Virus record (IMG/VR): IMGVR_UViG_3300046820_000975
Span: 1-64,000 of that record
Strand: one strand, 5' to 3'
Origin: a virus
DNA length: 64,000 bases
Position 1 is the stretch's first letter, and every line of letters starts with the position of its first letter. Below are positions 1 to 64,000 of this stretch, in pieces. The translations under genes and the position numbers were made by a program. Below the pieces are notes generated by a model, which was not told where the DNA came from, searched no databases, and saw only the letters and a list, made by a program, of their open reading frames with translations.

Positions 1-2
1 TC

Positions 3-1208
3 TTTATTACTGGCGATTGTATTATTACACCTGTAGTACTTACAGGTTCTGTAATGACAGGTACCACAGTATTTAACTTTACAGGTACAACAAACATTTC
101 TGATACAACAACTGGTTTTAACTTTACTTGGAGTAATAGTATTATTATTAATACTTTTGGTACAATAACATTTGGAGCTAACTTTAACTTTGGAGGAAGT
201 GCTTTTACATATACTGCAGGTACAGTAGATATGATTACTAATGCATGTTTGTTTCGTGTAAATACTTCATGTACCTGGAACTCAGGGTCTATTATATTTA
301 GTACTTGGCAAATTAGAAATAACCCAACTATTACTTTAACATCAGATGTAATTGCACAAACTGTATTCTTTTCGCATACAGCAACATTTACTGCAACTAT
401 TAATGGTGCTTTTAAAATTTATGTAGGTGATCCTAATGGAAGTGTAGGAAACTTATATCATACAGCAGCAGGTGGTAGTATTGTACAAGGTACAGCAACA
501 ATTGAATTTACTGGTAAAGGTGGTGTTGGATATTGGATGAATTGGTATATATTCTTTGCTCCTGCTACTACAGGATATAGAGTAATGAACTGGAATATTA
601 ATGTAAATATTAATACTGCAGGAACCATATTTGTAATTGATAAAATGAATACTACTAATAACTATTCATATACACTTATGGGTGGAAGTAAAACATTTAC
701 TTATACTGCAGGAAACTTAATTACTAAAACAATAAGTACATTACCTGGTTCACAATTATCATTTAAAGGAGGTACTATACAATTTGCAACTGGTCATACT
801 ATCAATGGTTTAAATAAAATGACTTGGGGTAGAATAATATTAGCGGGTGGTGGATCATTTACAATGGATGAATTTCCATGTGGTAATGCAACTGTAGTAA
901 CTCAAATGACTTCTACTAGTACAACTAACTATACAATTACTTTAACAAGTAATACAAATAAAAATGAACGTATTGCAAACTTTATACGTGTAAAGAACTG
1001 TACACTTGCAAATGCTAATTCAAGACAAGTACTGATTACTCATCCTAAAGGAAACTTAGGTAGTAATGTAGGTTTAAGATTTGGTGATATAATGGGACAT
1101 ACTATTCCTAAAGCTTTAGAAACTAATCAACCTAAATTTAAATCAGGTAAAGAAATTGCTTACGGAGCTATGGGATTGGTGGCTGATCCTAACTTTTCAT
1201 CAATATAA
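3..1208 (+). CDS. Tail fibre/receptor-binding-like structural protein, 5'-truncated by window edge
   Basis: Frame is open from nt 3 through the ATG at 54. T/G/N-rich beta-solenoid-like composition with recurring FTYTAG motifs. Confidence 0.55.
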   Translation, partial: FITGDCIITPVVLTGSVMTGTTVFNFTGTTNISDTTTGFNFTWSNSIIINTFGTITFGANFNFGGSAFTYTAGTVDMITNACLFRVNTSCTWNSGSIIFSTWQIRNNPTITLTSDVIAQTVFFSHTATFTATINGAFKIYVGDPNGSVGNLYHTAAGGSIVQGTATIEFTGKGGVGYWMNWYIFFAPATTGYRVMNWNINVNINTAGTIFVIDKMNTTNNYSYTLMGGSKTFTYTAGNLITKTISTLPGSQLSFKGGTIQFATGHTINGLNKMTWGRIILAGGGSFTMDEFPCGNATVVTQMTSTSTTNYTITLTSNTNKNERIANFIRVKNCTLANANSRQVLITHPKGNLGSNVGLRFGDIMGHTIPKALETNQPKFKSGKEIAYGAMGLVADPNFSSI

Positions 1209-1220
1209 ACTATAAACAAA

Positions 1221-1364
1221 ATGGCAAAAGCTAAATCAACCAGTTCAACAGCAAACTTTCTAAAGAAGGTTCCTAAAACTCGCAAGTGGCAAGGTGCTAA
1301 AAAGCATTCTAAAAACAAAGCGTCAAAAAGTTATAAGAAACCTTACAGAGGACAAGGACGATAA
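1221..1364 (+). CDS. Small very basic protein, 47 aa (MAKAKST...SYKKPYRGQGR), not in ORF track
   Basis: Manual translation. A-rich leader before the ATG; terminator directly after the stop. Confidence 0.75.
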   Translation: MAKAKSTSSTANFLKKVPKTRKWQGAKKHSKNKASKSYKKPYRGQGR

Positions 1365-1390
1365 AGGGGAGGGTTTAACTCCCCTTTTTT
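1363..1390. terminator. Intrinsic terminator between convergent genes, probably bidirectional
   Basis: AAGGGGAG-N7-CTCCCCTT stem followed by a T tract. Confidence 0.8.
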
Positions 1391-1391
1391 A

Positions 1392-1784
1392 TTACCATCC
1401 CAAATCTAAACTAGTGTCTTTGTTTAACTTTAAATATTCTTCTTTAACTTCTTCTTCATTGCAGAATTGTATATGGTCCAATAACTCAACAACACTAACG
1501 TTGCAATCACAACGTGTTCCATTTTCATTGATACCAATTACAAGTGCATTTCCAAATATGATATTGTCAGAAAAGAAATCTGATTTAAATCCACCTTTAA
1601 GATTATCAACTGATTCAAACTCAGCTGTAGCATCACACAAGAATGCATTGTTCTCTTTTAAGTTTTCTGGTTTAATCAAATCCATGTAGCTACAATCAAC
1701 AATGTCATAGACATCTTGCAGTGTATTACCTACTTCTATTTCCTCCAAGCACTTGGATTTTACGTCAATAAGGATTGCTTTCAT
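1392..1784 (-). CDS. Hypothetical protein (DUF3846-like)
   Basis: MKAILID...IFGNALVIGINENG pattern typical of this phage family; recognised from memory. Confidence 0.5.
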   Translation of the reverse strand: MKAILIDVKSKCLEEIEVGNTLQDVYDIVDCSYMDLIKPENLKENNAFLCDATAEFESVDNLKGGFKSDFFSDNIIFGNALVIGINENGTRCDCNVSVVELLDHIQFCNEEEVKEEYLKLNKDTSLDLGW

Positions 1785-1793
1785 AATTCTAAT

Positions 1794-2423
1794 TTAAGGA
1801 CCAAAGTAATGAAACCCTGTATTGATTTCTTCATCATTACCTTCTTTCATGTTATAACACATGGTAGCTAATGTTGAGTTTATACTTTTTGATTTGTCCT
1901 CTTTCTTGATAAAATATTTTGATGTTTGAAGATACTTATAATCTTGAGAAACTTCAAACGCTTCTACATATTTTTTAGTAGCTGTCAACACATCATCCCA
2001 GGTGTACTCTGGGTATTCTTTGAAGAACCATTTAAATCTATCAAACAAATCTTTTGGATTAGTTCTGAAACTTATACTGGCTCCATCTTTCTTTCCTTTA
2101 GGAAAGATTTCATTGTACTCTTGAATCTTTGTTTCCCATTCTGAGAATGGAACTTCACTCTTCTTTACTGGTTTCATCTTGGCAACTATGTTAGTTGATT
2201 CTCTCAAGAGATGCAAACCTTTATCAGTAATTTTATAAATAGTATTATAAGTTGTACTTTCAGATTTAACTTCTACAAGATAACCACTTAAACTTAAACG
2301 ATACTGTTCATGTTTAAAGTTTACATAGTTAGGATACATGTAACCATTATGAGTGGCATGAAGGATGAATAACCCATTTGGCGTTACACCTTCTCTCACT
2401 AAATAATCATATAGATCTTTCAT
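1794..2423 (-). CDS. Putative replication-associated protein with wHTH-like N-terminus; likely start MKDLYDY at 2423
   Basis: YKITDKG wing-like motif and a C-terminal YLQTSKYFI motif. The longer start overlaps nrdJ. Confidence 0.4.
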   Translation of the reverse strand: MKDLYDYLVREGVTPNGLFILHATHNGYMYPNYVNFKHEQYRLSLSGYLVEVKSESTTYNTIYKITDKGLHLLRESTNIVAKMKPVKKSEVPFSEWETKIQEYNEIFPKGKKDGASISFRTNPKDLFDRFKWFFKEYPEYTWDDVLTATKKYVEAFEVSQDYKYLQTSKYFIKKEDKSKSINSTLATMCYNMKEGNDEEINTGFHYFGP

Positions 2424-2491
2424 AACAGTTTTCTTTAAGTGGTAATATAAGGGACAAAACAACCACGATTTGCCCCTTATATGACACATTA

Positions 2492-4423
2492 TTAACGTAC
2501 TGGACAAACTCCTCCTTCGCAGTCAGAGATATCCATATCCTCAAGCTTGATGTTAGAACTCTTATCAATAGATACAATTGTTTTAGTTCCTTGAACTAAT
2601 TCATCATACTTCTCTTTAGAGATTTCTTCCAATGGTGCTTGAATAAAACCATGCTCGCTGTGTAATAAAAACGATACAGATTTAACATTGATAAAGTTAA
2701 CTTTCAACCATTCAATGATTTCAGATAACTCGTTCTTTCTGTAGTAAATAGTAACAGACACAGCGTTGTCTGACCATTCTTTTTGTAAACGTTTGATAAC
2801 TTCTAACTGATCAACAGCAGACATATCATTTGCAAGTTTAGTTCCGTCTGGAACTTTACAAGGGAATGATACAACAACTGTGTTATGATCAGCAGTACCA
2901 TCAAAGTTTTTAACATACTCCACATGATAACCGTGTTCCTGACACACTGTTACAATAGGACTGTTAGATGCCATACGTATACGACGTATGTAGTGTTGTG
3001 CATAAGCAGGATGTGCACCAGAAGTAACACCAGCTAACAAACTTAAAGTACCTGAAGGTTTAACTGTTGTCAACTTAATTGAGCGATGAAAACCACATTT
3101 TGCAGAATAGTAATTATCATACTCACGTAAAGCTTCATATGCAGCACTTAACCAAGAACGTTGTTCTGGAGTTGCTTGCAAGTAACCAGTTACACCAATA
3201 CCCATACGCATGTTCTTGTGTACGATATCTTCAGTTTCTTTAATTGCACACTTGATTGCTAATGAATGTTTGTTGATGCGGTACAACAAACGCGTCACTT
3301 TCAACAACTCAGCGTAAGACGTAATGTTTGGTAAGTAAACTTCAGCAAGACAACATGTTTCAAAGTTTGCTAAAGATTGTTCTGCACAAGGATTGAATCC
3401 CATTACATCTGGATCTGGATATTGTATTTCATCAGTACGCCCCATACGACGGGAAGCTTCTAAGTTGATGATACCATAAGGTTCACCATTACCTTTGTAA
3501 CCTTCCCAAAACTCTTCTGGTAACGTTGTAATGTCATCACATACCACAGAGTTGTTACTCATTGCTCTCCAGTTAGGTATTGATACTAAGTCCCAACGTT
3601 TTGCACGTAAGAATTCAATATCATCACTATCACCAATTGCAATTTGTGCTGAGCGTCTAACATTACCTGCAACTACAATCATACCAATGATGTTCATGAT
3701 ATCTAAACAATCAATTGGACGTAAACGCTTGCCACTGCGTAAGTTAAGTACATTTACAATCTGACCAATACCCCATACTAAATCTTCTGGTCCTGATGCA
3801 ACTCCGCCAAAACCTTTGATTGGACTTCCTTTTGATCTGATTAAATGTGTAGCAAATGTAAACCCTGTACCAGTTACAAATGATGCTTCCAATACACGAC
3901 GTAACAATTCTACCCAACCTTCGCGGGAGTCAGGTACAATAAAATCAGCATCGTTTTTGTCAGATCTTGTAATCTGAACTTTAGCTTTTACCTTTGGAAT
4001 CTGATACACATGCTCACGCTGAATGTTGAATCCAACACCAGCACCTAACATAAGTAACTCAAACGCCCAGGTAAAAGGTCTGATAGGTTCATCTACCACT
4101 GTAAACGCACAGTTCTGAAGAGAAGGTAAACCTAATCTTTCTACAGTGTCTGTACCTAATTGCCACAAAAATCTACCTGCTACGGTACCTTTAAGTGACA
4201 ACATCATTTCACGCACATCATCCTCTTCTGCTGGGGTGAACCCAACACCAAGCTGCGTTCTGCACGCATTTAGCACGCGTTCAATGGTTTCTGACCATTC
4301 TTCTGTTCTGTCTCCGTGAGTTCTAGCATAGGTACGCTTGTAAGTTACATAACCTACTGGTCCCCAAGGAGTTACGATTGATTCAGGGTTTGTTTCTGAA
4401 TTAGTTGTTTCTAAATCTGACAT
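2492..4423 (-). CDS. nrdJ: Class II (adenosylcobalamin-dependent) ribonucleoside-triphosphate reductase
   Basis: YKRTYAR, LQNCAF, VAGNVRRSA, NPCAEQ, TTVKPSGTLSLL and C-terminal CEGGVCPVR motifs. Confidence 0.93.
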   Translation of the reverse strand: MSDLETTNSETNPESIVTPWGPVGYVTYKRTYARTHGDRTEEWSETIERVLNACRTQLGVGFTPAEEDDVREMMLSLKGTVAGRFLWQLGTDTVERLGLPSLQNCAFTVVDEPIRPFTWAFELLMLGAGVGFNIQREHVYQIPKVKAKVQITRSDKNDADFIVPDSREGWVELLRRVLEASFVTGTGFTFATHLIRSKGSPIKGFGGVASGPEDLVWGIGQIVNVLNLRSGKRLRPIDCLDIMNIIGMIVVAGNVRRSAQIAIGDSDDIEFLRAKRWDLVSIPNWRAMSNNSVVCDDITTLPEEFWEGYKGNGEPYGIINLEASRRMGRTDEIQYPDPDVMGFNPCAEQSLANFETCCLAEVYLPNITSYAELLKVTRLLYRINKHSLAIKCAIKETEDIVHKNMRMGIGVTGYLQATPEQRSWLSAAYEALREYDNYYSAKCGFHRSIKLTTVKPSGTLSLLAGVTSGAHPAYAQHYIRRIRMASNSPIVTVCQEHGYHVEYVKNFDGTADHNTVVVSFPCKVPDGTKLANDMSAVDQLEVIKRLQKEWSDNAVSVTIYYRKNELSEIIEWLKVNFINVKSVSFLLHSEHGFIQAPLEEISKEKYDELVQGTKTIVSIDKSSNIKLEDMDISDCEGGVCPVR

Positions 4424-4455
4424 GGTTAAAGTGTTTTAAAATTGAAAAAGGGTTG

Positions 4456-4485
4456 CAAATATACCACAGTTTTTCAAGGTTGCAA
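4456..4485 (-). promoter_or_regulatory. Bacteroidota sigma70-type promoter for nrdJ
   Basis: Minus strand TTG-N19-TATATTTG, about 30 nt upstream of the ATG. Confidence 0.65.
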
Positions 4486-4591
4486 CTCTCAACCTCAAAA
4501 AAATCTTATTATTAACTAAGTAAGTTTTCGTATCTTATTGTGTAAGGATAATTATGGAGCGTGGAGCACTCAATAATCTATAATTACAGGA

Positions 4592-5005
4592 ATGAAATAC
4601 ACTTTATTCTTAAAAACCAAATTCTGGTTACTTGCTGGGATGTCAATTCTTTTACCTATAAAAGGATTGATGTTTACTATTGGTTTTCTTGTGGGTGTTG
4701 ACATGATTGTTGGCATCTGGAAAGCACTCAAGTTAAACCAACGCATTCGTTCTCGTAGAATGAGTGACACTATTACTAAACTATTATTGTATCAAGTAGC
4801 AATTATATCTGGGTTTTTGATTCAGAAATATGTGCTTGTTGATACAATTCCAATTGCCAAACTTATAGGTACTGTTATTGCAATCATTGAGTTCAAGAGT
4901 ATTCTTGAAAGCATAGAAGCAGTCACGGGACAAGATGTATGGACAAAGATTAAAAAGATAATTGGTCGCAAGAGCGATGATGCTCGCGACATAATGGGTA
5001 GCTAA
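4592..5005 (+). CDS. Holin (phage holin family 4-like)
   Basis: Multiple TM segments, DMIVGIWKA and IEFKSILESIE motifs; first gene of the lysis cassette. Confidence 0.75.
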   Translation: MKYTLFLKTKFWLLAGMSILLPIKGLMFTIGFLVGVDMIVGIWKALKLNQRIRSRRMSDTITKLLLYQVAIISGFLIQKYVLVDTIPIAKLIGTVIAIIEFKSILESIEAVTGQDVWTKIKKIIGRKSDDARDIMGS

Positions 5006-5006
5006 T

Positions 5007-5630
5007 ATGATTTCACAAACCAAATTTTTCAGTATTATTATTGGGATTCTGATTGCTATTATTGTAGCACAGAGAGTATTTACTCCAACCCCAGAGTGTC
5101 CTCAAACTATTGAGCTTAGAGTTGACACAGTTTATAACACAGTTTCTAAGACTTTTACAAAGACTGTAAAGCTTGCTGGTAAAGATACCACATATCACGT
5201 AGTGGATACTATGTATTTAGTTGACACAAATTGTGAGGTAACTAAATCAAGATTTTTAAAGCTTGTTAAACAACACGTTACACGTAACATTTACAAAGAC
5301 ACACTTACTATTGATAGCATTGGTCATGTATATATCATTGATACTGTACAGTTTAACAAATTAGAACATAGAAAGTATACTTATAAATATAGCATTCCTA
5401 CAGTAACGATTACTAAAATCATACCTCCTGCGCGTGTGCGTCAACTATATGTTGGTGGTGGTATTGATGGTACCTATATTAACAAGACAGTAAATATTAC
5501 TGCTGCAAAAGCAGGTGTTTTATACAAAACCAAAAAAGACCAACTTTATGGAGCAACAGTAGGTGTATCTACAACTGGGTACTTAACCTATGGGTTGCAA
5601 TCTTACTGGAAAATAAAACTTAAAAAATAA
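5007..5630 (+). CDS. Membrane-anchored lysis-cassette protein (spanin candidate)
   Basis: N-terminal TM, repeated DT(V/T/M)Y motifs, C-terminal amphipathic beta strands. Confidence 0.5.
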   Translation: MISQTKFFSIIIGILIAIIVAQRVFTPTPECPQTIELRVDTVYNTVSKTFTKTVKLAGKDTTYHVVDTMYLVDTNCEVTKSRFLKLVKQHVTRNIYKDTLTIDSIGHVYIIDTVQFNKLEHRKYTYKYSIPTVTITKIIPPARVRQLYVGGGIDGTYINKTVNITAAKAGVLYKTKKDQLYGATVGVSTTGYLTYGLQSYWKIKLKK

Positions 5631-5635
5631 TAAAA

Positions 5636-5932
5636 ATGTTACTTACAACTGCCACATCTGCTGTACCATCTTTTGGTGTATTTGAAACCCTAACTCAATA
5701 TGGAGCTTTAGGTGTTATTACTTTAGGTCTTGGAGCTGCTCTTTGGTTTTTGTTAAAAAGACAGATTGCTTCTGAAGACAAACTCAAATCTGAAGTAGCT
5801 GAGCTACGTAAAGAGATGAATGAGTATATGCGTAAAGATCAAGGTGCAATGAAAGATGCTATTGAAAACAACACGCGTGCTTTGAATCAGATCCAGATTA
5901 TGATTATGCAACCTAAAAAAACTTCTAAATAA
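5636..5932 (+). CDS. Membrane protein with coiled coil (holin/antiholin-like)
   Basis: LTQYGALGVITLGLGAALWFLL TM segment followed by a heptad-like region. Confidence 0.5.
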   Translation: MLLTTATSAVPSFGVFETLTQYGALGVITLGLGAALWFLLKRQIASEDKLKSEVAELRKEMNEYMRKDQGAMKDAIENNTRALNQIQIMIMQPKKTSK

Positions 5933-6399
5933 TGAAAAAGTCATACACACTTTTGTACATACTGGTATTCTTATTGGTATCAGTTGTTGGTGTGACTATT
6001 TACGTTAGTGGTAAAAGTCATATTGATGCTGTAAATACTGCTGTAAAACTTGATAGTGCTAATGTAGCATTACAAGAACAAGTTATTGTAGTAAGTAAAA
6101 CTTATTCATCTAAGATGTCTAAATTAGATTCTGTAATTGCAAAGAAAGACTCTACAATTAAAGTTCAAAAAGGAAGCATCTTCAGTTTGATTGGACAAGT
6201 GGCAAAGCAAATGTTTGTAAAAACATCCTCTGTATTTGTTCATGATACAGTATTCATTACTGAAAAGAAGAACTTCTGGGGACGCACAAAAACATCTGTA
6301 GCAAAAACTGAGACTTTAGTTGACTCTAGCTCATCAACTATAGTACAAGAACCAATATTAATGGGATCAATGGTAGCTCCAGTTGATTCAACAAAATAA
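5932..6399 (+). CDS. N-terminally anchored coiled-coil protein (i-spanin-like)
   Basis: N-terminal TM, predicted helical periplasmic part, position in the lysis cassette. Confidence 0.45.
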   Translation: MKKSYTLLYILVFLLVSVVGVTIYVSGKSHIDAVNTAVKLDSANVALQEQVIVVSKTYSSKMSKLDSVIAKKDSTIKVQKGSIFSLIGQVAKQMFVKTSSVFVHDTVFITEKKNFWGRTKTSVAKTETLVDSSSSTIVQEPILMGSMVAPVDSTK

Positions 6400-6404
6400 T
6401 AATT

Positions 6405-6635
6405 ATGAAACAGTTATTCATTGACGAAACTGGTAAACTCTCTATGAAAAGAGTTTGCGGTTTACTATGTACAGTAGCACTTTGTGTTACTATGTATCAC
6501 AACTCGTTCTCACATGAAGATCAAAAACCTTCAGATATCTTAGTAGAATCTGTAGCTGCCTTAGCATTTGGTTGCTTAGGTTTATCTTCTATTGATAAAA
6601 TCTTTGGTAAAAAAGAAACTAAAACAAAAGAGTAA
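6405..6635 (+). CDS. Small two-TM holin-like protein
   Basis: GKLSMKRV motif, two hydrophobic segments, translationally coupled to the endolysin. Confidence 0.55.
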   Translation: MKQLFIDETGKLSMKRVCGLLCTVALCVTMYHNSFSHEDQKPSDILVESVAALAFGCLGLSSIDKIFGKKETKTKE

Positions 6636-7108
6636 TGCAATTATCTACACACTTATCATTAGCTGAGGTTACGTATTCTGAAACTGCAAAACGTGCAGGA
6701 GTATCTAACGAACCTACACCTGCTCATCTAGAAGCAATGAAAAAACTTGCTGAGCATATTTTTGAACCTATTAGAACTCACTTTGAAAAACCTATCAAAG
6801 TGTCTTCAGGTTACCGTTCTGCTGCATTGAATGCTATTACTCCAGGATCTTCTGCTACTTCACAACATTGTAAAGGTGAAGCTTTAGATTTGGATCAAGA
6901 CGGAATGCCTACAGGTGTTACTAACAAAATGGTATTTGATTATATCAAAGGTAACTTAAACTTTGATCAATTAATTTGGGAATATGGTACTGATAGTAAC
7001 CCTGATTGGGTGCATGTATCTTATTCTGCATCTGGTACTCAACGTAAAATGGTACTCAGGTGTAAAAGAGACAGTGCTGGAAAGCCAGTCTACACACCTT
7101 ACAAATAG
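6635..7108 (+). CDS. Endolysin, peptidase M15 family
   Basis: SSGYRS, SQHCKGEALD, FDQLIWE and WVHVSY zinc-peptidase motifs. Confidence 0.88.
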   Translation: MQLSTHLSLAEVTYSETAKRAGVSNEPTPAHLEAMKKLAEHIFEPIRTHFEKPIKVSSGYRSAALNAITPGSSATSQHCKGEALDLDQDGMPTGVTNKMVFDYIKGNLNFDQLIWEYGTDSNPDWVHVSYSASGTQRKMVLRCKRDSAGKPVYTPYK

Positions 7109-7137
7109 AAATAACCCCCTAATTAAAGGGGGTTTTT
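7109..7137. terminator. Intrinsic terminator between convergent operons
   Basis: AACCCCCT-N6-AGGGGGTT stem with T tract. Confidence 0.8.
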
Positions 7138-7140
7138 CAT

Positions 7141-7716
7141 TTAATCTAATGCTGGAAGAGTAAAGTCAATTACTTCTGATTCATCAATAGCGTAGTCAAT
7201 ACACATAGCAACAACCTTGTTGTACTTCTCTGCTACGTATAACTTGTATGAACCATCTCCAAAACCTGAATGACTAACAACACCTTCAGGGTATGTTTCA
7301 ACACCTGCTTGTTTGGTCCATATAAGTGAGCACATTCTTCTGTACCACTTCTCACCTTCAGTATTGTTTTCTCCAAACAGTTTAAGACATTCTGAAATTT
7401 CACTTAACAAGATAGGATCTGTAGTGATTTCAGCGTTATCATTTCTGTATGTTTCTTCTGAAAAGATACCACACTGGCCAGAGTCAACACCTAATACTCC
7501 TTTGTATTCTTTCCAGGTAAGTTTACTCTTTGCGTAGTCTTCATGAACTGCAAACAGCATTGAATTACGTTTATCTTCACCATCATAAAAGTCTAACTTT
7601 TTAGGGTAGATGTTGTAAACGCCAGGTTTGACATTTAATTTGATTTGACACCATGTACCTTTTTTATAACATGGGTCTGAAACAATAACTGTTTCTTTTA
7701 ATTTGATTTGTTGCAT
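7141..7716 (-). CDS. DUF4241-like protein
   Basis: VSDPCY, GVDSGQCG and SGFGDGSY motifs. Confidence 0.65.
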   Translation of the reverse strand: MQQIKLKETVIVSDPCYKKGTWCQIKLNVKPGVYNIYPKKLDFYDGEDKRNSMLFAVHEDYAKSKLTWKEYKGVLGVDSGQCGIFSEETYRNDNAEITTDPILLSEISECLKLFGENNTEGEKWYRRMCSLIWTKQAGVETYPEGVVSHSGFGDGSYKLYVAEKYNKVVAMCIDYAIDESEVIDFTLPALD

Positions 7717-7717
7717 A

Positions 7718-8473
7718 TTAGTAGTTAATTAGTGGTAAAATCTTCTCACGCACTTGAGCTGCTAAGTACTTGACATCTTTTGTATTATCGATATAAACGT
7801 CAAAGTCATAACCTTTATCAAGCGCTGTTTCAGATATGTGAGTATTATCTGGCATCATAGGTCTTGTAATGCGTACAAGTAATCCTTTCTTAGCTCTGAT
7901 TGCATTAAATTCATTTGGAAATCTTACATCAGTAATAATTTGTTTCTTATCAGTGCTGTAACCTGCAAGCAATGCGTTAACCCACGCGTTTGGATGTAAA
8001 TGATTTCTGATGGCATCAGTTCCTATTTCTTGCAAAAACTGACGTACAGTCATTTGTTTCTCAATAGGTTCATATTCCATATCAAATTCACCATACATAG
8101 GTTTTAATACATGCTCTATAGATTCTTCAGCTGATTCTTTTGTCAAATGTCTACCAGTGTGTAACATAATCTTACCTTCTGACATCACTGCAATTTCCCA
8201 GTAATTCCATTCAGGACCTAAGTTTGTTAACTTAAAGTCTTGATCTTCAAACTTTTGTATAGGGATTCCAGTTAATAAAGCTGCACACTCTTTTAATTTG
8301 CCAGCAAACTTTTTAATCTGATATCCTTCACTAAAAGGATAACCAGCATCAATAATAATCTTTACTTGCACATCAGTAAGTTTATCATGATCAGTCATGA
8401 TCTGAATAATCTTGGCAAGTAAATCCTTACCATGACCAATCTTACCAGAGATTCCAATCAAACTTGTTTTCAT
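7718..8473 (-). CDS. Deoxynucleoside monophosphate kinase
   Basis: GISGKIGHGKD P-loop, KKFAGKLK, RQFLQEIGTD, ITDVRFPNE, HISETALD. Confidence 0.88.
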   Translation of the reverse strand: MKTSLIGISGKIGHGKDLLAKIIQIMTDHDKLTDVQVKIIIDAGYPFSEGYQIKKFAGKLKECAALLTGIPIQKFEDQDFKLTNLGPEWNYWEIAVMSEGKIMLHTGRHLTKESAEESIEHVLKPMYGEFDMEYEPIEKQMTVRQFLQEIGTDAIRNHLHPNAWVNALLAGYSTDKKQIITDVRFPNEFNAIRAKKGLLVRITRPMMPDNTHISETALDKGYDFDVYIDNTKDVKYLAAQVREKILPLINY

Positions 8474-8625
8474 TAGCGTATACTTTTAAATCTGTCTAGT
8501 AATACTGTACGATCCAATTTGATACGATACTTGATACGCAAATATCGCATGACCAAAAAGAACTTATTGGTCTTTGTGTTTCTTTTAGAAACCTTTTCAA
8601 TTGTTGTTTTGATTAAATCTTTCAT
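8473..8625 (-). CDS. Small basic hypothetical protein, 50 aa, not in ORF track
   Basis: Manual translation MKDLIKTT...DRFKSIR. The stop overlaps the next ATG. Confidence 0.6.
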   Translation of the reverse strand: MKDLIKTTIEKVSKRNTKTNKFFLVMRYLRIKYRIKLDRTVLLDRFKSIR

Positions 8626-8678
8626 AAGGATTAATTTATAAGTCTGCCACAAAGTTAATTATGGCAGACTTACATTAA

Positions 8679-9536
8679 TTAGAATGGTAAACCCTCAACT
8701 TTTATATGAGTTTCAGGTGTTTCTGCAGTAAGACTAGGTTCTTCTGCTGTACTAAACTTAGGTTTTGCTGCATCACTTATTTTTCCATCAAGCAAATTAA
8801 CAAAAGTAGGACGCAACGTTCTTAAGAATGTTTCAAAGAAATAACGTGGATGTACGTATTCCATATACATTTTATTGTAAATAGCATACAGTTTACCAAT
8901 TGTAATTTGTTCAGGATTCTTAAACAAAGTCGCATACTCTTTACTCAAATAAGTTGCTTGCACACTTGTAATTTTTGATTTCTCAAAAAAGTATTCATTG
9001 AAAATAGCATAAGCATCTTGCTTGGTTGCTTTTAATGTTTCGTCATTTAATTTATTTGCAAAAGCATATATCTTTTCAAATTCAACATGTGCGTTTAATC
9101 CAGCAATATGCTCTGCAAATTTTTCAGGTTTTGTAACAGCATACAATGAACTAAAAAAATTTGTAGTACTCAATGTACGTGGAAAAATCAACGTATTGTT
9201 TAACGGATTGCGTAATGCAAGTATTGCTTCAAATTTACTACGTTTGCAGTTTTTGTTACTAACAATAACAGTTGGTTGATAATATCCAGTTTCAGGAAAT
9301 GCATCACTGGGATTCATTGTAGCAAAGCTAGCAATTAGCACCATGTATTCACCTTTACTGTCTGCCATAATTGATTCTTCTGTAACAACACAGTTTTTAG
9401 ATTCAATAGCTTTTCTAATTAATTCGTAAACCAATTTGTTAGATGGTGCCCACCATTTCAATTCTTCCAATTTACTTATTGGATCTATTGTTACTATTTT
9501 ATTTAGTGCTTCTGAATTCTTTAAAGTTGTTTTCAT
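8679..9536 (-). CDS. Hypothetical protein downstream of DNA polymerase
   Basis: Long ORF co-oriented and tightly packed with neighbours. Confidence 0.6.
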   Translation of the reverse strand: MKTTLKNSEALNKIVTIDPISKLEELKWWAPSNKLVYELIRKAIESKNCVVTEESIMADSKGEYMVLIASFATMNPSDAFPETGYYQPTVIVSNKNCKRSKFEAILALRNPLNNTLIFPRTLSTTNFFSSLYAVTKPEKFAEHIAGLNAHVEFEKIYAFANKLNDETLKATKQDAYAIFNEYFFEKSKITSVQATYLSKEYATLFKNPEQITIGKLYAIYNKMYMEYVHPRYFFETFLRTLRPTFVNLLDGKISDAAKPKFSTAEEPSLTAETPETHIKVEGLPF

Positions 9537-9545
9537 AAATGAAAA

Positions 9546-11519
9546 TTAAAAAAGTGATAATTGATTGTTTTGTAAATGCGCAGGTAGTACTGTCGCTCTT
9601 GATTCTACTTTAGCAATCTCATCATAAATGCGATCAAGGTAGAACTTTTCATCAACGTCATATTGTTCCCAAGGTAATTCTTGATAACGATTAAATATAG
9701 TCTGCATGTGTGGACCACTAACTAACTGTAGCTCGCGTCCATCACTGTGACATTTAATAAGTTTACAACCCTTGTTAGAGTTGTAGAATCGTAACATTTT
9801 TTGCAGTTTAGTTTCTTTGATAGAGTCATCTACCAATTCACGTCGTACAAAGTGCCAGTCACCTTTCAGTTTGACACCTGCACAATAATCATAAATGTTG
9901 CGATTGTTTGCCAAAAAGTCTTTTGGATCTACACCATCAATAAAATAAGCATACCATGCTTTAGGTATAATCAAAAAACTTTTGTTCTTATGTAAAGCTA
10001 GATTGTCAAATTCATATCTACCCTTACACTTAGGTTTTCCTTTTGTAGGAATTGCAATGTAATTGTTTACGTCTGCAATAATCATTTTCTTATACTCAAC
10101 AAATTCTAATTGCAGAGAGGTCATCTCTTGCCATTCATTGCATATTGTATAGAATAACTCTTCATCTTTTTCGTCAACTAAGAATTCCAAACCATCTGTG
10201 TTTTGCATCAGAGGTTGTGCTGTCGGTATTCTTGTAGCAATCATTTCATAAAGCATTGACAGTAGTAACTGACCATTCACAGTAATTCTAAAAGTGAATT
10301 CAGGATCATACAGAAATGAATGTCTGTTCTTACTCAAGCCATATGTGGAATTAAGAATGATCTTGAATAGATAATTCAAGGGATTCTTTTTGTCATACTT
10401 CTTACGTTCAATAAAGAACCATTCATACAGTTCGCAGAATGCTTCTTTAGATATATGTGCAGGTGACCATTTGTTTTTGATTGCAAGGTTTGGATAAAAA
10501 CTCGTAACATCAGCAGATAAGATCTTCTTACCTGGAGTTGCTTCATAAATACCAGAACTGATACAACCATGCAAACCACCCAAACCATAATCAGTTTGAA
10601 CGCCTTTGTAAGTCATACTATATTTAGGTCCTTTACGTTCTTGCTCTTCAACATCCACTACAGATGTGTCAACAACCATGGACTTAAACCAATTGTGTAC
10701 ACCAATAAACTCTGGTGTTTCAAATTTAACGTAAGGAAGTATTACATCCCTTACAGTAACATGATTACGCAAGGTGCGCATGTCTCGTAGAACTTTTTTA
10801 TCAAGCTTAAGTTTTTCTGACAAGAAGTGAAGGAACATTTCCTTTGATATCTTAGGCTCAGAAGCACTGTGAAGTCTGAGTTTATAATCTCTACTCAACT
10901 GCGCACGCAAGTTAATCTGTGATGCCATAACTTTCTCCCCACTACCATCTTTTAATAAGAAGATTGCGCGAGTACTCATTACGTCATTAATACAATACTG
11001 AACTATCTCATCTAACGTAGATGTAGACAGTACTTCAATGTAGTGTTCGTGTGGCATTTCCTCCACATTATACCAATCCATTGAGAACTGTATCCACTTC
11101 AATGATGATCTTTTCGCTTGACTATCCCAGTGATTCAACTTAAAAATATCCAGCACAGGGATACTCAATTTAAATTCTGGATAGTCAAGGAATTCACCTT
11201 TACTTGATCTGTTAATTACAGATTGTGCATACATGTAGATAAGTTTGGTAACTTCATCAGAAGACATACCGTAAAGCATGTCTTGATTTTCAAGTATGTA
11301 TTCTGTAATCTGGGAGTCAAATGAAATATTATTGTAACCAAGATGCCAATCACCTGCTACTTTACTATTGATCAGGAATGCTAAGAAATCAGGGAAGTCA
11401 TTGCGATCTTTATTGATCACAAATGTTCTGATATCATCAGAATCATAATCTGCAAATACAGCAACAAAACAATTGACAATGGTTTCATAGTCCATTATCC
11501 AGAACTTGCGAGTTCTCAT
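9546..11519 (-). CDS. Family B DNA polymerase (crAss-like)
   Basis: Exonuclease motifs DYET, GYNNISFD, YCINDV; polymerase motifs DVTSFYPN, KIILNSTYG, NTDG. Confidence 0.92.
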   Translation of the reverse strand: MRTRKFWIMDYETIVNCFVAVFADYDSDDIRTFVINKDRNDFPDFLAFLINSKVAGDWHLGYNNISFDSQITEYILENQDMLYGMSSDEVTKLIYMYAQSVINRSSKGEFLDYPEFKLSIPVLDIFKLNHWDSQAKRSSLKWIQFSMDWYNVEEMPHEHYIEVLSTSTLDEIVQYCINDVMSTRAIFLLKDGSGEKVMASQINLRAQLSRDYKLRLHSASEPKISKEMFLHFLSEKLKLDKKVLRDMRTLRNHVTVRDVILPYVKFETPEFIGVHNWFKSMVVDTSVVDVEEQERKGPKYSMTYKGVQTDYGLGGLHGCISSGIYEATPGKKILSADVTSFYPNLAIKNKWSPAHISKEAFCELYEWFFIERKKYDKKNPLNYLFKIILNSTYGLSKNRHSFLYDPEFTFRITVNGQLLLSMLYEMIATRIPTAQPLMQNTDGLEFLVDEKDEELFYTICNEWQEMTSLQLEFVEYKKMIIADVNNYIAIPTKGKPKCKGRYEFDNLALHKNKSFLIIPKAWYAYFIDGVDPKDFLANNRNIYDYCAGVKLKGDWHFVRRELVDDSIKETKLQKMLRFYNSNKGCKLIKCHSDGRELQLVSGPHMQTIFNRYQELPWEQYDVDEKFYLDRIYDEIAKVESRATVLPAHLQNNQLSLF

Positions 11520-11899
11520 TATTCAGCTTTTGGTTCTTCTGCAGGCATTGCTTCAGCTACTGATGCATGATCAGCGTTGATTGCAAACAATTCAATAAAT
11601 GCTTTTACGTCAGCTTCTTTATCTAAGTAGTACTCATAGTAAGCATCCATCATACGACGCTCTTCTACATACTGAGGTTCAGAAGTACTAGTAGCAGCTT
11701 TTAAAGGAATAGCTAATCCTTTGTCATTTAACTTAGGAAGCATTTGTGGCTTTTCCTTTTGGTCTTTGCTGATAATAGCAAGCACCTTGTTGTGTGTGTC
11801 ATAGATTGCTTCGTTAAAAGGACAATCTTCTGTTACTGGCATCATGCGGAATGTACGTTTACCATACCAGTCTGACGAATAAATCATCATGTTTTTCAT
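11519..11899 (-). CDS. Hypothetical protein in replication operon
   Basis: Overlapping stop/start with both neighbours. Confidence 0.65.
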   Translation of the reverse strand: MKNMMIYSSDWYGKRTFRMMPVTEDCPFNEAIYDTHNKVLAIISKDQKEKPQMLPKLNDKGLAIPLKAATSTSEPQYVEERRMMDAYYEYYLDKEADVKAFIELFAINADHASVAEAMPAEEPKAE

Positions 11900-12474
11900 T
11901 ATACTTGTGAATTTAAGGGGTTAGAGATTTCTGATAACTGAATGTCATGTGGGCAGTTTTCTTTTTCCAAATTAGGTTTTTCACACAACTCGCCAACATT
12001 ACGTAGAATGTCTTCATCAACATTCAGGATCTCAGCGTAGTGTTTGTAATACTTTTCTGGAAATAAAAAACTTTCAATGTACACCCATTCAGGCGTGTGT
12101 ACACCGTAGTAGTCAGTAAGTAACTTTTTTGCAGGGTTGCTCAACTTTGAATACTTGCCATTAACGACAGCTTCAAAATCTTCACCCAACATTTCAAGAT
12201 TAAATACACAAATTACAGTATCATCATTCAATGGATAACTGTATTCAAGATACTTATGTGTAATCAGATGTTTCAACTCAAACTGTTTCCAGGCTTCAGT
12301 ATCACTCTTCTTATATACGCATATCAGTTTCTTGTCTTTTAGTTGAATCCCTGAACTATCGCTGTAAGTATATACAGTTTCAGGTTTAGGATGTTTGCCC
12401 TTATTAAACCCAAGCAATGGATATAAAAAGGTAAACGATTTCTGAAAGTACTTGCGATAGATTTCTGATATCAT
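11899..12474 (-). CDS. Hypothetical protein in replication operon
   Basis: Coupled to neighbours; KSFTFLYPLL and GKYSKLS motifs resemble a crAss-like conserved protein. Confidence 0.6.
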   Translation of the reverse strand: MISEIYRKYFQKSFTFLYPLLGFNKGKHPKPETVYTYSDSSGIQLKDKKLICVYKKSDTEAWKQFELKHLITHKYLEYSYPLNDDTVICVFNLEMLGEDFEAVVNGKYSKLSNPAKKLLTDYYGVHTPEWVYIESFLFPEKYYKHYAEILNVDEDILRNVGELCEKPNLEKENCPHDIQLSEISNPLNSQV

Positions 12475-13535
12475 AACACCAACTCTTGATTTGTTAAAAA
12501 CTCATATGGTAAATCAAACTGTCTAGTTGTAAAATGCATATTTGCTTCTTCCAACTTTTTCTTTGTGTTGATCAACCACTCTTGCATAGTAGCGTCAGAT
12601 ACTTTAATAGGTGCAATCTGCATGTAAGGATCAATAACAATGAATCTAAATTCAATGTTCCAATCTGCATACTGAGGTTGAGAACGATATGTTGAATCAA
12701 CTAGTATGTGATACATAGCAGCTTGTATCCAGTAACGAAAGTACTGAATACTATCAGGAAAATCTGATAATGCTTTGCTTGTTTTCTTTACGTCATTAAC
12801 ACGTATTGTCTTAGTATTTGGATCAAACACTAAGTTGTCAACGAAACCACGTAAACCAAACGTGTATTCTTCAGGCATTGCAGTTAATTCAATCTCGTTG
12901 AATTTTTTGATACCATTGAATGCGTCAGCAAAGTATCCCATCTTATCCATAACAGTAGGATTAGATGTAATCTTATCTACTACTTGTTTACAGAAAGAAT
13001 AAGTTTCATGCGATATGATACTTTTCTTTTCTGAATTTATGAGCATTGTAAAATACTCAATTGTTTTCTCATTGATAACTTTCTCAAGTCTCTGTTCATC
13101 AGTTTTCAAAGTCTGGTAAAGATTCATATCTTTTAAGATATCAATCAATGCATCTTTTGATTCTGATAAAAGATCACGTGTTGAAGTATCAAATCCATTT
13201 CTTTTGAGTTCTTGTAGGTGTGCAAACAACATGTCAATTACCTTACGTTGGTTATCGTTTGGTAAATTCTTTGCTGCAAGCACAAAATTGTCGTCAAATG
13301 ATTCAGGTTTTAATAACAAGCAGTGAATTAAACTACCTTCTATTACACTTAAATCTGTACTGTCTTCACGTTGGTTCAACACATAGTGCTGATAGAACAA
13401 CGCGGGACTGTGAACAAGCTTATTCAAACCAGAATAAGACATAAGGAAACCTCTTGAGAAGAAGTCATCCTCACGTGTAATTCTTTCTGATAAACTTGGG
13501 GGAGCAACGAATGCTTTTGTTAAATTTGATGCCAT
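12471..13535 (-). CDS. PD-(D/E)xK exonuclease (RecE/DUF3799-like)
   Basis: SYSGL, GSLIHCLLL, RGFVDNL...VNDVKKT, YWIQAAMY. Confidence 0.78.
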   Translation of the reverse strand: MASNLTKAFVAPPSLSERITREDDFFSRGFLMSYSGLNKLVHSPALFYQHYVLNQREDSTDLSVIEGSLIHCLLLKPESFDDNFVLAAKNLPNDNQRKVIDMLFAHLQELKRNGFDTSTRDLLSESKDALIDILKDMNLYQTLKTDEQRLEKVINEKTIEYFTMLINSEKKSIISHETYSFCKQVVDKITSNPTVMDKMGYFADAFNGIKKFNEIELTAMPEEYTFGLRGFVDNLVFDPNTKTIRVNDVKKTSKALSDFPDSIQYFRYWIQAAMYHILVDSTYRSQPQYADWNIEFRFIVIDPYMQIAPIKVSDATMQEWLINTKKKLEEANMHFTTRQFDLPYEFLTNQELVL

Positions 13536-13536
13536 A

Positions 13537-13974
13537 CTATATCATGTCTTTTTTATAGTAACGTCCTAAAATATTACCATTGTAACTGTCTGCTCTTAAA
13601 ACATCCAGTTTGATTTGCCACTCTATCTCGCAAAAGCTGAGATACTTTTTACTTTTACACAACTGCACGATTTCTCTTGTGAAACATGCTTCTCCGTACT
13701 TAGCAACATCTGCTGATAGTTCTTTTGACGAACCATAATATGTCAACCAATCTGATTCTTTAATGACTTTCTTAAATGTCTTACGTGTTTTAGTTTCTAA
13801 CTTTTCTTTCTTTGTTATTCTAGTTTTGCGTGAATGCTGTAGGTTCTTCTTACCAATATAGAACTTACCAGTTCTTGCATTAGTTATTCTGTAGATAAAA
13901 CCAACTACGTTTTCATAGTCAGGAATATCTTCAATAGAATCTATTGCTTTGTAATTTAAAATCCATTTATTCAT
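13537..13974 (-). CDS. GIY-YIG endonuclease (T4 EndoII-like)
   Basis: GFIYRITN...FYIGKK, WLTYYGSS, FTREI, YNGNI. Confidence 0.82.
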   Translation of the reverse strand: MNKWILNYKAIDSIEDIPDYENVVGFIYRITNARTGKFYIGKKNLQHSRKTRITKKEKLETKTRKTFKKVIKESDWLTYYGSSKELSADVAKYGEACFTREIVQLCKSKKYLSFCEIEWQIKLDVLRADSYNGNILGRYYKKDMI

Positions 13975-13978
13975 AATG

Positions 13979-14008
13979 CAAAATTAGTAAAGTTTAAACT
14001 TTATGCAA
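13979..14008 (-). promoter_or_regulatory. Bacteroidota-type promoter upstream of the GIY-YIG gene
   Basis: Minus strand TTG-N19-TAATTTTG. It lies very close to the ATG, so the transcript would be near-leaderless or serve downstream genes. Confidence 0.4.
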
Positions 14009-15017
14009 CAACATTTGTTAAGTTTAAATCTGAATAGCGATCTAACGCACGCGAAATTCCAGGTAAAAGAATACGCAACGCTTCATCTTTACCTTTTACT
14101 TTTACTAAGTCACTAATGTCTTTCTCTTGTGGCACGTATACATAGGGTAATTGATACTTACTTTCATAAGCTTTCATACTCTTTACACCTGCTTCATCAC
14201 TGTCCATAATAGTAATCACTTTAGCATACCTCTGTTTGTATTCTGTAATACGCTCTTCAGAAATCATAGTGTTCTCACTGTCAGGAGCAATGACGTCAAA
14301 CTTAAAGTTTGCAAGACTTTTTAAAGATATCAAATCTTTTAAAGAAGATGCGATTATAAGTACTTCATTATCATTGAGTTGTTCAGAACCCTGCAGATAA
14401 TTACACACTTTAATAAACTTTCTATCTTTATTTGTTGGTTGATATATCTTGTATAAGGTACCATCCTTCATAAAGTAACCATATATGTTACGTCCTGTAA
14501 CTGTAAACTCTTGTGTTTGAATGTTGTCATTCAACTTCTTACTCATTACATAACGATTGATTGGCTTTACAAGATGTTCTTCTAACATTGAACTAGATAT
14601 GTTATATCCACTCCAGAAATCAGCATCATCTTGTGACCAACCTCTAACAGTATAATCAGCAACTTTCCATGCAGAATGCTCAATGATACGCGTTTCACAA
14701 CGCTTACCTGTTTTGAGAAATGCTACATAGTCATCACTAATTCTTTTGGCTGCCTCAACAAATGGTACTCCCCACATGTACATCATTAGTTCTATTGCAC
14801 TACCACTTTTACCAGTGCTAAAACATTTATAACGATAAGTGTTTTGCTCTTTGTAATAGTACAAAAACATTGAAGGAGTTCTGTCACTTTGATTAAAAAT
14901 ACTACGTATACGTACACTCTGCCCAATCAATGGAGAATCTAAACCTAAATAGTTTTCAAATATCCAGTGAGCAGGAATGTCAGTTACTTTGTCTATATGA
15001 TGTTTGACAGAAAACAT
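14001..15017 (-). CDS. DNA primase (crAss-like, Toprim)
   Basis: DRTPSM, YKCFSTG, YKIYQP, SSLKD, APDSE, MDSDEAG, KDISD. Confidence 0.82.
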   Translation of the reverse strand: MFSVKHHIDKVTDIPAHWIFENYLGLDSPLIGQSVRIRSIFNQSDRTPSMFLYYYKEQNTYRYKCFSTGKSGSAIELMMYMWGVPFVEAAKRISDDYVAFLKTGKRCETRIIEHSAWKVADYTVRGWSQDDADFWSGYNISSSMLEEHLVKPINRYVMSKKLNDNIQTQEFTVTGRNIYGYFMKDGTLYKIYQPTNKDRKFIKVCNYLQGSEQLNDNEVLIIASSLKDLISLKSLANFKFDVIAPDSENTMISEERITEYKQRYAKVITIMDSDEAGVKSMKAYESKYQLPYVYVPQEKDISDLVKVKGKDEALRILLPGISRALDRYSDLNLTNVVA

Positions 15018-15029
15018 AAGACTATAGTT

Positions 15030-15062
15030 AAAAAAAGGGGAAGATAATTAACCTTCCCCTTT
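15030..15062 (-). terminator. Intrinsic terminator
   Basis: AAAGGGGAAG/CTTCCCCTTT stem; the plus-strand A tract gives a U tract on the minus transcript. Confidence 0.75.
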
Positions 15063-15078
15063 AATTATGACAATTAAA

Positions 15079-15798
15079 TTATGGAAGCATTAAGTCACTA
15101 CCCAATCCAGTTGAAGTAGGTTCTTGTCCACCAAATCCTGATAATGATTCAGCAGCAGCAGGACCTTCAGCTTTTTGAATGATGTGTTTTGCACGATCAA
15201 ATTTCAAAAGATTAACTGGTTCACCTGTGCGCTCATCAAGATTAGCAGATGCGATTGGCATCAACTTACCTTCAGATTTTGGTAAGAACATACGATAGTT
15301 TGGTTTATCATAACCTTCAGTAAAGTATTCTTGACCGCCAATAGTAAAGTATCCCCATACCTCAGGGTTTGTTACATACTTTTTAACTACACCAACGTAT
15401 TCTTCAATAGTTTCTGCTTCTACATTGTCAGCATTCATTTGATCTAAAACACCTAATGCTTTAGCAAGATTGTTAACCCAACGGAAAATCTGTTCATCAC
15501 GTTTTACCTCACGTCCTTGGTATACAAATGTACTAAAAGGATAGCGACCTGCGCGAATGTTTGCAATCTGACCACGATAGTTACCCAAGCTTGGATTCAT
15601 TTTGTCAATTGGTAAACCAGCAAAATCATCACCTTGATCTTCACCTTCAACTAACAGATTCAAACTATATGCTTCTGTGTTGTAAGGAGGAGTCTCAAGT
15701 TTCATATCAAGGATGTGACAGAAATGTGTTCCTGGACTTAAGATTTTTGGCACTGAACTGCTGCCACCATTTGGGTTAAAAGATGTACTCTTAAACAT
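15079..15798 (-). CDS. Putative ssDNA-binding protein
   Basis: Position between Sak4-like ATPase and primase, beta-rich core and flexible tail. Function is inferred. Confidence 0.4.
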   Translation of the reverse strand: MFKSTSFNPNGGSSSVPKILSPGTHFCHILDMKLETPPYNTEAYSLNLLVEGEDQGDDFAGLPIDKMNPSLGNYRGQIANIRAGRYPFSTFVYQGREVKRDEQIFRWVNNLAKALGVLDQMNADNVEAETIEEYVGVVKKYVTNPEVWGYFTIGGQEYFTEGYDKPNYRMFLPKSEGKLMPIASANLDERTGEPVNLLKFDRAKHIIQKAEGPAAAESLSGFGGQEPTSTGLGSDLMLP

Positions 15799-15818
15799 AA
15801 TAATTAGGGTTTTAAAAA

Positions 15819-16586
15819 TTAATCAATGTAGATTTTGTTCCAATGAGATGTCATTTTACCATCTTTATCAATCTCTGAGATAACAATCTCTTGATTGCGT
15901 AGATGATTAGGTCTTGCACCACATGCAACCTCATCAGTTGTTTTAAATGAAATAATGTTCTTATCTCCTTTACGGTAGAGATAACCAATAGCATCAGCAT
16001 TCGCAGATGTGATACTTTTGATTTTACCTGTTAATTGTAAATCAGAAGTGTTGAATTCCACTCCATTCTTTTCAATCAATGTGTCTTTAATGTGACCAAC
16101 AAGGATGATATTTGGTGCTAAAGTTTTGACGTAATTAATTACCTTTTCAAATGCTTGACGCAAATATGCATATCCCCCACCATTAGGTAGTTGTGTAATA
16201 GTTCCATACTTTAGTTTACCATCAGTAAACCAGCTTTTACCCATTGGAGTTTTTGAATATAACTCTTCTGCGTAAGGAATACACAATTCTTCTAATGCTG
16301 AAATTGTATCTAATGCAATGTACTTGTATGGTTTTTCAGCTGCAAGTATTGCTTTACCAATCGTAACGATGTCAGCAACAGAATTAGCTTTAACCTTTAA
16401 AGCATCTACATAATCAGTACCACTTTCAAGATCAATTATTAAACAGTTATCCAACTGAGAAAGCAAAGTTGTCTTGCCTACTTTTGGTTTACTGAAAATA
16501 ATCAAACTCTTTGGACTCACACAAGCTGCTGGTACTTTAGCAGTTGGTAATACGAATCCTCCCTCAGATTTTACTTCTGCTGCCAT
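15819..16586 (-). CDS. AAA_24/Sak4-like ATPase; likely start MAAEVK at 16586
   Basis: SKPKVGKTT Walker A, IIDLESG, IALDTIS, ILVGHIKD, ADAIGYLYR. Confidence 0.8.
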   Translation of the reverse strand: MAAEVKSEGGFVLPTAKVPAACVSPKSLIIFSKPKVGKTTLLSQLDNCLIIDLESGTDYVDALKVKANSVADIVTIGKAILAAEKPYKYIALDTISALEELCIPYAEELYSKTPMGKSWFTDGKLKYGTITQLPNGGGYAYLRQAFEKVINYVKTLAPNIILVGHIKDTLIEKNGVEFNTSDLQLTGKIKSITSANADAIGYLYRKGDKNIISFKTTDEVACGARPNHLRNQEIVISEIDKDGKMTSHWNKIYID

Positions 16587-17212
16587 TGATGTCCTTTTTG
16601 AATTAATTGGTTTAACCATTTCTTGTTTGACATTGGCACGTTTTGTAACATGCAATACAAATCACGAATAGTCATTTTTGTGTAATGATCGTCATCCTGT
16701 TCTGAAAACATATCAGAAAGTTTTGCTTCATCAAACATGTCTTCAATAGATACAGGTTTTGTAGGTACTTCAGATGCAACAATAGGTACAGCAGAAGATA
16801 CTGGCGTACGATTGATTACAACTAAGTCACTCAACTTAACAGCAAATGTAGACATTGCTGATTTACCTGAAGTGTTTGTCACTACTTCCTTATACTTATC
16901 TTGTTCAGATTTCCAATGTGGATTATAAGGTAGGTAATAAAGTACACGCTCTTTCTCATGAAAGAAATTGAAATCCCAATCATACAATTCTATGTACAAT
17001 CCTGATTCATTTTGTAGTTCAGATTGAAAGAAGCGAATACATTCAACGCGCGGTGTAAACTCTTTTCCTAGATAACATAATTTAGCAAGAAACGCAGGTG
17101 CATTTTCTTTGTGCTTGGAAGCAATCATGTTAATCCAAAAAGGTTTAAATTCTGCAGTCATTTCTGGTGCAGTCTTTTTGATTGGCGTTGTGTCTTGAGA
17201 ATTAAAAGCCAT
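16571..17212 (-). CDS. Hypothetical protein
   Basis: Co-oriented ORF with C-terminal MTIRD...PMSNKKWLNQLI motif. Confidence 0.6.
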   Translation of the reverse strand: MAFNSQDTTPIKKTAPEMTAEFKPFWINMIASKHKENAPAFLAKLCYLGKEFTPRVECIRFFQSELQNESGLYIELYDWDFNFFHEKERVLYYLPYNPHWKSEQDKYKEVVTNTSGKSAMSTFAVKLSDLVVINRTPVSSAVPIVASEVPTKPVSIEDMFDEAKLSDMFSEQDDDHYTKMTIRDLYCMLQNVPMSNKKWLNQLIQKGHQWQQK

Positions 17213-17230
17213 TTGTTAAGTTTTAAATTG

Positions 17231-18238
17231 TTACTTTCTAGATGAAAGAGCAGGTGCCATACGTGGTGCAGAGGTTTCGACAAGAGTCATCAATGCGTAC
17301 TCAGCTCTATACCACTGTATTCCTGTTTCACCAAATCGGTTTTTCAAAACATGCATCGCTAACAAATACTTGTCAGTAGGTTCTATGACAAATCTTTGTG
17401 GGCCATACGTGTTAAGATTGTACTTTGCTGGACGATTATAAGCAACCATAACATCTGCACATTGAAGCAGATAGTCAGATCCAAATACGTCAGCTTCTGT
17501 AGGGAAGTTTGACAAGTTGCCAGGCTTTTGACGTTCAGGATCGTCAATCTCTCTGTTAAGCTGTGTCAATACTATGAACGTCACAGGAAGTGCGTTCTTC
17601 ATTTCAGTCATCATCGTTGCTAAATGTTGAAGCGTTTGCTGACGATTAGTCTCTGTACCACTTTGCTTTACAAGTAGCGTGTGGTCTAGAGTTGCAATGA
17701 AAGGTTTCTTAACCTCTTTATAAAAATCAATCAACGCTTTTTTCATTTCAAGAACTGTCATTGGTTTATCAATAACATAATCTTGACGATGACTTTGAGA
17801 TTTAATATAGACTTGTAGTCTATGTAAATCTGCTTCTGAAACAGGTGGCATACCATCATCTCCAGAACTCTGAAGATAACGTATGTTCATTCTGTTAGCA
17901 CTGGATAACTCACGCAACGCCAGATTTCTACCAAGCATCTCAAACTGAAAGTGCAGTACCGCAAAATCCTGCTCTTTGTTTAAGTTCTGTAGTTCTCTGG
18001 TGAGAGAAGATGCGATGAGTGTTTTACCTACTCCAGGTCTAGCAGCAAGTACATACAATGATTGCCACTCAATACCATTTAAACCAATACTGTTGAATCC
18101 TTCCCATTGCGTGCGTAGTGATTTGATTTCACCTTTTGCGCGGGAGGTAATGTAGTCAATACCTTGTTGCATTATTTCTGTATACTGCTTCCATTGTTTG
18201 GATTCAGTATCAGGTTTAATATCTGTTGGTTTATACAT
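17231..18238 (-). CDS. dnaB: DnaB-like replicative helicase
   Basis: AARPGVGKT, FQFEM, LDHTLL, LTQLNR, QCADV, KNRFG. Confidence 0.88.
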   Translation of the reverse strand: MYKPTDIKPDTESKQWKQYTEIMQQGIDYITSRAKGEIKSLRTQWEGFNSIGLNGIEWQSLYVLAARPGVGKTLIASSLTRELQNLNKEQDFAVLHFQFEMLGRNLALRELSSANRMNIRYLQSSGDDGMPPVSEADLHRLQVYIKSQSHRQDYVIDKPMTVLEMKKALIDFYKEVKKPFIATLDHTLLVKQSGTETNRQQTLQHLATMMTEMKNALPVTFIVLTQLNREIDDPERQKPGNLSNFPTEADVFGSDYLLQCADVMVAYNRPAKYNLNTYGPQRFVIEPTDKYLLAMHVLKNRFGETGIQWYRAEYALMTLVETSAPRMAPALSSRK

Positions 18239-18259
18239 GCTACAATAAATGTGAGCTTA

Positions 18260-18290
18260 CAAAGATACTTCAGTTATTAGTTAAAGACAA
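18260..18290 (-). promoter_or_regulatory. Bacteroidota-type promoter for the dnaB operon
   Basis: Minus strand TTG-N20-TATCTTTG. Confidence 0.6.
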
Positions 18291-18312
18291 CAAATAAACC
18301 AAATAAAGTTAT

Positions 18313-19044
18313 TCACACCCATAGAATAGGTGGTGTCTTTGCTTCAATTAATAAATTATTTACCTTGTTAAAGATGTCATTACAATCCCATGCATTTAAT
18401 CTAGCATAAGCTGCTGAAGCTGGATGACTGCAATGCATAACTATATGATTGTCAGGCACTAATGCTTCTAACTCTTGAGTTTTCTTACCCATAAATACCC
18501 AGATGATTTGTTTATCAAGCGTCTTAAGCATGTCAAACAGGTACTGAATAAATGGTTTCCATATTTGGTAGTGCTTACCAATCTTGTTTATCTCTGTAGT
18601 CAAGGCAGTGTTAAGCATTAAGATACCTTGATTGGCCAAATGTGTTAAGTCTGGATTCATCAAAGTTGTATCTAACTTCTCATCGTGTACTGTCTTGTTA
18701 ATAGCAGCTAGCATATATCTTAACGATGCTTCTGCTTTGCGTGTATTACCACAACTAAAAGCAACACCATCTGCAACTCCTGCTTGTGGGTATGGATCTT
18801 GACCTACCATAATAACTCTCAGTTTGTCAACTGGACATTCTGTAAACGCTCTAAATACTTGACGTAATGCTGGCGTAAATCTGCGTCCTTCAGATACTTC
18901 TGTATGTAAAGTTTCAATAATGTTTTTGAAATCTTCAGATACTAAAAATCCTTTCAATAAGTTATGCCATCCAGATGGCTTTAAGATTTCTGATAACTTT
19001 TGAACTATCTCATCATGATTGATGCTAGAAATTTTCTCACTCAT
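18313..19044 (-). CDS. ung: Uracil-DNA glycosylase, family 1
   Basis: GQDPYP, ADGVAFS, QGILMLNTALT, HPAS. Confidence 0.92.
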   Translation of the reverse strand: MSEKISSINHDEIVQKLSEILKPSGWHNLLKGFLVSEDFKNIIETLHTEVSEGRRFTPALRQVFRAFTECPVDKLRVIMVGQDPYPQAGVADGVAFSCGNTRKAEASLRYMLAAINKTVHDEKLDTTLMNPDLTHLANQGILMLNTALTTEINKIGKHYQIWKPFIQYLFDMLKTLDKQIIWVFMGKKTQELEALVPDNHIVMHCSHPASAAYARLNAWDCNDIFNKVNNLLIEAKTPPILWV

Positions 19045-19095
19045 TGTTACAATGTTGTAGTTTTAGTTTATATTTGTACTTTAAATCTAACAGCT

Positions 19096-19452
19096 ATGTC
19101 AGACACAAGTAAATCGTCAGAAGAAAAATTGATTCAGGTAATTAAACCTGATGCAATTGTTAATGTTAAAGTAAGCACAGGGTACTATCGTCGCTTTCAA
19201 GAAGCAACTATGCAACTTGTATCAAGTAAAACAAAAGAAGAACTTGAAAAAGCTTTAGAAGAAATCAAGTCAGGTAAAATTGAAACTGAATGGGTTAAGC
19301 ATTATGAAACTTTACTTATCTTTTGTAAAGAATTTGAAACTAATGCTAAAGAAGAGGGTATGACTGAAATGATTTCTGCTAAAGAGTTACAAGAAAGAAT
19401 TAGTAAGTTTGAACCTACTAGTCCAACTGATAGCCAACCAGATGAGCAATAG
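19096..19452 (+). CDS. Isolated plus-strand hypothetical protein, 118 aa; likely start MSDTSK
   Basis: TATATTTG -7 element at 19069-19076; fills the gap between minus-strand genes. Confidence 0.7.
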   Translation: MSDTSKSSEEKLIQVIKPDAIVNVKVSTGYYRRFQEATMQLVSSKTKEELEKALEEIKSGKIETEWVKHYETLLIFCKEFETNAKEEGMTEMISAKELQERISKFEPTSPTDSQPDEQ

Positions 19453-19804
19453 AGTAGCAAATCTCAATTGCAGATGCCATGTCATCTTTGTTACAGTCAG
19501 CAAAACTTTTATAAGTAGTGCTTCCTGTTTCACTGACCTGAGTGAGACCTGCTCTTGATTTAACTTCTTCTTTCATCTCTTCAAATGTGTGACCTGTAAA
19601 GGTTGCTAATTCGCGAATCATCGCGTGAACTTTTGCCAATTGACCAAGGGTCTTATCGTTGTCTTTAACTTGTGTAATATAAACTTCCACAGTTTCACCT
19701 TCAATAAGACCTTTGTTAAATAACTTAAGTTTTGCTGTATCAGCTGGTGATTTGGGAACCAATACACCATCTTTCAATACATAGGTTGCTGTTACGTTTC
19801 TCAT
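19418..19804 (-). CDS. NinB-like recombination protein
   Basis: KTLGQLAKVHAMIRELA...GHTFEEMK...KS pattern. Confidence 0.55.
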   Translation of the reverse strand: MRNVTATYVLKDGVLVPKSPADTAKLKLFNKGLIEGETVEVYITQVKDNDKTLGQLAKVHAMIRELATFTGHTFEEMKEEVKSRAGLTQVSETGSTTYKSFADCNKDDMASAIEICYSIAHLVGYQLD

Positions 19805-20907
19805 ATCATTTCTTCTACGTAAGTAATTTTTGACTGATCTAAATCTTTTAATGCTTCACTAACCCATTGAACATCTTGAGTATCAGTATACATAAGAATA
19901 TGTATCACTGCACAATCTGTTGGATTAAGACGCATCATCCTGCCAATACGCTGTAAACTTTTACGTTCATTAGAGTATGCATGAAGAATAATACCACACT
20001 TTAGATTAGGAATATTAACACCCTCACTTAGTTGTAGAACACAAGATAACTTATTAATTGTACCATTCTTAAATGATTCCAAGTTTTCATCTGATTGTTC
20101 ATTCTTACTATGATAAGAGTGCTCACAAATTTTATCAGCTTGCTCTGTGGTATTACAGAAGACTATACACTTTTCTTTGCGACTATCAACAATCTCTTTT
20201 GCGTATCTTTCTTTAGATGCAAATTCCATCATTGCTTTCATACGCATGATTCTGAATATCTTCTGCTGCACTGCTGAACTTGCTGTTGCAATACGTTCAG
20301 ACCAGTAATCATAGTAAGCTTTTTCAGAAGTATAGAATTGTTTACCAGTCTTTGTAACTACTTTGTAATTCTTGCGTGTGTCTAATGAAAGACAGTGCAC
20401 AATAATCTTGTAGTCATTAAGTATCTGATCTTCTACTGCGCTATCTGTAATGTAGTAATAAGCAATAGGGCAATACTTTTCTACAAGCAATCCTTTCTCA
20501 GATGTTTTATATCTGGGAGGAGTACCTGTCAATCCTACTATCTTGCCAAAGTAAGTAGATAACCAAAAGTCATGTGAGTTAAGAATACTATGACACTCAT
20601 CTAAATAGACAACAGTATAATCTCTACTCTTTTTAGGTAGAGATATATACGTTGTAAATTCTATTAGAGGTACTAGTTCACTCAAACCAAATTTAGCTGC
20701 ATCATCTTTCCAAGATTGGAAGATAGATACCTTTGGAGCAACCACTAGAAATTTCTGTGTAACTCCAGGATTCTTCTCCACTTCTTGTTTCATGTGTTGC
20801 AATCCAATATAAGTTTTACCTACACCCATAGATAGTGCAAGACCAACTCTTTGTTTACCAACTGTAGCAGCTAATGCTTCTGCTTGAACTTGTTCTCTTT
20901 TTGACAT
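19801..20907 (-). CDS. Superfamily 2 (DEXH) helicase
   Basis: MGVGKT, LDECH, GLTGTP, LSEGVNIP, QRIGRMMR. Confidence 0.88.
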   Translation of the reverse strand: MSKREQVQAEALAATVGKQRVGLALSMGVGKTYIGLQHMKQEVEKNPGVTQKFLVVAPKVSIFQSWKDDAAKFGLSELVPLIEFTTYISLPKKSRDYTVVYLDECHSILNSHDFWLSTYFGKIVGLTGTPPRYKTSEKGLLVEKYCPIAYYYITDSAVEDQILNDYKIIVHCLSLDTRKNYKVVTKTGKQFYTSEKAYYDYWSERIATASSAVQQKIFRIMRMKAMMEFASKERYAKEIVDSRKEKCIVFCNTTEQADKICEHSYHSKNEQSDENLESFKNGTINKLSCVLQLSEGVNIPNLKCGIILHAYSNERKSLQRIGRMMRLNPTDCAVIHILMYTDTQDVQWVSEALKDLDQSKITYVEEMI

Positions 20908-20916
20908 AGTTCTTAA

Positions 20917-21768
20917 TTAAAAAATGTAACGTATTGTCATCTCTGGTAACTCTTGTTTCATCAATTCTTTGAACTGATTAACGTATTGATTTTTAAGTTG
21001 CCATTGATATCTGATGTTGTCTCCACCATATAAAGAAGTTTTTGCTTCTTGATTTTCTGGAGTCCATAGATACTGTTCAGCATCAGGATAATGTTCTGCA
21101 TTGTATAGATGCTTCTGTGCGTTGTGTGTTAAAAATATACACTCACACTGTAGGTTATCCATACCTAATGCTTTTACTCTTTGAAACAAATCTTTGTAGT
21201 CTTCTAACCAGTTATCGCAAACAATAATAGGACTAAAGTTTACATGGATCTCATAACCTGCTTTTGATAACTCTTGCATCGCTTGCAATCTTTTATCAAG
21301 AGAATGAGTTCCTTTATCCATAATGTCAATCATTCTTTCAGGTAACAAAGATAACCTTATTCTTACTTTTCCTTGAGGATTGAATGATAAAAATTCCTGG
21401 TTAAACCACTTTGTTGCAAACGTAAATTTGACATCATTGTCTACTGCAAATTGAAATACTTTCTGCCAATCAAAGTATTTAGCAACTCTACTAATATCTG
21501 TGTTACAGCCAATGTCATAAATAAAAAAGTCCCTATCGCATTGATTAGGGACTTTCTCACCAAGTTTGTTTCTGTGTTTCAGTATATTCTGTAAAAGATC
21601 ATCTACATTAGTAGCTACGTTCAAATCTATTGATTCATTGTGTCTGTGTTGATAACAGTATGCACATAACATAGGACAGTTCATAACAAAATTAGGAGTT
21701 GTAAAGTCTGCTGACCTACCATTCTCTCTAATTACTTTTGATTTGCGCTCTTTAAAATCTACTTTCAT
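20917..21768 (-). CDS. Spore photoproduct lyase-like radical SAM protein
   Basis: CPMLCAYC (CxxxCxxC), DIGCNTD, FATK, RIRLSL, GYEIHVNFSPII. Confidence 0.78.
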   Translation of the reverse strand: MKVDFKERKSKVIRENGRSADFTTPNFVMNCPMLCAYCYQHRHNESIDLNVATNVDDLLQNILKHRNKLGEKVPNQCDRDFFIYDIGCNTDISRVAKYFDWQKVFQFAVDNDVKFTFATKWFNQEFLSFNPQGKVRIRLSLLPERMIDIMDKGTHSLDKRLQAMQELSKAGYEIHVNFSPIIVCDNWLEDYKDLFQRVKALGMDNLQCECIFLTHNAQKHLYNAEHYPDAEQYLWTPENQEAKTSLYGGDNIRYQWQLKNQYVNQFKELMKQELPEMTIRYIF

Positions 21769-21820
21769 TAACTATTTGTTGTTTATTATCCACAAAATCG
21801 TTGTTTTTGTAGATATTAAT

Positions 21821-22021
21821 CTACATTTTTGTTAAGCCAAATGTTTGATTGTGATGTATTTTGATTTGGTCAGATGCGTAATGTCTAACAATACCACCTT
21901 CACACAGTGTAACACACCATACATCATTCTCAAAAGTACCACTGTTTACTACATAAATTGCATAACCTTCTTTGTCACCTTCTACAACAACAGGTATAGG
22001 GTTTTTAAATTCTAACATCAT
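21821..22021 (-). CDS. Hypothetical protein
   Basis: ATGA overlap with thyX. Confidence 0.6.
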   Translation of the reverse strand: MMLEFKNPIPVVVEGDKEGYAIYVVNSGTFENDVWCVTLCEGGIVRHYASDQIKIHHNQTFGLTKM

Positions 22022-22659
22022 AATCCAAAAGCTTTGATTGTGTCTTCAAATGGATTACCTGCAATACCTTTTACAAGTTGTAACATACCTTGAGCAAGCT
22101 GACGTACTTCTACTTGTGCATGTTCAGAGTCACGTAACTTTAAGAAATGATAAAAGCTTCTCCAGTTAAACATAACATCCATAGTAATCTGCGAATTCAT
22201 TGTCTTGAAGAATCGTGCGGATTCTTTTGCACGTTTGCGTCCTAAGATAGGAGTTAAGTCAGCAAGACACTGATGATACAACTTATTCATTGTTGCAGTC
22301 TGTGTTGATAATGTATCTGCCCAGTGAGTTAAAACATCATTACCCATTACCCAATCAGCAGGTATGTAAGTCTTATCTTCTTTAAGTTCTTTGTACCTAG
22401 CTGACTCACCATTGATGCTCACACCTATACGATGCTTTAACAAATGAATGTGTGTAGCTTGGTCTACTGTTACAAGGAAGTGCAAACCACTTTTTTCAAA
22501 TGGTGTGTGATGCCCTTCTTGTGCTAGCATTTTTAATAACGCAGGGATGCGTCTAATCTTGTCATCTGATAAGTCTCTACTTGTACTTGTCCATGCGCTT
22601 TGTGCATGAACAGTATCATTGCCATAGTATCCTAATAACTCTACGTGGTTCTTGTTCAT
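22018..22659 (-). CDS. thyX: Flavin-dependent thymidylate synthase
   Basis: HHTPFE, KHRIGVSINGESARY, NWRSFYHFLKLR, HAQVEVR. Confidence 0.92.
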   Translation of the reverse strand: MNKNHVELLGYYGNDTVHAQSAWTSTSRDLSDDKIRRIPALLKMLAQEGHHTPFEKSGLHFLVTVDQATHIHLLKHRIGVSINGESARYKELKEDKTYIPADWVMGNDVLTHWADTLSTQTATMNKLYHQCLADLTPILGRKRAKESARFFKTMNSQITMDVMFNWRSFYHFLKLRDSEHAQVEVRQLAQGMLQLVKGIAGNPFEDTIKAFGL

Positions 22660-22850
22660 TTGGTTTTTCTTTTAGATTCCATCCATTCAGTCAATGACTC
22701 AGTTTTTTCTTTTGCTAATTGCTTATCAAGCTTTACTGATGTTTCTACAAAGTTTAAACCTTTCTTGCTCATAATCCTATGAGCATCGTTATCAAATATA
22801 CTCCATATCATTTTGAATGGAGTTAAGATAATACTTAGTAATGCTTTCAT
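22656..22850 (-). CDS. Hypothetical protein
   Basis: ATGA overlaps on both sides. Confidence 0.55.
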   Translation of the reverse strand: MKALLSIILTPFKMIWSIFDNDAHRIMSKKGLNFVETSVKLDKQLAKEKTESLTEWMESKRKTK

Positions 22851-23524
22851 AATTCAAAAATGTTTCCGTTACTTGTTACTTTACCAAACTTACCATCAGT
22901 TACTACTGACCCATTAGAGAATGTAATCTCAGGATATGCTGATAGGACTTTAGTTCCTGCGTTGATAATGTCTTCGCAGTTGTGTATATGTCCAAAGCAA
23001 ACTAGTTTAGGTTTAATTGCTAAGCAACGAGTTAATAATGCTGAATCACCACAACGTTCTAGATTATGTTGTCTATCAAAAGACAAATCTAAGATACCTT
23101 TTGGTGGTCCATGTGTAACAAAGATATCAATATCATCAGGAACATTCTTCCAATGATCATGCATCTTGTTTCTTTGCTTCATAAATGACCAATCTCCAAA
23201 CGTTGGAGTTTGTGGTGAACCAAAGATTTTTAATCCTTCAATTTCAACCCAGTCATTTTCTAAGTAAGTAATACCTGCTTCTAAGAAATCACCTTGTGTA
23301 ATAAGGTTTCTTTCTATACTTGTGTCATGATTACCTGCTACAAAGATTTTATACTTAATATCTAAGGATTTCATCCATTCAATAAAGTTAAGTACTTGGT
23401 CTCTGTTTTCATATACACCACGTGGGTTACTACAATCTCCACTAAAGATAACCATATCAATACCTTCTGGTACTGATAGTAATCCATGGAATGTGTGAGT
23501 GTCTGAGATGTGCCAGATTTTCAT
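22847..23524 (-). CDS. Calcineurin-like metallophosphoesterase
   Basis: ISDTH, GD, GNHD, THGPP, FGHIH. Confidence 0.9.
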   Translation of the reverse strand: MKIWHISDTHTFHGLLSVPEGIDMVIFSGDCSNPRGVYENRDQVLNFIEWMKSLDIKYKIFVAGNHDTSIERNLITQGDFLEAGITYLENDWVEIEGLKIFGSPQTPTFGDWSFMKQRNKMHDHWKNVPDDIDIFVTHGPPKGILDLSFDRQHNLERCGDSALLTRCLAIKPKLVCFGHIHNCEDIINAGTKVLSAYPEITFSNGSVVTDGKFGKVTSNGNIFEL

Positions 23525-23529
23525 AAGGT

Positions 23530-23775
23530 TTATTTTTTAGTATACTGAAGCTTCATTGCTTTCAATTTGTCCTTCACACGTTCTTTGTTTTTAAACATGT
23601 ATTCTTTTGCACCAAGTATTTTCATGGTTTCCAAGTCGTTGTCAATCATTTTAATTGCCACATCTATTGCATTAAGTTTTGCTGCTGAGTAGACTAACTG
23701 TCCATCAACACCATAACAAGATGCAAAAAGCAATAGTTCATCCACTATTGCTTCTGCTTTTTCTTCTGATCCCAT
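23530..23775 (-). CDS. Hypothetical protein
   Basis: Tightly packed co-oriented ORF. Confidence 0.55.
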   Translation of the reverse strand: MGSEEKAEAIVDELLLFASCYGVDGQLVYSAAKLNAIDVAIKMIDNDLETMKILGAKEYMFKNKERVKDKLKAMKLQYTKK

Positions 23776-23798
23776 AAAGTGAAGGTTATCCTGCGATA

Positions 23799-24101
23799 TT
23801 ACCCGTTTGTATTTGTCTCATCTTTAACTTGTATTTTAGTCTTCACTCTGCGTGTAGGCTTTGATTCAGTTGGTTTCTTTTCCCAACGTACTTTGTTAAA
23901 TTGCACATCTGGGTTTGTCTCTTTTGTTGTAACAGCATTGCGCTCTTTATCTACCCAATAGATGTTTAATAACATGCGATTTAAGAATCGCACTAATCCA
24001 CTAGGTTTAGTTGTGCTCCATAGCATTAAACCTTTTTCATTTTCAGCATCATCTGCGTTTGTGGCACCAATAATAAAGTACCCTACGTAATTTTTGTTCA
24101 T
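23799..24101 (-). CDS. Hypothetical protein
   Basis: ATGA overlap with the upstream gene. Confidence 0.55.
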   Translation of the reverse strand: MNKNYVGYFIIGATNADDAENEKGLMLWSTTKPSGLVRFLNRMLLNIYWVDKERNAVTTKETNPDVQFNKVRWEKKPTESKPTRRVKTKIQVKDETNTNG

Positions 24102-24520
24102 ATTCCGTTTCTGTTTTGTGAAAGTAACATTTGTTTTGCTTCAGTTGGATGTTCTTCTATCCACTGATGGCAGCTAAGACACACAGCAATCCATGTTGAT
24201 GTGTCTAAATAGTAAGCACCTCTACCCTTGGTATGGTGAATTGTCAGATCTAACCCCGTGGTACGCATGCAATTTTGAAGTTTTGCTTCACATTTTGAAT
24301 GCTCTTTCTGAGAAAGAAAATCTTTACGCAAGTTAGAGTACACTCTATCTAATACGTTCTGCTTATCTGACTTAGGTTTGATTTGACTACGTCTAGGGGT
24401 GGGATGTTCTACAGAGGCTTGTTTCATCCAGCACTCTTTGCAGAAGCGATTACCTTCGTGGTTCTTCCAGATAGGTTTTGTTTCACCGCATCCTGCACAA
24501 ATTTTAGGTTTTGCGCGCAT
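24098..24520 (-). CDS. Zn-binding HNH-like nuclease
   Basis: CAGC, CKEC, IHHTKGR, VCLSCHQWIE. Confidence 0.65.
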   Translation of the reverse strand: MRAKPKICAGCGETKPIWKNHEGNRFCKECWMKQASVEHPTPRRSQIKPKSDKQNVLDRVYSNLRKDFLSQKEHSKCEAKLQNCMRTTGLDLTIHHTKGRGAYYLDTSTWIAVCLSCHQWIEEHPTEAKQMLLSQNRNGI

Positions 24521-24523
24521 AAA

Positions 24524-24802
24524 TTATTCGCTTAAGTTATCTCTGTCAATGTAATCCTCGTCGTATAGTTTTTCTTCAGGATTAACATCAGTGAGATCTT
24601 GTTCAACTTCTTCATCTACTTCATCAATGTCTTCGTCATCAATACATGTTGTACCATAACGCAACACTGATAATGCAAAGGGATCGTTGATGTTCTCACC
24701 ATCATTGAAAGTACCTAAGTCCTTTAAGTCTTGATCAGTCATTTTTAAAAACCGTTCAAGACTTATTTCTACGCTTCTACCATTTGGTAATTGGTATAAC
24801 AT
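24524..24802 (-). CDS. Acidic hypothetical protein
   Basis: MLYQLPNG start and D/E-rich C-terminus. Confidence 0.6.
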   Translation of the reverse strand: MLYQLPNGRSVEISLERFLKMTDQDLKDLGTFNDGENINDPFALSVLRYGTTCIDDEDIDEVDEEVEQDLTDVNPEEKLYDEDYIDRDNLSE

Positions 24803-24888
24803 GAGTTTAAGTGTTTACTTGCACTAATGTAAAGCTTTTTTAAGGACTTAAGCAACTAATTCTAAAACTAAACTATACTATAACGCTA

Positions 24889-25260
24889 CTACAGTGTAGC
24901 AGTGGAAGAGTAATTCTCTATAAATTCAGTAAATGTCATGGAATACTTGTGTTTGTTTTCCATTAGTGACGATATAACTGATATGGTTTGGTCTCTGCAA
25001 TCCAAAGTAATCAAGAGATTTATGTCTCCATATTGCTTTGCACCTATACCAAACCCTTTGTCATTTAACAATTGTTCTGGTGGCATCATTCTACAAAACA
25101 CAATTCTTGCTAAGTAGTCTGCATCATCCCAACGTGCACCAAGTTTTAATGCTTGATACACGTCATTGACTAAACTATCAGCAAGATCATGTGTGTATAA
25201 AAAGATACTGTCATTTTCAGTAGATATGATTTCTACTTGACCACTTGATTTGTTAATCAT
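24889..25260 (-). CDS. Hypothetical protein
   Basis: LYTH...RWDDADYLARIVF...GFGIG motif. Confidence 0.6.
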   Translation of the reverse strand: MINKSSGQVEIISTENDSIFLYTHDLADSLVNDVYQALKLGARWDDADYLARIVFCRMMPPEQLLNDKGFGIGAKQYGDINLLITLDCRDQTISVISSLMENKHKYSMTFTEFIENYSSTATL

Positions 25261-25268
25261 AGGATTGA

Positions 25269-25706
25269 TTATTTACCTGTAGACCCAAAACCTCCTTCAC
25301 CACGTTCTGTTTCAGTCAAGTCTTGTTCAATAAAGGTTGCTTGAACTACTGGACAGATTACACCTTGAGCAATTCTATCACCCTTTTTGATATGAAATGG
25401 TAAAGCACCTAGCATACTCATGTTATCCATGATAATGCATATTTCTCCACGGTAATCACTGTCAACTGTTCCTGGAGAGTTTGCTACTCTCATTTTAGTT
25501 TTGAGTGACATACCACTGCGTGGACGTACTTGTAATTCATACCCTTCTGGGATTTGCATACTCAATCCAGTTTTAACTAACACAGTTTGACGTGGAAAGA
25601 TTTCCATATCTTCAATTGCGTGGAAGTCAAAACCAGATGCGCCTGGCGTTTGATACGTAGGAATAACAGCTTCTTCTGAAAGCTTTTTGAAGGAGACTCT
25701 GATCAT
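25269..25706 (-). CDS. dut: Trimeric dUTPase
   Basis: ASGFD, RPRSG, GTVDSDYRGE, DRIAQ, RGEGGFGSTG. Confidence 0.95.
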   Translation of the reverse strand: MIRVSFKKLSEEAVIPTYQTPGASGFDFHAIEDMEIFPRQTVLVKTGLSMQIPEGYELQVRPRSGMSLKTKMRVANSPGTVDSDYRGEICIIMDNMSMLGALPFHIKKGDRIAQGVICPVVQATFIEQDLTETERGEGGFGSTGK

Positions 25707-26137
25707 ATTGATTCAGGATTTAAATGATAAATAAATAACAATGGTAATGTTAAGTTTTCAATACGAACCATGTAACGATTTTGTGTTGATGCTTTCTTAT
25801 TGAAACTAAACGTGACCTCAAAGTTACAAATTTCTGAGTGTGCTGCATAACGAAATATGGAAATACTTTGTGTCTGCATATGATAAGTCATGCTGTCAAG
25901 AGTAATGTGTATAGTACTATTCTTTTGAAAATCAAATGCAACTGATTCATTGTTAGAACAAAACAAATTCTTGTCTTGAAAATAATCTATCAATTTGTAA
26001 TCACTATCATTTGATTCTTTAAACTGTACTTCATAATAGTACACCTCTAAACAAGTTGCATCAGGTATTATTGGCTGAGATTTAGCAGCAACAATAGTAC
26101 TGATCATAGTCAACAAAATAAGTATTATATACTTCAT
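25703..26137 (-). CDS. Exported hypothetical protein
   Basis: N-terminal signal peptide MKYIILILLTMISTIVAA. Confidence 0.55.
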   Translation of the reverse strand: MKYIILILLTMISTIVAAKSQPIIPDATCLEVYYYEVQFKESNDSDYKLIDYFQDKNLFCSNNESVAFDFQKNSTIHITLDSMTYHMQTQSISIFRYAAHSEICNFEVTFSFNKKASTQNRYMVRIENLTLPLLFIYHLNPESI

Positions 26138-26517
26138 TAATTTTTTGATTTGTTGGTAAGAACAAACGCTGCAATCTCAGTTTCTTTTTCTTTAAGACTT
26201 GTTGCGTATCTATCAATCATTTTGTTTACTCTATTCAATTCTTCACTCATTGCAATTTGCACACGCGAAGATGATTCAGGTTTGTAAAACTGATTGATAC
26301 CTGCATAACGTCCTTTCCAATACTCAAGTGATAACGCAAGATTTGATTTTTGTTTTCTTAACATTTTTAATTCTTCAACTTGGTCTACATTATCAAATAA
26401 CGTTTTGTTTTTGTCAAGTTCATTTGAACTTTCTTTACAATCACAAGATGTGACACGTGGTGATTTAGCAATCCCACATACAGGACAGATCCATCCTGTT
26501 ACTTCATGATTTAACAT
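26137..26517 (-). CDS. Zn-ribbon plus coiled-coil hypothetical protein
   Basis: GWICPVCG...SCDC motif. Confidence 0.55.
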   Translation of the reverse strand: MLNHEVTGWICPVCGIAKSPRVTSCDCKESSNELDKNKTLFDNVDQVEELKMLRKQKSNLALSLEYWKGRYAGINQFYKPESSSRVQIAMSEELNRVNKMIDRYATSLKEKETEIAAFVLTNKSKN

Positions 26518-26618
26518 GGTACTTGATTTTTTAATTTAGAAAATAATTCAAGAGCTTGTTCTTTTGTGTACGCCCAAATACACAGATTGTCAAATTGATA
26601 TAACTGAAGTAGTTTCAT
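26511..26618 (-). CDS. 35 aa peptide, not in ORF track
   Basis: Manual translation MKLLQLYQFDNLCIWAYTKEQALELFSKLKNQVPC; overlaps the next start. Confidence 0.4.
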   Translation of the reverse strand: MKLLQLYQFDNLCIWAYTKEQALELFSKLKNQVPC

Positions 26619-26631
26619 AACATACTTTTAG

Positions 26632-26713
26632 TAGTCAGGACAGGTACTGCCCCTGTTGCTTGGTCTTTTGCTTTTTATTGCTCACCCATGAGTTACTTTT
26701 ACACCACCTGACT
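26632..26713 (-). ncRNA. Degenerate tRNA-like element
   Basis: 7-bp acceptor stem AGTCAGG/CCTGACT and adjoining 5-bp T-stem ACAGG/CCTGT with a 7-nt loop. No canonical anticodon arm or TTC loop. Confidence 0.6.
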
Positions 26714-26719
26714 ATTTTA

Positions 26720-27043
26720 TTATAGCTTATACAGTGTATAAGTACTATTTTTAGTGTTAAACTTTATACAATCATCGTGATCTACAATTATTTCAGTCAC
26801 TGGTGTTGTCATCCAAGTAAATGCTTCACTAAATGGAGACATAAGTAATGAACGACCAATTGCAATACTATCGTGCATTGCTTTACCACGACTATCTTCA
26901 CCCCACTCAACCCAAGTCACTCCTACAGATTCTTTAGTTAAGCCATCATTCTCACGAATTAATCTCCAATTCTTTTTACTAAACCCTTCGTTTTGTAATA
27001 CACTATCATCAATAAGTGTAACAGGTATTTTTATTGATTCCAT
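26720..27043 (-). CDS. Hypothetical protein
   Basis: FTWMTTPVTEI...FNTKNSTYTL motif. Confidence 0.6.
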   Translation of the reverse strand: MESIKIPVTLIDDSVLQNEGFSKKNWRLIRENDGLTKESVGVTWVEWGEDSRGKAMHDSIAIGRSLLMSPFSEAFTWMTTPVTEIIVDHDDCIKFNTKNSTYTLYKL

Positions 27044-27051
27044 TTTATTTA

Positions 27052-27246
27052 TTAATTTATAGGTTCCATGATTACTCTTAAAGATAATGGTGGTTTAGGG
27101 TCACAGTCTATACATGTTCTTACAACCTCAAAATGTGGATCATCTTTTGTATTGCAACAATCGCACTTAATGTCATAGTAATAATATGTTCTTGATACGT
27201 TTGCTTCTGTTTTGCAAATATCGCATACACCTAATTCAAAATCCAT
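27052..27246 (-). CDS. Small Cys-rich Zn-finger protein
   Basis: CDIC, CDCC and CIDC motifs. Confidence 0.6.
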   Translation of the reverse strand: MDFELGVCDICKTEANVSRTYYYYDIKCDCCNTKDDPHFEVVRTCIDCDPKPPLSLRVIMEPIN

Positions 27247-27323
27247 GATGTTAATGTTTAGGCAAATTAAAAAAATATAACAGTGTTTTGCAAAATTATT
27301 TATTCACAAAACACTGTCAGTTG

Positions 27324-27503
27324 TCATTGATTGTTTGTAGTCTGAGATTTACCATCAACGTAATTCTGCAACGCTTGATCAGGTGTTACCTCAAATAGAT
27401 TTAATAAGTCAGTGAAGTTCTCATGTACAATGTCATAGACAATTTTGTCCATTACTTTTGATATGAGTTCTTGTTTCTCAGCAGCGGTTGGTTTCTTTGA
27501 CAT
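27324..27503 (-). CDS. 59 aa hypothetical protein, not in ORF track
   Basis: Manual translation MSKKPTAAEKQELISK...QTTNNQ fills the intergenic gap. Confidence 0.55.
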   Translation of the reverse strand: MSKKPTAAEKQELISKVMDKIVYDIVHENFTDLLNLFEVTPDQALQNYVDGKSQTTNNQ

Positions 27504-27514
27504 AAGTTGTTGAT

Positions 27515-27769
27515 TTACAAATGGTTAATTCTTTCAGCAATTTCTTTTTCTATTGCTTCATAATTCTCAGGTGTCTCTTCAGACCAAGTAATTGAATGCA
27601 TCTGACTGTTTTCAAAGTCATCGTCAAATTCAATTGTCACAATAAAACTATAGTCTTTTAAAACTACAACGCTTGCATCGTCAAGATTGACATCACAAGT
27701 ATACACACCACCGTATTGACAGTGGTGTGTTACTTTTGAAGGATACGGTTCTAACTGAATGTTTCCCAT
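27515..27769 (-). CDS. Hypothetical protein
   Basis: Tightly packed co-oriented ORF. Confidence 0.55.
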   Translation of the reverse strand: MGNIQLEPYPSKVTHHCQYGGVYTCDVNLDDASVVVLKDYSFIVTIEFDDDFENSQMHSITWSEETPENYEAIEKEIAERINHL

Positions 27770-27771
27770 GA

Positions 27772-28476
27772 TTAAGGTTTTACAGTGTACAAGTGTTTAC
27801 TGATTAACATTTGCTTTACAGAAGGAAGTTCTGTAATGTCAATTGTAGCAATGAATTCAAGTGAAGTTGTATCTGATGCTTGTTCAGCTAATTTAATTGG
27901 ATCATCACTACCTTGCAATGCACTAACAACTAAACTTTCAGTTCTATTGCTGTAGTACAAATTAAAGAATCTCTTTTCAGAACCTAAAACAACAGTCCCT
28001 GCAGGTAAAGGTTCTGGTTTCTTTAATTCACTTTTATGAACCATTACTAAATCAAGTGTAGAATTTCCAAACTTCTCACGAACATCATTAAATGCTGAAC
28101 CTTCGTCAATATAAGTTCCATTTTTCCTCCATTGATCATAATTTGGATAATCAATATCTTCTTCATCATCATCATCTTCATCTACTTTATGACTAAGTCT
28201 TGTTCTTGTCAATTGAAACTTGCCATGAATTGGATAATCAATATCACTGTGACTGTCTGATAAATAATGTTCAGTTAGATCAATTGAAATTTCAACTTGC
28301 TCATACAAACCTCCAGGTAAAGTACCTTTATAAGTAAGCAATTCTTTGTCAAGTGTACCTCGTGTAAATACAATGTAATCACCATTCATGTATTTATGGT
28401 AATCAAATTCAACAACATTTCGTGTTGTCATTTCAAAATAACTTGGGATAGTCACCCAATCATTTTTCCATTTCAT
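27772..28476 (-). CDS. Hypothetical protein, distant paralogue of 28487..29203
   Basis: Shares DIxYP, FxNxY and IATIxI...PxVKxxLIxK motifs with the next gene. Confidence 0.6.
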   Translation of the reverse strand: MKWKNDWVTIPSYFEMTTRNVVEFDYHKYMNGDYIVFTRGTLDKELLTYKGTLPGGLYEQVEISIDLTEHYLSDSHSDIDYPIHGKFQLTRTRLSHKVDEDDDDEEDIDYPNYDQWRKNGTYIDEGSAFNDVREKFGNSTLDLVMVHKSELKKPEPLPAGTVVLGSEKRFFNLYYSNRTESLVVSALQGSDDPIKLAEQASDTTSLEFIATIDITELPSVKQMLISKHLYTVKP

Positions 28477-28486
28477 AATTGTAGAT

Positions 28487-29203
28487 TTATACTGGTATTA
28501 AAATACCTTTTTCAATTAATACTGCTTTGACTGCAGGATGATCTGCTATGTTGATAGTAGCGATGTGTTCAACAACTTTTGTAGTTATCGTTGTGCTCAA
28601 TATTAATGGAGATTGTTCTGAAACACATTTTATAGCATTTTTTGATGCTGATTCATAACTTAGATTTGGTCTACCTGCATAAATTATTGAACTATCAGTA
28701 CCTTTTATTTTAGATCTGTAAACATTTATAAATACGTTCATCAATTCTGCAACTGGTTCGTATTTAATTTCTACAGATGCTGGTTTAAATGTTACTATGT
28801 TCTCTTCTGTAACTGGTACATAACCTTTAGGTACTTTGATAATCAAGTTAGGTTGATTTCCATAGTAAGGTCTGTCAAAAAACAATCTTCCATCAACAGT
28901 AAATATGTCACTACCAAATGTAGTGTTATCATCCTTTCGACGTACATCATTGTATACAACTCTGACTGGATAACTTATATCATCTCTTTTATCATAATTG
29001 CAACCAAGGATTTTGATGAAATAATCAGGTTCATCTCTGCGTGTCAAATACAAATCATGCGTTGATTCATTATAATCATCAGCATTAAACTTACAAGCTG
29101 GAGATATTGTAACTCCTTCATCAGGTTTTGCATCTGATTCAAGCAATTCTGCTAAAGAAGGTTCTTCCGTAGATTCTGAATACATTTCTTCTACTGGTTC
29201 CAT
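28487..29203 (-). CDS. Hypothetical protein, distant paralogue of 27772..28476
   Basis: Same shared motifs as the previous gene. Confidence 0.6.
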   Translation of the reverse strand: MEPVEEMYSESTEEPSLAELLESDAKPDEGVTISPACKFNADDYNESTHDLYLTRRDEPDYFIKILGCNYDKRDDISYPVRVVYNDVRRKDDNTTFGSDIFTVDGRLFFDRPYYGNQPNLIIKVPKGYVPVTEENIVTFKPASVEIKYEPVAELMNVFINVYRSKIKGTDSSIIYAGRPNLSYESASKNAIKCVSEQSPLILSTTITTKVVEHIATINIADHPAVKAVLIEKGILIPV

Positions 29204-29206
29204 AAG

Positions 29207-29419
29207 TTAAAATTTAGCGTTAAAAAATAGATGTGCAATGATTTTGTAGTAGCAATACATATGGACTGCTGATACTGTTAAGAAGAATAAACCAGCAGCA
29301 ACTATAAAAATAGTCACTGCTAGTTTACCTAATGTGCGTTTAAAATGCATAACCGTAGAATGCGTTGTGAACCTTTTTAACTTCTTCCAAAATGAATTGA
29401 CCTTTTGCGTTTTCTTCAA
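29207..29419 (-). CDS. Small membrane protein (true start probably internal)
   Basis: Hydrophobic segment LAVTIFIVAAGLFFLTVSAV. Confidence 0.4.
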   Translation of the reverse strand: MKKTQKVNSFWKKLKRFTTHSTVMHFKRTLGKLAVTIFIVAAGLFFLTVSAVHMYCYYKIIAHLFFNAKF

Positions 29420-30449
29420 ATTCTTCTACATCATAATTCTTTTCATAATTAGAATCAACCTTCTTACCTAATGCTTTCATAATCAATGGATTACCATCAT
29501 GATATTCCATAGTAAAGCTACCATCAGGTAAAATTTCAGACAATGCACCAATTAAAGTATACTCTGGCATACGTACTGCAATGTATTTACCAAGGTTTTG
29601 ATCAGTAATTCTGTCTTGCATGTGTTTGTTTTCAAATACAGTTACTGGTTTCTTATCAGGTCCAATCATGTAAAGATTGTAAGATTTGTCTTCATTCTCT
29701 TCATTCACATTCATAAATGGCATAAATGATTCAGGAGCTGCATCATGTATGTTTACTTCTTGAATAATAGATTTAACCAAATCCATGGTAATCAATGATA
29801 AACTGCTGATTGCTTTGATAACTTCTAATCTTCTGTGTTTGTGTATCAATAAGTCATCTACAATCTCAATGATTGTTTCTAACTTCATGTTACCAAACTG
29901 TTTGATGTAACGCACACGTGATGGACGTTGCTTCATGTTTGCTTCCAAGTAGTCATTGTTACTTGTTAACAAAAATAAAATACGCGTGTCTGTCTTCAAC
30001 ACACCATCCATAACAGTTAATAAACTATTGTTATAGCGTTCAAAGATTTTGTCATATTCATCAATGAAAACTATCACATCTTGATTCAATTCGTTCAAAA
30101 AATTAGTAATATTTTCATATGCAGTTGGGATAATAATAACTGGTAAGTCAACAGTGTTGCTAATTTGTTCTGCAGTCACTGTCTTCCCTGTACCTTTAAC
30201 TCCATTAAGAAGTACACCCATGTTAGCAGTTGTATTATTCCATGTTTTAACTACGTGGTCAATAAAACTTGTTTCTGTTCCATAGACTTTGTAGTCAAAT
30301 TTAAATTTATCGCTGATGCGAGTGACATAGAATTGTCCTGTCATAGGATTTCTGTTCAACTTATAGACACCTTTTGGTAAAATAGGTACCTGATTTGTAA
30401 TTTCTGACATTATAAAGTCAGAACCATGATTGTTCCAAACGTTTTTCAT
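29340..30449 (-). CDS. AAA+ ATPase
   Basis: GVKGTGKT Walker A, VFIDEYDK Walker B, LLTVMDG, RPSRVRY arginine finger. Confidence 0.88.
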   Translation of the reverse strand: MKNVWNNHGSDFIMSEITNQVPILPKGVYKLNRNPMTGQFYVTRISDKFKFDYKVYGTETSFIDHVVKTWNNTTANMGVLLNGVKGTGKTVTAEQISNTVDLPVIIIPTAYENITNFLNELNQDVIVFIDEYDKIFERYNNSLLTVMDGVLKTDTRILFLLTSNNDYLEANMKQRPSRVRYIKQFGNMKLETIIEIVDDLLIHKHRRLEVIKAISSLSLITMDLVKSIIQEVNIHDAAPESFMPFMNVNEENEDKSYNLYMIGPDKKPVTVFENKHMQDRITDQNLGKYIAVRMPEYTLIGALSEILPDGSFTMEYHDGNPLIMKALGKKVDSNYEKNYDVEEFEENAKGQFILEEVKKVHNAFYGYAF

Positions 30450-30481
30450 AAATAAAATTGTGTTGTGATGTAATAAAAAAA

Positions 30482-30509
30482 CAAGTCCCAGATAAGAATC
30501 CAGGACTTG
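30482..30509 (-). terminator. Hairpin/terminator after the vWA gene
   Basis: CAAGTCC...GGACTTG stem with adjacent A tract. Confidence 0.5.
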
Positions 30510-30520
30510 CTATAACTAAA

Positions 30521-32437
30521 CTAAACAAAAACCTTTTCCTTGATGAGATGATCAATTTTTCTGCTCAAGAACTTAACCATATCGGTAGGTAAGTTCTCAA
30601 TGTCAGTCATTTGAATGAAATGTTTAAACATTCTCTCAGAAGGTACAGAAGATTCAATTGCAATCTGAATGACTTGTAAACCTAAAGCTTCAGTCTTTAT
30701 GACCTTTTGCTTTGTGTCTTCAATTGCACTTGCACCATTATATCTGTGAGCGCATGGAGCACCGTCAGATATAACAAACAGAATACCAGCGTTTTGTGTA
30801 AACTTACGCATACGCATACCAGTAGCTAAAATTGCATCACCATCTCTATTCTCTATACGTGCTCTGCAACTACCTAAAGCATACATGTTAGTTTTACCTG
30901 GTTCACGATAAGTTATCATGTCAGTAGTTCCTTCTTCTTCCATATCAGCAGAGTGACCATAAATGAATAACTCTACACCTTGCATCTTTCTGAAGATTTC
31001 ATTGATGAATATTGCTGCTTCTTTTGCTTTCTTCATTTTATTACCACCGCCCATAGAACCAGACTCATCAATAAGAACACCAACGCAAATCTTATTAGTC
31101 TTCACTTGGCCAATACGCTCGTAGATACTTGGAACACCTTGTACAGCTTCTGCTAACTTATCAGTATCCAATCTACCTGAACGCATAGACTTCATGCTAA
31201 ACTTATAATCTTTGTTCTTACGCGCAAAAAGACGTGCAAGTGTCTGTGCTTTTGACATATCAAGCTTTTCACGTACTCTTAAATAAGATTCTTTGTCTTC
31301 AGTAGCAGTAGCAAAACTAACAGTAGAACTGTAAACTTCACCTTTTTCTTCAAAACCATCTGCTTCTTTAGTACTAGAATCAAACTCATGCAAGTCTTTT
31401 AAATCTTTACTTGATACAGAATCATCTTTCATACCAGCATTGATAAGAGAACGCATCATTTTACGTGCTGCTTCATCCATTGGTTTACCACCTTTGCTTG
31501 AACCTTTGCTTTTATCACCTTCACCTTCTCCTGTGCCACCATCTTTACTGTCACCATCACCGTCACCATCTTTATCTTCATCACTATCACCGCCACCACC
31601 ACCTGGAGGAGGAGGTTCGATTTCATAAAGAAGTTTAGATAGTTTACCTGCAAGACTTTCACATTTAGTAAGAGAATCAGGAATACCACCTTCGCTCTGT
31701 AATAAATGTTTAATCTTTGACAATGGTTCAGCAAACTCTTCTAGTTGATCTTCACTGATGTCTGCTGGATAGCGAATCATCTTTGTGACAAGATCAAGAA
31801 GTTGTGTGCCTTTATCTTTCATAAGTTCTGCCATTACATCTTCCTCCTGCATCTTTGAATATGCATGATTCTTGTATTTCTGAACAAACTTAAGATAACC
31901 AGGGAATTTATCTGACAACTTTTTATCTATACGTTCTGAATTCAACAGAGACGCAAGATATTTAGTTGTATCAGAACGGTCATCGTCTTTAGTACTATCA
32001 CTTTTGTAACCACGCAACTCAAGAGAACGTATATATTCTGCTTTAGTCTGCATGGTAGCCATAGATGCATTCTGAATAGATGCACCATAAAAAGCATCAA
32101 CAATACTGTTGTCTTCTACGTATACACCTTTATCATCACGCAACATGTTGATAGGTACTTGAATAACAGGAGAGTCTGTTTTATGTGAAGAACGTGTCTT
32201 CTCAACAGTATCATTACCTGTAATAGTGAACTTTTTATCCTTACCTATGCCCAGTACTCTGAACATACTACCTAAGAATTTTCCTGCATCACTAACAGGA
32301 TTTTTTGCCATGAAGTAAGAACTGTAATTATCCAGTCCATCATCCCAGTTAAACAAACGTTTGCTTGGATCATAGAAAGTATAATCATGTTCTGAACTTC
32401 TATTAAACCAGTCAGTTTTAAAAGTCTTTCTAGACAT
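30521..32437 (-). CDS. vWA (MIDAS) domain protein, CobT/CbbO-like
   Basis: SGRLD, LIDESGSM, NRDGDAI, VISDGAP; acidic G/D-rich linker. Confidence 0.85.
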   Translation of the reverse strand: MSRKTFKTDWFNRSSEHDYTFYDPSKRLFNWDDGLDNYSSYFMAKNPVSDAGKFLGSMFRVLGIGKDKKFTITGNDTVEKTRSSHKTDSPVIQVPINMLRDDKGVYVEDNSIVDAFYGASIQNASMATMQTKAEYIRSLELRGYKSDSTKDDDRSDTTKYLASLLNSERIDKKLSDKFPGYLKFVQKYKNHAYSKMQEEDVMAELMKDKGTQLLDLVTKMIRYPADISEDQLEEFAEPLSKIKHLLQSEGGIPDSLTKCESLAGKLSKLLYEIEPPPPGGGGGDSDEDKDGDGDGDSKDGGTGEGEGDKSKGSSKGGKPMDEAARKMMRSLINAGMKDDSVSSKDLKDLHEFDSSTKEADGFEEKGEVYSSTVSFATATEDKESYLRVREKLDMSKAQTLARLFARKNKDYKFSMKSMRSGRLDTDKLAEAVQGVPSIYERIGQVKTNKICVGVLIDESGSMGGGNKMKKAKEAAIFINEIFRKMQGVELFIYGHSADMEEEGTTDMITYREPGKTNMYALGSCRARIENRDGDAILATGMRMRKFTQNAGILFVISDGAPCAHRYNGASAIEDTKQKVIKTEALGLQVIQIAIESSVPSERMFKHFIQMTDIENLPTDMVKFLSRKIDHLIKEKVFV

Positions 32438-32466
32438 AGTTAATGTTTTAAGAGAGTTGAAGAGTT

Positions 32467-32488
32467 GGGGAGACTATATAATCTCCCC
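32467..32488. other. Intergenic hairpin between MoxR and vWA genes
   Basis: GGGGAGA/TCTCCCC stem. Confidence 0.5.
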
Positions 32489-32514
32489 TATCTTCTATGA
32501 CCCTCTGTGATCAA

Positions 32515-33801
32515 TTAAAATGCACTAACGATACCCAACACCTTAGAGCGTTCTGATACTCCAATACCATCTTCAAACAAAGGCATGATAACTGAAAGTA
32601 AAGACTTCTCAGTTTCAAAACCATCTGCAATCAGACTAGCAGCTTGTAGGGTATGACGAACAGAAATTGCGTTAGACAACTCTTGTTCTTTCGACTGCTT
32701 ACGAATCTCATTAGCAACCTTTACAATTGCTTTTGCTTGCTTCTCACCAATACCTGTACGCAACATTAGCACACGAATTTCTTCAGCCTCGCGTGGATAA
32801 TCCAACTCAATTGGCATGAAGCGGTCTAACAATGCACGGTCAATTGCTTGAGTACCAGAATATTCTGCACCCAAGTTTGCAGTTGCAAAGAACACAGTAT
32901 CAGGGTGAATGTTAATCTTACGATCACAAGATTCACAAGCGATATCTACAGGAATGTAGCGACGCTTGTCTAATGCAGGGAATAAGATATTGTTTGCAGC
33001 AAGTGGAGAGCGATTCAGCTCATCCAATAAAACTAAACCACCAGATTGAACGTGACTGATGAATGGAGCAAACTCAAATTCTGAGTGACCTTCCTTATTC
33101 AAACGATGCACACCTAGCAATGCAGACTGAGCATCTTGAACAGTACCCATGTCTTGGATATTCAATTCTCTTGCCATAGTCTTTGCAAGTAATGCAATCA
33201 TTTCTGTTTTACCAGAACCAGTAGGACCTACCAACATAGTATTCTCACCACGTAACACGTTACGAACCATAAGATACCATTTGTCTTGGTCAACTTGGAA
33301 TCCGCAGTCTTCAACTTTAGGTGCAGGATACATAGCAGTCAAACTTCTACGGAAGTTAGCACCTGCTTCCATTTTACCTGTTGCTTCATCAATCTTTGGA
33401 GTCAACATCTTTTCAATGTCAATCTTTATTCCAAGTGCTTTCTCTGCCAACGCAGCATATTTCTTTGCGTGGTCATGACCCATCTCAGGGTTATCAATCA
33501 TGTAAGTGGTGATATAATTCCAAATCTCTTCTTTGTTCGCTTCAGTGATTGGGAATATATTATCTTCAAAATACACAGGGATTGCACTACCCTTTGGGAT
33601 AAACATTTCTACACCAGATGTCATTTCTTCTGTTGTGCAGATAAACACGCTGTTTAACGGATAACGTGCAAAGTCTGAGACAGTTGCTTTAATTTGCAAG
33701 TCTTCTAATGGACACGTTAACGTTTTGTCAAGGTTTGCTTGACCTGATAAAGGACGAATTTGATAGTTTGTACCTTCAATTCTAGTTTGTAAGAGGATCA
33801 T
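32515..33801 (-). CDS. MoxR/CbbQ/CobS-like AAA+ ATPase
   Basis: GPTGSGKT, LLDELNR, FATAN, DRALLDRF, SVR. Confidence 0.88.
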   Translation of the reverse strand: MILLQTRIEGTNYQIRPLSGQANLDKTLTCPLEDLQIKATVSDFARYPLNSVFICTTEEMTSGVEMFIPKGSAIPVYFEDNIFPITEANKEEIWNYITTYMIDNPEMGHDHAKKYAALAEKALGIKIDIEKMLTPKIDEATGKMEAGANFRRSLTAMYPAPKVEDCGFQVDQDKWYLMVRNVLRGENTMLVGPTGSGKTEMIALLAKTMARELNIQDMGTVQDAQSALLGVHRLNKEGHSEFEFAPFISHVQSGGLVLLDELNRSPLAANNILFPALDKRRYIPVDIACESCDRKINIHPDTVFFATANLGAEYSGTQAIDRALLDRFMPIELDYPREAEEIRVLMLRTGIGEKQAKAIVKVANEIRKQSKEQELSNAISVRHTLQAASLIADGFETEKSLLSVIMPLFEDGIGVSERSKVLGIVSAF

Positions 33802-33893
33802 AATTGTATTGATTAATTGTTTTTTTTTTGATTCTTGATACTATAGATAAGGGTACTCTGTTACAAGTACCCTGTCACTACAGCTTATACACA

Positions 33894-34394
33894 TCACATA
33901 AAGTCTTTTGGATTGAATGTTGAATCATCCATTGATGTTCCATTTCCAAAGCGTTTCTTAAAGAATTCACGTAACTCATCACGAACACGCTTACCTTCTT
34001 CATAATCTTCTTTGTCAGCAGCGTTTTTCATACGGTCACGCAACTTCTTTAACGTTTCAACGTCTTCATCAGTTGCTTCAAATGTATCTCCTTGACCTAA
34101 AGTTCTCATCATGTCTTTAAGACCATCAATGAAACCTTCGTCATGATTTGCATCTGAGATATCATCAATCCTTGTATGGATTTCTTTCTTTAAGTTATCA
34201 ATCTCACGTTGCATACGTTCAAGAATACCCAATGCTAAGAAAGGGTTACACTTTGACTGAATAAGGACACCTTTTGGGTTACCTGTATCACTCAATTCAA
34301 TACCAATGACAATGATATTCTCAATAGAATTCTTGTCTGCATCTAACATTTCTGTACGCAAAGATGCGCAGCGATCTAAATACTGTTTAGCCAT
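33894..34394 (-). CDS. Hypothetical protein with UVR-like motif
   Basis: MKNAADKEDYEEGKRVRDEL resembles the UvrB/C coiled-coil motif. Confidence 0.5.
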   Translation of the reverse strand: MAKQYLDRCASLRTEMLDADKNSIENIIVIGIELSDTGNPKGVLIQSKCNPFLALGILERMQREIDNLKKEIHTRIDDISDANHDEGFIDGLKDMMRTLGQGDTFEATDEDVETLKKLRDRMKNAADKEDYEEGKRVRDELREFFKKRFGNGTSMDDSTFNPKDFM

Positions 34395-34423
34395 TTTGCT
34401 AAGTTTTTGTTTAGTTAAAATAA

Positions 34424-34735
34424 TTATTTCTTAAGTCCTTCACTGAACATTTTTAGTTCAGTATCACAATCTTCAAGCAGATTCACAATAGGAGACAGAG
34501 TCTTTACCACGTTATGAATAACTTGGTAATACTCAGACTTCTTAAATGAGTCTGCTTGCGTTTGTGTTATGTCATGATAAGTGACACCATTATCGTTTGT
34601 CTTCTGGATTCTTAACTTTTTCAAGTTAGATTCCATAGTATCAACGATGTCCTTCATTTTGTGATAGGTCAAAATGATGTCTTTGTTTGATAAGCCAGCA
34701 TACTTTGGCACTGTTGTTTCAGTAATCTGTGTCAT
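34424..34735 (-). CDS. Hypothetical protein
   Basis: ATGA-coupled ORF. Confidence 0.55.
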   Translation of the reverse strand: MTQITETTVPKYAGLSNKDIILTYHKMKDIVDTMESNLKKLRIQKTNDNGVTYHDITQTQADSFKKSEYYQVIHNVVKTLSPIVNLLEDCDTELKMFSEGLKK

Positions 34736-35256
34736 AACATAGGAGTTTGTGGAGTGATAGATAAAAAATTTGCAGGTAACAACTTTCTGATTATCAATTC
34801 GTTGATAACATCAGTAGTTGTAAACTTGAGAGAGCGCAATGTCACTCCGCTAGGAAGTGGTTCCATCCAGTCACAATCCTTGTCATATCTTATGGAGTTC
34901 TCTCCAAAGATTTGATTGATTAACTTAGTTTCAGCAGCCATGTAACGCTTTGCTTTCATAATGTGAAGAAAACGTGTAGCACGCAAATGATCCTGTTCAA
35001 TTCTGTGTATTGCTTGAGGACTCATAGCACGCTTCTGTGCATCTGAGAACTCTTTCATACCGTACATTAAACGTCTGTACATAGGGCGTTGTATCAGATT
35101 AAGATGTAACCCTTCTTCAATATCAACTGCTGTAGCATTATGCGACGGTTGATTTTGATAAGTGGTTTTACCATACTGATAAAACTTCTTGTCACCCATA
35201 TCTGAGTGCAAGACATAGCAATTGGCATTGCAATTGGCAATTGTAACTTTTGTCAT
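34732..35256 (-). CDS. Hypothetical protein
   Basis: MYRRLMYG...TLRSLKFT...LLPANF motifs. Confidence 0.6.
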   Translation of the reverse strand: MTKVTIANCNANCYVLHSDMGDKKFYQYGKTTYQNQPSHNATAVDIEEGLHLNLIQRPMYRRLMYGMKEFSDAQKRAMSPQAIHRIEQDHLRATRFLHIMKAKRYMAAETKLINQIFGENSIRYDKDCDWMEPLPSGVTLRSLKFTTTDVINELIIRKLLPANFLSITPQTPML

Positions 35257-35269
35257 AAAGTTTAAATTT

Positions 35270-35563
35270 TTAAACGTTAAATTTCAAGAACTTATTTTTG
35301 TCCTTGTTGACGATAATATACTCGCAGTTAGTGTATTTCTTACGCGAGCGTGAGACATGATTAATAGCATCTGCTAATTCAATAAACTCACAGGTGTACA
35401 TGTTCTTTGTACTTAAATTAAGACGTATAACCAAATAATGTGGCACAACATGTGAATGCTGTACCACATACTTGATTGGCTCTCTATTTAAATTCTTTCG
35501 CAAGCACCTTAACTTTACTGACATACGTGCTATCTTCCGCATAATTCTTTGATAGATACTCAT
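35270..35563 (-). CDS. Hypothetical protein (start probably internal)
   Basis: Fills the gap; 5' part overlaps the glucosaminidase gene. Confidence 0.4.
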   Translation of the reverse strand: MSIYQRIMRKIARMSVKLRCLRKNLNREPIKYVVQHSHVVPHYLVIRLNLSTKNMYTCEFIELADAINHVSRSRKKYTNCEYIIVNKDKNKFLKFNV

Positions 35564-36020
35564 AGTATTCTGCTTCTGAATGTATGTTTTTCAAATAACA
35601 GCACTGGAATAGTGCATAATCAAGAACAGATTCACGCCAGTGTTGATACACTGCGTGTCCATTCTCTGCACCTTTGTTTGTTGATACTCTACCACGAGCT
35701 TCTCTCATACCAAACAAATTGTTGTTAGATTTAAAAATCTGACTACTAAAATGTCCAGTCTCAAGACAAGCTTGTGCATATACGATGTGAGGGAATTGAA
35801 TCTGTAAGTCTTTCAAGTATGACTTAAACGCTTCAGGTGTAAAAGTGTCCGTCGTTGTGACAGACACTTTATACTCCCGCGGTGATTCAAAACCTCTTAC
35901 AAAACCATAGTGGTAACTAGTAAACCCAACTATTGATACAGTCAGTAACCAGACAATCCACCAAGGTTTGGGACGATGTTCTTTGAATTGTAAAGAATTC
36001 AAGTCAAACTTGTAGATCAT
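35484..36020 (-). CDS. Membrane-anchored glucosaminidase (GH73-like peptidoglycan hydrolase)
   Basis: AQACLETG, NNLFGM, YAEDSTY; N-terminal TM. Confidence 0.82.
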   Translation of the reverse strand: MIYKFDLNSLQFKEHRPKPWWIVWLLTVSIVGFTSYHYGFVRGFESPREYKVSVTTTDTFTPEAFKSYLKDLQIQFPHIVYAQACLETGHFSSQIFKSNNNLFGMREARGRVSTNKGAENGHAVYQHWRESVLDYALFQCCYLKNIHSEAEYYEYLSKNYAEDSTYVSKVKVLAKEFK

Positions 36021-36565
36021 CTAATCCAACGATTTTTCTCATAGAACATCATTTGTAGACGTTCTAAGTCTTCTGCATTACGAGCAGCAAGATAGTTAGT
36101 GTTCATGTTAATCCACTCGCATAACGCTTCATTTGACACATCATCAAATCTTTCTTCATTTGCTACGTGCCATATGTAATTGGCAAGTATCTCTTGAAGT
36201 TTATAACTTGTAGGTATGTCATGGTAGAATTCAAAGTTAACAGGTTCTGATATCTGTTCTAATTCACCATTAGTATCTCTCTTGTAAAGAGGAGTGCTTA
36301 ACGAAGCGTTCCACCTGTAGGTAGTCCTATATTCTCTGTAGAGATTAAAGACTGCTGACAATAGTTCTACCACCATATCACCAATAAGGAATACCTCAAG
36401 GGTGATATAGATAGGTAGAATACGTGGGTTATTTACAAACAACAACTTATCATAGAATGCTTCATAGAGTGTAGTACCAATTAGCAATCCTGCCAAGGTC
36501 ATACATAGAACTCTGAATATTCTGACAAGTTTCTGTTTTCTGCGGGACCTAAACTTATTTAGCAT
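36017..36565 (-). CDS. Two-TM membrane protein
   Basis: Two N-terminal hydrophobic segments. Confidence 0.55.
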   Translation of the reverse strand: MLNKFRSRRKQKLVRIFRVLCMTLAGLLIGTTLYEAFYDKLLFVNNPRILPIYITLEVFLIGDMVVELLSAVFNLYREYRTTYRWNASLSTPLYKRDTNGELEQISEPVNFEFYHDIPTSYKLQEILANYIWHVANEERFDDVSNEALCEWINMNTNYLAARNAEDLERLQMMFYEKNRWIR

Positions 36566-37061
36566 ACTCAGCTACGATTTTAGAAATAAACTCTTCATGA
36601 GTCATGTCTTCGTTAGCAAAGTAATCCTCTAAAGTAATCTTGTGGCTGATTTCTTCTATTGTAGGAATACCTAAACGAGAATTGTCATGTCCACGGTGTG
36701 GTTCATGTAGAACTGCCAAAGACTTTGGTTTACCATTCTCTTCGCCAACGTATGTCACACTTGAATAATAACCAGAACGATTTCTTATCAAAGAAGCATT
36801 CCAACCAAAGTGGAAGGTATCATCTGAGTACTTATCAATACAAGTGTCGCGTAAATTTTCAAACTCTTCTTCAAGGTTTTTCAAGTTATTGTATAAACTG
36901 TTTAACTCCTTCAGTTTTGATTCTGCTTGTTTGAACTCAGGAGTTTTCTTTACGTCAGCAAACTTTTTGTTGTTTTGCTGTTTACGCTTTGTAACGATTT
37001 CGTCTTGGATACGTGTAGCGAGAATCTTCACTACATTCTGGGGCATAGTTTTCTTTGCCAT
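36555..37061 (-). CDS. Coiled-coil hypothetical protein
   Basis: Co-oriented ORF with A/C-rich leader. Confidence 0.6.
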   Translation of the reverse strand: MAKKTMPQNVVKILATRIQDEIVTKRKQQNNKKFADVKKTPEFKQAESKLKELNSLYNNLKNLEEEFENLRDTCIDKYSDDTFHFGWNASLIRNRSGYYSSVTYVGEENGKPKSLAVLHEPHRGHDNSRLGIPTIEEISHKITLEDYFANEDMTHEEFISKIVAEYAK

Positions 37062-37075
37062 GATTTGTTATTGGT

Positions 37076-37435
37076 TTAAATGTTATTACTTTTTGAGAAC
37101 TTTGTAACTTCTGAGAACTTACCGTTTACATAGCGGTGAAATATCAGCGTGTCACAGCGTTCATCTTCCATACAATCTTGGGTATAAGAACCCGCGTGTG
37201 TCTTAGAGCGGATAGTACCAAAGTACTTAGTACCTGTGGTAGTGATATACTCATAAGCAGCGTAGGGTCTCTTAACAGTTTCGCGGTGGATGCTACCATC
37301 CTCTTCATAGTAAAGAGCATCATAGTAACCGCATTGATCACAAAAGGTGGTCTCTCCTTCTTCTATAAGAAGATAAAGACTTGCATGATGATTGTCACAG
37401 TAAGGACAAATACATTCTTCTTGTGTAGTAGACAT
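37076..37435 (-). CDS. Zn-ribbon protein
   Basis: CPYC...CDQCG. Confidence 0.6.
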   Translation of the reverse strand: MSTTQEECICPYCDNHHASLYLLIEEGETTFCDQCGYYDALYYEEDGSIHRETVKRPYAAYEYITTTGTKYFGTIRSKTHAGSYTQDCMEDERCDTLIFHRYVNGKFSEVTKFSKSNNI

Positions 37436-37600
37436 AAGTTAGTTCTGATTAAAAGTTAATGATTTCTTGAGTACATTGACTAGTTGCTATCTAGTGTCGC
37501 GACTTTTGTGGCTAACTAGCACTTTAGTTAAGGGTGATAGAAGGTGAGAGTGGTGTTTTACCACCCTCACAATCAATCACTTACGCACAAATACCACCAA

Positions 37601-38092
37601 TTAAGATGGTAAGTTAGCAGCTTTACGTGCAGCTAAGAACTCACGCACCTCAGCGGTGTTGTCATTCTGTACTTTAACGTCAGCAGTAGTACCTGTCTCA
37701 TCATAGAAAGAGTATCTGATGATACGCTCTCCACCATAAGTAAGTTCCATGCCATCATTACCTGCACGTTTTACGTACGATTTGATAGCATCTTCCCACG
37801 TCATTGCTTTGTCATTGTGGATGACATTAACAATATGGTCAGGAACTTCAGATTCTAAATACTCTTGAACGCAAATACGTCCTGGCATAGTACCATACTT
37901 GGCGTCTTTAATTAACCCTTGAAGGTCAGACACTTTACCGCGTATTAAACAACTCTTCTCCTTTACAGAGATGAAGCCATTGTTAATACTACGTACGCTT
38001 TCAGACAAGCGAATGTAACCATACTCAGGGTTACTGTCATAAGCTGTGAACATTGCACCAGCTTTGTTAGGCATAATTCTTACATTAGACAT
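37601..38092 (-). CDS. Early protein, 163 aa, paralogue of 38383..38877; likely start MSNVRI
   Basis: Shared SNPE(Y/F), GFI, PGxIxVxE, GxRIxR and terminal ANLPS motifs; cassette motif about 28 nt upstream. Confidence 0.75.
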   Translation of the reverse strand: MSNVRIMPNKAGAMFTAYDSNPEYGYIRLSESVRSINNGFISVKEKSCLIRGKVSDLQGLIKDAKYGTMPGRICVQEYLESEVPDHIVNVIHNDKAMTWEDAIKSYVKRAGNDGMELTYGGERIIRYSFYDETGTTADVKVQNDNTAEVREFLAARKAANLPS

Positions 38093-38382
38093 AAGGTGTA
38101 AATTTAGATTAGATTGGTTGGGTGTTTGGAATGGGGTTGTGAATGGGGGTAGTGGGTGGGATGGTAGTGGGTTTGTGTACATGGTTTTGATTTGGTCTTG
38201 ATTCCTTGCGGGGTACAGTTCTGATTATCCATGAGAGTTTGACTGGGTACACTATTGCTGTAACCCTTTCTGAGTATTTGGGGTGGTTGGAATGGGATAG
38301 TGAATTGGTGTACCCTGTTTTGTGGACAGGGTTGTGGACAAGGTGTAGAGCGTAGCATTTCTACTACGCTCACTGTCCTTGT

Positions 38383-38877
38383 TTAGGAAGGCAAGTTAGC
38401 ACCGCCTGCACGTACTGCTGTACGCCATTGGGCAATCTCTTCCTGGTTGTCGTGTTCTACACGCACGTCTTGCATAACGTTATCAGGGTCGTAATCTGTG
38501 AAACGCAAGATTCTGTCTCCTTCTTTACGCAAGTAAGGAGCATCATCTTGTGGACGTTTCAAGAATGGTTGTACTGCTACTTCATAGTCAACGTCTGAAC
38601 GTAGACGTGACTTAAAAGATTCAGGACATTCACTCTCTGTGAACTCTCTAACAACTATCTGTCCTGGTACAGGACTGTTAGCATAAGTGTTGACAAACAT
38701 TTGAAGAATGTCTTTCTTAGCACGCAAGATAGTGGTGCGTGTCTGCTTGTCAATGAACCCGCCTGCTCTGTGTACAATCTTATCAGATTGCATAACGCAG
38801 TATGCGAATTCAGGGTTAGACGCGTAGTAACGAACTTTGTTACCTGTCTTTGGGTCTGTAATGATAGTTACTGACAT
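38383..38877 (-). CDS. Early protein, 164 aa, paralogue of 37601..38092
   Basis: Same shared motifs as its paralogue. Confidence 0.75.
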   Translation of the reverse strand: MSVTIITDPKTGNKVRYYASNPEFAYCVMQSDKIVHRAGGFIDKQTRTTILRAKKDILQMFVNTYANSPVPGQIVVREFTESECPESFKSRLRSDVDYEVAVQPFLKRPQDDAPYLRKEGDRILRFTDYDPDNVMQDVRVEHDNQEEIAQWRTAVRAGGANLPS

Positions 38878-38963
38878 AGTTATGGGGATTTAATTAGTGA
38901 CGTTGGGTGTTTGGGTGTAGTGGTGGGTAGGTAGAGTTTGTGTACCCTACCTACCTTACTACC

Positions 38964-39377
38964 TTATAGTTTCGCAAACAAGTCTCTCATTTCTTGTGGA
39001 GTACTGTCTTTGAAGCGTCTGTTTGCTAATACAGCAAGTTTAAAAGACTGGCTTTGCAATTTGAATTTGAGACTGATAATCTCTGTTTCCAAACTTTTAA
39101 CCTTGTCTTTGTACTGTTGTTCTACAGTACCTGTGTATCTGTTAAGCATACGTTCATCAGGTGTGCTGTCAACAATACAATCGTACAAGTCTGTCACAAG
39201 TATTGTGTAGTTACTTGGTGTAAAATTGTCTACAGGGATTTGTAGATACTTGGACACAGCAATGCTTTCGTAAGAACAGAATACGCTTACTTTAACTTTG
39301 ATTCTGCGTACATAACCGTTTTCAGTTTCAAGTTGATAGTCTGAACAGGTTGCGAGGGGGATGCGTTGTTTTTGCAT
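38964..39377 (-). CDS. Early hypothetical protein
   Basis: Preceded by the cassette motif at 39404. Confidence 0.65.
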   Translation of the reverse strand: MQKQRIPLATCSDYQLETENGYVRRIKVKVSVFCSYESIAVSKYLQIPVDNFTPSNYTILVTDLYDCIVDSTPDERMLNRYTGTVEQQYKDKVKSLETEIISLKFKLQSQSFKLAVLANRRFKDSTPQEMRDLFAKL

Positions 39378-39491
39378 AGGTATGAGTTTTAGTTAGATAG
39401 ATAGGGTGTTTGGAAATGAAATGAGAATGTATACAACAGCACTACCTATTAGAATAGTGCTGTATTGTACACAATGTTCCACGTGGAACAA

Positions 39492-40043
39492 TTAGTGGTT
39501 CTCAGGAACAGGTGGTAACTCAGATACCCAATTCAAATACTGACTGCCTTTAATCCATTCATTGTTTTCTTTTGCATTGCGTGTGTTAGACTCAATGTCT
39601 TTGAGTTTCTCACAAGTTGTAGTCATGTAAGACGGTACAAGTCTGTCTTCAAAGAAATCAGTTGGCGTTTCAGTTTCTGTTGCATAAGTATCGTCTGTGA
39701 AATACTTACGTGATGTCTTTACTGACATGTAACTGATGACAACCTTATTAGTAATAGGGTTGTAAGATTCAATGTTACCGTCAATCAAATGAGTTTCAAC
39801 GCGTTCATCTTTCTTACTACGATACATAGCAAATACAGTTTGATTGATAGGCATCTGGTTGATGCTTTCATCATTAATACAGAACAGCATATCAAGGAGC
39901 GTGTTTACTTGGTCATTGCTGAATTCTGAATTTAACGCTTCAATGATTACAGGCATGTTTCTTGCAAACAAAATTGAGTTGTTTGTAATAGCATTGTGAC
40001 CTGCCTTGATGATTAGTTCTTGTTGTTTTTTTGAGAGTTCCAT
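39492..40043 (-). CDS. Early hypothetical protein
   Basis: Preceded by the cassette motif at 40080. Confidence 0.65.
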   Translation of the reverse strand: MELSKKQQELIIKAGHNAITNNSILFARNMPVIIEALNSEFSNDQVNTLLDMLFCINDESINQMPINQTVFAMYRSKKDERVETHLIDGNIESYNPITNKVVISYMSVKTSRKYFTDDTYATETETPTDFFEDRLVPSYMTTTCEKLKDIESNTRNAKENNEWIKGSQYLNWVSELPPVPENH

Positions 40044-40102
40044 GATTAGTGGGGTTTATAGTTAATAATTAGTTTAAAAGGGTGTTTGGGTTATTAAACC
40101 CC

Positions 40103-40351
40103 CTATATCATTTCTGGTATAGGGAGTTTAACAAACATTTTCTTACCTGACGCGCTTACTTTAAACTTGCGAAAGGTGTTTACAAATACGCCAGTATTGT
40201 CTATGTGCGTAAATTGTTTCATAGCACGTAGATGGTTGATGGCACCTATTCTTGTAGGGAATGTTTTGGTGCTATCAATGGAGAAACTTATTTCTCCTAA
40301 CTCATTAAAGAACTGCGTAGTGTAGTTCAGTTGGAATAAAGTCTTTTGCAT
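40103..40351 (-). CDS. Early hypothetical protein
   Basis: Preceded by the cassette motif at 40375. Confidence 0.6.
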   Translation of the reverse strand: MQKTLFQLNYTTQFFNELGEISFSIDSTKTFPTRIGAINHLRAMKQFTHIDNTGVFVNTFRKFKVSASGKKMFVKLPIPEMI

Positions 40352-40394
40352 ATGGTTTATATTTAGTTATCAAAGGGTGTTTGGAAATGAATAG

Positions 40395-40869
40395 TCAATC
40401 GTTTTGATCACATGTGGCAGCAGGTGGTTTGGTACTGATGCGTGGTTTTGATATCGAGTTTTGATATCAGTGCACACGTTGAGTTAATCCATTCACTTCA
40501 CTGTTGGCTATGGTCTTACAACCAACAGTGATTTGAATTTCAAGCATTACTACAGCGCCTATCTGTAGTACAAGTTCCCAGCTGGACACTTATATCCCTT
40601 TCGGGGGACTGACCCTACACTGCTGTAAGGTGACTGTACTGTTGACTGCTCATCCTGACCAGGACTTCCTTGTAGTTTTTACATATTCACTCCCAACAGC
40701 GAGTAATATAACTCAACCTATAAAGGTTAAGAGAAGCAACAACACATCAAATGCTTATAATGTGTTATTGCTAAAAATAACTGTAACAGACACTTTCAGT
40801 CTGAAGCTCCCGCACTCTTTGTAGAGGTCTAGGGCGCATTTGCAATACCTTTACAGGATTACAGTTATG
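40395..40869 (-). ncRNA. Putative ~470 nt structured non-coding RNA
   Basis: Follows the cassette motif at 40881 but has no minus-strand ORF in the track; at least eight identifiable helices. Confidence 0.55.
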
Positions 40870-40909
40870 TTAGTTTATTTGGGTGTTTGGAAATGACTAG
40901 AAAAAAAGG

Positions 40910-40936
40910 TGAGCAGTTTATTCACGTGCTCAGGTG
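40910..40936 (-). other. Putative H-type RNA pseudoknot, copy A
   Basis: CAC-CTGAGCAC-GTG-AATAAAC-TGCTCA. Confidence 0.6.
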
Positions 40937-40942
40937 TAGCAG

Positions 40943-41299
40943 TTAACATTCAGGAGATTGATTCTCCAATGCGTTGAGTTCACACTCATTTTTTAAATCT
41001 TCCATGTGACTGTACCAAGGAACATATGTTATAACATTGCGAGGAATATCAATGAATCCTGTACCTGCTACCATGTGGTGTACTCTTTGGTCATCAAGGT
41101 TAATAATGACATCTCCTACACATGTGCTTCTTTTATCAAGGAGAGCATACTCTTCTGAGAAATCATTTTGTGCTAACTTAAATGCGTCTTCCAGCGAGTT
41201 AGCTTCAAGAGAATGTATAAGGTCATACTTATATACACCGCTTTTCATCTCATGGTTTATTGCACCAGTTGATGGGTGAAAAATAAGAAATGTTTTCAT
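40943..41299 (-). CDS. YodL-like domain protein, 118 aa; likely start MKTFLIF
   Basis: LEDAFKLAQN...RSTCVGDVI...VAGTGF resembles the YodL-type RSLSVGDVV motif. Confidence 0.5.
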   Translation of the reverse strand: MKTFLIFHPSTGAINHEMKSGVYKYDLIHSLEANSLEDAFKLAQNDFSEEYALLDKRSTCVGDVIINLDDQRVHHMVAGTGFIDIPRNVITYVPWYSHMEDLKNECELNALENQSPEC

Positions 41300-41337
41300 G
41301 TTACAATTGTTTTTGTTGGTTATTAAATGATTGAAAA

Positions 41338-41365
41338 TGAGCAGTTTAGTGTCATGCTCAGGACA
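41338..41365 (-). other. Putative H-type RNA pseudoknot, copy B
   Basis: TGTC-CTGAGCAT-GACA-CTAAAC-TGCTCA. Confidence 0.6.
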
Positions 41366-41370
41366 GTTCT

Positions 41371-41493
41371 TTAGTGTATTGGACCACAAGTTTGGTGGTA
41401 TACACGCCATTGCTTACAGTTGTGCGACTCAGTAGCACAAGAAGCGAACAATACTATGCTTAAAAGCACGATGATGTAGAAAGAGAATTTCAT
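41371..41493 (-). CDS. Small lipoprotein, 40 aa
   Basis: MKFSFYIIVLLSIVLFAS-C signal II/lipobox; cassette motif 30 nt upstream. Confidence 0.65.
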   Translation of the reverse strand: MKFSFYIIVLLSIVLFASCATESHNCKQWRVYHQTCGPIH

Positions 41494-41580
41494 GAGTGAA
41501 ATATTTATTTGGTTAGTTAATGAGGGTGTTGGGTGACCAAAGGCGTGCAATCTATACACGCCAAATGGTCAAACCAAAAA

Positions 41581-41787
41581 TTACATGTCTTGTAGTTCAT
41601 TGCCTGTTACAACAGTTAGGAACAACCACAAGAAGAAACCTATTACCCATACAGGTGCACATGTAGTGACATCCATAAAGGTAGCAGGTGTTAACACTGA
41701 AATCATTGTAGCAATTACTACAATAAAAGCGAAAGTCATAATTGCAGGTAGGAACAATCCTATTACAATCTTCATTAAGTTTTTCAT
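41581..41787 (-). CDS. Small two-TM membrane protein
   Basis: Two hydrophobic helices; cassette motif at 41815. Confidence 0.7.
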   Translation of the reverse strand: MKNLMKIVIGLFLPAIMTFAFIVVIATMISVLTPATFMDVTTCAPVWVIGFFLWLFLTVVTGNELQDM

Positions 41788-41859
41788 ATCGTTATTGGTT
41801 TTGTTAGTTAATGAGGGTGTTTGGTAAAAGAGCAGGAGTGTTAGTCCTGCTCTAATACA

Positions 41860-42120
41860 TTAGAACTTGTCAACAATCTTGTTAACTTTCTCTTTTCTGC
41901 TATAAAACTTGTAGTCTCTTGTAGCAATCTGTGCTACAAAGATGAACTGCACGCCAATAGTAAATGTAATCAACAACACTGCTATAACAGCAAGGCCATA
42001 CTGTGGTTCATCACCAGAGATAGCGTCAGCAAACATTTTACAAGATGGGTTCATAGTCATAAAAGCAAGAACAGCAATAGCTAGTAATCTAACTACTACA
42101 AAAAGGAAATTGTTTTTCAT
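41860..42120 (-). CDS. Small two-TM membrane protein
   Basis: Two hydrophobic helices; cassette motif at 42148. Confidence 0.7.
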   Translation of the reverse strand: MKNNFLFVVVRLLAIAVLAFMTMNPSCKMFADAISGDEPQYGLAVIAVLLITFTIGVQFIFVAQIATRDYKFYSRKEKVNKIVDKF

Positions 42121-42429
42121 AATAAAGTTGGTTTAATTAGTTAGTAAGGGTGTTTGGTACACTAATACATTGTACAAGCTCTGGCTGTGTGTAGTCTACA
42201 CATACAAGAGTGCTGTGCGGGTGGCTGCGTGCGTGGCGTGGGTGGGTGTGCTGTCCTCTGTGTGTGTTGTTGTTCTTCCTCAGAGAGATGTCAGTGTTTT
42301 ACCTAATACACAAGTGTGCTGTGGCAAAAGCATGGGGGTACCCATGGCGCTGCGTGAGGGCGGGGAGTTGTTGCATAGTAGGTACCCACACTTTCATCCT
42401 CATTGCAAATTGCACCCCTTAGTACCCAT

Positions 42430-42465
42430 AAAAAGAAACCCCCGCACTTATTAGGTGGGGGGTCT
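42430..42465 (-). terminator. Intrinsic terminator of the phoH operon
   Basis: Minus strand ACCCCCCACC-TAATAA-GTGCGGGGGT followed by TTCTTTTT. Confidence 0.65.
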
Positions 42466-42494
42466 GTCTATACTGACTAAGTATAGGGGGGATC

Positions 42495-42698
42495 TTAATT
42501 AGCGTTGGTAGCTAGGAGGATGTCTTTCTCCCTGGAGAGTTCTAGACCATAGTGGACGCTTTCGCTTGTTCCTATGGCGAGTTTATAGAGAAGGCCCCCT
42601 GCTGTTACAAGAATACCAGTAACAACAAGTATGTTTTGGTCTGGGTCTGTACGTAGGTAGACAATGTCCCCTAGTTCGTATTCGTTGTTTATGTGCAT
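42495..42698 (-). CDS. Small hypothetical protein
   Basis: YELGDIVYLRTDPDQ motif; likely start MHINNE. Confidence 0.6.
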   Translation of the reverse strand: MHINNEYELGDIVYLRTDPDQNILVVTGILVTAGGLLYKLAIGTSESVHYGLELSREKDILLATNAN

Positions 42699-42708
42699 AG
42701 TGGTGAAG

Positions 42709-43356
42709 TTATTTGTATTCGTGTTCAAGTATCTTACCTACCAAGTCAGAACGGTGGTTGTGTGCTAGTTTAATCCACTCAATACCATCAATCTTCTTTG
42801 ATAATTCTATAGCATAAGAGAGTCCGTTGAACTCATCTCTGATGTCTTTTTGTTCATTGTCCCCATTGATGACTATTTTACCTGTCTTACCCAATCGTGT
42901 AAGGATTGCTAGCATCTGTCCTTTTGTAAGGTTCTGTGCTTCCTCTACTATAAGGATATCTTCAATAGTCTTACCTCTGATGAACTGTACAGGTAATGCC
43001 TTTACTTTCTCAGACTTTATAATATCATCAATCTTCTCTTTTGTGTAGCATTTACCAAGGTTTTCCATGAATGCTTCTAAGTATGGATCAAACTTCTCTC
43101 CAAGACTACCTGGTAAAAACCCTAATGAGTTACCTACTTCAATGGTTGCGCGTGTTACAAACACATGGTCGCACTCCTCTTTAAATAAGAAGTCTAAAGC
43201 AGTTTGAGCTGATACAAGTGATTTTCCGCAACCAGCGCGACCAGTGATAATGACTATCTGGTTTTCCCTAATAAGTCTTTTTGCCTCCTTCTGCTCTTCA
43301 TTTAAAGTTACTTGATACTTGATTTCTTGCTTGCGGATACGTTTAGGCTCTTTCAT
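42709..43356 (-). CDS. phoH: PhoH-family ATPase; likely start MKEPKR
   Basis: GRAGCGKS, LGFLPGSL, FIRGKT, EEAQN, LTRLG, NGDNEQKD, HRSDLV. Confidence 0.92.
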   Translation of the reverse strand: MKEPKRIRKQEIKYQVTLNEEQKEAKRLIRENQIVIITGRAGCGKSLVSAQTALDFLFKEECDHVFVTRATIEVGNSLGFLPGSLGEKFDPYLEAFMENLGKCYTKEKIDDIIKSEKVKALPVQFIRGKTIEDILIVEEAQNLTKGQMLAILTRLGKTGKIVINGDNEQKDIRDEFNGLSYAIELSKKIDGIEWIKLAHNHRSDLVGKILEHEYK

Positions 43357-43432
43357 AATGTGGAGGTCTACACTTCTAAGATAGGGAAACATTTGAATAG
43401 TTGTATTCTTTTCAATTATTTATCTAAATAAA

Positions 43433-43464
43433 TTTGCAAAAGTTAAACTTGTGAAGTATATTTG
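43433..43464 (+). promoter_or_regulatory. Canonical Bacteroidota sigma70 promoter heading the plus-strand arm
   Basis: TTTG-N20-TATATTTG. Confidence 0.75.
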
Positions 43465-43503
43465 TAGTGTAACAACTTTTAAAGTTTAAAAATCAATACA
43501 ACA

Positions 43504-43767
43504 ATGTCAAACGAAAAAGACAAAAAGGAACTCCCTTCTCAAGAGCAAGTTATTTCTTGGTATAAGGAGCAAATTGAATTAGCAAAACTACGTGCTGAAT
43601 TGGCTCAGTTGCAGAAGGATGCAGCTGTTGCAGACGCTCAACGTTTACAAGCTGTGCGTGTTATTGCACAAATTCAATCAGAACAACCAGGCGCTGATGA
43701 GTCTGATGAAGATCAAGATGAAGCACCTAGTGAAGCTAAAACCGCAACCTTAACTAAAACAAAATAA
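43504..43767 (+). CDS. Coiled-coil hypothetical protein
   Basis: First ORF after the promoter. Confidence 0.65.
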   Translation: MSNEKDKKELPSQEQVISWYKEQIELAKLRAELAQLQKDAAVADAQRLQAVRVIAQIQSEQPGADESDEDQDEAPSEAKTATLTKTK

Positions 43768-43772
43768 ATCTC

Positions 43773-44063
43773 ATGAGTTTACCATTTAAAGCACTTAAAG
43801 GTCGCAGGATCCTAGTAGAAAAACCTGTACGTCCAGAATCAACGATTGAATTAACAGAAGATGTTAAACAACGTATGGAAATTGAAATGATGCGTCAATG
43901 GACAAAGCTTGAAGTTTTTGCTATTGGTGAAGACGTTGAGTCAATTGCTGTTGGAGATAAAGTATATCTTCCTTCTGGAGCTTTACAATCAGCTGAAGTA
44001 GTTGATGTTGAAGGTCAATTAAAATTGATGGTTAGCGAATTTGATGTCGCTATCATCTGGTAA
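43773..44063 (+). CDS. GroES-like co-chaperonin
   Basis: LKGRRILVE, VFAIGEDVESIAVGDKVY, VSEFDVAIIW; 96 aa. Confidence 0.7.
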   Translation: MSLPFKALKGRRILVEKPVRPESTIELTEDVKQRMEIEMMRQWTKLEVFAIGEDVESIAVGDKVYLPSGALQSAEVVDVEGQLKLMVSEFDVAIIW

Positions 44064-44069
44064 TACCAA

Positions 44070-44140
44070 AGCGGGATGGTGTAGTGGTAGCATGCAAGCC
44101 TCATAAGCTAGAGATCTAGGTTCAATTCCTAGTCCCGCAA
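44070..44140 (+). tRNA. tRNA-Met (anticodon CAT), atypical
   Basis: Cloverleaf with GCGGGA/TCCCGC acceptor, CTCATAA anticodon loop and CTAGG-TTCAATT-CCTAG T arm; no encoded CCA. Confidence 0.88.
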
Positions 44141-44226
44141 CTAAAAAACCTGCATGTTGTTTTTGGTGGAAACAACAACCAGTCTTGCGCTGGGCAGGTG
44201 AAAATAACTTAATAATGAAAACCAAC

Positions 44227-44622
44227 ATGCAAGTAAATCGCATACAAAAAAAGGTAAGGTTGAACGCACATGATTTAGTTAAATACCAAATCATGACTGA
44301 AGTAGTCTTTTTTGGAAAGGAACATTTGATTCCTTCTGACATGGAGTTACTTACCTTACTTGCTTTATGGGGTCCAGTTGAACTAGTATCGTTCTGTGCA
44401 ACTGCAGCAAAGCACTTATATCCAGATATAAAACCTGAAGAGATTGCTGTACGTTCTCAGAATGTACGCAACAGAATTGTAAAGCTAGAAAAACGTGGTC
44501 TAGTAGAGAAAAGCAAGAAAGGTAAAAAGATGATTCAGCTTGCTGAAAAGATCACTCTTGCATCAAAAGGTAATGTATTGTTGGATTATAATTTCTTAGC
44601 TCTTGAAACCAGTAAAGCGTAA
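44227..44622 (+). CDS. Putative winged-helix DNA-binding protein (start 44215 or 44227)
   Basis: SQNVRNRIVKLEKRGLVEK wHTH-like motif. Confidence 0.55.
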   Translation: MQVNRIQKKVRLNAHDLVKYQIMTEVVFFGKEHLIPSDMELLTLLALWGPVELVSFCATAAKHLYPDIKPEEIAVRSQNVRNRIVKLEKRGLVEKSKKGKKMIQLAEKITLASKGNVLLDYNFLALETSKA

Positions 44623-45001
44623 ACAGATAACTATAAAGACTGCAAATGAAATGGAACTGCCAGTAGAACTGGTGGACGATGTGGTCAAGTTCTTTTACAG
44701 TGAGTTGCATAAGTCATTGATATCCTGTGATGATATAGCAATTGAAGTACCTAAGTTGGGTACATTTGTTGTTAAGTCAAAGTCACTAGATCATTTGATA
44801 CAGCACACAGAAGCAAAGATACCTTATTTGAGAAATGTAGGAACTATGCGTGCTTATGAATCTTCATTGGAGAATGAACGTTACTTAGTTAAGTACAATG
44901 TTTTACGTGAAACATTGGATAGTGAGCGTAAACGCAAAGAAGAAATAAAACAAAAAAGGTGGAACCATGAAAATAAATCTGATACACATCTGGAAGAATA
45001 A
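44603..45001 (+). CDS. HU/IHF-like DNA-binding protein
   Basis: N-terminal helices then IEVPKLGTFVV (IxxxxFGxF-like). Confidence 0.6.
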   Translation: MKPVKRKQITIKTANEMELPVELVDDVVKFFYSELHKSLISCDDIAIEVPKLGTFVVKSKSLDHLIQHTEAKIPYLRNVGTMRAYESSLENERYLVKYNVLRETLDSERKRKEEIKQKRWNHENKSDTHLEE

Positions 45002-45275
45002 AGGTAAAATTGCAGAAGGCGTTGCAAATTCTATCTTTAAAAAAGAACACATTGAAGAAATTGCAAATGAGCGATTACAAACATGCATGTCTTGTGAGCA
45101 TATAGATAAGACAGGAAGCAAGTGTGCTGTTCCTGGAACACAACCTTGTTGTGCTTTATGCGGATGTTCACTAGCTTTTAAAACACGCTCGTTATCTTCA
45201 AAGTGTGATATTGACAACTGGTCAGCAGCTGTAACTCAAGAAGAGGAAGATTTAATAAAACAAAACTTAAAATAA
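44967..45275 (+). CDS. Cys-rich Zn-binding protein
   Basis: ERLQTCMSC, CCALCGC, KTRSLSSKC...W. Confidence 0.65.
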   Translation: MKINLIHIWKNKGKIAEGVANSIFKKEHIEEIANERLQTCMSCEHIDKTGSKCAVPGTQPCCALCGCSLAFKTRSLSSKCDIDNWSAAVTQEEEDLIKQNLK

Positions 45276-46120
45276 TGGCACTTGTATTTGAACCAACAAC
45301 GCACTCATATAAGTCCATTGACTCTACAGATTCAACTATTTGGACTAGCGTAACTACTTTACTTGGACATTTAAAGCAACCTTTTGACAGCAATGCTATT
45401 GCAAAAAAAAGTGCTGCAAGTAAAAAGAGTAAGTGGTATGGCATGTCACAAGAGAAAATCCAAGAAGCTTGGAAACGTGAATCTGACAGAGCATGTACGT
45501 TGGGTAACTGGTATCACGATCAACGTGAGCAGGATATTACATCTTGTGTTGTTATAAACAGACATGATGTTGAATTGCCTGTTATCAGACCAATGCATGA
45601 TGAAGCTGGTTTAAAAGTAGCGCCAAATCAAAAGTTAATAGAAGGAATCTATCCAGAACATATGGTGTACTTGCGTAGTGCAGGTATCTGTGGGCAGAGC
45701 GATCTGGTGGAAGTAGCAAATGGTTTAGTTCACATCACCGATTACAAAACCAACAAGGAGATTAAAACTGAATCATTTAAAAATTGGGAGGGTATATCAC
45801 AGAAAATGCTTCCACCAGTCTCCCACTTAGATGATTGTAACTTGAATCATTACAACTTACAATTGTCTATTTACATGTTTATGATTCTTAAACACAATCC
45901 TACTCTTAAACCTGGTGATTTAATTATTCACCATATCTTATTTGAAGAAGAAGAAGAGAAAGATGAGTTTGGGTATCCTATTAGTAAGTTAGATGAACAA
46001 GGTAGTCCAATTGTAAAAGATATTGTACAGTACAAACTACCATATCTTAAAGATGAAGTATTAAGTATACTTACTTGGTATAAAGATAACGCAGCTAAAC
46101 TGCAGAAAAAGAAAAAATAA
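45275..46120 (+). CDS. PD-(D/E)xK nuclease
   Basis: SVTTLL, GNWYH, GQSDLV, ITDYKTN, YNLQLSIY. Confidence 0.8.
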   Translation: MALVFEPTTHSYKSIDSTDSTIWTSVTTLLGHLKQPFDSNAIAKKSAASKKSKWYGMSQEKIQEAWKRESDRACTLGNWYHDQREQDITSCVVINRHDVELPVIRPMHDEAGLKVAPNQKLIEGIYPEHMVYLRSAGICGQSDLVEVANGLVHITDYKTNKEIKTESFKNWEGISQKMLPPVSHLDDCNLNHYNLQLSIYMFMILKHNPTLKPGDLIIHHILFEEEEEKDEFGYPISKLDEQGSPIVKDIVQYKLPYLKDEVLSILTWYKDNAAKLQKKKK

Positions 46121-46635
46121 TGGTTAAGCTATTTGATATACATAATGGTAAGATAGTTCCTTCAGAACATTGCTATACATTAAAAGCATTGAAAGATATC
46201 ATGGAAGTATATCCAGAAGATTACGTGAATGTGTATGCTTATTTGTTTTACATGTCCTGTCCAAATCCTGATTTAAATCCATTCTTTGATGTGCAAGAAA
46301 ATGACAAAGAAGAATTAATCCTTACACAACTTAAAGTCACATTTTCAACTGAAGATGAACATATAGTTATTGCATTAGAATTGTGCAAGAAGTTATATGA
46401 AACTCCAACATACAGAGCGTACATGGGTCTTAAGTCAATGCTTGACAGACTTGCTCGTTATATGGAAACAACACAGATTGAGCATGGACGCGATGGAAAT
46501 ATCAACTCATTAGTTAATGCAGCTGCAAAATTTGAAGCTATACGTATGAGTTTTAAAGGAGCGTACAAAGACTTGATGGAAGAACAGAAGAGTCAAGTAC
46601 GTGGAGGACAACACTTATCTTACGATCAAATGTAA
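46120..46635 (+). CDS. Conserved protein upstream of TerL (small terminase candidate)
   Basis: Position, size and C-terminal SQVRGG motif; function is inferred. Confidence 0.4.
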   Translation: MVKLFDIHNGKIVPSEHCYTLKALKDIMEVYPEDYVNVYAYLFYMSCPNPDLNPFFDVQENDKEELILTQLKVTFSTEDEHIVIALELCKKLYETPTYRAYMGLKSMLDRLARYMETTQIEHGRDGNINSLVNAAAKFEAIRMSFKGAYKDLMEEQKSQVRGGQHLSYDQM

Positions 46636-46640
46636 ATACA

Positions 46641-47012
46641 ATGAAGAAAAAAGCATTCTACGAAAAACTTGGATACATGTATGTATCAATCTCTGTTAAG
46701 TTAAACAGGTTCAATCTATTACCTAAATTAGCTGACTATCTATTAGATAGAGGCTCCTTGTATTATATACATGGTGGTAAAAAGATTATAAATGATAAAC
46801 CAGCTTTGAAAGAAGAGTGGATGTATGATTGGAGATTTCACTTCAACCCTTATACTCAAGAGTGGGTTGCTTATCATGTGGAAGATTCACGTCAATATCT
46901 TAATGGTAAAGAAACTAAGCATGTTGTTATCAGAACAAAAACGCTTGAAGCAATGCTTACAACTTTATTGATTGTTCATAACAAAGATCACAAGAACTTA
47001 TATGGTTGTTAA
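46641..47012 (+). CDS. Hypothetical protein
   Basis: WRFHFNPYTQEWVA motif. Confidence 0.55.
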   Translation: MKKKAFYEKLGYMYVSISVKLNRFNLLPKLADYLLDRGSLYYIHGGKKIINDKPALKEEWMYDWRFHFNPYTQEWVAYHVEDSRQYLNGKETKHVVIRTKTLEAMLTTLLIVHNKDHKNLYGC

Positions 47013-47211
47013 AATTGTAAAACCAGGTGGTGAAATGTTTGATTTTGACTCCAGAAATGGAGAAATACCAAACAAGAATGAAACACTTTTATTAGATGGT
47101 GAAGTATTTGTTGTACGCAGCAGAACTTTGTTTTTAGAATCTGACCCTGTTAGCAAGAAAATAGTAACGTCTGGCGTTAGTATTTTATTAAGCTATAAAG
47201 AACTTGCATAA
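47002..47211 (+). CDS. Small hypothetical protein (likely start MVVKIV)
   Basis: Stop overlaps the TerL ATG. Confidence 0.5.
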   Translation: MVVKIVKPGGEMFDFDSRNGEIPNKNETLLLDGEVFVVRSRTLFLESDPVSKKIVTSGVSILLSYKELA

Positions 47212-49412
47212 TGTATCGTAGTATACCCACATATAATGACACAACTGGTGAGTGGTCACACACAGATTTTGGAACACGTGAAGAGTTTGTAGAATTTTTG
47301 TGGTCTATATTCAAAGAACCTGGCTTGTATAACTTTGATGAAACATCATTAAAGTTTAATGAGCAAGCACGTATCTTTAACAAGAATGGATTCTACTGTG
47401 TAGCACCAAACAGAAGTAAGGACTTTGTACAGTACTGGGATGACCAAAAAGATAAATGCAGAAATGGTGTTATTTATATTGGTAAATCTGGCACATGGTA
47501 TCTACCACGTGGATATTACATGTGGTTAAACTTCTTACCTATCTATAATAAAGAGGTAGCCAAGTTTACATTTGCTGATGTTAGAGATGCACAGTACCAT
47601 ATGGCATTGTATGAAGAGATTGCAAAACACTCTTATAAACATGTGGCAATCCTTAAGAAACGTCAGATTGCGTCTTCTTACTTCCACGCTGGTATTTTAA
47701 TTAACTCATTCTGGTTTGAAGAAGGTTCTATCAATAAGATTGCTGGTTCCTTAAAAGATTACATTAATGAGAAAGGTACATGGCGTTTTTTGGAAGAGTA
47801 CAGAAACTTCCTGAATACACATACAGGTTGGTATAGACCATGTAATCCAGATAAGGTACTTAACTGGGAACAGAAGATTGAGGTAAACCAAGGTGGCAAA
47901 AAACGTGACGTTGGTTTAAAATCAGTTGTTATTGGTACAGCGTTAGATAAAGATCCAACAAATGGTGTCGGTGGTCCTTGTTCTATCTTCTTTCATGAGG
48001 AAGCAGGTATTGCTCATCAAATGGGTACAACACTAGAGTATTTGCTACCTGCCATGAAATCTGGTATGATCTATACAGGTATGTTTATTGCAGCAGGATC
48101 TGTGGGTGATTTGGAACAATGTGAACCTTTGAAAGATCTTATACTAAATCCTGACGCAAAAGATGTACTTAAAGTAAGTACAGATCTGTTAGATGATCAG
48201 GGTCAAATAGGAGAATGTGGATTGTTTATACCTGAGCAATGGAGCATGTTACCATGTATAGACAACTTTGGTAACAGTCTTGTTGAGAAAGCAAAAGAAT
48301 TAATTCTGGCAGAACGTATTGAGTGGAAACAGAAACTAAGAGCTGATGAATATCAGTTACGTGTTTCTCAGAAACCTATGTATATCTCAGAAGCTTTCAG
48401 TTCAAGAAAAGCCAGTGTGTTTCCTATGCACTTGGTAACCAAGCAGTTACGCAGAATTGAGGACAAAGAATACTTTACAGAACATCTTGAATTATCACGC
48501 GATGACGCAGGTAAAGTAGTAGCTAAAGAATCACGTAAGCTACCTATCAGAGAGTTTCCTATATCTCCAAAGACACAAGACAAGGAGGGCGTGTTATGCG
48601 TTTACGAAAGACCTGCAAAAGATCCTGCGTTTGGAACTTATTATGCAAGTATTGACCCTGTATCTGAAGGTAAAACAACAACATCAGATTCATTGTGTTC
48701 TATATATGTTTACAAAACTAGCTTAGAAGTAACAAAGCATAAAGCTGATGGTACAATAGAACAGTCAATTGAAAGAGACAAAATTGTAGCTTCTTGGTGT
48801 GGACGTTTTGACGATCTTAATAAAACGCATGAACGTCTGGAAATGATTATTGAGTGGTATAATGCTTGGACAATTGTGGAAAATAACGTTTCTTTGTTTA
48901 TCCAGTACATGATATCACGCAGAAAACAAAAGTATTTGGTACCAAAAAGCCAGATTATGTTCCTTAAAGAACTAGGTTCTAACTCCAATGTATACCAAGA
49001 GTATGGTTGGAGAAACGTAGGTAACATCTTTAAAGGAAACTTGATATCTTATGCTGTGCAGTTTTTGGAAGAAGAGATACACCATGAAACTAAAACTGAT
49101 GGGGAGATTGTTAAAACTACCTATGGTATTGAGCGTATCCCAGATATCATGTTATTAAAAGAAATGCAAGCTTACAGAGATGGATTGAACGTGGATAGAC
49201 TAGTAAGTTTTTGCGCATTGGTGGCATTTGCAAGGGTTCAAGAGTCAAACAGAGGATATTCACGTCGTGTTGAACGAGAAGACACCAGTAATTTGGATAA
49301 CTTGTCTAAAAGAGGTATATTAAGTATGAACCCCCACCATAATAACAGAAGGGGGCAAACAACTGTTTCACCATACCACAAACCTCGCAATCCATTTAGA
49401 AACCTACGTTAG
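47211..49412 (+). CDS. terL: Terminase large subunit
   Basis: LKKRQIASS Walker A-like, FFHEEAG Walker B, SIDPV, IVENN and DRLVS nuclease motifs; precedes the portal gene. Confidence 0.88.
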   Translation: MYRSIPTYNDTTGEWSHTDFGTREEFVEFLWSIFKEPGLYNFDETSLKFNEQARIFNKNGFYCVAPNRSKDFVQYWDDQKDKCRNGVIYIGKSGTWYLPRGYYMWLNFLPIYNKEVAKFTFADVRDAQYHMALYEEIAKHSYKHVAILKKRQIASSYFHAGILINSFWFEEGSINKIAGSLKDYINEKGTWRFLEEYRNFLNTHTGWYRPCNPDKVLNWEQKIEVNQGGKKRDVGLKSVVIGTALDKDPTNGVGGPCSIFFHEEAGIAHQMGTTLEYLLPAMKSGMIYTGMFIAAGSVGDLEQCEPLKDLILNPDAKDVLKVSTDLLDDQGQIGECGLFIPEQWSMLPCIDNFGNSLVEKAKELILAERIEWKQKLRADEYQLRVSQKPMYISEAFSSRKASVFPMHLVTKQLRRIEDKEYFTEHLELSRDDAGKVVAKESRKLPIREFPISPKTQDKEGVLCVYERPAKDPAFGTYYASIDPVSEGKTTTSDSLCSIYVYKTSLEVTKHKADGTIEQSIERDKIVASWCGRFDDLNKTHERLEMIIEWYNAWTIVENNVSLFIQYMISRRKQKYLVPKSQIMFLKELGSNSNVYQEYGWRNVGNIFKGNLISYAVQFLEEEIHHETKTDGEIVKTTYGIERIPDIMLLKEMQAYRDGLNVDRLVSFCALVAFARVQESNRGYSRRVEREDTSNLDNLSKRGILSMNPHHNNRRGQTTVSPYHKPRNPFRNLR
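49292..49329 (+). promoter_or_regulatory. Putative late promoter for portal, inside the terL 3' end
   Basis: TTTG upstream of GTATATTAAGTATGA, which matches motifs at 52241 and 57821. Confidence 0.45.
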
Positions 49413-49437
49413 GTAAATCACACAATATTATAAGAAT

Positions 49438-52170
49438 ATGGCACTAGTATATAATGCAATGCAGTTAAAGAATGGGGCGAAAGCAGAGTACAACCGTATG
49501 GGTACTTTGACTCAACCTGTTCAATTTTTGCCACGTGATGAAAAAAGTGATTCATGGGGTGGATGGAACATGGACTGGTTAGAGATGCAAGGTCTCAAAC
49601 AGTTAAGACGTAATGCACGCAGATTGTTAAAGAACTATAAATTAGCAAATGGTGTTATTGACAGAACTGACTACATTATTGAAGAAGATAATGAAATGGC
49701 AGATCTTATTGAAACCTTGACTAAAGAAGATCAAAGTGCGTTTGAATTAAAGTTTTTCCCAATTGTACCAAACGTATTAAATGTATTAACAGGAGAATTT
49801 GCTAAACGCAATGATCGCATTATTTATCGCGCTGTTGATGAAACGAGCTTCAATGAATTGTTGGAAGCAAAACGTACTATGTTGGAAGAATCGCTTGTTG
49901 CACTTGGTGAACAAAGGATGCAAGAAAACATTCAAAAGATGGGCCTTAATCCTCAAGATCAACAACAAGCACAACAGATTCAACAAATGATGTCTCCTGA
50001 GAGCATCAAGAGTTTACCAGAAATTGAAGAGTTTTTTAAAAAGGACTATCGTTCTTTGGTAGAAGAATGGGCAACTCACCAACACAAAGTTGATGAGGAG
50101 CGCTTTTATATGAAAGAATTAGAGAATCTTGCATTCAGAGATATGCTTATTACAGATCGTGAGTTCTGGCATTTCAAGATGAATGAGGATGACTATGATA
50201 TTGAGATTTGGAATCCAGTATTAACATTCTACCACAAATCTCCTGATGCACGTTACATTTCACAATCTAACTGGGCAGGACGTATGGATCTTTTAACGTT
50301 ATCTGACGTTATTGATAAGTATGGTTGGATGATGTCTGATGATCAGTTAAAGTCTTTGGAAGCTATTTATCCTGTAAAATCTGCAGGTTATATGATTCCA
50401 GGTGTACAGAATGATGGTAGTTACTATGATCCTACACGTTCACATGAGTGGAACGTACAAGGACCATCATTAGGTATGCGTCAGTTCCTTAGCGCACGTG
50501 ATACATTTGTTAATACAGGTGATGATATTATCTTCCGCATTCTTAATGAATCAGAAGACTTGCAAGATTTAAGTAATTTGAATTTGCTACGTGTAACTAC
50601 TTGTTATTGGAAGAGCCAACGTATGGTTGGTCATCTAACTAAAGTAGATGAGGAAGGTATGTTGGAAGATATGATTGTAGATGAGAACTACAAAGTAACA
50701 GTTAAACCAATATATGACACGTCTGTGTTTAAAAAGAAATCACGTGAAACATTAGTTTCTGGTGAGCACATTGATTGGATCTGGATTAATGAAGTTTGGG
50801 GTGGTGTCAAAATTGGACCAAACAGACCAAGTTTCTATGGTAACGTTGATAACATGGGATTCTCTCCTATCTATTTAAATGTTAAACCAGTTAAGTTCCA
50901 GTTCAAAGGTGACTTTACTTTATATGGTTGTAAGCTTCCAATTGAAGGTGCTGTATTCTCTGATCGTAATACAAAGAGTACATCATTAGTAGATAAGATG
51001 AAACCTTACCAGATTGGCTATAATCTAGTTAATAACCAGATTGCTGATATCTTGGTAGATGAATTAGGTACTGTAATTGTACTTGATCAAAATGCATTAC
51101 CACGTCACTCAATGGGTGAAGACTGGGGTAAGAACAATTTCTCAAAAGCATTTGTGGCAATGAAGAATTTCCAGATGCTTCCTTTAGATACTACAATTGC
51201 TAATACTGAAAGCGCTACTAACTTCCAACATTATCAAGTGTTGAACTTAGATCAAACTAATCGTTTGATGACACGTATTCAGTTATCTAACTACTTTAAG
51301 AGTCAGTGTTTTGAAGCTATTGGTGTTAATCCTCAACGTATGGGTACACCTATTTCACAGCAAACTGCTACTGGTGTAGAACAAGCAATGAACGCTTCTT
51401 ACTCACAAACTGAGATGTACTTTGTACAACACTCAGAATACTTAATGCCACGTGTACACCAAATGCGTACAGACTTGGCACAGTACTATAACTCTAACAG
51501 ACCATCTTTACGTTTACAATACGTAACTAGCTTGGATGAAAAAGTTAATTTCCAAATCAATGGTACTGAGTTACTTGCACGTGATTTAAATGTATTTGCT
51601 ACAACACGTGTTAGTCAGCGTCAAGTTATGGAACAAATACGTCAACTTGCATTAAATAACAATACTGCAGGTGCTTCTATTTATGATTTGGGTAATATCA
51701 TCAAAGCTGATTCATTAGCTGAGATTACACATGTTATGAAGGGTATTGAAGAGAAGAATACAAATGCTAAGCAGCAAGAACAACAAGCAATGCAAGAGAC
51801 TGAGAAAATGAAGCAAGAAGCAGAAAATCAACGTCAAGAAGCAATGCTTAAATTCCAAGCTGAACAAAAAGCATTGGATCGTGCAAATGATATCCAAGTT
51901 GCTGAAGTACGTTCTGCTGGTTACACTGCTATGCAAGACATGAACAAAGACAACCAATCAGATTATATTAACACACTTGAATACTTGGATAAGAAGCGCG
52001 CACGTGAAACAGATCAAGCTTTATCACGTGACGCAGCTTTAACAAAACAAGCGTCTGAGCAACAAAAACTTGATTTGAAACGTCAAGAAATTGCATCACG
52101 CGAAAGAATTGCAGACAAGCAAGTTCAAGTTGCACGTGTGAACAAGAACAAGTACGACAAAAAAGATTAA
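49438..52170 (+). CDS. Portal protein
   Basis: 910 aa after TerL; FPIVPNVLNVLTGE, WIWINEVWGG, SLVDKMKPYQ, GVNPQRMG motifs; coiled-coil tail. Confidence 0.85.
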   Translation: MALVYNAMQLKNGAKAEYNRMGTLTQPVQFLPRDEKSDSWGGWNMDWLEMQGLKQLRRNARRLLKNYKLANGVIDRTDYIIEEDNEMADLIETLTKEDQSAFELKFFPIVPNVLNVLTGEFAKRNDRIIYRAVDETSFNELLEAKRTMLEESLVALGEQRMQENIQKMGLNPQDQQQAQQIQQMMSPESIKSLPEIEEFFKKDYRSLVEEWATHQHKVDEERFYMKELENLAFRDMLITDREFWHFKMNEDDYDIEIWNPVLTFYHKSPDARYISQSNWAGRMDLLTLSDVIDKYGWMMSDDQLKSLEAIYPVKSAGYMIPGVQNDGSYYDPTRSHEWNVQGPSLGMRQFLSARDTFVNTGDDIIFRILNESEDLQDLSNLNLLRVTTCYWKSQRMVGHLTKVDEEGMLEDMIVDENYKVTVKPIYDTSVFKKKSRETLVSGEHIDWIWINEVWGGVKIGPNRPSFYGNVDNMGFSPIYLNVKPVKFQFKGDFTLYGCKLPIEGAVFSDRNTKSTSLVDKMKPYQIGYNLVNNQIADILVDELGTVIVLDQNALPRHSMGEDWGKNNFSKAFVAMKNFQMLPLDTTIANTESATNFQHYQVLNLDQTNRLMTRIQLSNYFKSQCFEAIGVNPQRMGTPISQQTATGVEQAMNASYSQTEMYFVQHSEYLMPRVHQMRTDLAQYYNSNRPSLRLQYVTSLDEKVNFQINGTELLARDLNVFATTRVSQRQVMEQIRQLALNNNTAGASIYDLGNIIKADSLAEITHVMKGIEEKNTNAKQQEQQAMQETEKMKQEAENQRQEAMLKFQAEQKALDRANDIQVAEVRSAGYTAMQDMNKDNQSDYINTLEYLDKKRARETDQALSRDAALTKQASEQQKLDLKRQEIASRERIADKQVQVARVNKNKYDKKD

Positions 52171-52240
52171 CAAGATAGCGTTATAGTGCATATTTAATAC
52201 ACTTTACCTTTCTAAAATGTAAATCTTTCAAGTTTATCTT

Positions 52241-52255
52241 GTAGATTGTATATGA
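52241..52255 (+). promoter_or_regulatory. Putative late promoter for scaffold and capsid genes
   Basis: GTAGATTGTATATGA. Confidence 0.45.
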
Positions 52256-52279
52256 AGATAAATTTAAACCAACTATCTT

Positions 52280-53521
52280 ATGAGTATTGAAAACAAAAAC
52301 ACTACAGTTGATAGTGTTACAATTGACAGCATTGATGACTTTTTACCTATGCCAGGTGCTGAATCAATAGTAACACCAGAAGGTGGTGAAGAAGAAAAAC
52401 CAGGAATTTTTTCAGCTCCTGGAAAAACAGTTGACATGGGATTCCTTGAATCTGATAAAGATGATGAGGAAAAAGAACCAACAGCAACTGAGAAAAAAGC
52501 TGAAACAGCACAAGCATTAGCTGCTTTAGATTCAGAACTTGAAGCTGCTGCAGAAGATGAAGAAGCTGGAAAACCTGGACGTAAGCGCTTAGACAAAAGT
52601 GGTCTAGTAGATACATTCAGTAAACTCATCGAAGAAGGAATGATTGTTCCTTTTGAAGATGAAAAACCTTTGGAAGAGTATTCTATTAAAGATTGGAAAG
52701 AGTTGCTTCAAGCAAATTTTGAAGAACGCGAAAGATCAATTAGAGAACAAACTCCAAAAGAGTTCTTTGAATCTTTACCTCAAGAGTTACAGTATGCAGC
52801 TGAGTATGTTGCACGCGGTGGACAAGACATGAAAGGTCTTTTCCAAGCTTTAGCTCAAGTAGAAGAAGTACGTAACTTAGATGTCAATGAACCTGGACAT
52901 CAAGAAATCATTGTACGTCAATACTTACAAGCAACTAACTATGGTAATGGAGATGCAGATCTTATTGAAGATCAAATTACTGAGTGGATGGAAATGGGTA
53001 CACTAAGTAAAAAAGCACTTCAGTTTAAACCAAAGTTAGATCAAAAGCAAGAAGAAATTGTTCAATATAAACTTGCACAACAAGAAGCTTTCCGTCAACA
53101 ACAAGAAGAACAAAAACGTGCCTACATGGACAACATTTATCACACCTTGAAACCAGGTGATTTAAATGGTGTTAAGTTGGATGGCAAACGTCAGAAGTTC
53201 TTATGGGATGAATTAACTACTGTAAAGTATGCTTCAATGACAGGACGTCCAACTAACTTGTTGGGTAAATTGTTAGAAGAGCATCAGTTTGGTAAAACTC
53301 CTCGTTATGACTTGATTGCAGAAACACTTTGGTTATTATCTGATCCAGATGATTATAAAGAAAACATTCGCAAGCAAGTTAAATCTGAAGTTACACAGGA
53401 TACAGTACGTAAACTAAAAACTGAAGAAGCACGCAAAATTGCTAGTTCTAATAAAGACGAAGAGGATGAAAAGCCAATCTCACGTAAGATTCCACGTCCT
53501 GCAAACATTTTTAAACGTTAA
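52280..53521 (+). CDS. Acidic scaffold-like protein
   Basis: D/E-rich and helical, located between portal and major capsid genes. Confidence 0.6.
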   Translation: MSIENKNTTVDSVTIDSIDDFLPMPGAESIVTPEGGEEEKPGIFSAPGKTVDMGFLESDKDDEEKEPTATEKKAETAQALAALDSELEAAAEDEEAGKPGRKRLDKSGLVDTFSKLIEEGMIVPFEDEKPLEEYSIKDWKELLQANFEERERSIREQTPKEFFESLPQELQYAAEYVARGGQDMKGLFQALAQVEEVRNLDVNEPGHQEIIVRQYLQATNYGNGDADLIEDQITEWMEMGTLSKKALQFKPKLDQKQEEIVQYKLAQQEAFRQQQEEQKRAYMDNIYHTLKPGDLNGVKLDGKRQKFLWDELTTVKYASMTGRPTNLLGKLLEEHQFGKTPRYDLIAETLWLLSDPDDYKENIRKQVKSEVTQDTVRKLKTEEARKIASSNKDEEDEKPISRKIPRPANIFKR

Positions 53522-53552
53522 CCTTAAACAATAAACAAAATAAACAATTACT

Positions 53553-55199
53553 ATGTCAACACCTGTTTTAAACAACGGACTGTTCCTACGCGATACTAAC
53601 TACAAGGTTAGTTCCCATGTGGACAGCTACCACTTGGTGAACATGCTAAAGAACACTGAACCTATGGATTTAGGTCCAGTTGATCTTTGGGCAATGACCC
53701 AAAAGGTAGAAATGCCTCTTTATCAGATGGCATCATTTGGTGGTAAAAACACCATTTTAGTAGACAACGCTCGTGGCGAGTACAAATGGCAAACTCCTAT
53801 CGTACAGGATTTACCTTACATCGTTGAAGACGTTGAACCTACAAACACTACACTTGGTATTGATGGTACTACCTTCAAAATCAAATTAAACAAGCGTGCT
53901 TTTGGTCACGGTGATATCATCACTTATGACAAGTACAAGGGATTGGAAATGTACATCGTTGCTGATGACATTCTTCCTGGCGCTGATGGATTTATCTACA
54001 CTGTTCAGTTGGTTAACAACAACAGTACTGCTTCTTTGGATAAGAAGTATTTGAAACCTGGTACTAAGTTCTTCCGTAAAGGTTCTGCTCGTGGTGAATA
54101 CGGTGAGCGTTTCTCTGACATTGGAGAATTGAACGCTGGTTTCCGTGAGTACTACAACTTTGTTGGTGGTGCTGAAGCTCACGTTCACTATTCAGTATCT
54201 TCTCGTGCAGAGTTGATGATGAAAGGTGGTTTGAATGCTGATGGTACAGTTCCTGTAACTGAGATCTGGCGTTCATTTGACTCAAATCTTGCTAACGATC
54301 CTTCATTGACTAACATTGATGCGATGGTTAACAAAATGGGTAAAGACTACATCAAGAAAGCTTATGACAATGGTACATTGACTCGTACGTTCTTGACAAA
54401 GATGGAAGCTGCTCACTTGAGCAAAGTTGCTAATGACATCGAAACTTACTTAATGTGGGGACAAGGTGGAAAGATTAAGCAAGATGGTCCAGATGATATC
54501 CGCTTGTCAGTGGGTCTTTGGGGTCAATTGGATAACTCTTTCAAACGTGTTTACAATAAGTCTGGTTTCAGTCTTGAGTTGTTCCGTTCTGAGATCTTCA
54601 ACTTCTACAATGGTAAGGTTGAATTAAAAGGACCAGATCCTCAACGTCAGATCATTGTACAAACTGGTATGGCTGGTATGCGTTTGATCAACGAAGCAAT
54701 CAAGAAGGAAGCTTTCACAGCTAACTTAGGTGGTGGTCTTATCGCAAACATGGATAAATCAGGTGTTGGTGCTATTTCTGGTAACAACTCTATGGATTTG
54801 AACTTTGGTTTTGCGTTCACTAGCTACACAATTCCATTCTTAGCTAACGTTAAGTTTGTATTGAACCCAGCTTTTGATAACGTTCATACCAACGATATTG
54901 AGAATCCAATCATTGATGGATATCCATTAAGCTCTTACAACTTCATCGTGTTTGATATCACTGATAACACAAATGACAACATTTACTTGTTGAAATTGAA
55001 GTGGGATAGCGAAATGAGATGGTTCTACCAAAACGGTACTATGGATTACATGGGACGTACGCAAGGTTTCGCTTCTAGTGGAAACTTCAACGGATACCGC
55101 GTATTCATGACACAAACAATGCCTTCTATCTGGGTTAAAGATCCAACGAAAGTATTGAAGATCGTTATGCGTAACCCAATCACTGGTGGTTCATTCTAA
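53553..55199 (+). CDS. Major capsid protein
   Basis: Position after portal and scaffold, high-expression codon bias, YLMWG, GLWGQL and IWVKDPT motifs as in crAss-like capsid proteins. Confidence 0.82.
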   Translation: MSTPVLNNGLFLRDTNYKVSSHVDSYHLVNMLKNTEPMDLGPVDLWAMTQKVEMPLYQMASFGGKNTILVDNARGEYKWQTPIVQDLPYIVEDVEPTNTTLGIDGTTFKIKLNKRAFGHGDIITYDKYKGLEMYIVADDILPGADGFIYTVQLVNNNSTASLDKKYLKPGTKFFRKGSARGEYGERFSDIGELNAGFREYYNFVGGAEAHVHYSVSSRAELMMKGGLNADGTVPVTEIWRSFDSNLANDPSLTNIDAMVNKMGKDYIKKAYDNGTLTRTFLTKMEAAHLSKVANDIETYLMWGQGGKIKQDGPDDIRLSVGLWGQLDNSFKRVYNKSGFSLELFRSEIFNFYNGKVELKGPDPQRQIIVQTGMAGMRLINEAIKKEAFTANLGGGLIANMDKSGVGAISGNNSMDLNFGFAFTSYTIPFLANVKFVLNPAFDNVHTNDIENPIIDGYPLSSYNFIVFDITDNTNDNIYLLKLKWDSEMRWFYQNGTMDYMGRTQGFASSGNFNGYRVFMTQTMPSIWVKDPTKVLKIVMRNPITGGSF

Positions 55200-55215
55200 C
55201 TAATTGTGTATCTTT

Positions 55216-55372
55216 GGGGAGATAATCTTCTCCCCATTGACTACACATAACAATACTCCACCTCCCGTCAGTACTACTGACTTTTCTTTTCTGCCTGGCG
55301 AAATCCAGGCAACTCCTGTAAGCAACACCTTGACGTGGTTCAGGAGCTTAGGCGCAAGCTGACCAACGTTGC
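55216..55372 (+). ncRNA. Structured intergenic RNA element downstream of the capsid gene
   Basis: Five consecutive hairpins plus a possible GCAAC/GTTGC long-range pair. Confidence 0.45.
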
Positions 55373-55407
55373 AAAAATTTAAAAACCCACAAACCAACAA
55401 TCTCCGT

Positions 55408-56421
55408 ATGGAAGTAACAATGATTGAGAAGCACAATTCTCTAAAAAGAAATGCTAGTATTAGCATTCGCCCTTATGTAGACAATACCTATGCAAACATG
55501 GGATTGGAACGCTACAACATGACGCTCTTTGAAGGATGTTTTCACGAAGAACCACTTATGTGTCTTGAAAACAATGGTATCAGACGTTACGTTACAGGTC
55601 TTAATGAGTTCGCACCAGAACTTAAAGATTTGGATAATGATGAAAGAGAAGCTGCAATTAAGCAGATACGTATTACAGTTGCGCAATTAGAAAAAGAATT
55701 AGCGTCAAATGTGATTGATCCAAATGATAATGAGTTTTGGAATAAAGTTAAATTGCTACGTCCTGACAATGCAGAATTCTGGGAAAAGATTGTTTTGCGT
55801 TTAGGTAATGATCCTGTGTTTTTGGATCCTGCTAAAGATCCTTATGATCTTATCAAGATGAAAGCAATTGAAGCAGGTGGATTTTCTATGATTGCGAAAT
55901 CAATGGAAGAGGCACGCAGAATTACTGGTTCTAAATTCTATTTAGATAAGTTTGAAGAAACTGCTCAAATTCGTACTGAAGTTAAGAAGTTGCGTAACAA
56001 AGCTCTTGCAGAATTGCAGAAGTTGTTTGATAAAAATCAAAACAAGTTATTCTACGTTTGTAAGATTGTTGATCCAAATTCAACACAGTATCGTAAAACT
56101 ACACCATCAGATATCATGTATGATAACATGGATAAATATATCAATGGTGAAGGAGTAGATAAGGATAAAAAGAAAACAGCACAACGTTTCTTAGATGTTG
56201 CAAATCTAGACATGGAAACATTAAAGATGCGCGCAATCGTAAAAGATGCAAACTTCTACAAGTTAATTGCAACACGTGGTGATGGTTTTATTTATCACAT
56301 GAAGAGTGCTACAATGGTAGGTAAAAACCCATCAGATGTAGTAGAGTATTTGAAAAATCCACTTAATGAGGAGATCTTAATGGATCTTACAAAGAATGTG
56401 GAGAAAATGTGGAACCAATAA
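55408..56421 (+). CDS. Conserved structural-module protein; likely start MEVTMIE
   Basis: Follows the capsid gene; YVTGL motif; AAACCAAC leader before ATG 55408. Confidence 0.65.
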   Translation: MEVTMIEKHNSLKRNASISIRPYVDNTYANMGLERYNMTLFEGCFHEEPLMCLENNGIRRYVTGLNEFAPELKDLDNDEREAAIKQIRITVAQLEKELASNVIDPNDNEFWNKVKLLRPDNAEFWEKIVLRLGNDPVFLDPAKDPYDLIKMKAIEAGGFSMIAKSMEEARRITGSKFYLDKFEETAQIRTEVKKLRNKALAELQKLFDKNQNKLFYVCKIVDPNSTQYRKTTPSDIMYDNMDKYINGEGVDKDKKKTAQRFLDVANLDMETLKMRAIVKDANFYKLIATRGDGFIYHMKSATMVGKNPSDVVEYLKNPLNEEILMDLTKNVEKMWNQ

Positions 56422-56480
56422 AATTATACCTGAGCGGGTATAATTTGATTAGAAATACTTAAATTATACCCTAACGGGTA
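56421..56480. repeat. Tandem palindromic element, two copies 40 nt apart
   Basis: AAATTATACC-TGAGCG-GGTATAATTT and AAATTATACCCTAACGGGTA. Confidence 0.65.
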
Positions 56481-56487
56481 CACGCAT

Positions 56488-57186
56488 ATGAACAACAACC
56501 TATTACAAATCAAGTTTAAAGAACGCTTAAACAAATTAGCGTCTTTGGATTATGACAACATTGAATGTTGGCAGATTACTGAAGCTTTCAATAAAGCTCA
56601 GCTAGAATGGGTACGTCGTCAAGTTAATGGTATTAACCAGTCAAAAGCAGGTGATGAATCAACAGACATGAAGATTGATGATTTGCAAATACTTCTGAAA
56701 TCAGATATATTGACAACTGCTAAATACCCAACTTACAATGAGACTGAGTTTTTACCAGCTGATTATTTATACTTTAAACGTATAGGTGCAGAAGCAAAAA
56801 CTGAATGTTGTCCTAATCGTGCAGTAATTGCTTATTTAGCTGCTGAAGCAGACGTAGACAATTTATTAGCTGATGTATTACGTGGTCCAAGTGCTGAATG
56901 GGGTGAAACATTTGCTACATTTATAGGCAACAGAGTACGTATTTACACAAATGGTAAGTTTGATATTGAAAATGCTAAGTTAACTTATTATCGCAAACCA
57001 CGTCCAATCAGCTTTTATGGTTGTATGGATATTGCTACAAACACATTATCAGCAAATGTTGAGTGTGAATTTAAAGATGATATAGTTGAGTTAATTATTG
57101 ATGATGCTGTAAGTATTATTGCTGGTGATATTGAAAGTTCTAACCAGTATTCACGTAACAAAACAAATTCAAATCTTAATACATAA
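56488..57186 (+). CDS. Head-tail adaptor/ring protein (crAss-like)
   Basis: FNKAQ, LPADYL, LTYYRKP, CEF...ELIIDDAV motifs. Confidence 0.65.
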   Translation: MNNNLLQIKFKERLNKLASLDYDNIECWQITEAFNKAQLEWVRRQVNGINQSKAGDESTDMKIDDLQILLKSDILTTAKYPTYNETEFLPADYLYFKRIGAEAKTECCPNRAVIAYLAAEADVDNLLADVLRGPSAEWGETFATFIGNRVRIYTNGKFDIENAKLTYYRKPRPISFYGCMDIATNTLSANVECEFKDDIVELIIDDAVSIIAGDIESSNQYSRNKTNSNLNT

Positions 57187-57782
57187 TGGAACAGTCAAGC
57201 AATGGCAATATGCTAAAACGTACATTAGCGACTCCTGTTAAAAGCACTGCACCAACAGTTGCTCCTGGAGTTAAAGCACCATCAATAAAAGGTAAAAACA
57301 TTTTATTATCTGATGAGTGCGTATCTTATCTTAACTATCGCATTGAACAAGAAGAGTATTCTTCAAGAATATATCTTGCAATGTCTATGTGGTTAAACAA
57401 CAATGGTTACACTAATGCTGCTGCATTGTGGAAAAAATATTCAAATGAAGAATTAGCACATGCTGATTGGGCGCGTGAATATTTGTTAGCAATGGGTGTA
57501 CAACCAATGACTCCAAGATTGGATGCTCCAATTCAAGAGTTTTCTGGTTTACCACAAATCATCCATGATTCTTACGATCATGAGATTGTTGTAACTAAAC
57601 AAGTTAAAGATCTAGCTACTGATGCTTTTAAGAAAGGTGATCACATGTTATATGAGTTAACCTTGAAATACTTGAAAGAACAAGTAGAAGAGCATGACAA
57701 AATGCAGAACTGGGTTGATCAATTAAATGCTTTTGGTACTGACAAAGTAGCATTACGTTTACTTGACAATGAAATGGGATAA
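57186..57782 (+). CDS. Ferritin-like protein
   Basis: Ferroxidase-type EEYSSRIYLAMS, EELAHA, DHE, EQVEE motifs. Confidence 0.88.
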   Translation: MEQSSNGNMLKRTLATPVKSTAPTVAPGVKAPSIKGKNILLSDECVSYLNYRIEQEEYSSRIYLAMSMWLNNNGYTNAAALWKKYSNEELAHADWAREYLLAMGVQPMTPRLDAPIQEFSGLPQIIHDSYDHEIVVTKQVKDLATDAFKKGDHMLYELTLKYLKEQVEEHDKMQNWVDQLNAFGTDKVALRLLDNEMG

Positions 57783-57798
57783 TAATTTTTAGTAAATC

Positions 57799-57835
57799 TT
57801 TGAAGTTTAAAAACAGAATTGTATATTATATATGA
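57799..57835 (+). promoter_or_regulatory. Putative late promoter
   Basis: TTTG upstream of GTATATTATATATGA. Confidence 0.5.
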
Positions 57836-57885
57836 GTTCTGTTACTCACAAAATATTTTTTTATAAACCCAAAATCTAAATTAAA

Positions 57886-59601
57886 ATGGCTTATTTTCCT
57901 CACGCGTACCAGAAGATGCTGGTAACAAAAGATGGCACCGATGCTTCAGGCTTCATCGTAGGTGCAGGTACAGCTACATCTGCTTTGACTTATGGTCAGT
58001 TGGCACTTGTTAGCGCTACCACTAACACAAGCTTGGCTTTGTCTTCAGGTACTTCTTACACAGGTTCACCATTGGTGTACTTGGCACAAGGTAGCTACCA
58101 CTCAGTAGACAAAATTGGACCTTATCATGGAGGTTACAAAGAAACTGTTAAATCTAAGGGTATCAATCCTAAGTATGTTAGCGCTTTCTACGTTACACAA
58201 CCAACTAGTCCAGTGAACGAAGTAATGAACATTAGTTACACTTACTCTAGTTCATGTCCAGTTGTTTGTAACAAAACGTATCGTTTGCGTCTTGACATCA
58301 AGGGTTCTCCTGCTCTTCGTTTCTTGACACACAATGCTTACTTTACATTGGATGCTAACTCTGGTTGTTGCGATTCTTCAAACAGTGCAATTGATCCAAA
58401 TTATGTAATGTTACAATGGGCAGAACGTATTGCTACTTACAACACTTTGAAAGACTTTGTAATGCCAATCGTTTGGAGTCGTGTTAAAGTATCTGGTACA
58501 GCTGCTACTGCTTCTGCTACTGCTGCTTCTGCATTGACTATGACTCGCGATGGTATCTATGCTGGTGATAAAGTTATCTTTACTCCAACTACTGCTACTT
58601 CAGCTACAAGTTCAACAATTGCTGGTAACACTTTCACAGTTGGTACTGCTACTAACACTGTATTCTCTGTAGGTCAAACTATCACAGGTACTGGTGTTGC
58701 TGCTGGAACTGTTATTACTGCATTAGTTTCTGGTGGTGGTGGAACAGGTTCTGTATTCACAGTTAACATTGCACAGACTGTTTCTTCAACAACTATTTCT
58801 TCTACATCTCCTGTTACTGCTTTTGTAAGTTCTTCTTACACAAATACAACTGGTTCTGGTGCTGTTGCTTTAGTTGCTGCTACTAACTTGTACACTCCAA
58901 GTGCTACAACAATTAGTGCATTTACAACTACTACAATCACTCCTGCTGTTTACCACAAAGTAAACACTTCTTTGGTTAATGGTACTTATTTGTATGATGC
59001 TACTTTGAACCCTTCTGGTTACCAACCAATCACTGGTTCTGCTGTTGCAACTGCAAATCCTGAATCATTTATGGAATTAGTAACTGCTTATGTTGAAACA
59101 CAATTTGGTAATGCTTCTTTTTACCCAACTGACCACTTTGAATTACAACCTTTAGAACTTTATGCTTCTATGTTAGACAGTGAAGGTAACGTTTGTGTTA
59201 CTTCATGTTTTGTTCCTACAGAAAAACAACAAAGTTTGCAAGGTCGTGGTTTTGGTGAACCATTAGTTCGTGAATTGATTCTTGCTAAACGCTACCAACA
59301 AGAACCATTCCAATTGGATCCACGTTTACGTGAAGTATTGAACGATACTACATTGTCTTATGTTGATGCAGCTGGTAACATTGTTAACGGTGAGATTAGT
59401 CGTGCAGCTAAATACTATGTATATAACATTTTACACAGTGTTCCTCGCAAAGCTAACCCAAGTGGTACAATGGATAGTGATCAATATCTTATCAAGATTG
59501 TTACTCCTGCTCGTAACACTGCGTTTGAGCAAGGTTTCATCAAGATGTTGAATGACTTTGGTAACTACGATTGCGGTACTGCTATCACAGTAACTGTTTA
59601 A
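57886..59601 (+). CDS. Abundant virion structural protein with T/S/A/G-rich insert
   Basis: Own promoter and terminator, codon bias like the capsid gene. Confidence 0.6.
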   Translation: MAYFPHAYQKMLVTKDGTDASGFIVGAGTATSALTYGQLALVSATTNTSLALSSGTSYTGSPLVYLAQGSYHSVDKIGPYHGGYKETVKSKGINPKYVSAFYVTQPTSPVNEVMNISYTYSSSCPVVCNKTYRLRLDIKGSPALRFLTHNAYFTLDANSGCCDSSNSAIDPNYVMLQWAERIATYNTLKDFVMPIVWSRVKVSGTAATASATAASALTMTRDGIYAGDKVIFTPTTATSATSSTIAGNTFTVGTATNTVFSVGQTITGTGVAAGTVITALVSGGGGTGSVFTVNIAQTVSSTTISSTSPVTAFVSSSYTNTTGSGAVALVAATNLYTPSATTISAFTTTTITPAVYHKVNTSLVNGTYLYDATLNPSGYQPITGSAVATANPESFMELVTAYVETQFGNASFYPTDHFELQPLELYASMLDSEGNVCVTSCFVPTEKQQSLQGRGFGEPLVRELILAKRYQQEPFQLDPRLREVLNDTTLSYVDAAGNIVNGEISRAAKYYVYNILHSVPRKANPSGTMDSDQYLIKIVTPARNTAFEQGFIKMLNDFGNYDCGTAITVTV

Positions 59602-59619
59602 TCATAAACTTTAACAAAT

Positions 59620-59653
59620 AAAAGGAGGAAGAGGAAACTCTCCTCCTTTTTTT
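59620..59653 (+). terminator. Intrinsic terminator
   Basis: AAAGGAGGA...TCCTCCTTT stem followed by a T tract. Confidence 0.82.
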
Positions 59654-59706
59654 GTTTTTGTCTGTAATTTTTTGTATTTTTTTAGTAGAGGATAATTTAC
59701 ATCAAA

Positions 59707-60264
59707 ATGGCACTTAAACATCATTTAGCATTAGACATACCAGATACAGCATGTGATAACATATTGCGTATTGTAGACGCATCTGTTTATGCTACTGGAT
59801 TAGACGTAGATTGTCCAAGATTGGATATTACGCTACCTGGATTTACCATACCAGTTTATGTTACTACATTTGTTCCAGGTGAATCTATCAATTTAAATGC
59901 AATTGATTTAGGACTTATCCCTGTAAACTCACCAGAAATTATGAGTTTACCTGATGGTTTGTATACTATCAGATATAGTGTTTCACCTAATGATAAAGTA
60001 TATGTAGAATACTATCACTTACGTGTAACAAAACTTTTGAATACATACTGGAAAGAAGTATGTAAAGTACAATTAGCTCCATGCGAACCTTCTGTTGAAC
60101 AACATGAAAAGTTACATGACTTGCGTTATATCAAAATGTACATTGATGGAGCAAAAGCAAAAACTGAATACTGTCATTCACCTAAAGATGGTGTTAACAT
60201 GTATCTTTATGCTAAAAATTTACTAAGTAAATTCCAATCAGGTTGTTGCATAACCTGTAAATAA
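59707..60264 (+). CDS. Structural protein
   Basis: LPDGLYTIRYSV motif; Cys-rich. Confidence 0.6.
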   Translation: MALKHHLALDIPDTACDNILRIVDASVYATGLDVDCPRLDITLPGFTIPVYVTTFVPGESINLNAIDLGLIPVNSPEIMSLPDGLYTIRYSVSPNDKVYVEYYHLRVTKLLNTYWKEVCKVQLAPCEPSVEQHEKLHDLRYIKMYIDGAKAKTEYCHSPKDGVNMYLYAKNLLSKFQSGCCITCK

Positions 60265-60284
60265 TAACTCTAAAACCAACAAAT

Positions 60285-60440
60285 ATGAGTACTTGTCAAA
60301 ATTGCAATGCAGCATTAACATGCGGATGTCAAATCAGAACAGCTTCAAATGGTAAAAATGTATGTAGTTCATGCATACAATCTTACGAAGCTCAAATTGC
60401 TCAAGCTAAATTAAATCAAACAAACTTATCACAAGGATGA
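60285..60440 (+). CDS. 51 aa Cys-rich protein, not in ORF track
   Basis: Manual translation MSTCQNCNAALTCGCQ...VCSSC...; ATGA overlap with the next gene. Confidence 0.7.
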   Translation: MSTCQNCNAALTCGCQIRTASNGKNVCSSCIQSYEAQIAQAKLNQTNLSQG

Positions 60441-60670
60441 TGGAAACACCTATAGTTCATATTAACAGATTGTTTGCTGATACAGTTTTTCAAGAAGTGC
60501 GTAAAAAACGCTTTGGGTTAAAAATTTGTAAAGCACATGTTGATATGGATCTTGCAGATGATTTAAGAAACATTTATACAAGACAATTAGAATTAATTGA
60601 CTGTGGATGTAATCCAAATTTATCTTCTTGTGAAAGAGTAAAAGTTGAAGAACGCATTAATACATTATAA
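60437..60670 (+). CDS. Small Cys-containing protein
   Basis: Translationally coupled on both sides. Confidence 0.6.
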   Translation: MMETPIVHINRLFADTVFQEVRKKRFGLKICKAHVDMDLADDLRNIYTRQLELIDCGCNPNLSSCERVKVEERINTL

Positions 60671-62220
60671 TGGAACCAATAAATACATCAAATAAAGATA
60701 CGCAAGCTTGTATACCAATCAGTTCTAACTGTGTGGTATGGCAAGGTCCAGATATCCCATGTATTAACTTATGTTCTGGTGATAATATAACTGAGGTTGT
60801 ATATAAACTTGCAACAAAGTTGTGTGAAATGGCTGATCAAGTACTTGATATTACTGCACTTGATTTGACATGTTTAAACCCTAGCACAGGAGTTACAAAC
60901 CAAACTCAACTTATTCAGTTATTAATTAACAAAATTTGTGAAGCATTAAATTGCTGTAACAACAGTGGTGGTATTGTGCCTGGTACTAGTTTTTATGATT
61001 TACCAGTATGTTTACAATATACTGAGAATGATCAAGTAATAACACAATTACCTTTAGACGATTACTTAACGTATTTGGCTACTAATATCTGTGATATAAT
61101 TACAGATATAAATAGTTTAACTACACGTGTTACAACATTGGAAATTGCTGTAGCTGAATTACAAGAAGCAACATATCCAACTGCAGACATATTCATTACT
61201 ACACAGTGTGCAAGTGGTGGAACACCAGGTGTTACAATGGAAATACAAACAGCGTTTGAAAATTTTGAAGAAAAATTTTGTCAATTGCTGGGTTTACTTG
61301 GTTCTACTTCTGCCATAGATACGTTTATTGATGTTGAATGTGCAGGTATTGATACTGCTCCACAGTTAGCTGATCCAGGTAGTTTAATGAATGCATTACC
61401 AGGATGGACAAGTTCTCCATCAACTGTAATGCAAAATCTAACCAACCTATGGTTAGTTGTTTGCGATATGCGAGAAAAGGTTACTACTTGTTGTACAGGA
61501 ACAATTCCTTGTTCTGCTGTACCTGTAAGTAATATTAATACAATTGTAGATGGAGTAAACAATACATTTACATGGACACCACCAGCATTAATTGTTGGCG
61601 CTCCTACACCTACATCATTATTACTTGAAATATTTAGATACACATCTGGTTCTGTTGTAACTCCTAGTGTGTATAATCAAACTTTTGCAGGAACAGCTGT
61701 TACATCAGGATCAATAAATGTAAGTGGATTTGCAGCATCTTATGATGAGTTATTTTATGTAAAAATAACAGCAATCTATTCTTGCGGTCAAGCTGAAGCA
61801 TTTAACATTTTACATTTAGTGAATCCTTCTGTTGCTCCTTGTGTTCGTGTAACTGATAATGTTGTAACATCTTCAACTTCAATTACTTGTAGCGGATCTA
61901 ACTATCCTGCAACACAACGTAACATTATAGTTGAATTGCGTGATGTAAGTAATAACTTAGTTATCAATACTTCAAGTGCTGCAACTGTACGTGTAATGTT
62001 CAGCTTAGCTTATTCTGGTGGTTCAACAACTACAGAATATGTTGATGTAGTTCTTCCAGTTGGTGTATCAAGCGTAAACTATACTTACTATAGTGCTGGT
62101 ACACAAACTCATTCAGGATCTTGTACAGCATTTACAAGAACTTATCTTGGAGTTAACTCAGCAAGTTCTTCAATTGGTTCTCGTGCATTCTGCTCAGGCA
62201 TAACTTATTATACTCCATAA
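60670..62220 (+). CDS. Cys-rich tail/fibre-like structural protein
   Basis: CVVWQGPDIPC N-terminal motif, short coiled coil, FN3/Ig-like C-terminal half. Confidence 0.55.
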   Translation: MEPINTSNKDTQACIPISSNCVVWQGPDIPCINLCSGDNITEVVYKLATKLCEMADQVLDITALDLTCLNPSTGVTNQTQLIQLLINKICEALNCCNNSGGIVPGTSFYDLPVCLQYTENDQVITQLPLDDYLTYLATNICDIITDINSLTTRVTTLEIAVAELQEATYPTADIFITTQCASGGTPGVTMEIQTAFENFEEKFCQLLGLLGSTSAIDTFIDVECAGIDTAPQLADPGSLMNALPGWTSSPSTVMQNLTNLWLVVCDMREKVTTCCTGTIPCSAVPVSNINTIVDGVNNTFTWTPPALIVGAPTPTSLLLEIFRYTSGSVVTPSVYNQTFAGTAVTSGSINVSGFAASYDELFYVKITAIYSCGQAEAFNILHLVNPSVAPCVRVTDNVVTSSTSITCSGSNYPATQRNIIVELRDVSNNLVINTSSAATVRVMFSLAYSGGSTTTEYVDVVLPVGVSSVNYTYYSAGTQTHSGSCTAFTRTYLGVNSASSSIGSRAFCSGITYYTP

Positions 62221-62240
62221 ACTGATAAATATTTTTTGAG

Positions 62241-63152
62241 ATGTATCCAGAATTAAATAATAACTGCGGATGTCCAGATCCTACAGTACCAGCAGTAGAA
62301 ATACCAGCACCTCCTGTATGTGAAGGTGAACCGTGTCCAGAAGTCATAAACACCACATGTGTTAGATATGATGGTCCTGCTATTGAATGTATTACTACTA
62401 CAGTAAACATGACATTAAATGCTTTGATAATTGCAATTACAGATAAACTGTGTGCATTAGAAGCAGGTGGTAGTACAGGTGAAGGAGCTGTTACAGGCAT
62501 TACATGGGGATGTGTTGTTGAACCAGAAACTACTTCAGTTTCTGATGCAGTACAAATGTTGGTTAATGCAATTAACAATACAATTATCAGATACAATGTA
62601 AATGATTTCACTGTAGTTGATGATGATGATTGTTCTGCGCGCACATTAACAATTAAAAAAGGCGTTTGGACACAAATTGCAAACAATGATATCCTTTGGT
62701 ATAATGGATTTAGTGCAGCTACTCCAATTTATTATTTGTTAGATGCAGATGGAGTGATCCATTTAAAAGGTACATTGAGCAAATCAACTGTAATGGTTAT
62801 GTCTTCAGCTACTTATTCAAGTGGTGTAGGTATTAAAATTGCTGAATTACCAGGGTATTTATTACCAGTTGCTGAAAGAAATACTAATACTCCATCAGCA
62901 ATAAATGATTTTCCAATTTTAACTGTACCTGGATTTAACAATACATGTATTTATTCTACAGCTGGTCCTGTTAATCCTAACTATGCTTTACAATGGACTT
63001 TATCATGCAGTAAAACTGTTAGTGGAAGTAACTACTATTTTGCTATTAACGCATATGTTCCTTATGGTGCAACTGTAAATGGTGGAGGTAATGTAAATGG
63101 TGCAACAAATGTTAGCATGTACTTACATCCTGTAAAATACACAAGTTTATAA
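62241..63152 (+). CDS. Cys-rich tail/fibre-like structural protein
   Basis: CVRYDGPAIEC motif; GVIHLKG...IAELPGYLLP baseplate/fibre-like domain. Confidence 0.55.
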   Translation: MYPELNNNCGCPDPTVPAVEIPAPPVCEGEPCPEVINTTCVRYDGPAIECITTTVNMTLNALIIAITDKLCALEAGGSTGEGAVTGITWGCVVEPETTSVSDAVQMLVNAINNTIIRYNVNDFTVVDDDDCSARTLTIKKGVWTQIANNDILWYNGFSAATPIYYLLDADGVIHLKGTLSKSTVMVMSSATYSSGVGIKIAELPGYLLPVAERNTNTPSAINDFPILTVPGFNNTCIYSTAGPVNPNYALQWTLSCSKTVSGSNYYFAINAYVPYGATVNGGGNVNGATNVSMYLHPVKYTSL

Positions 63153-63197
63153 AAGTAATCATTCGTCAGGTTTGTTGGTTTTTTCCTGAAAGATGAT

Positions 63198-63229
63198 GCC
63201 CCTAGGTAAAACTGGGGGCAACTTTTTTT
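63198..63229 (+). terminator. Intrinsic terminator
   Basis: GCCCCTAG-GTAAAA-CTGGGGGC stem followed by a T tract. Confidence 0.8.
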
Positions 63230-63235
63230 GCAGAA

Positions 63236-63267
63236 TTTGCTATTTGTATATAAAACCATTATATTTG
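63236..63267 (+). promoter_or_regulatory. Canonical Bacteroidota sigma70 promoter
   Basis: TTTG-N20-TATATTTG. Confidence 0.72.
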
Positions 63268-63296
63268 TTAGACTCATGTCTTAGAAAACCATTCTT

Positions 63297-64000
63297 ATGA
63301 CCATTATATCAGCTGTTTACAACAGTCTTAAACGCAAAAAATCTGCAGAATCTGAAGCTAGCAGATTAGGAATCTCCCTCCCTCAGTACCTTAAAGTTAA
63401 AGATGCATTGTTAAAAGTTATCCACAAGGTGGGTTCTAAAGTAGACAATGTTATAATTACTTTGGCTGAGCAAGAACTTAGCAAATCTTATTCTGTAAAA
63501 ACAGAAAAAGAATTATTAAAAGCTCTCACAGAGAAATTACCTGAAACTGAATCTGCAAAGTACTTTGAAGTACATGAAGATCTTGAATCTGGTACAAGTA
63601 AAATTTCAGCAATTTCTTCTACTGAACCTAAAAGTGCAGAAGAGATTATTAAACTTCTTAAGATTGATACTTCTAAATGGAAGTTAAGTCAATACTGGAA
63701 TAAAGAGAAATCTGATAAGTGGTTGGTATCTGCATTGGTAACTAAACGTCCAGAAGCAGAACAGATCCAAAGTACATTTTTGGATTTATTACAAAATTAT
63801 GAATTAGCACAACCTGCTGCACCAGAATTTTACTATTTAAACTCAGGGGTATCAGAAGAAGTTTGTGCAGTAATCTCATTGCAAGATCTTCACTTTGGTA
63901 AAACTGGTAATGAAGATTTAGAAATCCACGTAGAAAACGCTATAAAGTACCTTATTGGTAAAGCACATGTTAATTATACACTACAAAAAGTAGTTTTAGT
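63297..64000 (+). CDS. Metallophosphoesterase/nuclease, 3'-truncated by window edge
   Basis: Manual translation MTIISAVY...VISLQDLHFGK (DxH motif); reads open towards the window end. Confidence 0.65.
   Translation, partial: MTIISAVYNSLKRKKSAESEASRLGISLPQYLKVKDALLKVIHKVGSKVDNVIITLAEQELSKSYSVKTEKELLKALTEKLPETESAKYFEVHEDLESGTSKISAISSTEPKSAEEIIKLLKIDTSKWKLSQYWNKEKSDKWLVSALVTKRPEAEQIQSTFLDLLQNYELAQPAAPEFYYLNSGVSEEVCAVISLQDLHFGKTGNEDLEIHVENAIKYLIGKAHVNYTLQKVVL

Follow-up and report, generated by a model that had tools for sequence, protein, structure and literature searches.

The stretch 40395-40869, read on the minus strand, is best explained as a non-coding hairpin cassette, devoid of sizeable open reading frames, which would be transcribed but would not adopt a specific integrated fold; this explanation is held with moderate confidence. 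The 506-nt unit 40375-40880, of which the stretch is the main part, would be one exchangeable cassette of a hyperplastic early region, and in its present form it has the motif but no gene. Behind the motif, the 5' part of one cassette (part A, 40776-40869, containing a 22-codon ORF stub) is fused to the payload of a second one (part B, 40395-40772). As far as present evidence goes, no conserved RNA family is represented here, and the stretch may be debris left by recombination. A first-pass annotation had described it as a cassette carrying a single structured RNA of ~470 nt: what it observed is confirmed in part, and its interpretation is in part supported by the analysis reported here.

Source phage and genomic setting

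All positions refer to the window, that is, to bases 1-64000 of a 111,924-nt IMG/VR record whose completeness is estimated at 89%. The proteins of the phage include PHROG matches to terminase, portal and major head protein. When its TerL was compared by tblastn with cultured or named phages, all those among the matches listed were crAss-like, at an identity of ~26%, and in the tally of TerL matches by organism nearly all are crAss-like phages of Bacteroides, Flavobacterium and Cellulophaga. On the basis of the TerL matches and the PHROGs, the phage is a member of the crAss-like group. Downstream of the window, several giant proteins are encoded in a row; one of them, 4442 aa long, contains a DFDVD motif, and has no sequence match in the PDB, where, according to bioRxiv 10.1101/2020.03.07.982082, the phi14:2 polymerase structure 6VR4 is included. 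The public runs containing most of the phage DNA are all freshwater metagenomes, and those containing part of it are mostly of freshwater origin as well. Among the public sequencing runs listed, no RNA run covers 40395-40869.

Minus-strand genes form a block from ~7 kb to 43.4 kb, from which the structural genes diverge on the plus strand; the hairpin cassette is located within the first 5 kb of this block. The strand switch near 43.5 kb does not coincide with the sign change of the GC skew, which is found near 38 kb. When the whole window is analyzed against Rfam, a tRNA at 44070-44140 is the sole match.

The cassette falls within the interval 40352-40942; nowhere else in the 111,924-nt genome are two ORFs of at least 60 aa separated by so long a gap. 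The small ORFan genes around it have no Pfam or PHROG match. Eight strain variants of the downstream 82-aa gene are available, at 96% identity, and the neighbouring proteins form clusters of 8 and 10 variants in the protein collection; in the JGI metagenome scans the 82-aa neighbour has no relative.

Motif array and cassette plan

The motif CCAAACACCC-N7-CTAA is present in nine copies, to which two one-mismatch variants may be added. All of them are minus-strand copies located from 38120 to 42157, and the rest of the 112 kb contains no further copy. In eight cases, the coding cassettes, an ATG follows the motif word at a distance of 23-36 nt, and several copies are located directly behind a hairpin, or a hairpin plus T-run, closing the preceding gene. 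The proposed plan of a cassette is therefore a repeated one: motif, short A-rich leader, small ORFan gene, and one or two very stable stem-loops. The full motif that the first-pass annotation had placed at the head of the present cassette was found there, as a 27-nt copy on the minus strand; it is reported, with the other features of the locus, in Table 1.

From its position, the motif is presumed to be a promoter. None of the sigma-70-type hexamer pairs returned by a promoter scan coincides with a motif copy. Among the papers listed in a literature search, the motif word was met in unrelated primer sequences only, and a scan of IMG/VR for the motif gave mostly single chance matches. In the relatives identified by TerL (at most 78% aa identity), the equivalent places behind terminators are occupied by a diverged motif, C/A-rich and of the CCTAAACCCCC type; the relatives also differ in the small genes found between motifs, i.e. 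in cassette content.

The hairpins at the end of the neighbouring protein cassettes are as strong as those of the present one, with z-scores from -4.9 to -6.8 in comparison with dinucleotide shuffles; a T-run is present at only some of them. The hairpins of the present cassette are of the same kind as these, whose probable role is to form the 3' ends of RNAs or to protect them. The stretch would be transcribed early in infection by a polymerase initiating at the motif and, as no hairpin is followed by a U-tract terminator, transcripts would extend into the 82-aa gene. What is made would be either a non-coding RNA or a long leader, in which stable hairpins follow one another independently instead of making up one compact fold.

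Table 1. Features of the hairpin cassette and of its immediate surroundings (window positions; z-scores in comparison with shuffled sequences).
Feature	Position	Strand	Evidence and remarks
Upstream 118-aa ORFan gene	40943..41299	-	hairpin + T-run between the gene and the motif; JGI/IMG calls the 118-aa form
Right copy of the 20-nt direct repeat bounding the 506-nt unit	40881..40900		repeat family D1, 95% identical, spacing 506
Upstream motif copy, TCATTTCCAAACACCC-N7-CTAA (27 nt), heading the cassette; presumed early promoter or 5'-end signal	40870..40896	-	sequence scan
Part A, proposed "domain 1": closing stem of 10-13 bp with small inner hairpins; 5' portion of the first cassette	40774..40872	-	z -2.5 (minus), -3.3 (plus); inverted repeat I4
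22-codon ATG ORF (MRPRPLQRVRELQTESVCYSYF)	40771..40839	-	starts 41 nt behind the motif
Fusion point	40773..40775		X5/X3: 493 other letters, ending in CCAAAAACCC-TTAAGAA-CTA, then A40772
Hairpin H2: 15 bp, two G-U pairs, 8-nt loop; first element of part B	40735..40772	-	z -6.12; 0/200 shuffles as stable
Hairpins H3 (8 bp, loop UUAU) and H4 (6 bp)	40684..40731	-	z -4.16
Proposed "domain 2": multibranch fold including the CCC-GAAA-GGG hairpin	40565..40678	-	z -0.57; 57/200 shuffles as stable (chance level)
Hairpin H5: 8 bp, TACTACAG/CTGTAGTA	40543..40570	-	z -2.33
Hairpin H6: 14 bp, two G-U pairs; only 10 bp when read on the plus strand	40491..40538	-	z -5.0
3' tail: 7-bp hairpin formed by the two copies of the GATATCAAAAC direct repeat; the next motif is reached through a C/A-rich run	40395..40480	-	z -2.6
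Left copy of the 20-nt direct repeat, doubling as the motif of the next cassette (82-aa gene)	40375..40394
Downstream 82-aa ORFan gene	40103..40351	-	has a motif copy of its own; 17-bp hairpin at its end, 40091-40134

Strain variation

Contigs from four public runs (X3, X5, X7 and X8) were compared with the window at a likeness of at least 80%. The sequence found in X8, a run from a different study, is identical to the window. In X7, a 3.9-kb contig joins 40374 directly to 40881, skipping 506 nt, with 12 letters fitting on either side of the junction; the end points correspond to the two copies of the 20-nt direct repeat, which is itself the motif. Since X7 lacks exactly 40375-40880, the cassette is a presence/absence polymorphism and appears to be dispensable. 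The description of the stretch as a cassette is thus borne out, both by the two motif repeats bounding it and by the existence of a strain missing precisely that unit. By analogy with the PeSL units of T4-type phages, cassettes may be gained and lost by recombination between copies of the repeated 20-nt motif.

A longer form is found in the other two runs. A 1.6-kb contig of X5 covers both 40014-40772 and 40776-41130, but skips the 3 letters in between and has 493 different ones in their place; the same break is present in an X3 contig, with a loose end behind 40772. The last bases of the insert, CCAAAAACCC-TTAAGAA-CTA, taken together with A40772 on the minus strand, make up a further motif copy with canonical spacing. 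As the insert ends in a motif copy, part B (40771-40395) is, in the X5/X3 strains, the payload of a cassette of its own, and the form found in the window arose by a deletion of ~490 nt, fusing part B to part A of the preceding cassette. Part A is kept, in both X5 and X3, on the far side of the 493-nt insertion, and may belong to a protein gene, depending on the content of the insert.

Further loose ends of variant contigs are located at 40542, 40761 and 40943. Part B is found in at least three sequence contexts: that of the window, that of X5/X3, behind its own motif, and that of a third X3 contig. In this last contig four positions of the 5' arm of H2 are changed, and three of these changes (two C-to-U and one U-to-C, each opposite a G) would keep pairing; the pairing was judged against the 3' arm of the window, not against that of the variant, and is not significant (p about 0.3, an estimate). 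Two other changes could be placed in part B: one, at 40721, is in the loop of H3, while the other, a one-base insertion of X3 behind 40655, is in a bulge that the MFE fold leaves unpaired.

Folding of the stretch

The minus-strand RNA of 40395-40869 has a predicted folding energy of -153.4 kcal/mol, corresponding to a z-score of -5.95 versus shuffles, as compared to -140.1 kcal/mol and z -3.90 for the plus strand. In a run with 25 shuffles, the stretch, with z -6.8, is the extreme value, 13 control windows of the same length and strand ranging from z -0.7 to -4.5; these figures are to be read against a genome-wide folding bias, since coding regions already average about z -2. All the evidence for structure is thermodynamic and is derived from one sequence.

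The dense helices reported by the first-pass annotation do exist: the stems that it named were either located in the sequence or recovered in the MFE folds. The former are ATAACTGTAA/TTACAGTTAT (arms 40859-40871 and 40774-40786), AGCAATAACACAT/ATGTGTTGTTGCT and TCACTGTTGG/CCAACAGTGA; the latter include CAGAC/GTCTG, CCTTACA/TGTAGG, the CCC-GAAA-GGG hairpin and TACTACAG/CTGTAGTA. The suggestion that G-U pairs favour the minus strand also holds, both for the z-scores of the two strands and for H6, whose stem shrinks on the plus strand (Table 1). The word CTGTTGG/CCAACAG is repeated within the stretch.

Hairpins are in excess in this part of the genome, and they are oriented. Two of the seven genomic hairpins of at least 14 bp are inside the gap, and a third of the seven is found 260 nt downstream of it, at the end of the 82-aa gene. 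When G-U pairs are tolerated, 21 hairpins of at least 11 bp are formed by the minus-gene part (below ~43.4 kb) as minus-strand RNA, versus 3 as plus-strand RNA; this strand bias argues that such hairpins act in RNA. The cassette contains six or seven hairpins, while one or two are found at the other cassette ends.

The proposed higher-order architecture does not stand up as well. Two multibranch domains had been described. For the first one, the 10-bp helix said to close it is present, but the domain as a whole (40774-40872) is weak, with a z-score no better than that of the opposite strand; the second one, 40565-40678, folds no better than shuffled sequences. Only simple hairpins beat the shuffles, and the strain contigs break the stretch at 40772/40776, so that a single integrated RNA of ~470 nt is not upheld. 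No U-tract terminator is present in the 3' tail (40395-40480), and a scan of the stretch for intrinsic terminators returned a loose match only at H3 (40731-40712), a count at shuffle level. The stretch is a chain of strong stem-loops, similar to those closing the other cassettes, not a demonstrably integrated fold.

Search for homologues

No Rfam 15 family, including ribozymes, group I and II introns, tmRNA and GOLLD/ROOL/HEARO, matches the cassette at the gathering threshold. When the region 40000-41300 was searched at E<=10, only chance microRNA and snoRNA matches, far below their gathering scores, were obtained, and no ribozyme. No homologue was found by blastn and nhmmer in 136 loci (80 TerL-related loci from IMG/VR and 56 motif-matched ones). 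A covariance model (R1), built on 40480-40775, detected nothing but its own source in 48 sources (47 other loci), for a total of 0.8 Mb. Exact-pattern scans of IMG/VR with hairpin, loop and strain loose-end words gave no match, and an 18-mer from the GAAA hairpin gave, in JGI metagenomes, five unrelated matches only. In the TerL relatives, the syntenic interval does not contain the hairpin cassette. In one lineage of relatives, L028/L030, a 658-nt ORF-free stretch (L028:60-717) folds with z -10, and is unique to that lineage. A tmRNA was also considered as a candidate: ARAGORN finds none in the window, while one is found in each of the positive controls, phi14:2 and the relative L048.

These results bear on a different explanation, in line with the proposal of the first-pass annotation, by which the stretch would be a dedicated structured RNA, maintained by selection as a regulator, as a decoy against host defence or nucleases, or as a ribozyme, hairpins and junctions together making up one functional molecule. 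Strong folding on the sense strand, with G-U pairs effective only on the minus strand, is what would be expected of it, and the finding of part B in at least three strain contexts points in the same direction, as do the changes compatible with structure: three of four in the H2 arm, although not significantly, and the two located in a loop (40721) and in an MFE bulge (40655). The presence in relatives of other ORF-free stretches with extreme folding, such as that of L028, and the abundance of early non-coding RNAs in phi14:2 (bioRxiv 10.1101/2020.03.07.982082) may be added to this side. However, the multibranch domains are not above chance; the supposed molecule is a deletion fusion of two cassettes, absent altogether from one strain; it matches no Rfam family or ribozyme and has no homologue in the 136 loci, in the 47 loci searched with the covariance model, or in the IMG/VR and JGI scans; and its hairpins resemble ordinary cassette-end hairpins. 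A dedicated RNA is therefore considered unlikely, while still deserving attention, and a cassette made of independent hairpins is preferred.

Coding content of the gap

In the minus-strand frames of the gap, the longest ORFs, of 40 and 35 aa, have GTG starts, while those starting with ATG are of 26, 24 and 22 aa. No minus-strand ORF reaches 41 aa under genetic code table 11, and the use of alternative codes (TAG=Q, TGA=W) does not open any credible frame. The claim that no credible ORF is present on this strand stands to this extent, but the 22-codon ATG ORF, 40839-40771, had been missed. No gene is called in the gap in any assembly of the protein collection, where the plus-strand 64-aa ORF does not have relatives either. 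A pseudogene was considered and rejected: when the gap was translated in six frames and compared by tblastn with all the loci collected and with the remainder of the genome, nothing was obtained at E<=1. The 22-codon ORF may be either the remnant of a gene or a product of chance; no longer protein sharing its 22-aa N-terminus was found by a read-through search, with X at stops. Its start codon is inside the predicted stem-closed fold of part A.

The composite origin of the stretch, its precise absence in X7 and the strain break points at 40542, 40761, 40772 and 40943 might also be taken to indicate functionless debris, i.e. the scar of deletions and recombination in a region of fast turnover, in which a leader, an ORF stub and orphaned end hairpins were left behind and have no effect, whether they are transcribed or not. 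The 22-codon stub is found about where the start of a gene would be expected, 41 nt behind the motif as compared to 23-36 nt; conservation is limited to the strain level, and the hairpins are typical of cassette ends. Yet phages have compact genomes, and no gap in the 112 kb is larger than this one; it contains six or seven hairpins instead of the one or two of other cassette ends, the six-frame comparison shows no trace of a decayed gene, and the identical form circulates in a second study (X8). On balance, debris without a function is regarded as distinctly unlikely.

It is highly improbable that micro-proteins, of 22 aa from the ORF 40839-40771 or of 26-40 aa from the ORF 40589/40547-40467, account for the stretch. 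The distance of the first one from the motif is close to that observed in coding cassettes; its start, however, is within the predicted stem fold of part A, while the leaders of the other cassettes are open and A-rich. The other ORFs either start with GTG or lie inside hairpin arms, small ORFs cover less than a third of the stretch, and those looked up are absent from the protein collection and have no relative, an argument which is weak for the GTG-start ones. An element acting at the DNA level (a replication origin, protein-binding palindromes or iterons) might be suggested by the inverted repeats, the repeated CTGTTGG/CCAACAG word, the GATATCAAAAC direct repeat and a GC-skew change near 38 kb instead of at the ~43.5 kb strand switch, but is hardly credible: a unit absent from X7 cannot be an essential origin, G-U pairs extend the stems only on the transcribed strand, and the element sits behind a motif oriented like the genes.

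Comparison with known systems

crAss-like phages are among the most abundant known, and their early regions are almost entirely unexplained. The locus described here is a natural experiment, in that one population contains a form with the cassette, a form without it and a longer, two-cassette form, all three delimited by a short repeated motif. Two questions can thereby be tested. Does the motif represent the early promoter signal, long sought, of a crAss-type virion polymerase, and do ORF-less cassettes have any effect?

Several structured RNAs of a few hundred nucleotides are known whose function is unknown, such as GOLLD, ROOL and HEARO, some of them encoded by phages. They are conserved across many genomes and feature multi-domain folds supported by covariation; the present stretch, in contrast, matches none of them, lacks homologues, and does not rise above chance in its multibranch parts. 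In T7-like phages, the ends of mRNAs are set and protected by RNase III sites and stabilising hairpins located between early cistrons. Here, too, early cistrons are separated by stable hairpins, but the stems are perfect, of 14-17 bp, while the T7 sites are bulged, and in the present cassette they form a chain without a cistron.

In phi14:2, a crAss-like phage of Cellulophaga, the early intergenic regions g004-g005 and g005-g006 are transcribed above most genes; these RNAs are present from the earliest time point, persist through infection and have an unknown function, and no common motif was found upstream of the early transcripts (Drobysheva et al., bioRxiv 10.1101/2020.03.07.982082). The present cassette is similar in being a long ORF-free stretch located among small early genes, on their sense strand. 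It differs in that a strict motif heads every cassette, and in that the phi14:2 RNAs were measured, while the cassette is known from its sequence. One of the phi14:2 regions, moreover, contains a tmRNA (identified by ARAGORN; 46 bits in Rfam versus a gathering score of 47, E 2.6e-16), which is absent from the cassette. Positions 1-9000 of the phi14:2 genome (NC_021806) show no similarity to the cassette in sequence or structure by blastn, nhmmer or covariance model R1.

A broader idea, speculative and in our opinion quite improbable, is that crAss-like phages shuffle "RNA ORFans" equipped with a promoter, that is, strain-specific hairpin-string RNAs made right after infection and acting as decoys or sponges for a host nuclease, for a defence system sensing dsRNA or hairpins, or for an RNA-binding factor. 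The present stretch, the z -10 stretch of L028 and the early RNAs of phi14:2 would then make up one functional class without sequence conservation.

A close parallel to the exchangeable hairpin cassette may be seen in the PeSL (promoter-early stem-loop) units of T4-type phages, by which ORFans are flanked and shuffled as modules, recombination between copies giving rise to insertions, deletions and replacements that distinguish close strains (Arbiol et al. 2010, PMC2839356; Comeau et al. 2014, PMC4122927). The promoters of PeSL units are sigma-70-like and have been tested, and the stem-loops are proven terminators, while the motif described here resembles no sigma-70 hexamer consensus, and promoter and terminator roles are putative. 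PeSL cassettes, in addition, carry ORFs, which the present one does not, and the phage lineage is unrelated. The organization, nevertheless, is similar: repeated stem-loops and a promoter-like motif flank ORFan genes in a variable, hyperplastic early region, and closely related strains differ by insertions and deletions with end points in the repeated motif, as in the X7 deletion and at the end of the X5/X3 insert.

Surroundings of the ORF-less cassette

Coordinates of the features discussed are collected in the table. Upstream of the hairpin-rich, ORF-less cassette (window 40395-40869, minus strand) lies an ORF whose length varies with the gene call: JGI/IMG reports 118 aa (start 41299), while other assemblies give 101, 142 or 155 aa. 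This ORF lacks a copy of its own of the motif heading early cassettes and closely follows the preceding small ORF; the two, therefore, probably form a single cassette. The longest hairpin in the genome overlaps the final codons of an 82-aa gene and adjoins the next motif copy.

Features in the window, in the full virus record (G000) and in fetched loci (L-numbers)
Feature	Location	Strand	Remark
193-aa ORF	window 37601-38182
17-bp hairpin	window 40091-40134	minus	z -4.9
155-aa ORF	window 40943-41410
Second ORF-free stretch	window 42160-42494	minus	C/A-rich
45-nt element	window 43425-43469
tRNA-Met	window 44070-44141
4442-aa protein	G000 89893-103221		beyond the window; same gene, L144 6169-19494
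658-nt ORF-free stretch	L028 60-717	minus	identical copy in L030
tRNA, two-base anticodon 'ct'	L008 and L025, both 6890-6965		ARAGORN
Predicted tmRNA	L048 5986-6414	plus
tmRNA of phage phi14:2	NC_021806 (L138) 4031-4502	plus	ARAGORN, Rfam

Other non-coding stretches

The second ORF-free stretch is bounded by the first motif copy and, on the other side, by the terminator behind a 77-aa gene, the one after phoH. It folds no better than its shuffles (z -0.09). It weakly resembles (nhmmer E 0.04-7.5) a non-coding stretch of about 330 nt, which is kept at the same place in five relatives (L002, L003, L004, L008, L024), with a likeness recognisable in the alignment.

For the 193-aa ORF, the true start is probably the ATG at 38091, because a motif copy is found at 38129-38120; the resulting 163 aa match the size of its paralogue and of the relatives' copies. 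Further upstream, in the interval 38092-38382, a variant motif, CCAACCACCC, is located at 38290-38281: behind it are about 150 nt of C/A-rich, unstructured non-coding sequence (z +0.9), while two strong hairpins (38281-38382, z -6.5) are found ahead of it.

The ORF-free stretch of L028, located downstream of this relative's duplicated 163-aa early genes, folds into very long helices (z -10); apart from the identical copy in L030, it is unmatched in every other fetched locus.

Probable control region and strand switch

The 45-nt element lies in the intergenic region where phoH and the plus-strand genes diverge. It retains 86-91% identity across many TerL relatives, despite diverged flanking DNA, and is probably a control region common to them. 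Within window 36000-44000, GC skew changes sign at around 38 kb, and the coding strand switches some 5 kb further on, near 43.5 kb; here, the coding strand of the early cassettes is C-rich, and other minus-strand genes differ.

Candidate RNA polymerase

The 4442-aa protein carries a DFDVD motif (residue 2728) and, at its C-terminus, a DprA-like match (phrog_768, E 3.4e-10); it is a candidate for a fused virion RNA polymerase of the crAss type. A search against PDB, where the phi14:2 polymerase structure is deposited as 6VR4 (bioRxiv 10.1101/2020.03.07.982082), gave no sequence match.

tRNA and tmRNA genes

In relative L048 (TerL 68% identical at the amino acid level), a predicted tmRNA adjoins tRNA genes; of these, the window's phage has tRNA-Met alone. 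At the position occupied by tRNA-Met in other relatives, the anticodon loop of the tRNA that ARAGORN predicts in L008 and L025 is irregular.

In Cellulophaga phage phi14:2, the g005-g006 intergenic region has been described as the source of a strongly transcribed, early long non-coding RNA (bioRxiv 10.1101/2020.03.07.982082). RefSeq NC_021806 carries no annotated tmRNA feature within bases 1-9000. A tmRNA is found within this intergenic region, scoring 46 bits against Rfam RF00023 (gathering score 47, E 2.6e-16), with GSSVQKLAMVA as the tag peptide reported by ARAGORN.
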